A DNA stretch of 64,000 nt from Paraphysomonas bandaiensis (lineage: Eukaryota; Protista; Chrysophyceae): the NCBI GenBank assembly GCA_965644295.1, contig CBFFRP010000065.1:124001-188000 (forward strand), in the 5' to 3' direction. Position 1 is the stretch's first letter, and each line of letters starts with the position of its first letter. The notes below the pieces were generated by a model. That model was given only the letters and a program-made list of their open reading frames with translations. It was not told the DNA's origin and ran no database searches. Of this stretch, positions 1-64,000 are shown piece after piece. The translations under genes and the position numbers were made by a program.

Positions 1-2
1 GT

Positions 3-500
3 GACACATCTAGTATACAGCGGAAGCTACTGTACTGGAATCGATTTCTGTGGCGAGTCGGCGCCTGTTCGTGTATATTTCTTGCCGTAACGGGATCAAT
101 ACCATTGACACTGAATTCCTTTCTACATGGGACAGTAGCTTTCTTCATGTTTCTTTCGCAGATACTACATTTAGTTCTATTTCATTACAAGTTAGCAAAG
201 CCACTAGTTACAGATCATCGTGTGTTGCTGCTTCAAAGAGTCGCTATATTCTTGAGCCTTCCGTTTGTGATATCCGTGTATATAATAGCTGGGGTGGTAC
301 TAATGATGTGCTCAGAGTACAGATGTCGTAGTTTTGTTGTCAATGTTCATGTTGCGTTGGAGTATGTGGTGACCATCGCGCTCGCAGCATACGTACATTC
401 GTGGAGAAATGACTTGAGTAGGATGTCATGGGCAGCAATGTTGGACGCATCTATCAGCAATGGTCCTATATTGCTCACCCATGGCTCAGATCACGCCTAG
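3..500 (+). CDS. Frag1/DRAM/Sfk1 (TMEM150-like) multi-pass membrane protein, 5' part outside window
   Basis: Frame is open from base 3 (DTSSIQRKLLYWNRFLWRVGACSCIFLAVTGSIPLTLNSFLHGTVAFFMF...ALEYVVTIALAAYVHSWRNDL) to TAG at 498-500. Four hydrophobic helices with the N..G, H..A..F and EY..D pattern of the DRAM family. Confidence 0.6.
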   Translation, partial: DTSSIQRKLLYWNRFLWRVGACSCIFLAVTGSIPLTLNSFLHGTVAFFMFLSQILHLVLFHYKLAKPLVTDHRVLLLQRVAIFLSLPFVISVYIIAGVVLMMCSEYRCRSFVVNVHVALEYVVTIALAAYVHSWRNDLSRMSWAAMLDASISNGPILLTHGSDHA

Positions 501-941
501 TTTTTCTGTGTGGTATTGATAGCAATATTTCGGACATTGAATTCTAGGTTTGGTGATTTTCTAAATAATTGTAGTTGTATAATTAAGTCTGTGAGAAAAA
601 GTATATAAGTATAGGCATTAGCGTTAAATTAATGTCAATTTATTATTTATTTCAATATGTATTAGCGATACTTGCTGTGTTATTATTATTATTATTATTA
701 ATACTGCTTCTGTTAGAGCTCTATGGTGATTACACATTACACACACTTCTCTTTGATTGCAAACTTATGTGTGTTATCAACTATATGATACCAAAAATAC
801 CATTGTCGGCGAGAATTAGTTCCAGCAAATCTTCGTGCCTACCTAATCTAAGCTATGCTTTGTGCTCCGACTACATGATATTTTTGGGAATAGTGACAAA
901 TTTACTCGATGCATTAAATTAATTTCATTATTAATCGACGA

Positions 942-1426
942 TCACGTAGAATTGTTCTGCTTTTCCGCTGCTTCAGCTTTTGGATTCACCCACGTTCCGT
1001 TCTCCTCAAACCACTTATTAGCATCGCTGATAATATCGTCCACATCTGTTGGTTTTCCTTTGAATTTACTGTAGTTTGGTACGTCCACGAGTTTCCACTC
1101 ATGTTTTCGCGCAGAGTGAATTCTGCGATCACGGGGCTGGGGGCGCCCTCTCCACACTAGGCGTCCCCATACCTTTCCATGATCTTGATCCTTGGATAAT
1201 TCCACCCTAGTAGAATATGAGACACACATACACATTGTGAGAAAGGAGTACCCACCTTCGCAAAATCCAATACGTTTCAGGAAAGTGGTAAATGTCCCGC
1301 GTCACTTTGCATCCCATACCAAAATACCTCATTCCATTGACTACCTGAAACCATAATAGTAAACGCTACCGTTATAAGTGAGAGCTCTCGTTATGGTACC
1401 TTAAACAAACTTTTAACCTCCGACAT
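942..1426 (-). CDS. MRPS34: Mitochondrial ribosomal protein mS34 (3 exons)
   Basis: Manual splicing (GT-AG) gives MSEVKSLFK|VVNGMRYFGMGCKVTRDIYHFPETYWILR|RVELSKDQDHGKVWGRLVWRG...HEWKLV, matching the mS34 motifs LF..FG.G.KVTR...YW..V...HGK.WG...RG...W. Confidence 0.8.
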
Positions 1427-1864
1427 CTGAAGAAATGTTTCAAGATATAAGTCACGAGGAATAATGCACTAAATTTGAGATGATATATCAATCCTGTATG
1501 TTAACAGGACGGTCCAGCAAATATTACGCTGGTAAGTTTATTTACAAGGAGTTATGAATTGCTGCTGGCTGCTGGCTGCTGGCTGTGTGATGCTATCACG
1601 TCAATAGGGAGTCAGATGAACACATACTGCTGTAATGTACACTCTACTATACACTACTGTATCCGTCCACCGGTGAGTGTGTGTGGTGTGCTGTATACGG
1701 ATGGTAGATGGTAGGTATACATGGGTGTATGTTGAGATGACTGGCATATGGGGAGTGCTATATTCTGTGTATACAGTGCTGTATACAGTGCTGTATATCT
1801 CCATATCATGATCATATATGCTACTTGCATATCGCGTTAGTCGCATGAAGCAGTAGCAAGAACG

Positions 1865-2865
1865 ATGCGGTATAGCAGTGTCATAGCTCTCCTGATATCA
1901 GGAATTCTGTCGGTGAGTGTCTCATGTGCTGGGGTTTGCAGCAAGGGGTCCATTGCAGTGTTTGGTGGAACAGGAAAGTTAGGCAGCGAATGTGTGTTTC
2001 AAGCGCTCAAAGAGGGCAATAAAGTGTCAGTTTTGGCCAAAGATCGGAATCGGATGACTATTCCACCTGGATCTGGAGGATCTCTGGCTGGAAATAAGTT
2101 GGAGGATTCTTTATTAACTGTGTATGAAGGATCCGTAACCGACGAGAATGCTGTTAATAATGTGTTCGAAGGAAACGATATTTCCGGCGTGATCATAGGT
2201 ATGCTGTGCAAATCATGTTGATATCATTTAATTGGTTGGTACAGCTCTTGGTGGACGCAGCAAAAATGTTGGTACATCAATGCTAACAGATGGCACTAAG
2301 AACATCATTAATTCAATGAATAGATTTGGTGTACGTCGTGTGGCAGTTGTTACATCTATAGGTTGTGGTGATAGTGAACGTAAGGCCCCTCTTTTTTTTC
2401 GGGCACTTATGTATACTGTTATGCGGAAGACTATGAAAGACAAGAATAACCAGGAAGGCCTTTTTCTGCGACCAGACGGCCCTGGTCATGAGCTAGAGTG
2501 AGAAAATGCACGTTTACTCTGCGTATTCACACCATTCATTCTATACAGGTATGTTATAGCAAGGCCAGGAGGGTTGGGAGTTGGCCCTCCTACTGGTGTA
2601 GTGAATGCGAACTTGGAAGCTAATGGGGCGGGTGGTGAAGGGGGTTCTATTCACAGAGCAGACCTTGCAAAGTTTCTTCTACGGGCTGTGGACAATACTG
2701 TTACAGATTTTCCTTACCTCCGTAAAACACCAGGTATAGTACGCTTTATTACCATATTTAGGCATACATTGATGTAGATCTCATTGTGCAGGGATTTCAT
2801 CCTTTAAAGGTACTGGCTGGAAGAAAGAAAAGTCTGCTGATTTTGATGCACCTACTGAAGTCTAG
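1865..2865 (+). CDS. NAD(P)-binding Rossmann protein, flavin reductase/BLVRB-like atypical SDR, with N-terminal signal peptide (4 exons)
   Basis: IAVFGGTGKLG dinucleotide motif, then GTKNIINSM..GVRRVAVVTSIG, DKNNQE, RPGGL and SIHRADLAKF. Hydrophobic N-terminus MRYSSVIALLISGILSVSVSCA. Last exon ends ...DAPTEV TAG at 2863-2865. Confidence 0.8.
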
Positions 2866-3731
2866 TGTCTAATGGTTGCAAATCTTGTTGAACAGCGATT
2901 TGTATTGTGCGTTATGCTGGACTTTATGTAATTTCTTTGACATTGCATTCTCCTGTTTTATCCAAGTCGTGATAGTGCAATATAGTTGCAGTTTTGTAGA
3001 TCTGAACGTGCACTCTGCCTTAGTAAAATTGTAAAATATATGATTATCAAAGTACCGCGCTCTCGGTAATATATTACTAAGCTGATGATGTCGCTTATTT
3101 TTTGGTGCACGTTGTTATACATCATCACATATGATGTTACTACGAATGATTCGTTCTATTGAACAGTGAACAGCACAATAGTTTCTGTAGTAGTGAATGT
3201 CAGATTATTTGTAATAGGCAATAGGCATGTAAGAGTCAGAACTAATGATTGTTCTGGTATATCTGCGTACATTTCTTCCATGTCTGTTAACCAGAAAGAG
3301 CCTGAGCACTTACAAGTGTAGCCATAGCTGTATAGTATAACTCTCGTTGTTGTAATCCCTAGACCCTAGATAGTAGGTAGAGCTTTAAGAGGTACTACAT
3401 TTTACATTTCACTTGTTGTCTATTTCTTCGATTAGGTACATCAGCTGACTTAGTTTGATATTGGATACAATGTCACTGGAAACTTACGTAGTCAACGGTT
3501 CATGCAAGTTTAAGTAGTGTACGAACTAATTTCACAAAATAAGAATAGTTTCTCAAGTGCACCGGCATTTTTATATTATTTTACACAGCTACAACATGCA
3601 CTGGAGCAGAAACATTTCTACTCGGTAACTCAAACTCATAGTTACACCCAGGGCACATTACTATTCGGTAGAAAATCATATGGTATGCGGTATAGCCTGT
3701 GCATAATAGGGTATGTAGACTTCTCCATACT

Positions 3732-4532
3732 TTAATAGTATGAGCTGTAATAGCCTCTCCCACCGGACCGTCCTCCTCTGATGTATCCTCCGCGTCCCCG
3801 ACCTCGCCCTCTAGGTGGTCCTCGACCTCGCCCACGGCCTCGTCCCCCACGACCACGACCTCCTCTGATAGGCACATTGTGTCTCTTAGGAAGAACCTGT
3901 AAATCAATAGATAATAAGCACGGTTGTTGTATATGTGGATGTCCTGCACCTTGATCTGTCGGCCTAGGAATGTGGAGTCATCTAACCGCAATGCATTCTC
4001 AACAGAAGCTTTGTCGTAGAATTCGACGTAAGCAAAACTGATATAACGCAAGGAATACTTACAACACTTTGGAAATTCTGCATCGGACTTACCCTTTTGC
4101 ATGGCCAGTAAATTTGTCGCAAAGTATGGTAACTCTTTTAATTGTTCCACACGGCGCAAAATGCCCACGTAACTCATCCGTTGTAGCTTCGTAGTCAACT
4201 TGGCCGACATAGCTGCAATAACAGAATGAAATAAATAATAAGCTGTCAATAGAGAAGTATTACACTGAGTTTTCATCAATGCCATCCGCAGCGGTGTTGA
4301 TTTGTTTTTCTACTTGCTGCTGCAGTTTAGTTAACTTCTCCTGCTCCTCTTCCATTTCTTGCACACGTCTTTTCATTTCTTCGAATTCAGGATCAACCTC
4401 TTCGTTCATTTGCTCCTCATCTCCTACTTCTTCTTCTTCTTCTCCGTACAGTTCGTCATCATTCAACTGCTCCTGATCACCTTCAGTGCCTTGATTCCGT
4501 TCTTCTTCTACCTCTTTTCCACTATCAGCCAT
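3732..4532 (-). CDS. PABPN1: Nuclear poly(A)-binding protein (PABPN1/PABP2)
   Basis: Acidic N-terminus, coiled coil [20 protein letters not shown] (SVYVGQVDY...[16 protein letters not shown]...[13 protein letters not shown]) and RGG tail ending YSSYY*. Three GT-AG introns. Confidence 0.92.
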
Positions 4533-4941
4533 TATTTGTAACACTTGTCAATAACACTTTCACCACTAAACTAACTGTAGAGTATTATGCAAGTAAGTTA
4601 CTATGACAGATGACAGGCCTATAGAGCAGCGACACATAGTCGTATATCGCCATACTCTGCATGCTGAAGGAGTCTGTTTGTTCCAATATACCACTACACC
4701 CCCGTATAATCGAACTCTAGAATACCAGAATACTGAAAATACAATCCATGTCATAACACTCTCACTGAAAGTGTCTGTTCAAGATATTAATTTGATGAAG
4801 CCTTCATCATCTATTGGCAAAAACAACAGTTCGACATCGCTTGCAACATGTTGGGAGTGTGTGTAGTGGTTTAATAGTAAACAAGTGCAGGGCATTGCGA
4901 ATTATATTAGTTCCTGTGCTATATTTCGAATTGCTGGCAGC

Positions 4942-5945
4942 ATGATTGGTACCATGAGGCTAGCTTCATCTGGACGGGCGGCATTCAGAGCCGCTCCTTC
5001 TCGTGGAATGGCAACTGAGAAGCAATGTGAGCTCTGCAATATGACCTTCATATAATCATATATTGATTTGTTGTTGCAGTAAAAACGAGAATGTTGGGTA
5101 CTCAGAATATTGCGAAAATTACGAAGTCAATGAAGATGGTTTCCGCTGCTAAGCTTCGTGGTGATCAGACAAGGTTGAACGCCGGCAGACCATTTGCGGT
5201 GAGGAGTGATATGGATCTTGTGTCTTTGTCTTAACATGTTTTGTAGAAATGGGCTAGCCGTATTACTGGAGAGGACAAGGAGCTGGAAGATTTGGACGTC
5301 AGCGACTTTCCTCAGAACAACCTCATCATTGCGATGTATACTGACAAAGGTCTTTGCGGTGGCGTGAATACTATTATGTCTCGTATGATCAAGCAGGCCT
5401 GTGCCAAGCTCACTGCTGCTGGAAAGTCATACGAATTGGTTGTTCTTGGTGAGAAGGGCAAATCTCAGCTCCGCCGTCAGTTTGGCGACAAGATTGCTGT
5501 TGCAGTTACCGAAAGAGTGATGCCATACAACTTCGAGCTCGCCACAGCTCTCGCTCAGGATACTCTAGACAAGGACTACGAGGGCGTGCACATAGTATAC
5601 AATAAATTCAAGTCAGCTATTGCGTACGTACCTTCCGTCAAGTGCATCACTCCTTTGCTGGACAACAACCACGAGTCGCTCAATGGCTACTCTATGGTCC
5701 CCAAGAAGCATCCCGAGACTCTGCTCAACCTGTACGAGTACACTCTGGCCACTCACATTTACCACTCCCTGCTTGAGAATGCCACTTCTGAGCAGTCCTC
5801 ACGTATGCAGGCCATGGAGAATGCCTCGAAGAATGCTACCGAGATGATCGAGAAGTTGAACCTGCAGTACAACAGAGCCCGCCAGGCCCGCATCACCACC
5901 GAGCTCATCGAAATTATATCTGGTGCCTCTGCTTTGGAGGGATAA
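4942..5945 (+). CDS. ATP3: Mitochondrial F1-ATP synthase gamma subunit
   Basis: Presequence MIGTMRLASSGRAAFRAAPSRGMATEKQ, then NIAKITKSMKMVSAAKLR, TDKGLCGGVN, SEQSSRMQAMENASKNA and YNRARQARITTELIEIISGA. Two introns. Confidence 0.97.
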
Positions 5946-8132
5946 GTGTGTGAGTGGTCATGTAGTTATGGTGCATTGTACTGGTTTGGAGTATACTGAT
6001 TTTCTCGTGATTTTTTGCTCTGTGCAAACGGATGCATATGGTTGCGAGTATGAATACTAGCATTGTACCTAAGTAATAATTAAGCATTCAGTACCCAGTG
6101 TGTATCATGTTCAGTTTGAGTAAATCTGTATCGTTTCATACACATGTCTTACTACAGGCTAATGTAAGTGACTGCTGTGACACTAAGGAGGCATATCATT
6201 TCATGTTTGTCCAAATATACTTTTGTATGCGTATTCCTACTGAGCAAGTACTACGTACTACCAATGGTTTGTAGTTTATAGCACATCAGGAATCTTAAAA
6301 CTTCGTATATAATACATAATACTATATAACCAAGATATAATTTGTAACAGCTGTTGTGTAGTATGCCCATTGCATATCTATCTATCCCAATGAGCTCAAT
6401 CCTACATAGTTATGGACGTATGGATATGGATGGAAGGATTGTGTCCGCTGTCCGTAAATACTTTGTTACTTAATATCTGCTTGCACTATTCCACAAACTA
6501 CAACTTGTCAAGTTATGACACAATTGAATGATTTACTAAGTTAACTGGACGTTTATTTACTCATTAATCAAGTTAAGATGAGGGAAGATTATAATAAATA
6601 TAATAACCCTAATATATCATGTTATCTCTACTACCACTCATTTCTAGTACGATCTTACATCGTCACTATCTTCTCATATGGTCTATTCAGTTCTCATTAC
6701 TTCTCATAATACAGTTAACCACAACTGTATGCTCCAGTAACCGTCATAATTACAATATCTTAGAATTACAGCTTTCAATTGCTCCAACAGCAGAACTCAA
6801 CACAACTTATTATTACTATTACCACATCAATTTCACTTTACAACGTATATATCTACTACGTATACAACACGTGGTGCAAGGTATATTTCAAAAGACTCTG
6901 ACCGCTTTATAAGAAAAGTAATATTGTTCAACAGAAGATTGTCGATGTCAGTAAGAATTCGTTTACCATAAACATAAGCAACTCGCTCACTTATTCAGAT
7001 AATTCTAGTCAAATAGAAAGAACAAGTACTGGCTTTATTGTCGACAAATATTATTAAAACGCGTAGTATTAGTATTAGTGGACATGTTTTACATCACGAA
7101 CACATACCAGATTACATAATGAAACTAATTAGGCTCATGGTTGACTTTATAGACTGCTATAAATGTAGAATTAATTTGCAAGAATCCCAGTCATATATGC
7201 AATGTAGTCGGAGAATGATAAGATATCTAATATAAGCCAACGCACATAGGATATTGATCTGATTATTACGAAAACGAGCAAAACAATAATGATCGAATTA
7301 GTTCACATATGTATTATTGTCGTGAAATCGCCGTGAGGCAATTGTACTTTATATTCAAGAGGGGATTTTTTATCCCTAACACCAACAATCATGAACGAAA
7401 TAGAAATTATTTAAACAATGGATGTGACGCGCACTCTATGCACAATATGGAAGAATACATGTACAAAATGATGTATAATGGTGTTGTACGTTAGACTACA
7501 ATTCTACAATTGTTCATATCCATAAGGTACGACCTATATGCACTCTTTCACCAGTTATCCTGATCATTATGTGCATTGAGCAGAGGCGACAATCATGAGT
7601 GAGGAGATCTTTCGGTTGTTGCTGTGAGATGGCTGTGCGAGTTTTGTTAGATTCAGTTCCCGCGGAATCCAGAATAACCTCGATTTTTAGGTATATCTTC
7701 GGTGTTTTTGGTAACTTACTGTACGTGAAAACACTTGTCAGCTATTCATGTATTGGTGTCCTATCTCAATTTTAGGTCCAAAAAAACGACATTGTATTGA
7801 AGTTTCTATCTTCTATATCGCTCTACACTGCATCTATCTACCATACAGCAGTACAACAGTATATACTGTACTGCGAATATAGTATAGAAACTCGTCGAAG
7901 TTGTGGAGATGAAGGACGATGATAGGCTCTACATATACACTTCCAATCATGCCTATGATTCGATGAGAGTGCTATAGAGGTTCATATAGAGCACACACAT
8001 ACATACATATATATATAGGGTCGTATTGGTGGTACATACACACACTGTGATATAAACGTCGATTGATCTGCATATAAACCATGCCCTCAGCTCATATATA
8101 AGTGACATATAAGTGATACTGTTGTGCTATCT

Positions 8133-9093
8133 ATGGATATACCTGTATCTGAATCTACAGCTAATAACGAACGGTCTCATCAGTCTGATAGAAGCCGAGA
8201 GGGTTCATGTCCTTCTACAGCCTCTCGACCCGCCGGACCTGATAACCCTGATGCAGATGATTCACGATTCGTTTGTAATATTTGTTTGGATCCTGTGAGG
8301 GACTCTATAGTCACTGTATGCGGTCACTTATACTGGTGCGTATATATGTATATGATGTAAGCCATACCCTCATATCAACTCACATCTATATGATGTATGC
8401 AGCTGGCCGTGTCTATATAGGGTACGTCCAGTAATATATATCTGCCATTCGTTTGTTTGATTGCATGTTAGTGGCTCAATATTGGTCATACTACTTGCCC
8501 AGTGTGCAAGGCTGGCGTTAGCCGTGAAAACGTGATTCCGCTCTACATTCGTGGCTCTGAGGAAGACCCCAGGTACATTGTTGCCGTATTTTTTTATCTT
8601 TTGATGACGATATGCGTAGGCTGAAGAGTACCCCTGAGGTCCCGAATCGGCCTCATGCTCAGCGACCTGCTCCCGGTCCGTCTGTTCCACCACAGGTGCA
8701 TTCCCTTCCCATTACAAAGTACACTTGTTCACTCATTGCATTAGGGTGGACCTATTCCACCTGGGGCCATGGCTGGACAATTTGGTGGCATACAGTTTTT
8801 TGCCGGATTCGGCTTCTTCCCATCCTTATTCGGTCTACAGTTTGTAAGTATGGAGATCCTGTATTTCTAGCCATCTCACTCGTGCATAGCAAAATTTCGC
8901 TCCACCACCACCGCACGCACAGAGGCAGCATCAACAGGCGGGGCGAGGTAGGCCCTGAAATTTCAATGACTGTACTAATGTTTTCTTGTTCTATGTTTCA
9001 GCTCTTACCCAGGAGGAAATTCAACAAAACTTTATATCAAGGTTTTTAGTGATGCTGGGAACTTTTGTGATAATATGCCTTATTTTATTCTGA
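8133..9093 (+). CDS. RING-HC E3 ubiquitin ligase, RNF5/RNF185/RMA1 family, tail-anchored (includes a 19-nt exon)
   Basis: Spliced [22 protein letters not shown]|CWPCLYR|WL...[19 protein letters not shown]...[22 protein letters not shown] and C-terminal [22 protein letters not shown]. Confidence 0.9.
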
Positions 9094-9495
9094 CCTGTAA
9101 GCCATTGTCATTCCACTTGTATTTAATAGTCTATTGCACGTCATATATTGAAGTACTATCAAATTAAAGATGAAATTTTTTCATGGTTTCATACTAATAA
9201 GAATTTGGTTTTATTATTAGCTCATACTTGCTGACATATACGAGGTCTAGGGAATGCTATCTTAGAAAGGAACTCGGAATAGTATCCTTTTTGTGAATAT
9301 CAGGGCCGTAAAACAAACAAAAGGGAATATGCTTAATCAATATTTAGCGGTTGCTGCAATTAATTGGCAGTTATTGCACTTATTTGATAGCAGCACGTAC
9401 TTTTCTACTTCAGACACCATTGGCAGCTGCACACCAGCTAAACGGTCGCTTAGTTCCATAGTTTGGATTCATGCGCAAAAGCATATGTATTTCTT

Positions 9496-9583
9496 CCCTC
9501 AACAAAGTCGGACTCGCACCTTTTCGTGGTGTTCTGGGGGATAAGTACCGGAGAGATTCTCTCTGGGAAACTAACGTGAGCCG
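9496..9583 (+). ncRNA. Putative HDV-like (Pr77-type) ribozyme fold at the retroposon 5' end, probably partly decayed
   Basis: Hand-folded: P1 CCCTCAAC 9496-9503/GTTCTGGG 9531-9538 (6 of 8 pairs); P2 CGG.CTCGC 9509-9517/GTGAG-CCG 9576-9583; P3 ACC 9518-9520/GGT 9528-9530; L3 TTTTCGT; GG 9539-9540; P4 9548-9555/9559-9566 (8 bp); J4/2 CTAAC with candidate catalytic C9571. Confidence 0.6.
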
Positions 9584-9995
9584 CAAACATAGTCAGCAGA
9601 TATTCTTCTGCCCACTCATAGCCGAATGCTTGTGTGGTACAAGGGACAAGGGACACCAATAAGTGTCACTTGTGTAGACGTCTGTGGGCCCTGACGAATA
9701 AACAGGCATCCGGGAATGGGCCCACCTCAAGGGCATCCGGGACAGGGCCCACCTGAAGGGTAACCGGGGTATTGGGCTGCCTGCTGAAGTCAAGCATTCG
9801 GGATGTTCACCTTAAGTACTCAGAGCGAAAGTAGTCGCACCTTGGTACTTGCGGCGACGCAAAAGCAGCTTCCGTAGCGTTAAATAGTAGGATAAAAAAG
9901 TGTGTACTGATTAGTTACAGGTAGAGGTCTAGCATTCATCTAGCTACTAAGTTGGTGCAGGTTTTTAACGCCTATTGCTAATAATAAGATTTGCA
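9496..9995 (+). mobile_element. Short (~500 bp) non-autonomous non-LTR retroposon, copy A
   Basis: Flanked by a perfect 13-bp direct repeat ATATGTATTTCTT (9483-9495 and 9996-10008). Homologous along its length to 37305-37671 (reverse strand) with the same 5' boundary. Its 3' part resembles 10600-10740 and the LINE 3' UTR 12840-12994. Confidence 0.85.
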
Positions 9996-10379
9996 ATATG
10001 TATTTCTTGGTGCCTAGGTGTAATAATTCGTGCAAGTCATTCAGCCTTTCAATCATAGCGGTAAATAAATGCCCATGATTTAAGCGGCGATACAGTATTG
10101 TATTATCTAAGTGAGACATACATCGATGTTTATATCCAGCTGCTATGCCAGGTTGCGCTTGTCGCCGTTATCGTTGATTATAAATCGCCGGAGTTATATT
10201 TTTCGGTACTACGGGTATATTGCTGTTTATTTCCACCTTAAATATTCATAACTCCTTTCTCAAATGCTACACTTTATGAACAAGTGCTACAACATCAGCT
10301 AACTAGCGTGCAATAACTGGGAAGCGATTTATTGAACGATACTTGCACTTTTTGCCTTATAGAAGAAGGTGTTATGACT

Positions 10380-10755
10380 CCTCCAGCTCTTCTTACGTCC
10401 AACTTATACACTGCAGTCAACGGCGCCCCGAAAGTCTACAGATTCTACGTCTCTACCTTACGCCATCCAACTTACCCTGGAAACATTATCCTCCCATCTA
10501 CATAACTCTGACCCTCCCTTAAGCTTCGCGTACCCCTGATTAACCGCACCTTGACACCGAAGGACTATACGTCAGTGGGCATCTCCCAGACACATACTCG
10601 AAGAGAAAAAGTGGTTGCACCTTGGTGCTTGCGGTGACGTTAAATAGTAGGATATCATATTTAATCTCCAGCTAGTTAAAATTGTCATGCTAAATTAATC
10701 CTAACACTTAAACGGCTATTGCAAATAAGAGGACCTTCACTACTACTACTTACTA
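10380..10755 (+). mobile_element. 5'-truncated 3' end of a related non-LTR element
   Basis: C-rich LINE-like sequence followed by GTGGTTGCACCTTGGTGCTTGCGGTGACGT-TAAATAGTAGGATA...CGGCTATTGCAAATAA...GACCTTCAC and a short TAC-repeat tail, matching the 3' end of copy A. Boundaries are approximate and no clear TSD was found. Confidence 0.6.
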
Positions 10756-10960
10756 AAACTTTTAAACTCTTGCACACAGACACTTCAGAGATAAGCCCAT
10801 TTAATATTGGGTTGCAACAAATGTCACCTTTACATAAATAAATCCAGACTTAGTATAATACAGCTAGTTAACTTGAACTCACACTGGATCCTTCGTGGGA
10901 TATTAATATAAGACGCCCCCCAAAACGCTGAATAATAAAGTATAACATAATGTATATTAT

Positions 10961-13020
10961 TTGAGGACAACTACATGCATTTGCCAGAACCTTAGGTTCG
11001 AACATGTCAGAGGACAAAGTTCTCAGATTACAAAAGAGTATCTATGGGCTTAGCCCAAGAGTGCGGCATCAGAATACAACCTCCCTCCCCAGCTACATTG
11101 ACAAAGTCCAATCACAGCTACAACTGTACAATGATCACAAATATGCTTACAAAGCCATCTTCACGGATGGATCCTTCACACGCACACACCTCACCCCTGC
11201 TCACCTACTCGGCAACACCCACACACAGCCCAATTCTCACGACGGAGGAGCTGCAATTGTATGGCTCCCGCCCAAGAACACCTGGGGTCACAGACAAACC
11301 AAAATCCTACAACTTACTGCACCGCAGCACACACAGCGCCTGGCCTCAACGCCTACACCTACGAAACCCTTGCAATGTCAGCAGCACTGACATTCTCCAA
11401 TGTACTCCACTCTTCCGTGCCAATCTGGACTGACTGCCAGGCGGTACAGACGCGGACCAAAGAGGCCCTCTCACACAGACGGCGCACCCTCGGAACAAAG
11501 CCCCAGGGAATATTTTACGAATGCCTCGCCACCACAGCTCTTAAACAGCGTCCAATACAATGGACGCGCTCGCACCCCGAACGTAGAACACAAGATCAAA
11601 GCAACTGGACCTACACTGACCACGGCATTATTTATATAGCTGACGCCGCCGCCAGCGGCGATTGGAAGACACTAGACAAAGTGCTCGGAGCCTCCAACTA
11701 CAGTGTTGTCACAACTGACGCTACGCACATACTGGAAGAATTCTTCACCATGGGTCAATGGCACTGGCGTAGATACGATACACACCTCCTCACAGACCTC
11801 GGTCCTATGCTAGGAGACGTTACAGATCTCCACCACCACCCAGTGGGACCTCCATCACTACACCCTCCGAAGAGATAGCATGTATGCTGCACAAACGCAA
11901 CGAGACACGCAGTATTGGACACGCAGCGGAACAAGGCTCCCACACAAGCTCCATCCCCTCCGTACCCATAACTCCTCCAAACACTACATCCCCCTCGCAG
12001 AGCGTATACGCGAGACGGCATACGTATGGGACAAATCCTTTGCAATGGGTAGAAACCGAGCCAAAGGAAAATCCGGACATGATCGCACAACGGCTTCCAC
12101 ATGCGCAGACTGTGCACACCCCACAGACAACATGGCGCACATGCTTCTCACCTGCACTCACCCTGACATCATTCACATACGTGAAGATGTCCACCAAGCA
12201 CACCACAATAGGCTTTTGACAAACTTCGCACACGCACGCTCCCCCATCCCTGGTTTTACACCGCCATAACCAAACTAGCCAAAGCCGCATGGAACCCAAC
12301 CACCCCCCAGGTTGAGCGCTACTGGGCCGGCCACATTACTGCCACACAAATGGCCGACGCATTCGGACGCCACTTATCCAGCTCACTGCTCGAACATCAA
12401 TTCCACGCCCTAGAAAAATCCATCGCCTCTATCCTACTCCCCCTATATGATGGAGGGCTCCGCATGCTTCGCAATAGGGGACACAGACACCACAACGTGG
12501 ACACGGCACCGGCGACACCGATCCCGACACACGCAAAGCAACGCCAGCCCCAGGATACCCACCCGACACCAAAAGTACTCCAGCTACTCCAGGCGACATC
12601 CACCCCACGAACTACACTCTCTGCAAGAGCCCAGACCCGACAGAGGCAAGCGCAACCACTCCGGAAACAACTCCTCCTTACTTGTGGCCGAAACCCCACC
12701 TCAACAACCAGCATCATCTCCACCACCGACTTGCACTCTCATATACATCTCGCCTCACCCACCCCCCACATAATCCATGGCACAGGCCCGCCAGACACAT
12801 TGCCCAAAGGTAGACCCCCCGACTAACCTCACTACAAGGGACGGTTTCACCATGGTGCTCGCAGCGATGCACAAGCAGTCCCGAGACGGTTGCCCGCCAC
12901 TAGTAGTATATAGCAAATCTAGTTATTAGCTAGTCTATAGACATAAACTAGTTTCTGTACGCAACCGTACTCATGTAATAATCAGACTTTCATATATCTA
13001 TGGGCTTGAGTAATCCGATT
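10961..13020 (+). pseudogene. Decayed Ty1/Copia reverse-transcriptase fragment interrupted by a LINE (Copia parts 10961-11051 and 13008-~13020)
   Basis: YMHLPEP...EDKVLRLQKSIYGL before the insertion and GAG TAA TCC (decayed K-Q-S) after it reconstitute the RVT_2 motif YM..P.G...KV.RL.KSIYGLKQS. Confidence 0.65.
11052..12994 (+). mobile_element. 5'-truncated, frameshifted non-LTR retrotransposon (LINE) with RNase H and C-terminal CCHC zinc knuckle
   Basis: RNase H motifs across frameshifts: IFTDGSF, GGAAIV, AYTYETLAM, IWTDCQAV, WTRSHPER, IYIADAAA. Zinc knuckle CADCAHPTDNMAHMLLTC. ORF stop at 12826. 13-bp TSD TATCTATGGGCTT at 11039-11051 and 12995-13007. Strong C/A skew. Confidence 0.88.
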
Positions 13021-14205
13021 CATTATGTATGAATGATATGAAAAATTGAATTGTGCAGTGAATAGACTCATATCGGTCGCATCACCTAGATTACTACAAC
13101 AGGAATTTTTGACGAAGCCCAAAAGATCAGTACCAGTATCAGCACCAGTACATTCAAGACTTGCTAACTAAATTCAATTCTACACAGTATAACATGTTTA
13201 TTTCAATTAAGATTCACAAACAATATTCACACGAAAACTCCTTGGATTACTCGCGTTGTGCCGTCGCCATCCCATATTTTGTATACCATTTGCACGATTT
13301 TGTATATTGCCCTATCGTCGGCATGTCAGAATGCAATTCTTCTGCCATTCCTACTCCCGTAACTCGGATTTAAGTTTCCATCCCCGTCATGAGATTGTGT
13401 GATTATGAAGATGCTATACTTTAATTTTCTCTAATCTGTGCACCATTACGTGCCACTTTTCTTGAAAAGAAATCACATCACATCCAAATATGCTACACAG
13501 ACTTCTTGGTTGACATTTTCACATTTTTACTATATATTGAGGAATTCATTGATATCAACGTATATCTTCCAGCAAAAACAGAACATCTGTTTAACCAGTG
13601 GCAAGAAGGACTTATGACTTTGAAATCTGCGGAGTGTTTGCGTTTTTTAAAGGGAGTGTACAAGAGCAGTGTAACCAGTGAGTTTTCATATATTAAGTAA
13701 GAACTGGAAAAAAAATAAATGCGTGAGTGACAAGGCTTATAGATAAAGTATGTCATATGAGAGTTTCAAAATCACTTTGTACATTATTTTCTTGAAGCGT
13801 ATCAATTAGCGCAAACAGTCGCCTCATAGGGAATAGTACAAATGGACAGACACTACTCTCGAGGTATCGTAGCGGTGTGATACGAAGGCATAAAAACCAG
13901 TTAACACAACTAGCTGGCACGCTTGCACCATACTTAATATCACAAATTAGACTTAATATCACAAATTAGACACGATAAAATTGGTATAATAAGTTTGAGT
14001 TCATAAGGAATACCAAATTTACGGATGACGTGGAAATAATTATTGCCATTTTTTTTAGAAATAATGACTTCTTATGTTAGGAATAAGGAATCCCAATTTT
14101 TTATGTATATTATGTGTACACTTACAAGCCAGCACAAGGCAGAAACAAAAATTCAGAAAGTATTACGTTGAATATCCAGCAACGCTCTTTACCAGAACTC
14201 CCAAT

Positions 14206-15776
<1,571 letters not shown>

Positions 15777-16270
15777 TGATGCAGATTATTGAGACTGCTT
15801 ATGAACTAATTGAGAATATGTAGTGTGCTGGAAGGCTCTGTGTATCCTCCTATGATCATCTCAACACACTGACATGCATCTACTGGAACTAGGATACCAT
15901 ACACACACAGCAGTACACCAGTACATACAGGCAGTACATACAACACAGTATAGTATAGTAGTATAGGGAATACACGGTGACCTTTTGGAGGAGTAGAATA
16001 CAGCAACAGCCATATGTAGACTTTTATTGCAAAGGGGGGCAAGATGAACGTAAAGAACACACATTTTTGAAAAGAGAGAAAAGAAAAGTTGTGGATTTTA
16101 CTGAGAAAGTATTTCTTATACACAGAATACAGTATATACGACCACTGTATACTATCAGGATATATCATACTATACCTACGTATACATACATGCATATATG
16201 AAGCAGGAACTTAAATACGAGGTACGAGTAGCGAGTATTGATACACCTCAAGCCCAACTATATTCCGCCT

Positions 16271-17637
16271 ATGCAATCCCTCCATTCTTCAGCTAGTCGT
16301 CAATTTAAACGAGTGGTAATCACAGGAATCGGTCTGGTGACTCCTCTAGGATGCGGGTCTATGGATGTATGGAACCGTCTTGTGGCTCCTGATAGTGGAG
16401 TGGTACCATTCCAGTGTGATCTACCTGATATTCCTGTGTCTGTTTGTGCACATGTTCGTGGATTTGATAGGGAAGCTTTATTTGGTAAACAGGCTCACAA
16501 GTATAAGTCACTGTCGACGCACTATGCGCTCCATGCTGGGGACATTGCACTTGAGTGTGCCCAATTTAACGAAGGAAAAGATATAGATTTGACTAGGGCT
16601 GGGGTAGCTATTGCATCAGGAATGGGAACTCTAAAGGATATTACTGATACAAACAGCTTGTCTGATGAGTCCTATCGTCGCCTCAGTCCTTTTTTCGTTT
16701 CCAAGATACTCATAAATATGGCTGCGGGTGAAACAAGTATACGCCATAAACTTCGCGGCCCCAACCATGCTGTAGCCACTGCCTGCGCGGCTGGAGCTCA
16801 CGCCATTGGAGATGCCTACAATTTTATCAGAATGGGTTATGCTGACTTTATGGTTGCGGGAGGTACGGAGGCGCCTCTGGACCCGCTATCTGTGGCTGGA
16901 TTTTCGAGAATGAAAGCACTGACCCGCAATACAGACCCTTTAACAGCGTCACGACCATTTGATTCATCTAGAGATGGATTTGTGATTGGTATAGTCAAAT
17001 GCTATCATATATGGTGTTGCATAATTAATATTTTGTAGGTGAGGGATCGGGTATTCTTGTGCTGGAATCACTAGAGTCAGCCCAGCGCAGGGGCGCTCAG
17101 ATACTGGCTGAAGTCACCGGATATGGTATGTCGGGAGATGCACACCACATCACATCACCAGCTACTAGCGGAGAAGGCGCGGCGCGTGCCATGATGACAG
17201 CCCTGTGGGATGCTGGACTGCAGCCAGAGGATGTGGGGTATATCAATGCGCATGCCACATCTACACCTGCCGGAGACCTGGCAGAAACAGACGCAATACA
17301 CAACGTATTTGGTCAGGATCAAATCACTGATAATAATAGAAAAGGTAGAACATTTCCGCTGTATGTATCCTCCACGAAGGGGGCAACAGGTCACATGCTC
17401 GGTGCCGCAGGGGCTGTGGAAGCAGCCTTCGCGGTGATGGCTCTTCGCACTGGAACTCTCCCACCTACGCTTAATCTTTCTGTGAGTACCGATGAAACCA
17501 GTGAAAGCACAGTTAGGGAGTCATTCCAACATATTCCTGGAGTTCCAGTGAAAGCTGACGTATCGCATGTAATGAGCAATTCTTTTGGGTTTGGTGGAAC
17601 CAACGCTTCACTTATATTTTCGAAGTATTGCCCATGA
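16271..17637 (+). CDS. OXSM: Mitochondrial 3-oxoacyl-ACP synthase (KAS II/FabF-like, OXSM/CEM1)
   Basis: RVVITGIGLVTPLG, catalytic TACAAG, NAHATST, GHMLGAAGA and SNSFGFGGTNASL. Short N-terminal presequence and one intron. Confidence 0.92.
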
Positions 17638-17844
17638 AGTTTAACAAGCTTGTTGTAGTTTTTTGTCTTGTTCAGATAAATTCTAATATATTTTAATTTA
17701 CATATACTCGAAGCGTAAGAAGAAATTTCGATCCGATTCATTGTAGCTTTTGAAAAGATGCAGATAGCAATCGTACGATCAAGATATGCTTCAATATATC
17801 CCACTTTTCCGAGAGGATAGCAACACCCTTAGGTGTTAATTTCT

Positions 17845-17909
17845 CTAGGCTTACTAAGAATAGGCGGGCTTAATTTTATTTTTCCTAGGCTTACAAAGAA
17901 TAGGCGGGC
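17845..17909. repeat. Tandem direct repeat, 2 x 25 bp (period 40)
   Basis: CTAGGCTTAC(T/A)AAGAATAGGCGGGC at 17845-17869 and 17885-17909, 24/25 identical. Confidence 0.85.
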
Positions 17910-18248
17910 GGGAATTGTCATATCCATGTGTGCGTTGCTGGTTGCTGTCGTACAAAATTGAAGAAATCAATACATACGGAATAAGGAACTATACTATCGA
18001 AAATAACGTTTCACACATTCACTTGACACATTTATATCTTATTAAAATATCTACTTGTGTAATATATCGTACAGGATAGTGATAGAATAAAAATATAATA
18101 GAGGTGCAATTCCGACTTCTAGAACCAGTATAAATCTCAGCTAGATAAGATAGGTATAATCATATTGTACGCACTTTTTTTCAGAAATAAACTCGAAAAG
18201 AAAACCACTGAAATCTAAGCTTTCAAAGAAGGATGGTATCATGACCAT

Positions 18249-19029
18249 TTAGCCAGTCTTTGATATAATCTCAAAGCAAGAATGCTCAGTTGTCGGGGCA
18301 GCGGATGGGCTGGGGGTGCTTCCGACACGGTAAAACCGCCACGAAGCCACAGGCAGAACAGTGTTATCTTTTACAAATATTGGTCCGTCGTTTCCTTCAG
18401 AGGTAGATGAGGGAGTAATTTCAAAAACATTTATTTTGGGATCCTCGACGCAGTTCGATGAGAAGTACGTGGTTCCGCAGTCAGTACCAGAGTCATAGGG
18501 CTGACTGGTCATTTCTAGCATGTCTATCCACTGCCCACTCACATGGTCGCATAGATCTACGTCCCGTACTCCACTGAACCAATCAGGTGAGGGTGCGATC
18601 ATATATATCGCTGAGAGCAAGCTGTGATTAGCATCGACAGCTAACGTCAGGGTGTTCACTGGAGCATTTTGAGTCTGTAAGCTAGCCCCGCTTGCTTCTG
18701 CCTCCTGCTTGATGGGGGAGTTGAACCCAACCTCGGCAACACGTTGAACACCAGTCGTTGCAAGGATTCCTGGGGCCCACATGGTGTACAGGGGACTATG
18801 CGACGCACCAAATAGCTGCGACAGATGGGCAGCACCTCCAGGAAAGTCATTCGGGTGATTCTCTGATGTCCAGGTATCAAACAACTCTAGTTCATAAGTT
18901 GCATCGGAGTTACAGCTAAGGGTCTATTTACGCATCCATTATAAGGTTTATATACGACAGAGCTATACGTACATAAACTCCTGGAGACATCAATAGCGCT
19001 GGAAACAAGCTCAATAAGAAGATGTTCAT
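18249..19029 (-). CDS. Secreted stand-alone Spondin_N domain protein
   Basis: Signal-like exon MNIFLLSLFPALLMSPGVY, then TW...HP.DFP...AH.S...GASH, AEVG, MIAPSPDWFSGV..VDLC and PYDSGTD.G.TY, which are Spondin_N hallmarks. Confidence 0.88.
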
Positions 19030-19490
19030 TATCACAGCCTCTCGCTCCGTTAGTGTACCCTCAGAGATAGTTCTAGTCAACGATATGGTGATATGTGGGG
19101 TATGCGAGAGGCGTGATATCTATATATAAGAAATATAGACCTGCTGGAAGATACAAGCACCTCGCTCACTCACCAGCACCAGGACACTGACGCTGACGCA
19201 CATTGTATACTAATCGTATGTACTTCAAACGTTCGTCTTTGATACAACTGAAAAAAAAACATCACCCCATAGCGACAACGTACCAGTGAAAAATGAAAAC
19301 TGAAATGTGATCGTGTTGGTTGAAGATCCATATGGTGCACAGGAAAGTCTGGCTATTGCTTGTGGTGTACGGTGGGTGTTGTGTGGTGTGTGGTGTATGG
19401 TGCATTCAGTGGCTTTGGATATGTGGTAATTCTCATCTCTGTTACGTCCATAAATTAGTTACTTCATCTATACTTTGAGGTTAATAGAAA

Positions 19491-20938
19491 ATGTCACTGG
19501 TAAGTAAAAGTGTTGTGTTTTGTATGCATCCATTGATGTCATATTGCAGACTTTATACACTGACGGAGGCAACTTCCGTGCCTTCAAAATTTTGATCGCT
19601 GCGGAGTACAATGGCGTTGCCATTGATATCCCTAATTTCAAACTCAATGTCGATAACAAGACTGAAGAGTTCAAGAAGAAGAGCCCTATGGGAAAGGTTC
19701 CTGTGCTTGATACTCCTTCAGGTAGGTTTAAGTTATATTTTATGCTATAGTATAAATGTGCTTTTCATATATTTATATGTAACATATATATATCTGTAGG
19801 CTCTATTTTCGAGAGCAATGCTATCGCCCGCTACGTTGCTCGTATGCGCCGCGACACTGAGCTTTGCGGTGCTTCTTTCTTTGAAGCCGGTCAGGTTGAC
19901 TCGTGGATCGATTTCTGCAGCCACGACCTCGAGCTGCCTGCCACTCTCTGGATTTACCCTGTGCTCGGATATATGCCTTACAATGCCAACACAACTGCCC
20001 GTGCCAAGACTGACTTTGCTCGTGCCCTTACCGTACTAGAGAACCACTTAGCTGATAAGACATACCTTGTGGGCCACAAGATTACTCTGGCTGACATTAC
20101 TGTTGCCTCCACTCTTGTTTACCCATTCAAATTTGTTGCCGATGCCGCCTTTAGAGCCCCATTCCCCAATGTTATGCGTTGGTTCGATACTTGCGTGAAC
20201 CAGCCCAACTTTGAGAGTGTTATTGGTAAGGTCGTCCTCTGCACCACTGAGTTGACGGCTTCTGGAGCAACTCCTGTTGCTTTCACCCCTGCTTCTGACA
20301 ACAAGAAGGAGGGTAAGAAGGACAACAAAAAGAAGGCAAAAGAACAGAAGCCAAAGGAACAGAAACCCAAGGCCGAGAAAAAGCCAAAGGAAGAGAAGCC
20401 TAAGGAGGCCCCTGCAGCTGAGGAGCCTAAGCCTGCCAAGAAGCCTGAGCACCCCTTCAAGATCATGGATAGAGAGGCTCCTTCCCCTTTTGTTATGGAC
20501 ACCTGGAAAAAGAATTACTCCAACTGCGATACCTATGAGGCTGCAATCGACGAATTCTGGAAGACTTTTGATGCTGAGGGCTGGTCTCTGTTCCGTGGTG
20601 ACTACCAGTACGACAATGATAACTCTGTTCTCTTCATGACCAGCAATCTTATTGGTGGATTCATTCAGAGAACCGAGGAGATTAGAAAGTGGCTCTTCGG
20701 TACAATGACCATCCGTGGAGAGGCTAAGAAGGGTGGAATGAAGATCACCGCCTACTTCCTTATCAGAGGCCAGTCTATCCAGCCACTTATTGACTGCAAT
20801 GACGATGCTGAGTACTACACCTGGACCAAGGTGCCCACACCTGTCAGTGCGGAGGATAAGGCCAAGATTTTCGAGTACTGGACATCAGAGACCACCTTAG
20901 AAGGCGAGCCTCTGTTGGACTCGAGAGTGTACAAGTAG
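19491..20938 (+). CDS. EEF1G: Translation elongation factor eEF1B-gamma
   Basis: GST-N (NFRAFKILIAAEYNG...SPMGKVPVL...IFESNAIARY), GST-C, Lys/Glu-rich linker and EF1G C-terminal domain (FVMDTWKKNYSN...FMTSNLIGGFIQR). Strong codon bias; two introns. Confidence 0.96.
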
Positions 20939-22058
20939 ATCTTTTAACAATCGAATGTGTGCAAGAATGTAGTTTGCGATGATCGAAATAATAAGAATGA
21001 ACACGTCCTTAATATAATATTTTAAATATATTGCACTCATATATGGGCTATTATCCAACATAGTTTAACTGTGAGCAATAAGAGATCGATAGTATTCGGT
21101 ACAACGTGTGACGTACTGCCTTTCCATTGTCTCGATGACTGATTAGATATAACACACGATAGAAAAATGTTTGATGAAACTTTTTCGTCGTCGTTGGGTG
21201 TGTGTATACCCCATTTTGTCTAATATAGGTTAATCGTGTCTTATATAAATGTGATGATGATGCTAAAAATAATAACCGTTGTGCGACTTTCATCATCATA
21301 TTTATGGACATGGTTCAATACCTCGTAGCTTGCTATTCTTTCAGCACCCTGTTGTGTTAGGGATGCATATGTTGTAGCTATTTTTGAAATTTGTACATTT
21401 ATTGTTTTGAGATATTGGCATTCCTTAAGCTTATGTATAGATGTATAATGTATAGATACCATTAATATTAAATAATGCTCTAATTTGTCATTTGTTTTCT
21501 TAGTGTAGAAGGGACCACTTGTTTCTTCTAGAAGCAAGTAAGATACAAATAGCTATCAATACTAGATATATTAGGCTTTCATCGTCATGAGGAGAATGAG
21601 CTTCAAATTTTAACGTAAGGATAAGGAGCATCGTCCCTTGTTACCCGTGATTTCATATAATTATGTTAAGCAGAAAATATGTCAATATGTGAAGTCCAAT
21701 ATATGAAAGCATTGATTAGTACAAGACTACTTCATTCAGAAGAGGAAATTATATTTTTGACGTATACATATTGATATTACAAACTATTGAATACAGCTCT
21801 ATTATCATTGATGGCATCCGTATTCGTTGCATACACTCCTTTTACATCTATCAGTTTTCTGTGAATGGACAATATACAATGGTTGCTCCCACAAGTATAG
21901 TTAAGTGGCTACAGTGTCAGTCCTTTGGATTGTGAAAATTTGCCTACCATTACACCAGCAGTGACTTTCCCATTGTAGATATTCTTATCCAGTTCGAAAG
22001 TCAGTTCCCAACTCTGCAGCGACACTCAAATTTGAAACTAGTGACGGCCATACCAGTA

Positions 22059-22172
22059 AGACTATTGACTGTCAATCGACAGTTAATCTGACAGTTCATA
22101 TTGAATTTTTTCAGCTCTTAGTCATTGATGAATTATGTATGAGCTGTCGATTGATAGTCATATGAACAGTCT
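22059..22172. repeat. Imperfect inverted repeat, MITE-like relic
   Basis: TGACTGTCAATCGACAG (22066-22082) versus the reverse complement of 22144-22160 (16/17). AGACT/AGTCT outer ends and an internal GACAGTTCATA sub-repeat. Confidence 0.5.
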
Positions 22173-22814
22173 CAATTTGACTTGCATTATAGCACAGCCA
22201 ATACAACTACCACGTTGATATGTAGTATATATCGTTAAGTTCTTCTTGTAATTACGAGCGATCGCTCGTAGATCATCATCATACAGAGTACCTTTACTGG
22301 GTTTGCATACATATCATGTTGTACAAATGTAAAATGTCCAGTTTTCTCTATATTTCTGCGATTTTAGTAAAATATGCTACCGGGGAATGTAGCCCGCCCG
22401 TATTTGTCCTATCCACTACTGGAATTTTTTGTTCTGTGAACATCAGAATTTCTTCAGTTGATTTTTGTAGATGTGAGTTTGAAAATAGACCGACTGACCA
22501 TCGTATATACGTGATACATTCGTATTTGACCTGCTGCCTAGACTACAATACGCATATACCAACACGGGGAATTATAGATGTAGTATCGTATCGTATTTCT
22601 ATAGAGTTGTATACGCACTACTCAACTGAGCAATAACGCATTCACTGCTTATATATAATCAACCCACAAGCCATTTGATTTATCAGTGTTGTGTTGGTTG
22701 ATACACACTATTTCTACGTCATAGTCTTATTGGTATCATAAGGTGTGGTGTTTCAGATCTATCGATAAATTATAAACTACTATTAAATAAATTGAAAATT
22801 AGTATTACGATCGA

Positions 22815-25216
22815 ATGTTTCTCGACGAATCTGCTTTTGATGTGGAGGAAGATGTTCCCTCTAGCAGTCTAGGAGCTCCGAAACCATCTTATGGTATATA
22901 ATTAATATATAAGGGAGGGTCTGACGGGTGTACAGGTCATAGCGCACAAAACAATAATCTCAGCATAGCTCTGGACGATGAGATGGAAGAGTTGAGTCTG
23001 GGAGGAAGTGGATTGGGAAGTGCTGGTGGTATTGGAACGTCAAGCGCAAGTAGAGCAAGAATGTTAGCCCAGCAAAGAGAAATCAATATGAAGAAGCGTC
23101 AATCATCAGCACAGAGTGGTATTGCTATTTAAAATTATTATTTTGTAGTCACAGGTTTGTGTAGGAATGGTTCGGAGTTCAGTTGATAGTCCGTTAGACA
23201 GTTCGAAAGGCCAATTCACACCGACAGTGCGTCAATTTTCTGCCCCTAAGACTGTTCTCCAGACGGAGTAAGCAACGTGCTGCTGTCACTTATAATCTCT
23301 TCCTTATTGCTTGTACAGATCCAGCAGTGATTTTGGACGACCACAGATCAAGACCCATTTCTCTCCCAAAAGACCTGATCGCGAGGCTGAAGAAGATGTT
23401 GGCAGATCAGGTGGAAGTTACGGCCGACGAGAGAAGCGTGATGATCGTGCGAGACGAGGGGGCAGTCGGGGGCGCGATGATTATGAGGGTAGGGATGATG
23501 TTCCAGAGGGTAGGCGACGTGACAGAGATAGAGACAGGGGCTGGGACGACAGAGACAGGAACAGGGACAGAGGTGGTCGTAGAAGGCGTGATGATGATGG
23601 TGATGACGATTACTACGAGGCTCCTCGGGGTGGAGACAGAGAAAGGGGTGGGAGCCGCCCAAGGAGTCGAGAGAGAGCTCCCAGATATCATGATGATGAC
23701 GACGACAGACGAGGTGGCAGACGCGGAGGTAGTAACAGCAGACGGCGAGGAGACAGGAACAGAGACTACTCTAGTGGAGAGGAGGACTATTATCCTCCCA
23801 GCAGCAGGGGAGGAGGAAGGTCACGATCACCTAAACCACGTGCAGGTAGACGGGCACGCAGCAGAGACCCCAGTCCCCACGATGACCGGAGCAGGGGGGA
23901 GGGGCGATCCAGACAACAGCGCAAAGATGGCCGAGGGGGCAGGCGCGGGGAATACGAGGACGACTATGAGGGTAGTCAACGCAGTCGTGAGCGCGATGGA
24001 GGTCGCCGGAGTCGAGAGCGAGATGGTGGATGGAGAGGGGGTCGTGACATGGAACGCGATGGCGATGGTGAAAGGTCTGACTACGATTCGGAGGGTGAAG
24101 AGAGATGGAATTCTGCGGGGGCAGGAGAGGCCCGAGGTATGGTCGGCCCGGGTAACAGCCGGGGTGGAGAAGGCAGAACAGAAAGAATTCTTGGGGTGGG
24201 ATCACTTACCCCAGCTGTTGAACTTGACCTCTCTGATATGACTCGTTTTCTCATGCGGCCCTTGCCGCGCGGAGCAGGAATAGTGCAGTGCCAAATTGTG
24301 AGAAATAAGTCTGGGACACATAAGCTTTTCCCGGTGTACTCGTTGTACTTGAAGGAAAATGATCGGTTCCTTATGTGTTCCAAGAAGCGTCCCAATAATA
24401 AAACCTCTAACTATCTCATTTCGAAAGGGGAGAACGACCTGTCGAGGGAGAGTCCCAACTTTCTCGGAAAACTCCGGTCAAACTTTGTGGGTACAGAGTT
24501 CCAGGTTTTTGACAACGGTGCTAGTCCTAAGGAGGGGGACGATGACCCATACAAAGCAGGAGGTATATAGTCGTTTGTCATTTTGGCTATGTGTGCTAAA
24601 AGCATGTGTAGAGGTGCGTCGGGAACTTGGAGCGGTTATGTACGCCCCAAATGTACTTGGCTCTCGCGGCCCACGTAAGATGCAGGTGTGCATCCCTGCA
24701 GTAGATGAAAGTAATTCTATCGTCACCTGGCGACAACAGAAGGTGTGCTGTGCACAAGTGCTTTGTTTCGCTTGATTAACAACACGACAGGGATCTGATG
24801 GAGAGATGCTACAACGGATGAAAGATAGAAACTTCCGTGATCTATGCTACTTTATCAACAAGCCCCCTCGGTGGAACGAGCAAGTAGGCGCCTATGTACT
24901 GAACTTCAGTGGACGGGTGACCATGGCGTCTGTGAAGAATTTTCAACTGGTGGACCCAGACGAGCAGAATGCTGTTATTTTGCAGGTGAGTGGTTTTGTG
25001 CAGTGGTGAAGTAGCATGACGTTGTGTGCTTATTTGTGCCTCAGTTTGGCCGTGTGGGTAAGGACCAATTCACGATGGACATGCAATGGCCTATGTCTCC
25101 ATTTCAGGTGTGCCCTTGTTCTGTAATATCTACTTGTGTTTTTTACATCTTGTATGTCTTTTCAGGCTTTCGCCATCACACTGAGTTCATTTGATTCAAA
25201 GATAGCGTGCGACTAA
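22815..25216 (+). CDS. Tubby-family protein (TULP-like) with long Arg/Asp/Gly-rich disordered linker
   Basis: Tubby domain: FLMRP.P....[105 protein letters not shown]. About 8 exons. Confidence 0.95.
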
Positions 25217-26737
25217 CGCTTTGGTATTGTTGCGCCTGGCGACACTTCACGACATTTGACAGCTGTAACTGGCTGTTTGTGTGTGGTGGTCACCATTACG
25301 ATTAGTAGTCGTAGCGCATTGTTTGCCCATACACGCAATATTTTTGTTTAATTAGTGAATCTATGGAAAGGGGGGAATATAATACACCTGAAGGTATGTA
25401 TACCTATGTAGTCAGTAACTGTACAGCACTAAGGGTGCTGGTTATCGTAATAATGTGAGCTTGCTTTTTGCTCTTTAATAACATGTATTATTTTACTTTT
25501 TAAACTTCGAGGTTGGAAAATCCTGTTCGCTATGAGAGATAGTATAATAGTTCTACGTTCTACAATACACATAGGCCTGAAATGGTTGCCACACAAGCTA
25601 TTGACTATTGGTCGCTTTCACACTTAAGTTAGTTAAGAGAAGTTTATTGTTATCAATCAATATAAAAGTAGCTACATTGAAGAAGTGTATAAGTAGTATA
25701 TAAATGTGTTACTAAGTTGCATACACAATTGTTTGTGCTCTCAGGTGAAACAAGAACATGATAATGTATTTATTTCATGTCAACCACTGCTCAACTTCCG
25801 TATCTTGAATCGTCATGATACTATACTCTGTACTTCAGTTTCACAGTTCACAGTTGTATCTATATATCTATTATCTATATAGTATCTTTGACTACGTATT
25901 ACTGTTTTTCATATTGTATTTAACGTATTCTACAGTTCTATCTTAGAGTCTACAGTTCTATTTAGAGAATCGTACGTATTTTAACATATAGCACATAATC
26001 TCTGGGAAGGTGCAATGAATACTAAACTTTGATAAGAAGTTTATCATACACTCTAAGAAATATTGGGTTCTTCTTCTAATAAGAAGATCAGGATATTTAA
26101 GCTATTCTTCAAGAATGACCAGGGTATTGAAACTATTTTCCAAGAATTTGCTGGCGAGCTCCACTGCCAAAGCTGACGCTGAAGGCGATGGCACTCGTTC
26201 CTTGCAGGACTTACATGTCGTCGTGGTTTCTCAAGAATTGAATAGACGAGCTTTTGGTGGCGTGCCTCATGTAGACAGCACACCAAATTCACTGTTGATG
26301 TAAAAAGTAAATATATCTACAAAAGAAGTAAATTCTATATTAAATGCTAAAGATATCTATAGTCTATAGGACTAACTGATGAACATGGCAAACAGATGTT
26401 AATGAGAACAGGTGTCAGGTGTTACATGAATAAGTTGTAAAGTGTTTATAGATTAATAATTATAATTCTTTCTTGGAAGTACGTTAGGTGCAACAAGAGC
26501 AAGTTTAATGTCTACGTCTAGAGAATACCAACTTCAGTGTATGTCCAATTTTGAGAGGCAACGTGCAACGTTTTCAAGGACTTTTTGACGTGTCCGAGCT
26601 GACCAGCAATAACTTATAAATTCTATATTGGACAGCCATAAAGACCCGATAACCTTTCATACAGCGCACCGGAATTCTGATACTAATATACATCTACTAC
26701 TATAGGCCGTTAAATGTATGATGTAATATGTACAATG

Positions 26738-29034
26738 TCATGAAAAGCAACAAAAGAATTTCGACAAAAATTTATCGCCAGCATAGTCACCATTTTTTCT
26801 ATCATCTGGAGGAGTTTCTGAGCACATGTTACGATACCAATACCAATATCAAAAACAGGGTTCTACCTTCCATCGAATCGAGAACGTTGAACTGTAGAAA
26901 CCTTTCGACCTTGAGAGCAGTAGAAGGTCGATTCCCACTGGGGCTCAACTGGTTCGGTCCAGGTTCGAATGTCGCTCCATCATCATCCATATTAGTTACT
27001 AAAAGCCCTATCGAATATGGTAAAACCACATTAAATATATAGTGCGCAGTACCTAACGGATCTGACGCGCCCGAGCTGGCATCGCTATCATCACCGGAGA
27101 AGCTATCCTCACTCAGTGCCTCGGCTTCTGGACCCGTGGTAAGATTTCCCATTGCTTCCGAGAGCTTCTTCCGCACTAGCAAGTTAATCTCCATCTTGGC
27201 ATTGATAATGAATTCCTCTTGACGCTCGCGGCATATTTCTCTTGCTTTCTTAGCAAGCTTCTTAAATCGATATTTCACACCAGGGGTGATATTAATGGGC
27301 CCTACATAATATAAGCACACGAACTAATTGTCAGCACAATATACCTACCCAGCTCATGAGTCTCGTCGCGAAAAGTTCTGTACATTGTTTTAATCATGAT
27401 AAGAGTACGACAAGGGAGTAGAACATACCTGCTCTTGCTGCTGTCTCTTGCAGACAAGATCTCCAGAGGTTCTCCTGTAATAAACGGATGATAGTGCATC
27501 TCGTGCACGTAAGGCCTCTGGCCACTGTCTTTACAGAGGGATACTGTCAACAGATGATCTAATTCGGGAGATACTCCATGCGGTCGCAGTGGATCCACAT
27601 CTCGGATAATCCTAAACAACTCGGTCACATCCTTGTGGTAGAATGGTAACTGGCCGAAGACAAATATCCACAAGCACACACAAGCAGCCCACGTGTCCGC
27701 CATATAAGCGGAGTAGCTTGAAGATGATTCAGCACACATCTCAGGGGAGTAAAACGGAAAGGTGCCCTCTGTCTTGTTGGTGATACCTCTGCTAGTAGAT
27801 TTCTTTAGATCACGCATGCTGATGGAGACTTTTGCTCTGTCCGATTCGAAATGATTCGAGACGCCAAAGTCAGAGAGTTTAAGATTACCCTGTAAAGAGA
27901 TGATCATGAAAACAAATACCCAAAGAAGTACCTTAAAGTCCACCAGAAGATTATCTGGTTTAATATCCTGTATGGCGGCATAATGAGAAAAAAATAGAAA
28001 ATACAATGAAACACCCACCCTATGAGCGATGTGATTTGCATGCATAAAAGATAGCCCTGATATCAAATCCTTGAACGACCGTCTTGCGGTAGACTCTCCC
28101 ATAGTAGTTCCTGTCAGTCGATATACAAATCTATTGTTAGGGGCATCAAATGACATAATGGGTCCGCCTTCCACATGCTCTAGAACGAGATAAACATGCC
28201 GAGCTGACTCATCATTGATGATCTCCACCAATCGCACAAGATTCTTGTGTACAAGTAGCTTCATTATATTTATTTCCTGTTGCAGGGCAGCAGAGAGAGT
28301 AGCCTACAAGAAGTTAAATAGATGCAATAAACACAAACGCAATACCATTGAAGGGTCAGAAGCAGGGAGACTGCTCCCCGTGTTGCCAGGAGGCCCACGT
28401 GATCCAAAAGACCCCCTGGAACTGTTGCTGTTACAATTGAGCCTACGCAATACTTTGATCGCGAATCGATCGTGGTCTTCAGAGAGGTCATCCTCTACAA
28501 GATCCTTTGTAGCAAGTTTCACCTCTCCAAATGCCCCCTAAGAAAATGTCATAATTCCATATATTCCAAAAATCGTGGCTTACCTTTCCCAATGTCTTGA
28601 GGAAGAAATAATCATTGACTGCAACACACTTCCCTTTTTCGAGCACTACTTCGGCGCTGTAGAAAAGAAATTACGACAGATGACAAGGTAGATATATTCT
28701 CACCTTTTAGTAAGAATCACTCCAGCAGCTTTCTGAGAAAATTTGGATCTCCTCAGAGCAGTTGAGTTACTCTTCTCTGATATTTGTTCAATAGCAAAGC
28801 TCGGCTTTTTATAGAAACGGTCCGTTTTTCTGGAGACAACTGTCTGTATCACAGTCTGAGCCATGTCATTCCCATTCCCATTGCTGGTCGAGTTTCCTGG
28901 TCTATATATATATATGTGTGTGTGTATTAGCAGCACAGAGACATGTATACACACTGATCTCACCGCTCTTTATTGGGTGAAGCTGCATTATCACCAGCCA
29001 CCAGCTCCTCACTGGGGTGGACTTTAGTTGTCAT
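26738..29034 (-). CDS. Ser/Thr protein kinase, CAMKK/SAK1-like
   Basis: VNDYFFLKTLGK|GAFGEVKL, AIKV, EINIMKLLVHKNLVRLVEIIND, HR|DIKPDNLL, DFGVS, TEGTFPFYSPE and ADTWA. The last exon (26738-26817) is inferred from a GT-AG intron at 26818-26866. Confidence 0.85.
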
Positions 29035-30464
29035 GAGATATCCTGTGAGTCAACTGCAGTGATATGGATGTCTAGGAACAGATCATGTTGTTGGGACAAA
29101 CAGGCTCTCTCTCTACTCCTCTCTCATGAATGGTTCATGACTATGTATATCCAACCCTATACAATCGTATAGAGTAACGATGTGTTTCTATGTCACTCTC
29201 TTTCAGTTGGTCTACACCTATCAGCAGAGGCTATTAACTGATACACACACCTCTCGACCTGTGCCTATATATACATAGAGAGAGAGAGGAGGCCACTGGA
29301 CGTACAGAGTACATATACTGCTGCTGTATGTGTACCTACACTGCTGCTGGTGTATATACTCCGTATAAAACAGTATGTGAATTGCGGTTACTCACTGAGC
29401 CTAATTTTATATGATTTTCAGTCAACTGTTAAAATAACCTCAAGTTATAGATGGCGATGTCTATAAAACCACAGTTTTTAGCTACCATTAAAAAACTATC
29501 AAGATATACAGACAGCAGTAGCTACGTCGGATAGATGCAAATGGGACAAAGGATTCCATCTTAACTGGGCTTCTCATAACAGGTATATTACACTTGAGCT
29601 TAAAATAATTTTGCAATGAATATATTGCCCTCCATCCGTGCTGCATCGATAATCAATGTTTCATATCCAGTGCATACTGACAGATATGATGCATTAAGAT
29701 AAGTAGCTCTAGTCTACCTCTTCTCGGAGCGTACTGTGATTTTGACCTGTTATTATGGTGCCAAATCACTATCATTTGTTGCAAGGTTAGTTAAAGTGAC
29801 ATTTCATAACTTTTCTCTGGAGATACTTCAGTGGAGATACCTGTAAGTGGAAGAGTGCCTATACTGTCAATAGTCCAAACCTGACTAATGTCGAGGCTCA
29901 ACGACCAGAAACAGGTGTGTATGTATTAGTCTACAATTTAAGATAATAGATACTGCAATTATTCCTGATTGTATACAGCCATGTAACTAAAGTGGGTCGT
30001 GTTAGTACTGCAACCATTAGACGTACAGACTGACGCAGAGTATTATGTGGACGAAAACGACCTGAAAGACGTCAAAACATTTTGAAATTCTAATCAAGAA
30101 TGGAAAGTACTAAATATATGTCTCCATAAATTTCTACTAAATGGGATATTACTTAGAAGCTACCTTACTCAACGTTGAAGCACTTAGCGCTTAGCGCCGA
30201 ATCACAAATTCGAGTCGTGAATCATGATGGTGAAAAGCTCCATCCATTAAGCCATTGAAAATAAATTGAAAGAATGAGTTAATAGTTAGCCTGTCGCTGC
30301 GTAATAACGTATTACTGTGTCCAACAGCACATCGGAAATATGTTGGAAAATTTAACTACTTATTGCTGTTCGACTATTAAGTTTACCCCTTTCGAAATGC
30401 AAATCATCGGCTGAATTATGTTATCTTTACTATTTATATACAATGTACATTGAAAACACAACAC

Positions 30465-33008
30465 CTATGTCGCGAGGGGATTATGTGTAGCAACCAGCTC
30501 TATATTTCTATCTTCTCTGGTCCCACCCGCGTCGCCCGTACTGTTGAAACTTCTGTTCGAAATTGAAAGTAAGCCGCTATCATCGTGGTCGTACTGTATC
30601 TCGTAGCCCCATTGACTAATGAGTTTATCATGCGCATGTCTGTAGCTTTTGAACACCGCCAACATTGATATGATTATTCCAATGGGTAAAAAAACTACAA
30701 TCATAATGTCATCCAAGTCTAGTCTCCACTTGTAAAAAGGAAGAAGATACTCATCACTCCCCGTATCGGCTACCTCGTCGTCATCGGTTCCTGTACTCTC
30801 CCAAGATATATTATGGTATAATGGCCATTCGAAGTCCGGACGTGATGTCGTCACAAGGATGTCAGCGTAGTACTGCGCCGAATATCGCCCCTCAACTTGT
30901 CGGATCCTCCACTCTGACCAGTTTTCTATTATACCTCTGGAGTCATGATGTCGTTGCAACTGAGCAAAGAGCGCTCGATTCACTAAAGTTTTGAGCTCAC
31001 CACTTGAGGCCATAAACATAAACGCAGAGTCGAGCAGAGGTTTTAGTTCAAGTCCTCTCTGAAAGTCCTGCACCAGCAGATCAACAGATACCACATACTC
31101 TCCACCATTTAACTCTTCGGTCACCTCATAGTCCACATCGTCATCACCTAGGTTACGCTCCGTCGAGTCATCCACCCTAACATCCCAAACGTCAACTCCT
31201 TTAACATCCTGTAAGACCCGCCGTACGGTCCATTTCAAAAACTCGACCCCTCCGCTTTCCCAAATATCCTTACGATCCCACTTTTGTCCTGTCAACGCTA
31301 TAACATAAAACACTGTTAACACTCGACTCTCTTCCACCGCCTGGAACCACTCCCCCGATAAAAATCGGGCAACCATATCCTGCGATCGTCCTGGTTGGTA
31401 TGCTGGAGCTTGGTGGCCTGCTCCATGCACAGTTACCAGAGTAAATCCTCCGCTGAATCTAGACACATAACCAGCCGTCTGGTTGACACGGTACCAGGGA
31501 CGCCAGAGGTTCTCAGACTATATCACACCCCACGGAACGAGCTTAGACAAAAACGAAAAATTATACATGAAAACCCACCTGAAGTGACAGATCAAACACC
31601 CAGTGCTGTGTTCCAATTGTAGGGCAGACTAGGTCGTTGTCTCCCGAATATACCAATACATTCACTTCCTCCTCACGCTGAATTATCTCCCCGTACAGGC
31701 CCGCGACGTTTTCGTAGTAATCGCTATCAGGCCAGGCGTTGAGTATCTCATCGCTACATTGAGACCACGTAGAAGAAGGGCGACCCGGCACTAGCACATG
31801 CAGGGCTGCCTGGACGTCAGCTGCGTTCAGGTATTCTACAAAATGCAACTCAGACTGTGAACACAATGATGCAATACCAAACAATTACCAGTCATGTAGC
31901 TGGCCAGACATGGATCGTATTCTGCCTCCGAAGCTCGGCGACGACCACGGAGATTTCTAGCACCATTATTTTTAATCCGCCCCATGGTCCTCTCAAGCCT
32001 CAGCAGGGGAGCAGACGGTGTGTACGGTTCGGAGGGCCTAAGAGGGGACAGCCAGGTCTCCTGCTCCGGCAACGAGTCGGCCAAGCTATCAATGTTCGCA
32101 ACACACACGGGGAAGTTCTCACCATCTACACAAAACAAATTAGAATGTAAAATGACTGCAAGGCACTTACAATAGTCCAGTGCATCGCCCACAACGTCAA
32201 ACATGCTCTCTACTAACTCTATACAGTGGACGGGATACTCTGCAATCTCGACATCCATAGATAAACAGGAACTTGATGAGAACTCTTCCCAGAGAGGAGC
32301 TGGAATCAATTGATAGCCCCAAAATGCATGTGCGCGGGCAACAAACCCACTTCCGAATGATACCCAGGGGTTACCAACCAAAATGCCCCTCAGGCGGCTC
32401 CTCACGGAAAGTTGAGAATCCAAGAGACGCAGCGCAAGTTGTGGAATGTAGTGACCACCATACGACTCAGATGCCAAGAAGAGGTCATTAGACTGTCTCT
32501 CTGGAAAGATATTAAAAAATGCTTCTATTGTAAGTAGATTATCTTCTGCAGCTGTATCGTCTCCATAGTCACTGTACGGGACAGAAGAGTAGGAAAATCC
32601 AACGCCAACAGGTTGCTCCACAAATACAACATTAGCAAACCTATTCCAAGCATACGGGTTATCAACAAGATATACCCCATCATCGCCTCCGTCGATTGGA
32701 CGCCAAGGTCCTATTTCAGTGAAGAACCCAATCATACCAGAGCATCCTGGGCCCCCATTAGTAAAGAATATAACAGGGTCTGTCTGGGGGTCTCCCTGCG
32801 ACTCTGTATATATATAATGTATATGCTTAGATTCAGATATGACTAAGTGACCACTGTATACACGGGACCGAGAGTCTGATGCCCTTGGTAACGATGGGAC
32901 GTAATGGTCGTCCTTATCTGCATTCACACTAACGCTCCTGCAGATACTCGACAGACACAGAGCAGTGCACACCACTGCTTGAAACAGAGTGTGATATACT
33001 TGAGGCAT
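30465..33008 (-). CDS. Serine carboxypeptidase (S10) with C-terminal extension and transmembrane anchor
   Basis: Signal peptide, NGGPGCSG, EQPVGVGFSY, catalytic SESYGGHY, YSGDNDLVCP and GAGHQAP. TM segment IMIVVFLPIGIIISMLAVF followed by a short cytosolic tail. Confidence 0.92.
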
Positions 33009-33335
33009 ACTGTGATGTGATTGTTTCTACTGCACCATGTGGTTAATAGGCACACTGTCTCCGCGAACTATGCATATATAGAGCAGAGCTATTAATATAC
33101 TGCACTGCTGTACATGTCACTCAAGTAGATGGAGGGAGTGTATATTAGGTACTACAAACTGTATATACACTGTATACCATCCCATACGGTATACTTCTGT
33201 ATATATGTCAGTATATCTTTTTCTTGGCATATGTTTGCTATATGAGATGCATGCATGAGATGCATGGGAGTGTTGTTCTTATTAGATTGGCGCTCTGTCA
33301 CCTCACCTCACATATACAAGCAACTATAGATAATA

Positions 33336-33951
33336 ATGCTAACACGTCGACTTATCAACTTATCTTCACGTCATTGTGGCATTCGTCAACTTCACGTAGA
33401 GAAAAATCTTGATAAACTTGGAATAGTTCTTCCTAAGCCCAATGATCCAAAAGGAAACTATTTGAGTTTCGTGCGCTCTGGAAACATGTTGTTTCTTGCT
33501 GGTATGAAAGTATGTCCCTATAGTGATGTATACGTGAATCGATTTCTCAACAGGTCACCTACCACAATCTCCTGATGGGACTTTGGTGACTGGGAAAGTT
33601 GGAAAGGATATAACCGTACAAGAGGGATATGACGCCGCGCGTACTATTGCTCTAAATCTTATTTCTACGATGAAATTCGCCACTGGAGACTTGGATAAAG
33701 TGAAGCGGGTTGTAAAGCTGGTGGGCTTCGTAAATTGCAATGGTAAGTCCACAACTGTGGTAGTAATGCGCTGTTTTACGTTTTCTGCAGAGGATTTCAC
33801 ACAACAGCCTTCTGTCATCAATGGTTGCTCAGATATGATGGTGGAGGTTTTTGGGCCTGAAGTGGGGCGGCATGCACGGTCCGCTGTTGGCACCAACGCC
33901 CTTCCCCTAGGTGTTTCGGTGGAAGTGGAAGCCATTATCGAGGTGGAATAA
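33336..33951 (+). CDS. YjgF/YER057c/UK114 (Rid) family protein, Rid1-type, with mitochondrial-like presequence
   Basis: MLTRRLINLSSRHCGIRQL presequence, LGIVLP...P.GNY..FVRSGNMLFLAG|HLP...GKVG, KLVGFVNC, F.QQP.VINGCSD and GRHARSAVG...LP.GV.VEVE. Two introns. Confidence 0.9.
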
Positions 33952-35277
33952 CTATTTCACTTGTGTCGTACATTTCATTTATATTAGACCAGCTGAAAAT
34001 AGCATGTCGTACAAAATTAATAATAATGGTGAAATGAATACCGTTTTAATAGCGATTTGGTGGCACCAGACGGACAAGCTAGATCCGTGTGTAGCCACGG
34101 TGCGTACTCTGTGTGTGCTTTGTATAGTGTATAGTGCTTATTGCTTATAGATCAGTAGTGCGCTCACCTTATTTTCTCTTCTATGTAATATATATAGCTC
34201 TGTCGGATACGAAATATATTGTGCAAGGCACATGATATAGGCGTGAAAAGACAAAATTAGTACTGCTAGAATTGATATGAATCCCGACAGTGATAGTTAT
34301 CAGCTGTATTGACGCAATGATTTCGAATAGTCATCGCATGAGTGATACATAAACAACATATCTTTTATTACAACTCAACAGTTACGACATACACTTTTTC
34401 TATCTCAACAAGCACGGCACATTTGTGTAACTGCTTTTGACCAAACCAGCAGCAAATAGTTAATGCTTACAGCATACACACTACCTATCTATGTTACTTG
34501 CAAATAGAATATTCATCGCATGCGTAAACTACCCACTTTATTGAATAAGATATACGAACGTATGCCAGAAATGATGCTTGAAGACAGTGACACTCGCTGA
34601 AGCATTTACCTGACTTCTACCTCACAAACCCTGGTAATGATGAGAGAATTGACACATCAACCACTGCCTCAATAAAGTTAGTTCGAATACACTGCAGGTA
34701 GATGATATGTCACTTCCTTCAAATCACAACTGGTCTCCGATTCATGTCTCTACACCCTCGCCTTTCATATTGTTCATATTTTCAGGATTACTCTCTAAAT
34801 ACTGTCAAAATAAACTCTAGAGGGAATGGGGATATGTATATTCAATGTCTACTTCGGTATGTAACAGTGCCAAGAGGAGCTGATTATTACAGAAGAGATG
34901 GAGAGCTTCTTGGTCTCAGTATCTGTCCATATATGAGAGATATTAGGAGTTGAGACTGGGACTGCTGGAGTAGAGAAATCTACCTGATGTCTAGATAATG
35001 CATAGCCACATATGATGATATGGACGATATCTATGGAGGATATGTGGGCGCAGTCTATACGGAGACAGTACTGCTGTACTTATGTCACTACACTGCATAG
35101 GTATTCGTACAGCAGTACATATCGTGTATATATGACGTATATAGATTATACGGCAGTCGGTATACCGTATACAACAGTATACCATACCACATAGATGGTG
35201 TATCAATGCATGAGCTTGTTGAGACTTGCTTGTGCGTGTTGAAAGTCACACATAACCACACCAGCTAACCCAATATA

Positions 35278-36568
35278 ATGCGACACTTATCGGTAATCTG
35301 GCTGTTAGGGGTCATAACATGCTGCTGCGAATGCCGAGTGCCATCAGTAAGTACATCCAATTATTATTGTGATTATTAATTGATGTGTTTCTATTTAATG
35401 TGTGTGATTATAGATATCTGTACTAGCTAGATACAAGGGACAGGAGTATCCTGTGACAGCTCGAACACCAGCAAATATATGCAGTGAGCTGAGTGACCAA
35501 TGTGGGGGGAGTAAAATGAGCGTGAGGTATAATGGGAAAACATTGAGGCCTCACAGTCCTCTCGTATCAGTAGGAGTAAAATCAGGCGATATTGTTGATA
35601 TTATCACTAAAGGGGGGATAAGTAATGCCGATGTTTCAAGCATGAGAGTTGGAAAGAATATGGAAGATATGGGTGCAGGACGTAAACAGGCCAAGAATGT
35701 AAAAATAAGTGAGAGCTTTTTTTCTTCAGGATTTAGCATCACTCTTTGTTGTAGATGCTAAGCCTGGTCGATCTGTGGCTGACATTGACCCTGCTGATGT
35801 GAAACGGGCACTTGAGTCCATGAAAGGCACGAATCCCAGTGATATGATGCGAATGTTAGCTGAGAACGAAGAGGTTGAGCGATTGCTTTCCGACACTAAA
35901 CAAATGGTAGTGAAATCTTCTCTAAATCTATTAAATATAAAACCCGTTGTTCAGGAATTTTCGAGGCAGGCAATGTTGAAGAATATCGATCAATATGAGA
36001 AATACATGCCAGGTGATGTCACTTGGTTTTATGTAGTCTGTGTTATAATTCGGGAACAGGTTTCAAGCAACAAGCGTTAAATATTGCCTCTGACCCTGTG
36101 AAATGGAAATTGGCTATGCAGTCTCTACGGGAACAAATTCGAAGTCTTAAAACCGAGAAACCTAGCGCTTCAGATCCAAGTCATAAAGGCGCTGGGACAA
36201 AGAGGCACAAATCGAATGGTATAATGCAAGAAGATGTATCGGAGTACAGTGATGCAGAGATGTCGGAAGACGAAAATAGTGAGGACGAATCTGACAATTA
36301 CGAATTGGACGACGAGCTGGATGGTGGTAGTGATGATAGCTTCTCTGAAGATGACTATGGTGTTGAAAATAGTGAAGAGGAGTATTATAGTGAAGAAGAA
36401 GATGAGATTAGTGGCGAGGGAATTGACTATGAGGATGAAGTTAGCGGTGAGGGTGCAGATGACGATGAAATTAGTGATGAGGATGTAGATGATGATGACT
36501 ATTCTCATGATTTGGATGAAGAGTATTCAGATGATAGTATTGATGAGTTAAGTGATATGAGCGAATAG
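35278..36568 (+). CDS. Signal-peptide + ubiquitin-like domain + STI1-like helical domain protein with acidic tail
   Basis: Exon 1 MRHLSVIWLLGVITCCCECRVPS; UBL-like ...SVRYNGKTLRPHSPLVSVGVKSGDIVDII; STI1-like LLSDTKQM|EFSRQAML...ASDPVKWKLAM; ~110-aa D/E-rich tail. Confidence 0.6.
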
Positions 36569-37304
36569 ACTAATGCGTTTACTAAAAGATCTCAGTTTTG
36601 TTTCATGTGTTTTATCCACGAGAATTATTCAATGAAGCTGTCAGAACAGATACCATCAACACCGGAATTAATACGCAATAACGTGTCAATCATGCATATT
36701 GTAAATGATATAATAGTATAAGTTAAGTATTATATACATGAGAAATACAAATTCAACAAACAACAAACTTGGAGTTTTAACGAGTTCAATCCTTGTGTCA
36801 ATTTTTTAATTCTTGTACTGATTAGTAAATTGCATAAATATGGAAACGAAATTTAAATTCAGAAAACATAGCAAACTCAGGTTTTGAAATCTGTGATCTG
36901 GAAATACCATGTTGGTATGAGTTAAATATGGGTACGTAGTACGTAGACGAGGTTTGATCCTGTATGTCTGTATGTGTAGTATTTACGTGGAAGCGGAAGC
37001 ACCAGGATCCAGGTTTGCGTAAAAATTAATAGTCTTTAAAAATGATAATTTCAATTATTGGTAATTGTTGCCAATTGCAATCGATTAATTGGCTGGCTTA
37101 ATTTTGTATGGCATCTTAAGATGTATAGCTACTCATCATAGGTGCAAACCCATTATCTGTAGGGATAGAAGCTTGAATGTGTGTCCACAGTCACTTTGTC
37201 ATTTCATAAATCATAATTGTGTGTGACAGTATAAGAGTCAGTATACACTTTAACCTCAGCACCGAAGAGTAATATAACATGTCAAAGATATTTAGCAAAA
37301 AGCA

Positions 37305-37671
37305 GTGAATGTCTGATTACTAGCAATAGGCGTGTAGCTAAACAATTTAATTAACTAGTGCTTAACTCTGATATCCTACTATTTAGCGCTAGAGGTGTAA
37401 CCACTATCGCTCTCAGCCCGGATGCTTGACTTCAGGAGGCAGCCCAATACTCCGGATGTCCTTAAGGTGGATCCATTCCCGGATGCTTGTTATTCGTCAA
37501 GGTCCAAAGACGTCTTGTACCACACAGACATTTGGCTATAAGTAGACAAAACGTTATCTGCTGACTATATATGCGGCTCACGCTAGTTTCAAGGAGAAAT
37601 ATCGCCCGTACTTATGTATTTATCCCCCAGAATACCACAAAAAAGCGCGAGTCCGACTTTGTTGATGGTCA
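37305..37671 (-). mobile_element. Short non-autonomous retroposon, copy B (older, internally deleted)
   Basis: Reverse complement reads CCATCAACAAAGTCGGACTCGC...TTCTGGGGGATAA...GAAACTAGCGTGAGCCGC...TAAATAGTAGGATA...CGCCTATTGCTAGTAATCAGACATTCAC, colinear with copy A. Degenerate 13-bp TSD at 37292-37304 versus 37672-37684 (11/13). Confidence 0.8.
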
Positions 37672-38152
37672 TTAGCAAAGAACAATCTGAGCACCTTTAC
37701 CACGATCGTCGCGATACATGATACATAGCATAAGAGCAGAAGGTGATAGCAGATATTCAACGGCTTCGAAATAGTAGTTAAAGTTTAAATGACGTTACGT
37801 GTATTTGTTTCTAATTCGATATTTAATGCCACAGACAAATTAGAAATAACTCCAGATCTATCTAATGCAAAAAAATGCGATTGCTTGAATGAGCATGCTA
37901 GAAGTCGTGAATACGCCACAAATTACTTAATATTAACAACTACAGTCTATCACGAATGGAAGTGTAGATCTATTCATTGCTATGCCACTAACACCATAAC
38001 CATGATGTATATGCGTATAACATAGTGCGCTATATGCATATCAGACCACGCAAATAGCACATATCTAGCTACATCAAACTCGACAGATTTAACCAGTATG
38101 CTAGTACTAACACCCAAAGCGTATCGTCGAACCGTTCACTCTTCGCACTCCC

Positions 38153-39755
38153 TTAAGCGTCCCTTACCACATTATCAAGCCAGCGAGCAATTTCATTGTA
38201 GAATCTGTCCCACTGATGTACACAGGCACTTCTCGTGCCATCGTTATTTAGTATATACCCTTCTGAGTCCCGAATTTTCCAAAACGTGTCTAGTGGTCCC
38301 TTCATATGCTTCGGCACTCTGATAAATCGCCAATGTTAAGATTTTACATGGTGTCATAGCGAGCTGTCACCTGAAGCCGTTCATTGCTCCGATCGTGTTC
38401 ACCGGTCCGGTACCCTGTAAGTCGTGGTGTCAGGAAGAGTGGGGTGTGGCGTGTATTAGCTACATTTACCTGATAAAACAGTGTCGCATTACCCTCCGGA
38501 GTATTGAAGTGCCCATTGTAGAAGAGGTAGTTCTGGTAGCCCTGATCGGACTCAATACCCTTCTTCCAACATCGAACCTGTCAAAAAATCAGTACGATGT
38601 CAAAGTATTATCTATGTAAGAATCTCCATGTACATCTGTGAGCTGTGCACATGTACTAACCGTGTCCATAGAATGAAGCATTGTTCTGACATAGTAGTTG
38701 ATGGCCCGGTAAGACCCCATGGTAGATCCCGAACATATCACAGCCTGGTCCTTGATGGGAGGAAGCGCTGGCTTACCGAAACAGCGTGCAACCCACAAGG
38801 AATTGTACTTACAATTACCAATTGTTTTGACCTGGAAAGCACATCAACTTAGAGTCCATATATATACATCTATACATGTACCCAATGTTACCTTCCAGTT
38901 TTCCGCAAAAACCATCAGCTCGTACTTTGGGACTCTTTCATGAAGGGGTGGCAGCATTGCAAAAGGGCTAGCCTGGAAAAAAGTGTCGCGAAAATCCAAA
39001 ATGAGGATGTAGGACTGGTCATTATAGTACTGCAGCCAATATTCTGCGTAAAAAGGTTAAAATATATAAAGTACAAAACAAGTTTGGCGTACCATAAAGA
39101 GCATATCGTATATTGGCAAATGTTCTCATGGGCCGCGGGTCATCGTATCTACGCATGCAAGATTTAAAAAGCCCCAAAAATGGAATTGTTGCACTGACCC
39201 TAAGAATTCTTTTTTCAATTTACAGTTGTCGCGTCCCGCACAGTCAACATCAAATGCGTACGCAACAACGTTTGTCTTGATAACGTAATCCTTCACTCCT
39301 GGCTTCATCTGATCCGGGGGGGAAACTGCAAGCACAATATCATCCTCGAAACCAAATTTCCGAAGGGACCCAACGAAGCGACGGTAGTACTCCACTGGGT
39401 ACTTGCAAGCTAGAGCAAATATGGCGTCTCGACCTGTGTGCCTTCCAAAAGTAGGCTTGGTGCCGTTAGTCGGCGTCGGTCCCAGCACAGGTTCTTGTCT
39501 GATTTTAGAGGTACTCGCAGTTCGTCTTTCAACAGCACCTGCATTTACTTCCACTGGTACACTCTGACTAGACTTAGCAGGCACTATTCGTGTAGTGTCT
39601 GTGGGATTTATATCTTTAGTCGATGTAGAAATTGGCGTGTTATATGTGGGGTGGAAACCAACATACAGTGCCCATGGTACAACGATCATGGTAAGGAAAA
39701 ACAATATAGGCTTCCATGCCGGAGCGGCACCCCGACGAGGGTTTTGACTTCTCAT
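38153..39755 (-). CDS. Type II membrane GT-A-like glycosyltransferase of unknown specificity
   Basis: N-terminal TM anchor and Ser/Thr/Pro stem. Spliced motifs: FVGSLRK.GF.DDIV, RYALY, LILDFRDTFFQ..PF, ICSGSTMG, SDQGYQNYL and VHQWDRF. Stop TAA at 38153-38155. Confidence 0.65.
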
Positions 39756-40324
39756 GAATATATAAGATTGCCAATGTGGCTCGATGTGGTTTGTGAAGCG
39801 ATTTATTTATGCAACACGAGAGTATGTGAAACAAATATTACACTGGACACAGCGTTGAGTGATACGATATTACTGTACAGTACATCGTAGCTATTGTACT
39901 CTTTGTTGAGCACCCATTGCAATTTTTAAGTTTCTGTTTTTGAGTAAAATACCCGAAATTTATCTCAATATCCGACTATTTTAGAAGTTCGCTGAAATCC
40001 ACAGCATATTTTGATATAGCTGTATGCTGGTATATCATACAGTATATCATGGTACACCAGAGTCGAAGTGGTATGAAGTAGGAGGGATATACAGCCGTAG
40101 TGCAGACGGCACACTGCTGTGTGTAATCTGCTATGATTTTATGTGTATGGATAATTGATTGCTAGTATTCATCAAAGTAATTACTCCCTCATGGACGCAA
40201 TGAAATCAATTAGTTTTGCATTGATTACCCTTGAATGAGACTCAAGGGTATATAGAGTGTGTATTGCCTTTGGTGCCGTGGTAACCGTCTCGTCTTGTTG
40301 GTTTATTCCATATAGTTTGTAATA

Positions 40325-43300
40325 ATGGCCAAAGCACATCTTGAAAAATTGATTGCCACACATCTAGGCGATTATGTTCGTGAATATGATTCTAGCTCAC
40401 TTTCGGTAATTGATTTTAAGTGTGTGATTATTTGCTTTGTCATATTTGCTCTCAGATCGGAATATGGGAAGGCGATGTGAGACTTAGAAACTTGGTCGGT
40501 GCAGTAGATCGTTTGTTTTCAATTATGTATTGACGTCATGTTTTTAGGTGCTGAAACCCCAAGTTGTAGATATTGACGAGGATAGTTCCTTTAAGATAGA
40601 ACATGGCTTTATTGGAGAGTTGCGCTTACAGGTCCCGTGGACCCGCTTGCAGTCCGGCCATGTGAAGGCCAGTGTAGATGATGTTCACATAGTACTCAAG
40701 CCATCTGTAGAGTATAGCCCAGAGAATTTGAAAGCTAGAGAGAATAAACTGCATGAAGCAAAGATGGTATGCTTTGACTTGGAATCTGTATCTCTTTTTA
40801 CCATATGGGCAGGCTAAGCTAGACAAAGAGGAGCAACAGTTATTCGGAATGGCACCTACGTCACCGGATACGTGGACCGATAGGATAATGAATTCCCTGG
40901 CATCTTCGGTACTGTCGAATATTGTGAATGGGTTTTCTCTTTCTTTATCTCGGTGAGGCGCCTGTATTAGCAGTTGTATGGTAATAACTTATACTTGCAG
41001 TGTGAAAGTATCCTTCCTGCTTCCTCTCCCGGCACACGACGAACTGTGCCATGTCCGTCTCTCTGTTATGTCTGCGGTGGTAGAACCGTGTAACTCTGGG
41101 ATCTCGCAGCAGAAGGGTGAGATTCACCTTTTGGGAAAGCGTTTATCGGCGAGTGGTATCAGCGTGGATGTAAATCGTGTGTTCGACAGTGAGGCTTCGG
41201 ACCACTTTTCTCGAGATCCCTCTGCACCTCCTGTTGCTACTCACTCTCGAAGTTTGCATTCTTCCTTGGCTACTGCTGCTTTATCTAATGTTTTGGTGCT
41301 CCCGGCTCAGCTGACAGCCACGTTATTTGTTTGTGAGAGAGGAAATGAGGGCGGAGTAGTGTCTTCTCACCTGACGGCAGAGGTAGGATTCGGTCCGGTG
41401 GAGATAACTCCTCATGTACCCCACATGTATCTACTACGGGACGCACTGGATCAGTATACACGAGATAATTTTCGGCGGCGGTATTTGCACTTACGTCCAA
41501 TACAAAATCCCTCAAGCGAGTTGAAGAACGTAAAGGCCTGGTGGCTGTATACCATAAGCGCAGTGCTCATATGTCGGCGTGGACGATGCTCTCTTAGTAT
41601 GCAGGAATTGAAATCCGGAAAAAACGAGATATCGACGGCGTCACGAACCCAGAGCCGTATACGCAGCCGATATATTCACCTCTACCGTCAACACATTGAA
41701 AACAAATTGCGGGCCTTTGCTTCCCCTCTAAAGCCTTCTGCGAAGCAATGTCGATCTGGAGACGAACACAAGGAACAGACTAATAACAATATGGATGAGA
41801 GGTGGAAACTACCGCCCCAAGAAGCTGCGGAGATGGACGCACTTCATCGATCTACAACTTACGAGAAGCTTCTTATATATCGCGCAATGGTTCATCAGGG
41901 ACTTCAACGCGCTGGTTTTACTGCGGAGAAACTACGAGCAAGTGTTCAACACAGCCGCACACGTTCCTCAACCCTTGGGATGTTTGCATCGCACTTTTCT
42001 TCAGAAAGTACCGGTGCGATGGGAGCAACGGTAGATGGTACGTTTGTTCTGCCAGAAAGTCGTAATCTCACACATTGTAATATAGATGATATTGATGCTG
42101 AAATTCTCAACCTCTTTGAGACTGTTAATAGGCAAGCGCAAGAGGCTAGGCAGCATAATGAACTAATTCTGAATATAAAACTCTTTGCCCCTCGTGTTGC
42201 AATCTGTCCGCGAGAAAGCGTTGCATCTCATATGGAACACAGTGCCGGGAAAGTGGCCAGTGCAGTATCTCCTAAGTCTGCTGCTTTTGTTTTATATGGA
42301 TTGCAGGGCTCATTTGCCCAAGGCGAGCTATCATGTGATGGTACTGCGGTGCTCAGTCTGGGGGGGCTGCGGATGCATGGAATGGAAGGGGTAGAGTTGA
42401 TGTCGTGCGGAGAGAATACTGATGTATGGACACATCCACTGACTAGTAGTGAGGATAATAGAAAGCCGGCACTATTATTGACTTACAAATGGAGAATGGC
42501 TGATGCTGTTGGGGATGAAGATGCATGCAGTAGCCCCTCGGACTCCGATGAAGAGGTTAACACAATGCGGAATGCTATAGAGAAAATGAGTTACGGCCAC
42601 AATCAACACAAGTCTATTGATTTTTCTATGAAAACACTAAAAATTGTATGGGATGAATCGTCCATGGTTTATCTTATGCACCTCGCCCAAGAGTACTCGG
42701 AGAGGGGGCAAACCCATCTAGCCCCCGCATTAGCGTTAGTGACCAGCGTACATCCTTACACTGACATTCGGAGACGTTGTGCTCTTTATTCGAAGAACAA
42801 ATCGTATTTTACTGCAGTAGAATCAAATGCATCTAGTGTCACCTCTTGGAGTGCCAAAATGTGCGTTGAATCGGTGGTAGCTGCGTTTCCTTATGAAAGG
42901 TCGTCTGGTGATAGTGATGCGACAGATGTAGACTCAACGTCACGACAGGGTGTGTTGAGTATATCATCTGGTTCGTTTAAATTGTATGCTGGTGATTTTC
43001 TCGTTGAAATGGGTATGTTGGTGATTCCAGAATTTAATGACTCTCACCAGGCGGGTTGTGATTCATTGGGAGATATACCTACGCGATCTTTGTGGCCACA
43101 TGCAGACGAAATACTGAAAACTAAGCTATCTAAACTGTGCACACCGGTTATCCGCCCAATAGTTGTGCACTTGGAGAATGTAAATATTTCAATTGTATCT
43201 AATCATATAGGTGGCAGTTCATCTCCAATTCAACTTTTGAAAGCCCCATTTTGCTGCAAAGGAATAGTGTCACCGTGTTTGGTTCAGTGTCATGCAATAT

Positions 43301-46300
43301 ATCCCGATGTGCAGATTGACGTGTTTTGCTCACCTATTCTACTTAATATAACTCCAAAGGTACGCCGCCTTGAGCACCTAAATATACTACGCTAATTCTC
43401 TGATTCTGATGATAGGATGCGCTGGATATAATTGATGTCACAGCGAGCGTTACACATCTCTTTATGTCGCATTCATTGTCGCCGGCATCCTCATGTGATT
43501 CTAGTGGGAATTACATCAGTCAAAACACCAGATTTTCCCCTAGAATACGAACACTCGCACCTCTGTGCGTTCTGAAAGCTAGAATCGATATCGATGAAGT
43601 TAGTGTGACGTTGTTGTCTCCTGATAATATTAGAATTGAAGCTGCGGTTACAGAAATATTGACGTCTTATAGCTGCCATGTTCGGGATAGAAGCGGATTT
43701 TCTAGAACTGTGCATACCGCCGAGAGGCTTTCGATCCAGCAGCTTGGGAAATACGACATCGGATTCAGGGCTGCTGAGAGCGCCCTTCGTGGGGTATGCA
43801 ATGCGGTAGAGTCACATGAAAGTGATATTGATGGGGCCATTCGGAAACAAGTGCTGAGCCTCACAAAGACGTTGCCTTCTACTGTGGCACGCATCCCGAT
43901 TGTGTCTGTCACTTTACATGGAATTCATATATCTGATTACTCGCTGACCTATGACTGCAGAAAGGCACTCTATGTTGAAGAATTGCTTATCGCCGATCAT
44001 GAATGTTGTCCAGTAATCCATATTTTTTGTGATAATCAAGGACGTTACGATAATATGTCCGCACACAGTAAAGTTAAGGCATCTAACAGAGAACGGAAGA
44101 GAAGCAACGCGTCTTCTAGAAAAAGTTCGCGCCCTTTCATTGAAACGATTGCTAAGAAATTAGAATCGACCAGCATCTCATCATACTGTGCAATTGGTAT
44201 TGTATATACGGAACAAGATACCAGTTGTGGGTGGGGAGCAGGTGGTCACTCAACTAGAGTACTTTACGAGCTGTGGCCAGAAAGGCATACTCCTTTGAAA
44301 AGCGGAGAGTTTGTTGTTTCTTTAAAAAATGTAGATACGTTACTCTCTCTCAGCGGAATACCACAAATAATTAAAAGCGCTATTCCTATCGCAGCTCAAT
44401 TATTGGAACGAATTTCATCGTACCAACCTGGTGATCGTCATGGAGCACTGCCTTCAAGTCATGCGATGGGAAGCTTTGGATCAGATAAAAATTATGACTA
44501 TCGGCGTGGATTTCGTAAGACGTCGTCATATGACTCTGAATCTATGTTAGAAACTACCAATATATCGTCCCCAAAACCGGTCAACTCTGTGAAGTGCTCT
44601 TATCAAATATTAGTCGACTGTCTGCACGTGGTTTGTGCTGATGGCCCCCGTTATCTCGCTGAACTTGCAGTTACAACGATGAAAGCTAACTATTCATCAT
44701 CGCCGCAAGACAAGAGTGTGCGCGGTGGCAAAAAGGTGGCGCGTAAGATTTCACCCTCTCTACGCGTTGCTATCAGTACGTTGGACCTATATGATTTATC
44801 CCTGGCTGGCAGCAAGCACCCTACAGTGATATCAAAGAGTGTGACTACTGATGAACATATGATAGTTGTATCAGTAAACTTCGAGAAGAAAGGGTGCAAC
44901 ATGAAATGCTTTTTTAATGGAATGCGACTATGTATACTTTATCGGTTTGTGTCGGAGCTGTTGTCTTTTTGGATTACTCATTTTAGCAAGCACGTAATTG
45001 ACGAACTTAATAAATTTGAGGACACCATGCAAAAAATGAAGAGAAGTGATGATGTGCTGCCTCACGCTGATAACGATACGTTGGACTCGTTTGACTCTTC
45101 ATCGGAAGGTTCGGTCGAAAGAATTAATGATGGTGATGAAGTCTTGACGGGATTTTTTGAATATCCTAATGTTGGATTAGATGCGAGTGAGCTTGCACTT
45201 TTAAACTCTCAGACCAAGCACCGTGCATCTCTTTTTGGTTTGGACTACATAATGGCTGACCCACGTGATGTAACTATCACACGCACCCGTTCTGTTGATG
45301 TCAACGATGTTGATGGGCCGAGTGAGCCGACGAGGTCCTTGAAATACAAAATATCTTGGAGTATGGAATTCACTGATGTGACCTTGATTTTTCCACGAAA
45401 TTCGGCATGTGATGATTTGGCCGCAGCGAATATTGGGAGGTTGTCCATATGTGAGTACCAGCTCTCTCACAGCTGGGATGCTCCTCCGCCAGATGTGGAG
45501 ATGTCTGATAGTGATGAGGCAATATATTATGACTTTGACGAAAACCAGTGGATGAAAACTGGTCACTATTCCAAGTGCTCGGATAAACCCTCGACAAGAC
45601 CGCAGTTGTCACCATTCATTTTAAATCATAAAACGTCATTTGACGGCCATCATGTTTCTGGTAGAAAGCAGTTGTTCAAGTATAGCACAGAACACAAGGG
45701 GAGTGATATCTCATCGATTGCTTCGTTTGAGAGTAGTGGAAGTGTTGTTGATGAAGAGGAGTTTTTGAGTGCCGATGAAGGAGACGATGTTGACACCAAT
45801 GACCCTGCCAAGAAGAGTATATTTCTGAGCAGGCAGGAAAGTATAGATATCGATGAAGACGACTTCAAAGATACATTCGAGGAGCCTCAGCGTCCTGTGA
45901 TGGCAAGTGTGTTGTCATCTCAGTTCAGTAGTCGACCTACACCTCGGAACTACACTGAATGCTCGGATGGGGATGCTTTTTCTGAAGAGTCCTGTGACGA
46001 AAACAGTGATAATGTCGGCGCCGAATCAGTGTACCGGCTGGTCTTCAAATTTGAAAACGTCCAATTTTTCTGCTCCCTTGCATCTCGTCTCGATGTAGAT
46101 AGGCCTCCCGTAGACCATATGCAGACTATGTTCAGACGGTTTACGCATATCAGGCAAAACTATCCAGTGTATTCGATTGTCCATGCTCGTAAAGGGGGCG
46201 CAACGTGGTCAAAGCAGTCCTGGAACACGATATCGCTCTCTCCAACTAATATTTCGGTTGCTGTTGATCTCACTGAAACGGCAATGAGGTTTTTAATATC

Positions 46301-49300
46301 AGAAACTGAGCGGGCAACTCCTATGCGCTTGAGCGTCTCTATGGCAGAGCTTTACATGCTCCTCAGTATTTATTTTGACAACCTAAATGAAAAGGAAGAT
46401 TTCTTTTCCCCTGATACTCATCGTGGAAGTGGATCAGTGGAGAGTGTTGACACAGATGAGTTTGTCAGCGCCGATCGTCCTTTTTTTCCGCAGCATCCAG
46501 AATACGGGTCATCAGCATTTTGCGAATATGTACGAAATATAAAAAGCACTGTGGATTTTTTAGTTGTTCGCTCGGACTTAAATTTGAGGTGTTCTATGGA
46601 TGAGAGTAAGTATTTTGGATCAGAAATTCCATCGTTCAAGTACCTCAATATTGTAGAAGAAAATGATGCTCGCGATAAATATACAGGAGCCAAATATGAG
46701 TTTGCGAATATTCGTCTGCAGTGGTTTACACTTTTGTGCTGTATGTCTGATGATGTAATGCAAGTTGCTCTAGGAGTTGGTGACGCCAGTATTGTTGACA
46801 AGCGTAACCCGGATAGGAGTTTTTCGACAGAGGTACTTCGTACTTCTCCAAAGATTGTTGGGAGTGACTTATCGAACTCAATAAATGTCAGACACGGATA
46901 CGCAGATCTTGATTTCGGTCTCAGGGAAGGCCCGTCGAGTATTTATTGTCCGATCGACATACCTTTAAAAATAACATACTTCTCCACTGGTAATACGTGG
47001 GGTGTGACAAATATTGGAGCGAATGCGCCAGATGTTGATGTGAAGAATCTTGATATTGTGTGGCTATTAGTAGATTATTTTTCCAGTTACTTTTGCTCTG
47101 CCGTTTTTGGAAGTCCCTCTTGTGCTGCGTATTTCATGATGGATTCTAATGCTTGGCCTTATGGTGGCCTGGATACCAGAGTTTTTGTCGCAAGGCCTCA
47201 CATTCAAACCGTTGATAATACGGTGGATAAATATTGTCAAACTTTGGTTATAGAGGCAGACAAAGGTGTGTACTTTCGTTACATTTATGACACGATGCAC
47301 TCTGTGAAAATGGAAGTTCACGTATCTGGGCTGGCAGCCATGCTGTTGAAATCATACCGTCCACCCTCACAGGCTCGCGGATTGAGGGGTACGGCTGGTT
47401 CTGGGAGAGGGGTTCGTACGCTTATTGAAAACTTATCGGTGAAATTCAGCACTCACTTTGATAAGAAGGCAAATGTTGTGGACTATCTGGCCCATATGTA
47501 CCCGGAAACGTCTGCTGTGAACAGGAGCTCACCCTCTTATCAAAACGAGCATATCTCACCCACTACAAGTAATGACGATAAGAGCGATGCTGCTCATAAG
47601 CAATCGAACCCCTCCTATACTAATTTTGACGCCGATTGCCTTTTTCTTTCTGGTGTTCGTATACCATACCCAAAGTGTGTCTCTCGGCTCCATGTTCCCA
47701 CAGGGGATTTTCCAAAGCAATGTTGCCGAATAATTTCTAGTATTGAAGACATTATGTTTGCTGTAGCACTCGGAATAGAATTTCTTGGATTGGAAGAGTC
47801 CGTTGAGTATACAAGCTCCAATTCGAAGCTGAAGGTATTGATGTGACTATTTCATGACAATGCTAATTGTGTGTTAGAAATCGGACTCAGCTACAGAAAG
47901 AAAGACGGGCGTGGTAGAGCCTGTGATATTCGCGATATTTAGGATACAAAATGTAAAGTGCATGGTTGTGGACAATGTACTCGGTCTTCACCTCCCACTT
48001 GCTCAGGTAAATGTAAATGTTACATATATCTCAATATACTCGATTAATTTTCTGTAGCTCTTTCTGGCAGATATATCCGCTATAATAAACATTGCACCGT
48101 GTGATGATAGCCTCACTCCTATTCCAGTAAAATCTAGCAATAACACATCTGCAGCAGACTTGTCGAAGGAGTTATCACAGTGGACAGCTAATCTTCCCTT
48201 GCATCAAAGAAAAAGCTTCCGCTTAAGCAAACTACCTTCAGAGGATTCGATACTTCCTGAGCCTCCGTTGCACAGAGTAATGTCTATAGATGAATCACGT
48301 ACTCATATGACAAAGTCAGAAAAGCTCAAATCGGATATAAAGGCTTATGGGGAGGCTTTTATGTGGGGAGATTATTTCAACAGTATGCTTAAGTGCTGGG
48401 AGCCTCTTGTTGAGCCATTTACATTAACTTGCTTACACGACCAGGTAATTTGTTTATATTGTCTCAGAGTATGATACACTTCTTAACACTAACAACATGC
48501 AGAGTTCAGACAGAGGTTTGGGAGCGATTGTTAAATCAACAAGTCCAATTCATGTCAACATATCTGTTGCAATGATACGAACATTGAACGATGCGATGAG
48601 AGTTGTTGAAGAGCTCGGGATAGACAGGCGTGTTGAGGTGGGATTTATTTTTGCTCCTGTCTGCATTAAATTTGTTTTGTAGTATCAACAACATGATGAT
48701 GGGCACAGTCGTGAAGACGAACGCCTATCCGCGCAACCTGATCTCCCTCCGTCACGACGAAGAGCCTCCAGTGATGGAACAGTTTCAAACCTCAGAGATG
48801 GGGCATTTGCTCAACACCCTTCGCCGCAGCGAGAGGATCGCGTATATATGGTGGGAAGTTGTGATGATGAAGATGCGAACTATGGGTCTGTGTTCAGTCC
48901 TCCAAGCCTCAGGCGTTCCCTTTTCTCTCGACCATCATTGGCAAAACCGCATCTTTTGGGATTTCAGAATCACCGGCGCACTCGTGACTCCGTGAGTGCA
49001 GTCGCATCACATTTCACCAATGGCATTGAACACGTGGAAACTGTCCCTTTGAATAAATCAGCTAGAGTTGGGTTTTCTATATTAAATTTAACTGGTTACC
49101 CTATACGATATGTACAAGAGTGGGAAGACGGAAACCGGCAAACTATTCAGTATTTACAGGATGAACAGCGTGGACTTCTAAATTTTATTGCCTCAAACAC
49201 AATTATCCGAGATAATCGTATCGTGGAGCAGTCGTTCACTATGGATGCAGGGAAGTCCACGACGTTGAAGCATACCACTGGCCACCAAGTAGCACTTCAA

Positions 49301-52300
49301 GTGGCAGGATACAAATGGATACCAGCGCTACAATCTGACACTCTTGGAATCAAATTTGAGGATTTAACTTCTATTAGCGGTCGCATTGATCTCAAATCAC
49401 TTTACTCCAAGTCGAGCTCAATGAAAAATGCCATAAAGTTGGTCGCTGAAGTGAGACCACATAATGGTGGCAGGCTTTTGAAACTCAGTTCAGCGTTTGT
49501 TTTCAAGAATGCCACGAAACACACGATTAAGCTTTTGGCAAGCATCGAAAATCCCACAAAGATGAAAGGGAATATTTTAGATGTTCCTTATATGTTGCAC
49601 CCAGGAAAGTCGTTCCACGTCCCGATCAGCTTATTGTACAGAAGCGTGCTGCAAGGTAAAAAGGTAAAAGCAGATAGAGATGGAGAAGAGGTGCCCACTG
49701 CACTGGGTTTTATACAACTCTCACCTGCGGACAAACATATAATAGTGGAAGATTTAGGCGTGACATCCCAAACCGTGGGCGGTGCACAGTACGCCGAACC
49801 TGTGGATTTGATGAAGACAGTTATTCGCACGGAAGAGTTATTGAATGAAGCGATCGCGCGGGAGAACTTTGATGGGGTTATTGTGCACGATGGGATATAT
49901 CAGTTGGCATGTGAGTTGAATGGCCAGAGTGGGAAATCATCACAGAGGGAGCAACGAGATTCTGCGTCGGCATTTGACTCGCATCTGGATGAAATAGAAG
50001 TGGCTAAAAGCACACGGATTGTGCACTACGATAAGCTTCCACAATTTTGTTACAATATTGAGGTTGAGGCGAGTTGTCAGTCCAAGAAAATATTGAAGGC
50101 AATGGACGGCGATCAAGATGGGGCGGCTCCTAGTAGATTTAACCGCTTCTTTGGTTCGCAAAAGGCCAGAGAAGAAGCCGTATCTCAGTCTCCATGCACA
50201 TATAACATAGGTATAGCATGAAATGTCTTGTTGATTTTCTCTGATATCAGTCACAGTAATACACCCCCCAATTATAATTGAAAATCTACTTCCTGTAAAA
50301 GGAACATTTGAACTTGTTCATGACAAACGTGCAATCTGGAGTTCGTTGATTCATCCAGGGAAGTCCAGATGCATTCATACCGTCAGCTTGAATGAACCAA
50401 TTATGCTTGTGATTAATTTGGATTTTTGCTTACCTTCAGAAGGTGTATTGATACATAAGCCTCTTTCAAAAACTCCAGAAGATCGTGGCTTAGCAGAAAC
50501 CGTTATTGAAGGATTTAAAGGGCTCTTAGAAGATTCCGATTCATCTCTATCGGATTTGTCAATGATGCTTACAGACAATAGGGACGGTCAACGTCTGAGG
50601 CTGCAGATAGAAAATAAGGTAGGTGGCGGTGGTCATAGGAATATTGTGGTGTACTGTCCGTACTGGGTGGTGAACACCTCTCAGTACACTCTCCGCCTAA
50701 GAGAAGAGGGTGATCATCTGAGGTAAGTTGCTTGTTACTTTTATACTACAATATCAGTTTGGGCTACAGGGATGTTGGTAGAGTGGCAGCAATATCTGCC
50801 CCATCTACAAGTTCTGTTGAGACTATACCTCAAGGAACTAGAAAGCGCATGCAACGGCGCGGTGGAAATGAAAATTCGATCCCTCTCATGGAAGAAAGGG
50901 TATTTCCTGGCCGGCCTGGACCGCTTCATAGTTCACGTGTAAAAGAGATTGATGTCGACTCTCCTTTGCGAAATCTGCTCCGTGAGTTACGATTTGAACA
51001 GATAATGGAAATGGCTTCCCTATTTAATTTCGTTGAACCATCGGAATCTCGTCTAATTGGGAACCAAAAGGTGGTTGCCCAGTTAGAAGATTCTAATTGG
51101 TCTCGACCATTTACACTGGAAAGTGCTGGAGTAAATCAAGTTTTAAGTGTAGATTATGCTGAAATGGGAATGCTTGAACTTGCTTTCAAAGTTAGCAGCG
51201 CACCTGGAAAATGGGCGAAGTATACCAAGGTTATCCGATTTTCGCCACGATTTGTAGTTGTAAATAAGTTGTCGCGAGCGGCGAGGATAATTCAAGTCAA
51301 TGGGTTTTTGCATGAAAAGGTTCCTATCGATATATCGGCTGGACATTTGCGCCCATTCCATTTGCCTGCGGTTTTTGGTGAGCGACAATTGGCTGTGGAT
51401 GTGCAGGGACCGTGGATGCGTTCTGTCGCATTTGATATTGATCAGCTGGGGTCACATAATCTCCTATTGCGTAGGACGACTGACACGTCCAAACTGAAAC
51501 ACATCATAACACGAGGGAATCCAGAGTATGATGTTACAATTCCACATGATGAGCCAAGTATTCCCACAGATGGGGTAGGGATATGGTTTGAAACGGATTG
51601 GAGTCATAAGCAAATCGTTGTTATGCGAATTAAGCCTGGCAGTTTTGCTGCAACACGGACGGATGTACAGCACGGTGATGTATTGCTTGCCATAAATGGC
51701 GAGAGTGTTCGTGACATGTCTTTTGAAGAAGCAATGCAGAGACTTAAGACGCGTGACTGCAACGAGGATTGCGTGCTGACATTTCGAACCGTGGAGGAGA
51801 AAATGCGCCGAATTCGTGAGAATGTATTGAACGAAGGGAGTAATCCATCTGATGACAATTTATCTCAATTCAGTTCAGTTCGTGGTCCGCTCAATGCTAG
51901 TGCACTGGTACCAGAAGACGAAGAAAAAGAAATTGCTATCAAAGTTGAAATGAGGGCTGTTGATTCTAGTATATTCATGATTATATCTGATCTGGACAAA
52001 AATTTACGCCCTGAGTACCGAGTTGAAAACCGGTCATCATGCTATACGATTCACTATCGCCAGAAAGGTATATATAATGGGCGATGGACTACACTGCTGC
52101 CCGGTCTCTCAGCAACCTATATATGGGAAGACCCACTGAAACCTCATAAACTTTTGTTTCGAGTGGGAAAGAATATACTCTGCCCATCGAATGAACGATT
52201 GAATTCATTAGCGCTGGTAAATGACCACCCTCTAAGTTTTATGTCGGTTGGGTCTACTGACAGTCTGGTTACACAAGTACTATTTGATGAGATTGGGTAT

Positions 52301-55300
52301 GTCTGTCCTATACATGTTCCCGGTATGGACGGAAAGATGGTTGGTTTAGTTCAGTCGGAGGGACCGACGAAAGTTTTAACAATATCTCCTGATGTAAAAG
52401 TACAAGTAATCGAGCTGCAATATGGAATTAACTTCACCAACGAACAATTACTGGCATTGGGAGATCTCGCCGATCGTGTGCGCACTGTTTTGACTGATGG
52501 ATTTAACAATCCCAACAGCCATTTAGGGAAGGATGTTATTCAAAACTTGCTATTAGACATGCAGGATCAAACGCTTAAAGATATTCGATTACGACATGAG
52601 CGATGCCTGAAAGTGTTAGCTGAGCAGTACGCTGAATTGGACATCGACGATTCAACACGACACTCCATATGGACCACGAATCCTCGTATTGACTCAATTT
52701 TAGGGCCCGTTATCACGACGCAGAATACCATCATTGTGGAGGTCATTGAAGCCACTGGTTTAAAACCAGCAGTTCTTGGTGGCACGGACGAGACGTACTG
52801 TGAAATTAAGATAAAAAATCAGAACTCTAAGCACAGGTAGATACATACTGTATTTTGCGATTTGCTGTCATTGTGTTGTTACAGTCGGCTACACGAAAAA
52901 CTACAGAGTACTTATATCAATGATCAGACACTTGATCCATACTGGGTTGATCAAATATTCCTTTTCAGGGTTCCAGTTGATCCAGAAGAGTCCATACGAG
53001 GATATAATATTAGAGTGACAGTAAAAAGCCGATCGATTGTTGGTCTTGACACATTTTTAGGGCGTGCTGATATTCAGTTCAGTTGTTTGCACAAGGAAGA
53101 AGAACTGGTTGGTTGGTTTCCACTTAAGCCTAAGAGTTCTTCAGTGCAAACATCCCCAGAGTCACTACAAGTTAGCGGCTCTATTAAGCTAAGAATTCAG
53201 TGGGTTCATTCGGATAAAGGCCTGGTTAGTCATATTGACAAAGCGATTGGAAGGTGCGTTGCAAGAGTTGGCGTGTCCTTGCTTCGTATTATTTATCGTG
53301 TTTAATCAGGAGAAAAGAAGAGCTACTAGCTCATTTGCGCCGCCAACAAAGAGTTTTAAGACAGACCCAAAAACTCAATATTAACGTACCTGAGGTTCCC
53401 CAAAAACGGCTTCGCGTGACTCAACAGCACGATGGGTCATCACAATCTCTGCTTGGGGAATCGAGCCTATCTGACAGACGGTTGTACATATTTAATTGTA
53501 TATGTCTAACAGTTAATTATGTGTATGTAGTCAACGTCCCACTCGACTATCGTTGATTCGACAGTCGAAATCCAGTGTAATTAGTTCTTCGGCTAATTTC
53601 CCTGACTGCGATGCGTTTTCTGCTGTGCACCGGTACGTTGATTACTACCGATTGGTGTTACAAAGCCCACGACATTTATTGAAACGCGCTGACACCATGT
53701 GTCGGAGGAGAAACATCATCGCAGAAAATGAAGTATTTATGGAACGAGTTGAATCTGAAACATTTCGAAGTTTTACTCATGTCAATACAACGATGGGGCG
53801 GGTTGAAATCACACCCATTCAAGCACTAAACTTACCAACCTCAAGGTCAAATTCTAGCTCAGATAACCCAGTTTCTGTAAGATTTACCTATGGCGATGAT
53901 ACTCAGAAAACTTTTAGTGCTCGTCCAACTGCACACCCTGTATGGCTGAACACTGAAAATGGTTTGGATAAGCAAGCAAGTGACCCTAGCGTTGACCCAA
54001 GTAAGAGATATTCCCGTAGTTTAGGGGCCTCTCGAAGTCCGAAGAAAACGTCTGCACCTCGTACTGTATACGATAATCTGACTGCTATATTTGATATTGA
54101 TACATTGAACATAACGGGCAATATAGGCGTGTCTGTTCGTCAGCAAGCGTTTCCCAAGCATCGTGAAGTTTGCAGCCTTGAACTGCCTATTTTCAGCCTG
54201 CTGGACTGTATTTGCACCCTGAATCACGGAGCTACATATGACAGATGGTTTCCTCTCCGGATTTCAGCTGAATGTAAACCGATTGAAGGCGATATGGGAG
54301 CTTCACTACACCCTAATTCATCCGAGAAAATGTACAGTAATCTCTTTGAATATCACCCATGCATTCGTCTGCTGATTCGATGGCATGACTCATCTGAAAT
54401 GCGGCGTGATCGCCGAACATCAACAATGTATTGTCGAGTTCATGTCCCAGCCTTTTCTTTATCAATAATAGACTCTAATAGAGCTCGCGAAATTATGCAG
54501 ATTGTAATAAGTGACATTGAAGGACGCCACTCAGATTCGCTTGAGTTCACAGAGAGTAGTTTAATTGTGTCATGGTTACAGGTGGACAATCAACTTCCAG
54601 AGCCGGTATCTCCTGTTATTGTGGCACCAACGTCTGTACTGCGACCGCAGCCTGCTTTACGGTTGCATATCAAGAAGAACAATATCCTTTCGCACGAGCA
54701 TTTGGAGTCTTTTGAATTCATTCAATTAATTGTTCAAGAATTGGATTTGCATCTGGAACAGCAAACAGTGGTCGCGGTTTGGGAGTTTATACAAACTGTT
54801 ATGACAACAATATCGACAAGGGTGAAAGATGATGATACTAATGGTGGTGACCATGAGCATGCGAATCGGCAGCCTCTCCACCATCCAGCTGCTGCGGATA
54901 CAGATATCGATAAAATATATGTTGATCACTTTTACATTGCCCCGATAATGATTAAAATATCTTTTATTATGACTCCTCAAGCCTTGTCAGGATCTAATTC
55001 TCGTTCTGTAATAGGGAAGACTGGAAATTATGGCGGTGACATTCCAGTCGGAGAGCAATCGTCTGTGAATCTATTTTTGTGGCAAGTTGGAGAAGTGGTA
55101 CTGGATTTAACATCAACCATATCGGACGCTCCTATTCGACTTAATGGTATGACTGTGAACCATCTGTTTAAAACTTGGAACGAAGTTACATCTATACTAC
55201 AAGATCATTACCTCAACACAGCATTGGGTCAAATGTATAGGATTGTTGGATCATTGGATTTGGTTGGTAACCCAGTGGGGCTATTATCTTCACTTGGTGT

Positions 55301-58300
55301 TGGTGTTCGCGATTTTTTCTACGAACCGGCATATGCATTGATATCAAGCCCAACAGAAATAGGTAAAATTGGAAAAGGGGTAGTGAAGGGTGCCGTTTCC
55401 CTTGCAAGTAATACAGCTGATGGTTTGTTGGGAACGGCTACCACAATGACACGGTCTGTTGGAAAAGGGGTTGCAGTTTTGACTATGGATGACATATTTC
55501 TTCGAAACAGAGATCGTTTGAATAAACAGCCCGAGAATGCAATGGGATTTGTGGTTAGGCCAGTGAAAGACATGGCGAATGGCATATACTGCGGTGTTGT
55601 CGGTGTAGTTCGAGTTCCTTATCATGGTGCCAAACGTCATGGAGTTGCCGGATTCGTCACTGGTGTGGGAAAAGGGGTTGCTGGTGTTGCTGCTAAGCCC
55701 GTTGTGGGTGTTTTGGATGCTATCACACATTCAGGTGATGGTGTTAGGTATGGGATGAAGGTGTTGATGAAGCGGAGTGGTTTGCCTGTGAAGAAACGAC
55801 GCTACTCGAATTTGTTTGGACCCGATGGCCGACTCATGCCGTACTCCTACACCACTGCATATGGGTCCCATATGCTACGACTTCAAGATCAGCTGTTCTG
55901 GGAGACTTCCACTAGCAGGGCGCGCCTTATGTCTCTCGGTCCAGACAATAGATCATTGAAGGATACTCCAGAAAACTCTTTCAAGCGCTTATCTAAAAGA
56001 AATTTGCTTGCTGAACCTCCCACGTCCAGACGGGGTGGTTCCATCATGGGATCTCTACTTGGTACTTCTGTTGATGATGACTCAGCGGCTCCAGCGTCGG
56101 CAATATCTGAACAATCGCAATTTTCTCTAATGAAAGCTCGACGTACCAGCTTGTCAATCGGCCATTCTTCAGATATGAATGAATTAGAATGTGTTGTATA
56201 CACGGCTATTATCAATAGATCCGTCGGGCACGATCAACTTGTAGTGGTGACAAATGTACGGGTAGTAGTTGGTGATTTTAAACGCGAAAAGAGTGGAAAT
56301 TCGGTAACGATTAATTGGCAGTGCAAAATCAGTGCTCTGAAAAGTGTATCACTAAATAGGATTCAAGGGTGCACGTCAACTTTGACTTTGATTGCATCTG
56401 TGATTTCTAAGTCAGCGATACGGCGACAAGATGCTGCAAGCGAGGCATCGATAAGCCTCAGTGGCGATTATGACGTACTGCGCGAATTACACAACTGTTT
56501 GAAGACTATAAAGTACAACTTTGATAGTATTATTCCTCTCTATGAAGGGGATGACACTTGGGAAGAAGATGAACATAATATCATTAGCATTGGCCCTTGG
56601 CAATATCTCCGTAGGCAGGTGAATGATGAAGATGAGTATGACAATGATGCTATTGTCGCTAAAATCAAAAGGCGAAAGTTGATGGAAGCCCTTGAGGTGT
56701 GCCCATGGGTAATAAATCCAGACCCCCAGAATGAAACAGGCGGAGATATTGCTACTTGGTTGCAGGATGATCGTGAAAATGTTATACAGGCTCACTCTAA
56801 AATCAAAGAGTACATGGATAAAGGAATAGCACGGATGAATGACACACCAAATGAACGAATGTGTAAGGAGCTATTGCGTACCGGAAAGGCTAATGGATAT
56901 GAATTTGACGCTCTGATGGCGACAGCTGTCCGTGGAAAGGATCTACATCTTCCGTCATCGGCGTGTGAGGATTCCAACGCGAAGCAGGGTGGTAAAGCGA
57001 AGTCGCAAGGAATATCAGGCCCAAACCCCCTTGAGGTGGCGAGGAAGCTGCGGAACACTGTACGAAGAACTATAAGTCGATTTACTGCACCAACTGACGC
57101 CGAATCCTGTGATTTACCCCCACATAGTCCCGTCTTGACGCACGCGGCATCAACGGGCAGCGCTCGAGGGCTTGGTAGCACCAAGTTGTTTGCCACTTTG
57201 AGCTCTGATAGTAATGCACTCGAGAACTCGCCTGTTTCAGGCGACGATAATGACGAAACTCGTGCTAGTCGAGCAGCATCACTTCCGACTCGCAGGTTTG
57301 TGCCGTACACAGCGGGCAACGGAAACTCTTTTGAAGAAAAATCAGATGATGATGTGCCATCGACTGTACTCAGTCTTGACGAGCGCACGCTGTCGAATTC
57401 TTCCAACAAAGGTTTTAGCATTGTGTCAGGGTAAGTTTTTGTTTATATACTACAGGTTACTTATTGTTTTATAGATATGATAGCCCCGACGGGGGCGAAG
57501 CGCGGTTATCTGGAAGTCCACTGCTTTCATCGAAGAGAATTAGTGATGGTTTGCGAAAGACGGTTGCCCGATTTAGTTCGCAGTCTGCTTCCGAACCACG
57601 GTTATCACCTTTGCCTCCTAATTCTCCGCACCCGTCTTCTGGTTCGGTAGAATCATCAGTAATTGGGGATCCACTGAAAAAACGAAACGGAACCGAAAAG
57701 ACTCAACATAACGGCAGCACACCATTATCGATTTTCAGTCATGTTGAGGATGAGCAACCGGATGAGCAACTGGATGAAGTGGAGCCTGACTCTTCGTCGC
57801 CAGGGGCTACACATATAACTAGAGTGGCTTCGCTCCCAACTCTGATGGAAATAGTGGAGCATGATTCATGTGATGAGGTCAGTGATCGATCTGCCGATGG
57901 TTTAATAACAAGAGAGGAAAGTCAAAGTCCTCCGATATCGATAAGATCAAAGAGCAAAGAAGTTAAGAACGATAAAAATTCACGTATGTCGAATGGATAT
58001 TTTTCAGTTCCCGCACGAATACGCGACGATGAATATTCTCATACGAACCAGTTGGAGGACGGACATGGGTATGTTGATTACTTCATGATTTTGTAGTCTT
58101 GGTGGTAATCATTTCTTTCAGTGACATAGGGGATGTTATATCGGCTTTGAGTAACGGTAACGATATCTCACAGTGCGCGAGAAGGTGTTAACATTTGTTT
58201 GATAGTGACCGGAGATTCGACGAGAATGGTTGAGGTTATGGACAGACTCGGAAGAATGGAAAACCTTCTAACGTCTATAATACAGAGGTGGTATATTTCC

Positions 58301-58425
58301 TTCCTTCATGCTTGCCTAAATGTTAAAAAATTACTAGATCCTCAGTCAGCGCAGACATAAAATCTAGAGTGTTGGCAGAAGCGGAGAAGGAAGAAGATAT
58401 TGAAGGTGTTAATGGGCGTGGATAG
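40325..58425 (+). CDS. VPS13: Giant VPS13-family bridge-like lipid transfer protein (roughly 5,700 aa, estimated) with PDZ and two C2 insertions
   Basis: Chorein-N (LGDYV...L|IGIWEGDV.L.NL|.LKP...GFIGELRLQVPW.RL), DYFN..LKCWEPLVEPF, VAB/SHR-BD repeats (YCPYWVVNTS, SNWS..F.LE, FSPRFVVVN, YRVENRS, YIWEDP), LQVDNQL, ATG2_C-like GSLDLVGNPVGL...GVRDFFYEP and a PH-like region. Terminal exons were inferred manually to TAG at 58423-58425. Confidence 0.93.
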
Positions 58426-59429
58426 TTGCGGTAGAGTTATCACGCCCTTTGTATATACATATGTAATTGTAGCAAAAACGATGGATAGATATATTTGCTG
58501 TTTGTCACTGTGTTTTTTTAAACTTTACGTAATCGTGGAAATTCAACGTTGCCACAATGATACTTGTATTCATATATCATCTATAACGTGGACTTTTCCC
58601 TGCATCATTCGAATAGTGTGTTAGACCGTACTCTTTATGAATTTCAGGCATCCGCCTTCCTCTGTTCAGTGGTTTTCAGACCTTTACAATCATGTTCTTG
58701 ACGTATATACCATAGAACTTATAGTCAACATGACGTTTGTTACAACTGCATGGTTGCCGTAAACGAAATACTCTACATAAAAAGTCACATATTTCACGCA
58801 TCCACCTAAGAAAGGATAGATGGATAGGGGAAAGATTCCATTGGTCCTTTGCCCTTGGCGAGTTTGCCCTTGTGCAATACATAGAGCTTTTTGTAATTTC
58901 TTTTCCATCATACTTTTACATTGTTGAACTATAAAACTTTGCATCTATATATCATGATAAGTGATACGTTCAGTATGATATATGTTTGAGGGCAGTTAAA
59001 AGCTGTATTTCTAAGGTATTTGAATTATGACCGTTACTTGAAGGATACAGTAGCGATTAACAGCATTACCTGAACAATACAATACCCCAGATGCATGATT
59101 ATTCGTCACAAGGCCAAAAGATGTCTACACAAATTACACTAATTACTGTCCCTTGTACTTTTCCCCGAGAACGTTATGAGTGGACGAACGTTATATGCTG
59201 TCTATGTTTGCGGTTCACATTAGTTTAATGAAGAAATCTCTCCGGTAGTTATCCCCCTGTGCAGCGGGGCTGCAAAACTATAGTATGTCTGCTTTGGAAG
59301 TGTCAGAGAGTGAGAAATGGTAACGCCTTGGCGTTAACTGTTCTTCCTGGGCATGTGATTGCTAGCTATGATTGGGAGCAAGCTGTACTTGAATGGAGTA
59401 CGTGCTAGAAGTGAGACCTCTTGCTGGTG

Positions 59430-59910
59430 ATATATATTGTGTATATTATTATATGTATGCTTGCATGTACACTACACTATGCCTTACACTGCATGTCATC
59501 ATTGTATTGATATTGCATTGTATGCATTTACACTTATTACTACATCTCCCACATAACTCACACTACACACATATGACATACATTATACATCTCATCATTA
59601 TAGCATACATGGCACACTACACACACCCCACACTATACACATATAACACTCTATGCTGTGTTGGTATTAATTCTTCTCTAGCTTCAGGTAGAAGGAATTA
59701 GATATCAATATAGTGCATTCATATTCATCCATACCTTCTGCCATCTCTATATGTATGTGTATTACCATCTATATCCATCATCACACTCTTATCACCTGCA
59801 TACTGTATGGCATATAGTACACGTGCTTGTATAAGATCCTAGTCTTGTCATAAGCACGGTCTGCATGTATACATGACATGGATATGACGTTTATATGGTA
59901 TATGTACACA
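59430..59910. repeat. Low-complexity CA/TA-rich degenerate repeat, probably part of an LTR-retrotransposon non-coding region
   Basis: Runs such as ACACTACACAC, CATACAT and TGCATGTA. The region lies upstream of the gag-like ORF at 60762. Origin is inferred only from position. Confidence 0.4.
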
Positions 59911-60761
59911 TCGTATCACCTGAGGGCCCATTCATCTTGTCATGAGGCCATTGGTACTCTCTGTGTGGTCTTCATATTCCTGTGAAGAGCAGAGGACTCT
60001 AACTTCTTGCGTTCGTCATCATTGGAGTCGTGAATTGCCTCAGACATCTGTCATTATGGACTTGACTAGTGTGCCAAGTGTCATCGTCTATCTATTACTG
60101 GTTATGGAGCGTTGGATGTATCTGCAATGAGCGTTAAGAGCATCAGCATCTTCAGTCTCTTCTCAACTGTTGTTTCTGTCGTATCTGTGTATGGTCTATA
60201 GTACAGTGACGGTATATTGTTGAGTACAAGCATATGATTGGACGATATTCTCATTTTGGTGTGCTGGAGGCTCTGTTGGTTGGAGTTGGTCTTCATAGCA
60301 TTCTACAGGAGTGTTCCAGAAAACTGATATGTCCACATAATCAACCAAATCTTGTGGAATCTTTTGTAGAATATTGTTCTAGATGTTATTGTGTGCTTCT
60401 AGATAGCTTGTAGAACATGAGTGGTTCTTTATGAGTTGTTTTGTGTTCTGCTTGCTGTTCAGTATTTTGTTAGAGTGCCTTACACCTTAACACGTAGTTG
60501 GAGGTGTCCAGTTATAAGAGCTTGGGGGTGCCTGAGCTATTGTAAGGCTATTAACTAGAGTATTCTCCTTCTTATTTTGTTTCATCATTCCTATATTTTC
60601 TTATTCATTTAGTCTTTTATAAGCTGCACCCGGTGTGATACCCCGGGTTTGGTCAAAGTAAATTTACTTCCGCAAAGCAGCAACAAGCAGATCTGCACAT
60701 TGAAGTATAATACTCGGAATACTTATATTAATTAGCATATATAGGCTGCAGCAGCATAATA

Positions 60762-61918
60762 ATGGATCCTACTAATATCCAGGACATTTTGCCTGCATTC
60801 ATGCAGCAGATAAGGCAAGAAACACAAGAGAACAATGAAAGGCTGACCAGAGAAACACAAGATAACAATGATAGGCTGACCAGAGAAATAAAAGAGATTA
60901 ATCAGAAAATGGACGTCAGATTTCAAGAAATACTCAACGCGATCGGGCAACAATTGAATAGCATTACAGAGCATACGGACAAGAAAATGGAACAGTTTCA
61001 CAATGATATTACGGAGAGACTGGATACACTGGAAGCTAGAACAGCCATCCTGGAAGGAGAGAAAGAATTAACGGAGCAGCAGGACAGGGCAATTACCCAC
61101 CCGAGTGCGTCCAGGGAACGAAAGACCATTTTTATGAGGGAAGTGGAAGAGACCACGCACCTAGCGGAGAGAAGACTAGTAGTGGTGCAAGTGCCCACGC
61201 CATCTCATTCACACATATTCCGCCAGGTCCATTAAATCTAGGAATATGTGTGAATGAGATGGCGTGGGCATTTGCACCACTACTTGTCTTCTCTCTGCTA
61301 GGTGCGTGGTCTCTTCTGATTTTTGGTGTGCATGGAGCAATGACTCTCATACTTCGGAATCCCCTACATTGCAGCGCGTGCATCACCTACTGAGTTTGAG
61401 TAGCTAGAGATTTTCAACAGATTTTAGGAGAGGAGATCAAACCCACCCCTAACCATTTGCAGCTCACACCAACGGAGTGTTTAGTTCAGGTTCACAATGC
61501 CCAGGTCGGACACTGGGGAGAGCGCGAGACCTGGAGAAGACTGAACAGGGACTTCATTGGGCACGGCATATCCCAGCGAAAAATTAAGGACTATATAGAC
61601 AGATGCGCAAATTGCCAGAAGTCCAGGAGGGAGATGAAAACTCGGCTGATTCCTGTGCAGAGACACTTGAAACCTCCATCACACAGGACTGCAATTGGTA
61701 TAGATGCATTAGCTATTACACCCCAGGGAACGAGTGCGTCCAGGGAACGAAAGACCATTTTTATGAGGGAAGTGGAAGAGACCACGCACCTAGCGGAGAG
61801 AAGACAAGTAGTGGTGCAAATGCCCACGCCATCTCATTCACACCCCAGAACACCACGAAAGGGTGCGAGCCCGACTATGTTATACCTCAACCATAAGAAT
61901 TCTAAAATTTATTTTTAA
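60762..61918 (+). mobile_element. Rearranged Ty3/Gypsy-like LTR retrotransposon relic (gag-like coiled coil + integrase fragment)
   Basis: Integrase zinc-binding HHCC (VHNAQVGHWG...IDRCANCQK) followed by the first core Asp (IGIDAL). Upstream coiled-coil ORF has a 33-bp tandem duplication. RT and RNase H are missing; internal direct and inverted duplications are present. Confidence 0.8.
61146..61316. repeat. 76-bp inverted repeat (fold-back) with 19-nt loop
   Basis: 61241-61316 is the reverse complement of 61146-61221 with 3 mismatches. Confidence 0.92.
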
Positions 61919-62477
61919 CATCACTTATAAACCTCAATAAGAAATCTTTTTTGTTGTGTATCACTTTCTAACTATATATATATCATATTCTTATCACTAT
62001 ATTCTATATTCTATATATGAATGAAATTGGAAAACTCTGGTCTAGTTGTTCTTTTAGGCTATGAGCGAATAATAGAGGGATAAATGCAAGCTATATAGAG
62101 CATCACTGACACATGTAAGGGACGATGACAGCTGTTTCCTAGCAATCTACCCTATTTTAACTTCCACTCTTTCTGCGTCAACAGATCTTTACAAAAATTG
62201 CTTGACATGACGACGTTAAAACTTGTTGGTAATATTGCAGTACTACCATGGCAATAAATATAACTCAAAAGTTACTATTTCACAATAAAATATAGTTATT
62301 ATTACAGTGTTTATCGTCTGCATCGCAGCATGTATTTCGAATAACCAATTGATACAAGCATGTATTTCAAGCACACCATAACTAATTCTCAATGGCCCGT
62401 ATGTCAACTCCATATAAGAGTGACAGAATAGATAACTACATTATATCTAGATAACACACGACGCGGCGATAAATCTA

Positions 62478-64000
62478 TTACCCCGCAAAATCATCTTCAA
62501 ATACCCAAAATTCAAACTGTGCACATGTAAACTGGTCCATAAAGCTTAATACACGGTTACCATAAGTATCAGACACAGCACTCATCCCATGAGACATGTC
62601 CTCATTCAGCATGAAAGCGAAGCCCTCGCCTCCACCACCCATACCAATGCTAAAGTTCGAAAAATACGCAAAAAGTTCATTCCTACGAGATATGTGAGGC
62701 ATATCTTATCAGAGAATATAAACACCTTATATACCTTTCAGTCCACGGGTAAATCTTTGTGCACGGCAGTGCCTTAAATACGAAACTATCCCCAGAACCG
62801 AAATAGGCTTTGCTCGGTGACATGAACTCTCCGTTAACAAACCCACCAAACACGTAACCCATTGTGTCTTGCACGACAAGCATACACGCCTTGTATGGTT
62901 TGGACAGCATAACATTGCTCAAATATATTAACGACGGCTTATCTTCTTCCAGGGAATATCTGATGTTGCAGTTTAGTCCCAGAACACTATCAGGAAAGCC
63001 CTGAGCTATCACATGAACTGCTGACTGTGACAATATTTTGCTCGCACGACCGACCATTCTGAATGGTTCAGAAGGAGTAACAATTCCATAGGACAGCCTC
63101 TCAACTGCTACTGTATGAATGGTGGACCTATACTCTTCTACCCTTTCCAGTACGAACGCACATACATCAGCCGTGTGTTTCAAACTCCATCGCTCATCCA
63201 AGCCAAGTAGATACTGAAGCACATGAAATCGAAGATTGTTTCTAACTGATTGAAGACTTGCAGAACCTTTTGAAGATGAAATTTCATCATAGTCCACCGC
63301 ATGAGAGCACATGAGTCTACAAAGTAGCACCAAAAGCTCAATTTGTTCGTCAGAGCTGAAGGTATGTTCATTAACTCGCACACCAGATTGACGGTTAAAT
63401 TGATGGCTTCTTCTAGTAGGAAATGTGCTACCAGAATCAAAGTCACTGTTAAAAATAATATCGTTATATGCTCGTCCTGCTATGGCACGTATTTGCGTAT
63501 TCATGATATCATGGTACAGCTCCGTACGGCATGACACAGTCACGCTATCGAGAATCGGAATCCGACGCCGTACGACATCATTCAATAAATTTTTGTCCCC
63601 TGTTCCCACTGGAGGCAATGGTGGCACTTTCGGGTCATACTTAGTCTCGTCTTCAAAGACATTGAAGGTAGTGCTGGTATCACTGCAATCAGTACTGGAT
63701 ATTATAGTCACGTCAGAAGAGGGTGTATGAACCGATCCCAGAAGGCGGAAGGCCACCTCGCAGCTTAGATCAATCCATCTCGCCAGAGCAACACATATTT
63801 CATTTACTCTTTCTTCAGTCTGTTTGTTGTTTGCAGCAAGCATAATACGCACTGCTCCGAGGGGCACCATGAGTTCTGCATGAGGCACAGGTACAGAAAT
63901 AGGCGATTCATACTTGACAACCAGTGACGACACATGTCGCACAGAGTCTTCCAGAGGTTTGACCGGCCTATCATGAACTATATCACTCGATACTGACAAG
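62478..64000 (-). CDS. TLDc-domain protein (OXR1/NCOA7-like), 5' part outside window
   Basis: SKILS...P......RYSL..D..SL, MLVVQDTMGYVFGGF, YFGSGDSFVF, YPWT|.N..F, IGMGGGG..FAF.LN.D...G.S..SDTYGN..LS and FEFWVF. Confidence 0.85.

Follow-up and report, generated by a model that had tools for sequence, protein, structure and literature searches.

Two kinds of mobile element occur in the window, i.e. the whole stretch of 64,000 nucleotides analysed here: a short non-coding element and a LINE that encodes RNase H and a CCHC motif. This raises the question whether the LINE mobilises the short element, and from where the short element obtained its two ends. The first-pass annotation compared the arrangement to the ingi/RIME and L1Tc/NARTc systems of trypanosomatids, in which a bipartite short element has taken its head from the 5' end of the LINE (including the ribozyme/promoter hallmark) and its tail from the 3' end of the same LINE. 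As set out below, we consider it likely that the 510-bp element and an 8.67-kb LINE form a LINE/SINE pair of the stringent type. The same window also holds an EF-1 gamma gene, whose closest named relative is an Ochromonadaceae protein (59% identity); the stramenopile origin put forward in the first-pass annotation is plausible.

Copies, ends and layout of the short element

The short element is a sharp-ended, non-coding repeat of ~510 bp, one copy of which (copy A) occupies positions 9496-9995 on the forward strand. It is flanked by a 13-bp target site duplication (TSD), ATATGTATTTCTT, at 9483-9495, which is exactly repeated at 9996-10008, the first four nucleotides of the 3' repeat (ATAT) being equally possible as the element's own terminus. 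The coordinates and strings given earlier for this copy are present in the sequence, and copy A belongs to a real multi-copy family. Searching the genome with copy A yielded 40 scored matches among 3388 first-look candidates, nearly all of them covering query positions 1-500 at 91-94% identity. At least 40 full-length copies exist, and since these show a mean identity of 98.4% to the majority sequence, the family is, as judged by sequence divergence, young. Fragments number roughly 10^3-10^4 in the genome, and the family makes up an estimated 2-4% of the sampled DNA, which is why it matters for annotating this genome. In 30/30 fetched copies the element starts with CCCTCAACAAAGTCGG and ends with ...TAATAATAAGACTTTCA followed by ATAT(A).

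Three modules can be distinguished in copy A. The head (nt 1-88, positions 9496-9583) has a sharp, fixed 5' end, belongs to no known RNA family and can be drawn as a candidate HDV-like fold. The body (9584-9820), in which a 27-bp tandem repeat (2.4 units) is found at 9705-9768, shows no similarity to the LINE. The tail (9821-9995) is homologous to the 3' UTR of the LINE and contains a box, CACCTTGGTACTTGCGGCGACGCAAAAGCAG, and the terminus TAATAATAAGATTTGCA (majority ...GACTTTCAATAT). Further members of the family are present in the window. On the forward strand, positions 10600-10745 hold a fragment of another family member, which shares the tail box of copy A, has a related terminus (...AAATAAGAGGACCTTCAC) and consists of DNA that is repeated in runs X1 and X2. 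On the reverse strand, copy B (37305-37668) is an older and shorter relative built from the same head and tail modules, with a head that is 70% identical to that of copy A. This copy had been described as carrying a 13-bp TSD; it is a diverged member of the family as proposed, but its TSD is degenerate (~10-13 bp with mismatches) rather than a clean 13 bp. Two more remnants on the same strand are an old fragment at 59086-59266, in which other sequence stands in place of the first ~30 nt of the head, and a 43-bp head fragment at 61839-61881.

With a length of ~510 bp, no conserved ORF, a dispersed distribution and TSDs of 10-18 bp, the element corresponds to a SINE in size, non-coding nature and duplications. 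The strict definition used here (SINEBase, PMC3531059) requires Pol III transcription and a head derived from a small RNA gene. Measured against this definition, the 510-bp element shares its 3' tail with a partner LINE, but ARAGORN and Rfam revealed no tRNA, 7SL, 5S or snRNA head with an internal Pol III promoter, and runs of four or more T occur before the 3' end.

The probable partner LINE

The LINE copy in the window lies on the forward strand between a 5' TSD, TATCTATGGGCTT, at 11039-11051 and its 3' repeat at 12995-13007. At the 5' junction 13 extra nucleotides are found (11052-11064, AGCCCAAGAGTGC), the first six of which are the reverse complement of part of the TSD. Because these 13 nucleotides are missing from all other LINE copies, the LINE-derived part begins at 11065. 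The coding part (11065-12826) includes RNase H at ~11128-11705, CCHC at ~12103-12156 and a stop codon at 12824-12826, and is followed by the 3' UTR (12827-12994), the tail held in common with the SINE, which ends with TAATAATCAGACTTTCATA. The RNase H- and CCHC-bearing LINE with a 13-bp TSD that had been annotated at 11052-12994 is thus present, in the form of a 5'-truncated and frame-shifted copy.

A full-length LINE was recovered from public metagenome contigs, which were located via the RT protein. It measures 8.67 kb and is a composite of overlapping natural copies (L069, L064 and L034) and the coordinates of C426, none of which was read end-to-end as an intact element. Its 5' end (TTCCCTGGGGTCCGAGC...) is set by two metagenome contigs with different flanks (L069 and L070) and by four genome copies; other LINE copies begin at many different positions due to 5' truncation, and SINE fragments are truncated as well. 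The element apparently consists of a single giant reading frame, in which ~900 amino acids without Pfam match are followed by a SET domain, an AP endonuclease (APE), RT, RNase H and CCHC. Pfam identifies the APE (PF03372) and the RT (PF00078). RNase H was not detected by Pfam or BLASTP; its D-E-D-H-D residues are invariant in ten homologues, and an AlphaFold model of the domain (pLDDT 84) retrieves RNase H domains as all of its top Foldseek matches. The CCHC motif (C-x2-C-x8-H-x4-C) is likewise invariant among homologues. APE, RT, RNase H and, C-terminally, CCHC all lie in one ORF, and the LINE thereby shows the features that define the APE-type, RNase H-bearing group of non-LTR elements (I/Tad1/Ingi/R1/LOA). 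The nearest named proteins are APE, RT and RNase H elements of Rhizophagus (27-30% identity), and among solved structures R2 (E = 1e-12) ranks ahead of L1 ORF2p (E = 3e-7).

The SET domain may be a more surprising result than the SINE pair, as it suggests a retrotransposon with a chromatin-modifying domain. The literature searched held nothing pertinent on LINEs with a SET domain, an absence that falls short of proving novelty. A comparable case would be the capture of DNA methyltransferases by other retrotransposons (de Mendoza et al. 2018, as cited in PMC6338049).

A shared tail and matching duplications

The evidence for a partnership comes from the 3' ends. The last 175 nt of the SINE are homologous to the 168-nt 3' UTR of the LINE, nearly the whole of which is covered. 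Local alignment of the two tails gives a score of 62, compared to 23 ± 4.1 for shuffled sequences, and 0/1000 shuffles reach the observed score. Both elements possess the terminus TAATAAT(A/C)AGACTTTCA(A)TAT, and all SINE and LINE copies finish with ...GACTTTCA(A)TAT(A), directly followed by the TSD and without poly(A). The lack of poly(A) noticed at first sight in both elements therefore holds throughout the two families, and the related terminus pointed out in the window extends to an entire 3' UTR-like tail. The tail box is also conserved in another LINE family (L075, 74% nucleotide identity) and in a further two SINE-like copies; a LINE with 39% RT identity has TAATAATATGAGTTTCTATATA as a related terminus. 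No meaningful consensus structure emerged when RNAalifold was applied to six tails, each from a different element. TSD lengths, the comparison of which the first-pass annotation had called for, range from 10 to 18 bp in the SINE and from 10 to 15 bp in truncated LINE copies, with the same median of 13 bp.

A length of ~500 bp and flanking direct repeats would also be expected of a solo LTR or a non-autonomous DNA transposon. This origin is contradicted by TSDs that vary between 10 and 18 bp instead of being fixed at 4-6 or 2-9 bp, by ends that show neither terminal inverted repeats nor TG...CA, by the tail homologous to the LINE 3' UTR, by the existence of 5'-truncated copies and by the fact that copies are single, none of them flanking an internal region in 30 loci. 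We have thus rejected it as having practically no chance of being correct.

Since SINE and LINE share terminus and tail, show the same TSD length and both lack poly(A), mobilisation of the SINE in trans by this LINE clade, as proposed in the first-pass annotation, is the best reading of the sequences, and we infer it here. Outside the conserved box and the terminus, the two tails are only ~65-70% alike, and related LINE families at 69-80% identity exist in the genome; the true driver could belong to a different family within this clade. SINE and LINE sequences also occur in contigs of poly(A) metatranscriptomes, which is compatible with transcription; their unique flanks do not, and for such contigs DNA carry-over of a high-copy repeat is possible.

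The 5' end of the LINE and the head of the SINE

The ingi/RIME-like reading, with a LINE-derived head as well as a LINE-derived tail, is in line with the shared 3' tail, with TSDs of ~13 bp and a LINE-encoded RNase H, as in ingi, and with a SINE head that can be drawn as an HDV-like fold. The first-pass annotation suggested asking if the 5' end of a full-length LINE matches 9496-9600. The LINE having been recovered, no similarity of its 5' end to SINE nt 1-100 or 1-320 was found: the alignment with the SINE head scores 16, compared to 16.8 ± 2.9 for shuffles, and neither BLAST nor nhmmer reports a match. Moreover, neither an HDV-like fold, for which relaxed rules were also applied, nor an Rfam match was found at the LINE 5' end, and poly(A), which is present in L1Tc/ingi (PMC4035085), is lacking. 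More than 10 loci with 68-73% identity to LINE nt 14-198 weakly suggest, as coordinates only, that related families as well possess a LINE-type 5' end rather than the SINE head. Compared to ingi/RIME-type pairs, the elements thus have a common 3' end and similar TSDs, but neither homologous 5' ends nor a poly(A) tail. Because the 5' end of the full-length LINE is unrelated to the SINE head, an outcome which the first-pass annotation had itself named as refuting its model, the bipartite part of the analogy fails, and we regard it as very improbable. Going by these comparisons, head and body of the SINE are not taken from a LINE of this family.

Regarding known RNA classes, ARAGORN found no tRNA in the window, in agreement with the earlier remark that tRNA A/B boxes are not evident in the short element, and Rfam searches of the head (9486-9610) and of positions 9300-13300 returned no family at E ≤ 10. 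On this basis the head is not a tRNA, 5S, 7SL or snRNA, and it falls outside every catalogued SINE head class. Pol III terminates at runs of four or more T, although the host's own rule may differ. In the SINE, nt 26-29 form a T4 run in 30/30 copies and nt 473-477 a T5 run in 29/30, and these conserved internal runs argue against transcription by Pol III.

Origin of the SINE 5' end

SINE 5' ends are usually defined by an internal promoter or by descent from a small RNA gene. In the present case the head could similarly be an internal promoter or an uncatalogued host small-RNA gene, so that the 5' end would be a transcription start. New classes of SINE heads are known (PMC4494074), the ribozyme evidence discussed below is not decisive, and in Pr77 of L1Tc one 77-nt head acts as both promoter and ribozyme (PMC3383444). 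Yet the head matches no Rfam small-RNA family and has no tRNA-like fold, and the T4 and T5 runs inside the element fit poorly with Pol III. We give the promoter or small-RNA origin slightly less than an even chance.

Alternatively, nt 1-88 may constitute an HDV-like self-cleaving ribozyme, which would free the SINE RNA at nt 1 from Pol II read-through transcripts and would have been acquired independently of the LINE. The candidate is a double pseudoknot with P1 (1-6/40-45), P2 (14-22/81-88), P3 (23-25/33-35), P4 (53-60/64-71) and J4/2 (GAAACUAAC). Its four helices are ordered as in HDV, P1 begins at nt 1, J4/2 contains a C, and the 5' end is invariant in 30/30 copies. A descriptor of the fold, written after seeing the sequence, fits only 5/3000 dinucleotide shuffles, and P1, P3 and P4 appear independently in the RNAfold centroid. 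In diverged copies the best-kept stretches are P1'/J1-4 (GGGGGATAAGTAC) and J4/2-P2' (GAAACTAACGTGAGCC), and the P4 hairpin is retained in several stem variants, including a linked G60/C64 change among young copies. The lack of a Pol III-type head and the conserved internal T runs also speak in its favour, as does the precedent of L1TcRz, a C-initiated ribozyme with a weak P1.1 (PMC3185411).

However, the J3/1 linker of 4 nt is non-canonical, with no solution at ≤1 nt, and P1.1 would consist of a weak A-U plus a G.U pair. An Rfam scan of 125 nt found no HDV, CPEB3 or drz covariance model at E ≤ 10, and the stability of the nested fold does not exceed that of shuffles (z = -0.32). Across 14 diverged heads, 79.9% of cells are paired, compared to 80.7% in shuffles, and no covariation is seen; only two double changes occur, both in P4, in what is a low-power test as these copies are decaying pseudogenes. 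Finally, the partner LINE has no such ribozyme. Given the non-canonical linker, the lack of an Rfam match and of covariation, and a LINE without this fold, the ribozyme is a candidate only, which we consider doubtful.

One RNA contig crosses the 5' boundary of the SINE; being contig data, it is uninformative on cleavage. Metagenome pattern scans for more SINE heads gave none in the first round and three unrelated bacterial matches in the second. A variant head at 59,2xx, for which an alternative 7-bp P1 and 5-bp P3 can be drawn, was rejected as support for a ribozyme, since it lacks a P2 to go with these helices and is single in the DNA examined.

Proposed mechanism

In the mechanism that we propose, the LINE RT would recognise its own 168-nt 3' UTR via the conserved internal box and the terminus. 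The LINE would nick TA-rich DNA and prime on the target, and a second nick 10-15 bp away would yield TSDs of ~13 bp, poly(A) not being involved. As the SINE tail is a diverged copy of the whole LINE 3' UTR, the SINE would be copied in trans. Its RNA presumably stems from Pol II or read-through transcription, in which case the invariant 5' end would mark the start site of an internal promoter or the point at which nt 1-88 cleave the transcript. The most specific version of this scheme combines a Pol II or read-through SINE, whose HDV-like ribozyme 5' end was acquired independently of a ribozyme-less LINE, with a partner from an undescribed marine-protist LINE clade in which SET is fused to the endonuclease; in this full form we think it unlikely. 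If the head should prove to be a ribozyme, HDV-like ribozymes could be recruited by non-autonomous elements alone instead of being inherited from a LINE, and the set of known routes to SINE origin would be wider.

Comparison with known systems

The pair represents a clean, young and apparently still active case of tail-sharing parasitism, and no such system was found described from this eukaryotic lineage in the literature searched. The same literature held nothing pertinent on stramenopile SINEs, which by itself does not prove novelty.

The ingi/RIME and L1Tc/NARTc systems of trypanosomatids (PMC3185411, PMC4035085, PMC3383444) resemble the present one in a LINE with APE, RT, RNase H and zinc knuckle, in TSDs of ~12-13 bp, in an abundant short non-coding partner and in a possible HDV-like fold at the exact 5' end. 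Their short element is, however, an internal deletion of the LINE, with which it shares the first 77 nt (Pr77) and poly(A). In the present pair, by contrast, LINE 5' end and SINE head are unrelated, no HDV-like fold is seen in the LINE, and both elements lack poly(A). R2 SIDEs and those SINE-like elements of Schistosoma that bear ribozymes (PMC3414825, PMC8501958) are likewise non-autonomous, with a 5' end that is or may be made by a ribozyme and a 3' end that is recognised by a LINE protein. The R2 SIDEs are site-specific and owe their ribozyme to R2, and the Schistosoma cases involve hammerhead or twister variants; the candidate considered here is an HDV-like fold with a non-canonical linker. 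SINEU, with its snRNA heads (PMC4494074), similarly illustrates that SINE heads can come from outside the three classic RNA genes, but SINEU heads match U1/U2 snRNA, while the head of the 510-bp element matches no Rfam family.

The closest correspondence is with the stringent LINE/SINE pairs, such as UnaL2/UnaSINE1 of eel and the CR1- and RTE-tailed tRNA SINEs (PMC3747384, PMC5786205). As in those pairs, the SINE has a head-body-tail layout and a tail that derives from the LINE 3' UTR, complete with conserved internal box and terminal motif; poly(A) is not required, and the TSDs match. In contrast to them, the head described here is not that of a tRNA, 7SL, 5S or snRNA, the T runs speak against Pol III, a marine protist that is probably an ochrophyte serves as host, and the partner LINE carries a SET domain.

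Copies of the SINE and of its partner LINE in the window

The SINE is a non-coding retroposon of about 510 bp. In the window, copy A (9496-9995) is flanked on both sides by the TSD ATATGTATTTCTT (9483-9495 and 9996-10008), while copy B (37305-37668) lies on the minus strand. The copy of the partner LINE, a non-LTR retrotransposon, is found at 11052-12994 between two occurrences of the TSD TATCTATGGGCTT (11039-11051 and 12995-13007). All sequence strings and coordinates that the first-pass annotation gave for these copies are present in the window.

A DNA search with copy A against the window's own 62.6-Mb assembly returned at least 40 scored matches (the best 40 of 3388 first-look candidates), and nearly all of the matches listed cover query 1-500 at 91-94% identity. 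The 5' end reads CCCTCAACAAAGTCGG in 30 of 30 loci examined, and in the same 30 the 3' end is TAATAATAAGACTTTCA with ATAT(A) added, after which the upstream flank recurs as a direct repeat. With a mean identity of 98.4% (range 96.9-99.4%) between these copies and their own majority sequence, the family is young. At SINE nt 59-64 (9554-9559 in copy A) about half of the 30 young copies carry CCGGAGAGATTCTCTCTGG and the other half CCGGAGATATT-TCTCTGG, so that two sub-lineages have recently been active. The body holds a 27-bp tandem repeat. SINE-family fragments make up 2-4% of about 100 kb of less biased DNA, namely the window and the downstream flanks of LINE loci; roughly extrapolated from this coverage, the genome would hold on the order of 10^3-10^4 fragments. 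A further repeated element, covered by many contigs of DNA runs, lies between the SINE and LINE copies at 10316-10745.

With 11052-12994 as query, the same assembly search gave at least 47 matches from 470 candidates. All share a common 3' end and their 5' ends are scattered over many positions, as is classic for 5' truncation. Query nt 14 is the point from which longer copies extend upstream, so the 13 nt before it in the window (AGCCCAAGAGTGC) are junction filler and the LINE proper begins at 11065. Reverse-complemented, the first six of these extra nucleotides at 11052-11064 (AGCCCA) match part of the adjoining TSD (TGGGCT). The window copy is frame-shifted and is a truncated pseudogene. 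In L034, another copy of the LINE, a frame of at least 1078 aa is open and ends at the same stop codon.

A shared tail ties the SINE to the LINE

In a typical SINE copy, the terminal 175 nt can be aligned to the final 150 nt of the LINE, and so to nearly all of its 168-nt 3' UTR (12827-12994). The alignment score is 62, compared to 23 ± 4.1 for 1000 dinucleotide shuffles, none of which reaches 62. It is anchored by the terminus and by a box of 32 nt (SINE, CACCTTGGTGCTTGCGGCGACGCACAAGCAG; LINE, CACCATGGTGCTCGCAGCGATGCACAAGCAG), which is kept in the LINE family of L075 (74% nucleotide identity) and partly in copy B. The same box, with a related terminus, occurs at 10600-10745, the 3' part of the repeated element between the two copies. 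The terminus of a distant LINE (39% RT identity) reads TAATAATATGAGTTTCTATATA. TSDs measure 10-18 bp in 27 SINE copies and 10-15 bp in eight truncated LINE copies, with a median of 13 bp in both; they often begin with TA or TAT, so that the last 2-4 nt of the element are inseparable from the target. In agreement with the first-pass annotation, which had reported 13-bp TSDs and no poly(A), neither element carries a poly(A) tail. Taken together, the common tail, the conservation of the box, the TSDs and the lack of poly(A) point to a LINE/SINE pair of the stringent type, and the earlier proposal that the short element is tied to a LINE is supported by the shared tail. A solo LTR or a DNA transposon is ruled out by the LINE tail, the variable TSDs and the absent poly(A).

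In poly(A)-selected marine metatranscriptomes, both the SINE and the LINE are covered by contigs, while the unique DNA separating them is not. Such coverage agrees with transcription of both, but DNA traces of a high-copy repeat would assemble alike, and such contigs cannot show RNA ends.

The full-length LINE and its SET domain

To reach the 5' part of the LINE, the RT region was used in a word search, which led to proteins of public metagenome contigs. Of these contigs, L069 (8829 bp, ENA) and L070 (7310 bp) match the genome LINE copies at 99.2-99.6% identity. L070 (NCBI GCA_002726235.1, PBSN01000010.1, 7.3 kb) is filed under a 'Nitrospiraceae bacterium' MAG and, judged by its sequence, is evidently eukaryotic contamination of it. 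The similarity between both contigs starts at a single point (L069:409 = L070:499), upstream of which their DNA is unrelated, and the 5' end thus common to them reads TTCCCTGGGGTCCGAGCTATG. Four copies in the window's genome assembly start at the same nucleotide (C426:350558, C44:3707, C32:119216 and C8:1417); the C426 copy extends to 359223, giving a LINE length of 8666 bp. By coordinates, LINE nt 23-190 recur at 70% identity upstream of three of these four full-length copies, 0.9-1.5 kb from the 5' end (C44:5237-5404, C32:117837-118004 and C8:2307-2474). More than ten other loci match only LINE nt 14-198, at 68-73% identity; they could be a separate short element with the LINE 5' module or the 5' ends of related LINE families.

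The coding capacity described here was composed from overlapping natural copies, rather than from one copy intact end to end. An N-terminal region of about 900 aa without a Pfam match is followed by a SET domain (PF00856, E 1.7e-9; L069:3269-3583 within L069:409-8829, genome C426:353134-353934), an AP endonuclease (PF03372), an RT (PF00078, E 6e-20) and, after the RT, an RNase H domain and a CCHC motif. The RNase H was missed by Pfam and BLASTP. Ten homologues, the most distant with 25% identity, all keep its residues D, E, D, H and D, the AlphaFold model of the 195-aa region has a pLDDT of 84 and a pTM of 0.85, and the top Foldseek hits of this model are all RNase H domains (probability 1.00, E down to 6e-5). 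Among named elements, the LINE is closest to those of Rhizophagus with APE, RT and RNase H (27-30% identity).

The SET domain lies in frame directly upstream of the endonuclease and is colinear in three genome copies. Moreover, SET and the start of the endonuclease are conserved in another LINE family (31% over 379 aa, E 3e-45; RT identity 44%). Thus, the domain belongs to the element rather than being a chance fusion. Among solved structures, it is closest in sequence to the SET domains of KMT2C and KMT2D (E 0.02), and the motifs AGYINDP and EELLVNYGY are present, with ND instead of the usual NH. No description of a SET-bearing LINE was found in the searchable literature, which is no proof of novelty.

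Origin of the SINE head

The first-pass annotation proposed a bipartite element with a ribozyme-bearing LINE 5' end as head and the LINE 3' end as tail, as in ingi/RIME or L1Tc/NARTc. SINE nt 1-100 aligned to the first 150 nt of the LINE score 16 (shuffles 16.8 ± 2.9), and nt 1-320 aligned to its first 400 nt score 26 (shuffles 22.8 ± 3.2); neither BLAST nor nhmmer detects SINE-like sequence in L069-L075. The 5' end of the full-length LINE is hence unlike the SINE head, an outcome that the annotation had itself named beforehand as refuting, and the bipartite analogy is refuted. On this sequence comparison the SINE is a composite with an independent head and body rather than an internally deleted LINE.

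In line with the earlier remark that no tRNA A/B boxes are evident in the short element, ARAGORN finds no tRNA in the window. Pol III terminates at runs of T. All 30 copies keep a T4 run at SINE nt 26-29, and 29 of them a T5 run at nt 473-477, which argues against Pol III transcription.

The head (nt 1-88) might be an HDV-like self-cleaving ribozyme, a candidate that we consider less likely than not. The helices that it can form follow HDV order, with P1 (1-6/40-45) beginning at nt 1, P2 (14-16 and 18-22 with 81-88, A17 bulged), P3 (23-25/33-35, 7-nt loop), P4 (53-60/64-71) and a J4/2 joiner GAAACUAAC in which C76 is the candidate catalytic base. The RNAfold centroid independently yields P1, P3 and P4, and the most conserved blocks of diverged copies lie after P1' and around J4/2. 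The descriptor fits only 5 of 3000 dinucleotide shuffles, but it was composed with the sequence already seen. Furthermore, the P3-to-P1 linker measures 4 nt, with no solution at ≤1 nt, P1.1 would consist of one A-U and one G·U pair, and the nested fold is no more stable than shuffles (z = -0.32). No HDV-family model matches; at E≤10, Rfam returned nothing relevant for 9300-13300, nor for the head scanned by itself (125 nt). The LINE 5' end is without any HDV-like solution. Among 14 diverged heads no covariation is seen (79.9% of cells paired, 80.7% in shuffles), a comparison of little power because the copies are decaying pseudogenes. Only two double changes occur, both in P4, to which the young copies add the linked change at nt 59-64, a G-C pair gained or lost at the P4 hairpin tip. 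An origin of the head as a promoter or from an unknown small RNA is a reasonable reading to which we give slightly less than an even chance.

Other genes in the window

The EF-1 gamma gene at 19844-20938 is identical to an MMETSP transcript, and its closest named relative is from Ochromonadaceae (59% identity); a marine ochrophyte or some relative among the protists is a plausible host. A serine carboxypeptidase lies at 31836-33008. The run of very long open frames at 40978-57434 (805, 1460, 457, 702 and 1293 aa) resembles a single giant gene for a lipid-transfer protein of VPS13/BLTP type, as judged from protein-atlas neighbours and a weak match to VPS13_C.

Comparison with known systems

The ingi/RIME and L1Tc/NARTc pairs are defined by a 5' hallmark common to the LINE and by a poly(A) tail (PMC4035085, PMC3185411), whereas in the SINE described here the 5' hallmark of the LINE and the poly(A) are both absent. 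As both defining features fail, it is not of the ingi/RIME or L1Tc/NARTc kind; and, as its head fails the Pol III test, it falls outside the strict, Pol III-based definition of a SINE. The system works instead like the tail-sharing LINE/SINE pairs of animals (PMC3747384, PMC5786205).

Follow-up and report, generated by a model that had tools for sequence, protein, structure and literature searches.

The locus considered here raises the question of what fixes the first base of a short retroposon. The window, by which we mean the whole 64,000-nucleotide stretch of the Paraphysomonas bandaiensis assembly that was analysed, carries a TSD-flanked element of about half a kilobase, and a sequence-only reading of this DNA had placed an HDV-like ribozyme fold of the Pr77 type at the exact 5' end of that element. 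The blocks from which the fold had been drawn, namely the TSD, P3 with its loop L3, an 8-bp P4, the CTAAC motif and a P2 with one bulge, were all recovered at the positions given for them (Table 1). The strand order of a nested double pseudoknot, P1-P2-P3-L3-P3'-P1'-P1.1-P4-J4/2-P2', is present, and the alignments to the two covariance models described below (R1 and R2) span all of its blocks. The C-N-A-A sequence that precedes P2' is likewise found, with C9571 lying in GAAACUAAC.

Table 1. Features of the retroposon with its probable ribozyme head and of related elements in the window. Base numbers such as C1 or G45 count from the first base of the element.
Feature	Position	Strand	Evidence or remark
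Copy A, non-autonomous retroposon of ~507 bp (ribozyme head, body and LINE-derived tail)	9496-9996	+	TSD-flanked
5' TSD of copy A, ATATGTATTTCTT, 13 bp	9483-9495	+	Repeated at 9997-10009
3' TSD of copy A, ATATGTATTTCTT	9997-10009	+	Second copy of 9483-9495
HDV-like (Pr77-type) ribozyme module	9496-9583	+	Best window match of Pr77-only models; predicted cleavage immediately 5' of C9496
P1 5' strand, C1-A6, preferred register	9496-9501	+	Probably pairs with 9535-9540; R2 alignment and duplex energy
P2 5' strand, CGG(A)CTCGC, A9512 bulged	9509-9517	+	8 bp, including one G.U, with 9576-9583; R1 alignment
P3 ACC/GGU and L3 UUUUCGU (7 nt)	9518-9530	+	ACC 9518-9520, loop 9521-9527, GGT 9528-9530
Extra GUU(C) between the 3' strands of P3 and P1	9531-9534	+	Atypical feature
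P1 3' strand, U40-G45	9535-9540	+	R2 alignment and duplex energy
P1.1 partners A46 and U47	9541-9542	+	A46 with U9523 (U28), U47 matched with U9522 (U27); class rule
P4 hairpin, 8 bp, loop AUU	9548-9566	+	
J4/2 GAAACUAAC, with putative catalytic C9571	9567-9575	+	CTAAC at 9571-9575; class motif GAARCYAA, Pr77 motif GAAGCUAA
P2 3' strand, GTGAGCCG	9576-9583	+	Pairs with 9509-9517; R1 alignment
LINE-derived 3' region and tail, ending ...AAGAYTTNCAATAT	9815-9996	+	Aligns with the LINE 3' end at 12830-13000
Partner LINE copy, 5'-truncated	11052-12995	+	TSD ATCTATGGGCTT at 11040-11051 and 12996-13007
Copy B, older, internally shortened, ribozyme core mutated	~37309-37668	-	

The element belongs to a large and uniform SINE-like family. 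A search of the whole 62.5-Mb assembly gave 3391 first-look candidates, and the 40 that were scored all start at query base 1 or 2 and run full length at 91-94% identity. With up to three mismatches allowed, the first 54 nt recur in the genome at least 563 times, while a reversed-pattern control returned none, which is more than chance would give. Among 31 full-length copies that were fetched, all share one 5' end, which reads CCCTCAAC in 25 of them and a variant with one or two changed bases in the other six. Most of the 31 continue this into the longer start CCCTCAACAAAG, the first eight bases of which vary by one or two in six copies, and nearly all close with ...AAGACTTTCAATAT(A). The TSDs measure 6-16 bp where they were found in these copies. 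In 22 of the 31, an exact TSD lies directly against C1 with no extra base, and most copy junctions are without untemplated bases, which bears out the placement of the fold at the precise 5' boundary of a TSD-flanked retroposon. The same boundary is visible in DNA-like runs of related strains, where 12-16 contigs break at 9496 into unrelated flanks. Two poly(A) marine metatranscriptome runs from one sample (X15 and X16) also contain the family, with the unique flanks absent from their Logan contigs; all of these run data are assembled Logan contigs, which carry no molecule-end information.

The copies differ from one another by 2-6% everywhere, with the head no more conserved than the body, and the changes seen in older copies resemble random or CpG decay. 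Covariation within the family, which had been suggested as a check of the fold, was consequently uninformative, the copies being too similar: the sole compatible change is that in P4 of a second subfamily, which keeps a shorter, clean hairpin at this site. For copy B, the reported order of blocks was confirmed, whereas positions of its ribozyme core proved to be mutated, and it is unmatched by the R2 model at E<=10.

Several further repeats accompany the family. SINE copies are found nested in other SINE copies (L008, ~1496-2059; L017, 2019-2171), which shows recent activity, and one nested insertion, with TSD GGGGGATAAGT, sits inside the ribozyme head of another copy. In the window, a piece of the ribozyme head, 48 nt long and situated at ~61886 on the minus strand, adjoins a repeat cluster at 61102-61843, which is composed of direct and inverted repeats, among them a 113-nt direct repeat spaced 629 nt apart and 76-nt arms that are 96% complementary. 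Between copy A and the LINE fragment, positions 10590-10745 contain the 3' portion of a further short retroposon that is related, with the tail ...AAGAGGACCTTCAC. Beyond the repeats, a run of long ORFs at 40978-57434 on the plus strand matches the VPS13 adaptor-binding, PDZ and VPS13 C-terminal domains, and these ORFs probably represent one large VPS13-like gene that is split by short introns.

In order to assess the likeness of the head to Pr77, two covariance models were built, R1 from P2, P3 and P4 and R2 from P1, P3 and P4. Both were constructed from L1Tco(78), TvSIDER1(94) and LmSIDER2A(81) only, the sequences being taken from the supplement of PMC4035085 and the element's own sequence being excluded. 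These three ribozymes, from T. congolense, T. vivax and L. major, respectively, are active in vitro (PMC4035085). Both strands of the window were scanned with filters off. The best R1 match is 9496-9584, covering the whole model and scoring 15.6 bits (E 0.027), although a spurious second match reaches 15.2 bits; the best R2 match is the same interval, again over the whole model, which scores 17.7 bits (E 0.015), and the next match drops to 8.9 bits. The resemblance to Pr77 that the sequence-only reading had pointed out is recovered, if with modest scores, by models made from Pr77 alone. When the R2 scan was extended genome-wide, it returned a single match with an E of 0.5, and the window score is not significant at this scale. 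The blocks that the element and Pr77 have in common are ACC-U..(N)CGU-GGU, the run of G residues that closes P1, the AGUAC before P4 and the GAA(G/A)CUAA before P2'.

Two other computations were less telling. The nested minimum free energy of the head is no better than that of shuffled sequences (z = -0.19), which is expected for a pseudoknot and gives no support. A scan of the element against Rfam 15, both at the gathering cut-off and at E<=10, produced no match to an HDV-like family (HDV, CPEB3, drz-agam and others). The Rfam scan had been put forward as a means of recognizing the fold, yet its negative outcome is uninformative for the element because canonical members of the class described below are equally missed, none of those tested matching at E<=1.

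A wider frame for the comparison was obtained from metagenomes. Metagenome contigs were searched for a pattern of the bases that Pr77 and the element have in common; at least 120 contigs matched, and more than 110 HDV-like ribozymes were retrieved, a figure that is a lower bound. Among the matches listed, the distance from GGT to AGTAC is exactly 10 nt, corresponding to a 7-nt P1', in 109 of 117 unique matches, and a perfect 7-bp P1 complement lies just upstream in 78 of 102, as against 11 of 102 with a shuffled P1'. Pairing in P2 and P4 is also far above that of shuffles. When 49 class sequences were aligned by the Pr77 model, 94% of the cells were paired, compared to 65% in shuffles; the covariation score was 0.73 rather than the 0.18 of shuffled alignments, with none of 500 shuffles attaining that value, and each of the seven P1 pairs varies in both of its partners. 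The genomic setting of these sequences is that of mobile elements: the flanking sequences of a repeated soil family cease to match at the very base with which P1 begins, and several class members are located directly upstream of LINE ORFs encoding APE and RT, in some cases with RNase H. Downstream of the ribozyme, two loci (L087 and L110) carry an APE-RT ORF of ~1000-1100 aa, and a third (L157) carries an ORF1 plus APE-RT-RNase H. Judged by these sequence patterns, this is a real ribozyme class which would head the retrotransposons of many uncultured eukaryotes, and not a trypanosomatid speciality.

The class also furnishes a rule for P1.1, which was derived without the element from distinct metagenome families (loci L060-L179). 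In 55 of 55 families, the third position of L3 is the Watson-Crick partner of the base that immediately follows P1' (U-A in 31, C-G in 19, G-C in four and A-U in one), and the base after that one has the pyrimidine of L3 position 2, again in all 55 (U/U in 29 and C/C in 26). Pr77, with UCA...UC, obeys the rule as well. The match at position 2 may represent a non-canonical Y.Y pair within P1.1 or a correlation by lineage. The core that is shared across the class can be written as ACC-UYNNCGU-GGU, a 7-nt P1', NN-NAGUAC, P4 and GAARCYAA, with P1.1 made up of one Watson-Crick pair and a covarying U/U or C/C. As a separate observation, the U/U or C/C match persists while the adjacent Watson-Crick pair of P1.1 takes several different forms.

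The element shares about 21 specified bases with this class core, and its L3 is identical to that of three metagenomic members (L090, L099 and L157), while its R2-type Pr77-model score of 17.7 bits falls under those of all class members (21-57 bits). The resemblance might in principle be accidental, a GC-balanced 88-mer happening to allow the drawing of a double pseudoknot. The nested fold energy, which does not surpass that of shuffles, the almost equal R1 runner-up and the want of significance genome-wide would all sit comfortably with such an accident. It would, however, have to place the top match of both models at the exact first base of the element, among 128,000 possible positions, as well as supply the ~21 class-core bases and satisfy a P1.1 rule to which the element had contributed nothing, and we regard it as very unlikely, the least probable of the explanations considered here.

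The P1.1 rule furthermore helps to settle how P1 is paired. The L3 of the element, UUUUCGU, predicts that P1' is followed by AU; this dinucleotide is found directly after G9540, an arrangement compatible only with a P1' whose last base is G45. The P1 that results is composed of C1-G45, C2-G44, C3-G43, U4.G42, C5-G41 and A6-U40, that is, six base pairs with one G.U and no internal mismatch. This shifted register is the one chosen by the R2 model, it also appears in the centroid fold, and its duplex energy is -8.7 kcal/mol, as opposed to -5.7 for the register that had been drawn in the sequence-only reading. In the latter, GG would intervene between P1 and P1.1, both class rules fail and the duplex is 3 kcal/mol less stable. 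From the sequence, then, the shifted register is probably to be preferred and the original drawing of P1 to be given up. The accompanying view that the copies are decayed is not upheld either: the marks on which it was founded, TT in place of CC in L3 and a 2-nt mismatch in P1, are not signs of decay, since they are features of the family consensus and either disappear or turn regular once P1 is shifted.

What does set the element apart is the connection between P3 and P1. The GGU and AGUAC motifs are separated by 13 nt in the element, as compared to 10 in the class, and GUU (9531-9533) plus an unpaired C9534 stand between P3 and P1; no such extra bases were seen in the ~110 class members sampled. 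The canonical 10-nt spacing has only two matches in the same genome (G000:C168:31203-31230 and G000:C126:23841-23868). The first of these reads GTTCAGG-AT-AAGTAC, with TTTCCGT as L3, and from its sequence could retain an ancestral-type 7-bp P1 (CCTGAAC/GTTCAGG).

An insertion of this sort leads to the question as to whether the head is still a ribozyme or a relic of one. In the latter case, the three extra bases and the short P1 would have inactivated it, and the common 5' end would stem from the +1 position of an internal Pol II promoter, as for Pr77 in Trypanosoma cruzi. The uniqueness of the insertion among ~110 class members and a model score that is low relative to the class are in line with such a history. 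Pr77 itself is a documented dual promoter and ribozyme (PMC3383444), and many of its copies are catalytically dead (PMC4035085); a single P1 mismatch nearly abolished Pr77 activity, and some well-folded copies were inactive (PMC4035085). The side of the molecule that bears the active site is, on the other hand, intact in the element, where C1-G45 followed by the P1.1 partner, L3 and the C of J4/2 all keep to the class rules. The insertion falls at that end of P1 which is remote from the active site and adjoins J1/2, a segment of variable length, and to judge from the known HDV architecture may be tolerable there. Moreover, base 1 itself is where the complementarity of P1 begins, a placement for which a promoter has no need, the known Pr77 promoter factors are described for trypanosomatids only, and untemplated bases are missing from most junctions. 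Overall, we consider the relic explanation unlikely, while ranking it well ahead of the other alternatives.

The family could also be taken for an ordinary Pol III SINE, in which a degenerate tRNA, 5S or 7SL head only happens to resemble a ribozyme. Its size and its construction from head, body and LINE tail are typical of such SINEs, as is the presence of many uniform full-length copies. Nevertheless, ARAGORN finds no tRNA in the element, Rfam returns no tRNA, 5S or 7SL match even at E<=10, and neither an A box nor a B box is visible. Two T runs, T4 at bases 26-29 (9521-9524) and T5 at 9962-9966, ~30 nt before the 3' end, would in addition stop Pol III short of the tail. The Pol III explanation is largely refuted by these results and retains a very small probability.

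The tail of the element connects it to a LINE of the same genome, to the 3' end of which the last ~180 nt of the SINE align. A long copy of this partner LINE (L045:376-7782, in G000:C426) encodes a 2468-aa ORF with SET, APE endonuclease and RT domains, followed by a second ORF. The relatives of the partner LINE are metagenomic proteins, and three of these (P0001, P0003 and P0005) display the same combination of SET, APE and RT. The SET domain, which is histone-methyltransferase-like, is positioned upstream of APE and RT; to our knowledge, no SET domain has been known in a non-LTR retrotransposon. Other LINE families in the genome are relatives at 77% and 69%.

The 5' end of the partner LINE was of particular interest with regard to the origin of the head. 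It was located at L056:3853-4250 (G000:C426:349852-), is common to four other copies and consists of ~165-bp tandem monomers, which are reminiscent of the promoter monomers of mouse L1. In other copies (C44 and C207), a unit of ~400 bp from this end is repeated two to four times. Searching the LINE 5' end (L056:3853) with the R2 model revealed no ribozyme module. The idea of a head common to LINE and short element, after the manner of ingi and RIME, consequently failed for the partner LINE examined: the SINE and this LINE share the 3' tail only, and not the head.

Taken together, the evidence supports a reading in which the head is a homologue of the Pr77-type class of retrotransposon HDV-like ribozymes, to which, on sequence grounds, we would assign a probability of about 0.9. 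That the head still cleaves itself and in this way sets the 5' end of the element is a further step, which we favour with less assurance but somewhat beyond even odds. The sequence of events would be as follows. The element, which has no evident promoter of its own, would be carried within longer Pol II transcripts. In these, the head would fold by pairing C1-A6 with U40-G45 in P1 and U28 with A46 in P1.1, together with P2, P3 and P4, whereupon C9571 of J4/2 would act as the catalytic cytosine and the RNA would cut itself just 5' of C9496. The LINE-derived 3' tail of the released 5'-OH RNA would then recruit the endonuclease and reverse transcriptase of the partner LINE for target-primed reverse transcription, and copies of an RNA cut by its ribozyme and primed by the LINE would therefore start at the same C and be flanked by TSDs of 8-16 bp. 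We infer that it is this particular LINE that mobilizes the family.

A broader proposition, which we advance tentatively and hold at a little short of even odds, is that Pr77 would belong, as a single branch, to an ancient superfamily of HDV-like ribozymes in retrotransposons, conserved in sequence, that heads RTE-like as well as I-like LINEs of many uncultured eukaryotes from soil and sea. In that case, the SINE would have captured its head independently of its LINE partner, and this head would work with a slipped, insertion-bearing P1.

Systems of this type are already known (PMC6765202, PMC3414825), and the processing of retroposons by ribozymes is established for insects, trypanosomatids and other metazoans. 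What is new concerns the host, a P1 that is slipped and bears an insertion, and a head that is unshared with the partner LINE. The literature on Pr77 that was searched deals with trypanosomatids throughout, with nothing found outside them, and the literature searched on HDV-like ribozymes yielded none linked with stramenopiles. The present family adds a very abundant and young retroposon with a probable ribozyme head from a marine protist outside the kinetoplastids, and it places the 'trypanosomatid' Pr77 signature within a far broader class that goes undetected by current Rfam models. The EF-1 gamma of this host is identical to an MMETSP/EukProt transcript, its best named relative being from an ochromonad at 59%, and the sequencing runs that contain the sequence are of marine origin. 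It has already been argued that the usual HDV-like descriptors are too strict (PMC4035085); should the head cleave despite three extra bases between P3 and P1, the structural envelope for HDV-like searches would widen. As regards annotation of this genome, the proposed ribozyme would explain the one exact 5' end of several hundred short repeats (up to a few thousand by the rough first-look count), and it flags possible cleavage sites inside host transcripts.

Among the known self-cleaving elements, the comparison is most distant for those of another ribozyme class. The hammerhead of the schistosome Sm-alpha SINE and the twister-variant non-LTR elements similarly place a self-cleaving RNA in a short retroposon, the Sm-alpha SINE being Pol III-driven (PMC6765202, PMC8501958). 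The genomic HDV ribozyme, the structure of which is solved, is closer in its architecture: it resembles the element in strand order and in a 3-bp P3, L3 terminates in CG(N)U in both, and in J4/2 NAA comes directly after the catalytic C, which is putative in the element. Three traits of HDV are lacking in the element, namely the wobble G1.U37, a P1.1 made of two G-C pairs, and a P1 of 7 bp that abuts P3 without a gap.

The RTE and Baggins elements carry HDV-like ribozymes and lack a promoter, being freed from host co-transcripts as is proposed for the present family, and many copies have, as here, conserved downstream and variable upstream sequence (PMC6765202); structure searches had found 'hundreds of intergenic copies' of HDV-like ribozymes (PMC6765202). 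These RTE/Baggins ribozymes are described in metazoans, and the corresponding Rfam models (e.g., drz-agam) match neither the element nor the canonical metagenomic members. In R2 elements and their SIDEs, an HDV-like ribozyme makes an exact 5' end from a co-transcript, as is proposed here, and what the short derivatives retain is the ribozyme together with the protein-binding 3' end (PMC3414825), just as the present element combines a ribozyme head with a LINE tail. R2 is, however, rDNA-specific and employs a restriction-like endonuclease, unlike the system of the element, and the heads of SIDEs come from their own LINE, whereas the head studied here is unrelated to the 5' end of its partner. 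Furthermore, the Pr77 type is set apart from the ribozymes of R2 and HDV by the G-C orientation of P1 and by P1.1 (PMC4035085).

The Pr77 ribozymes of L1Tc/NARTc, L1Tco/NARTco and the SIDERs remain the nearest counterparts, being also the first ~80-90 nt of a non-LTR element, with cleavage 5' of base 1, where it is predicted in the element (PMC3185411, PMC4035085). Differences between the two concern the host, a marine protist that is not a kinetoplastid rather than the trypanosomatids; the three extra bases between P3 and P1 and the 6-bp P1 of the element; its 3' end, ...CAATATA in place of poly(A); and its partner LINE, which is without the head, while in L1Tc/NARTc and ingi/RIME the LINE and the short element have it in common. 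The two are nonetheless alike in a P1 that opens with C residues paired to a G run, in the ACC/GGU of P3, in the motifs of L3, AGUAC and J4/2 given above, and in a spacer of 7 nt before P4 (AUAAGUA in the element, UCCAGUA in Pr77). In both, P1.1 contains a single Watson-Crick pair, which is U-A here and A-U in Pr77, and in both the module forms the head of non-autonomous derivatives.
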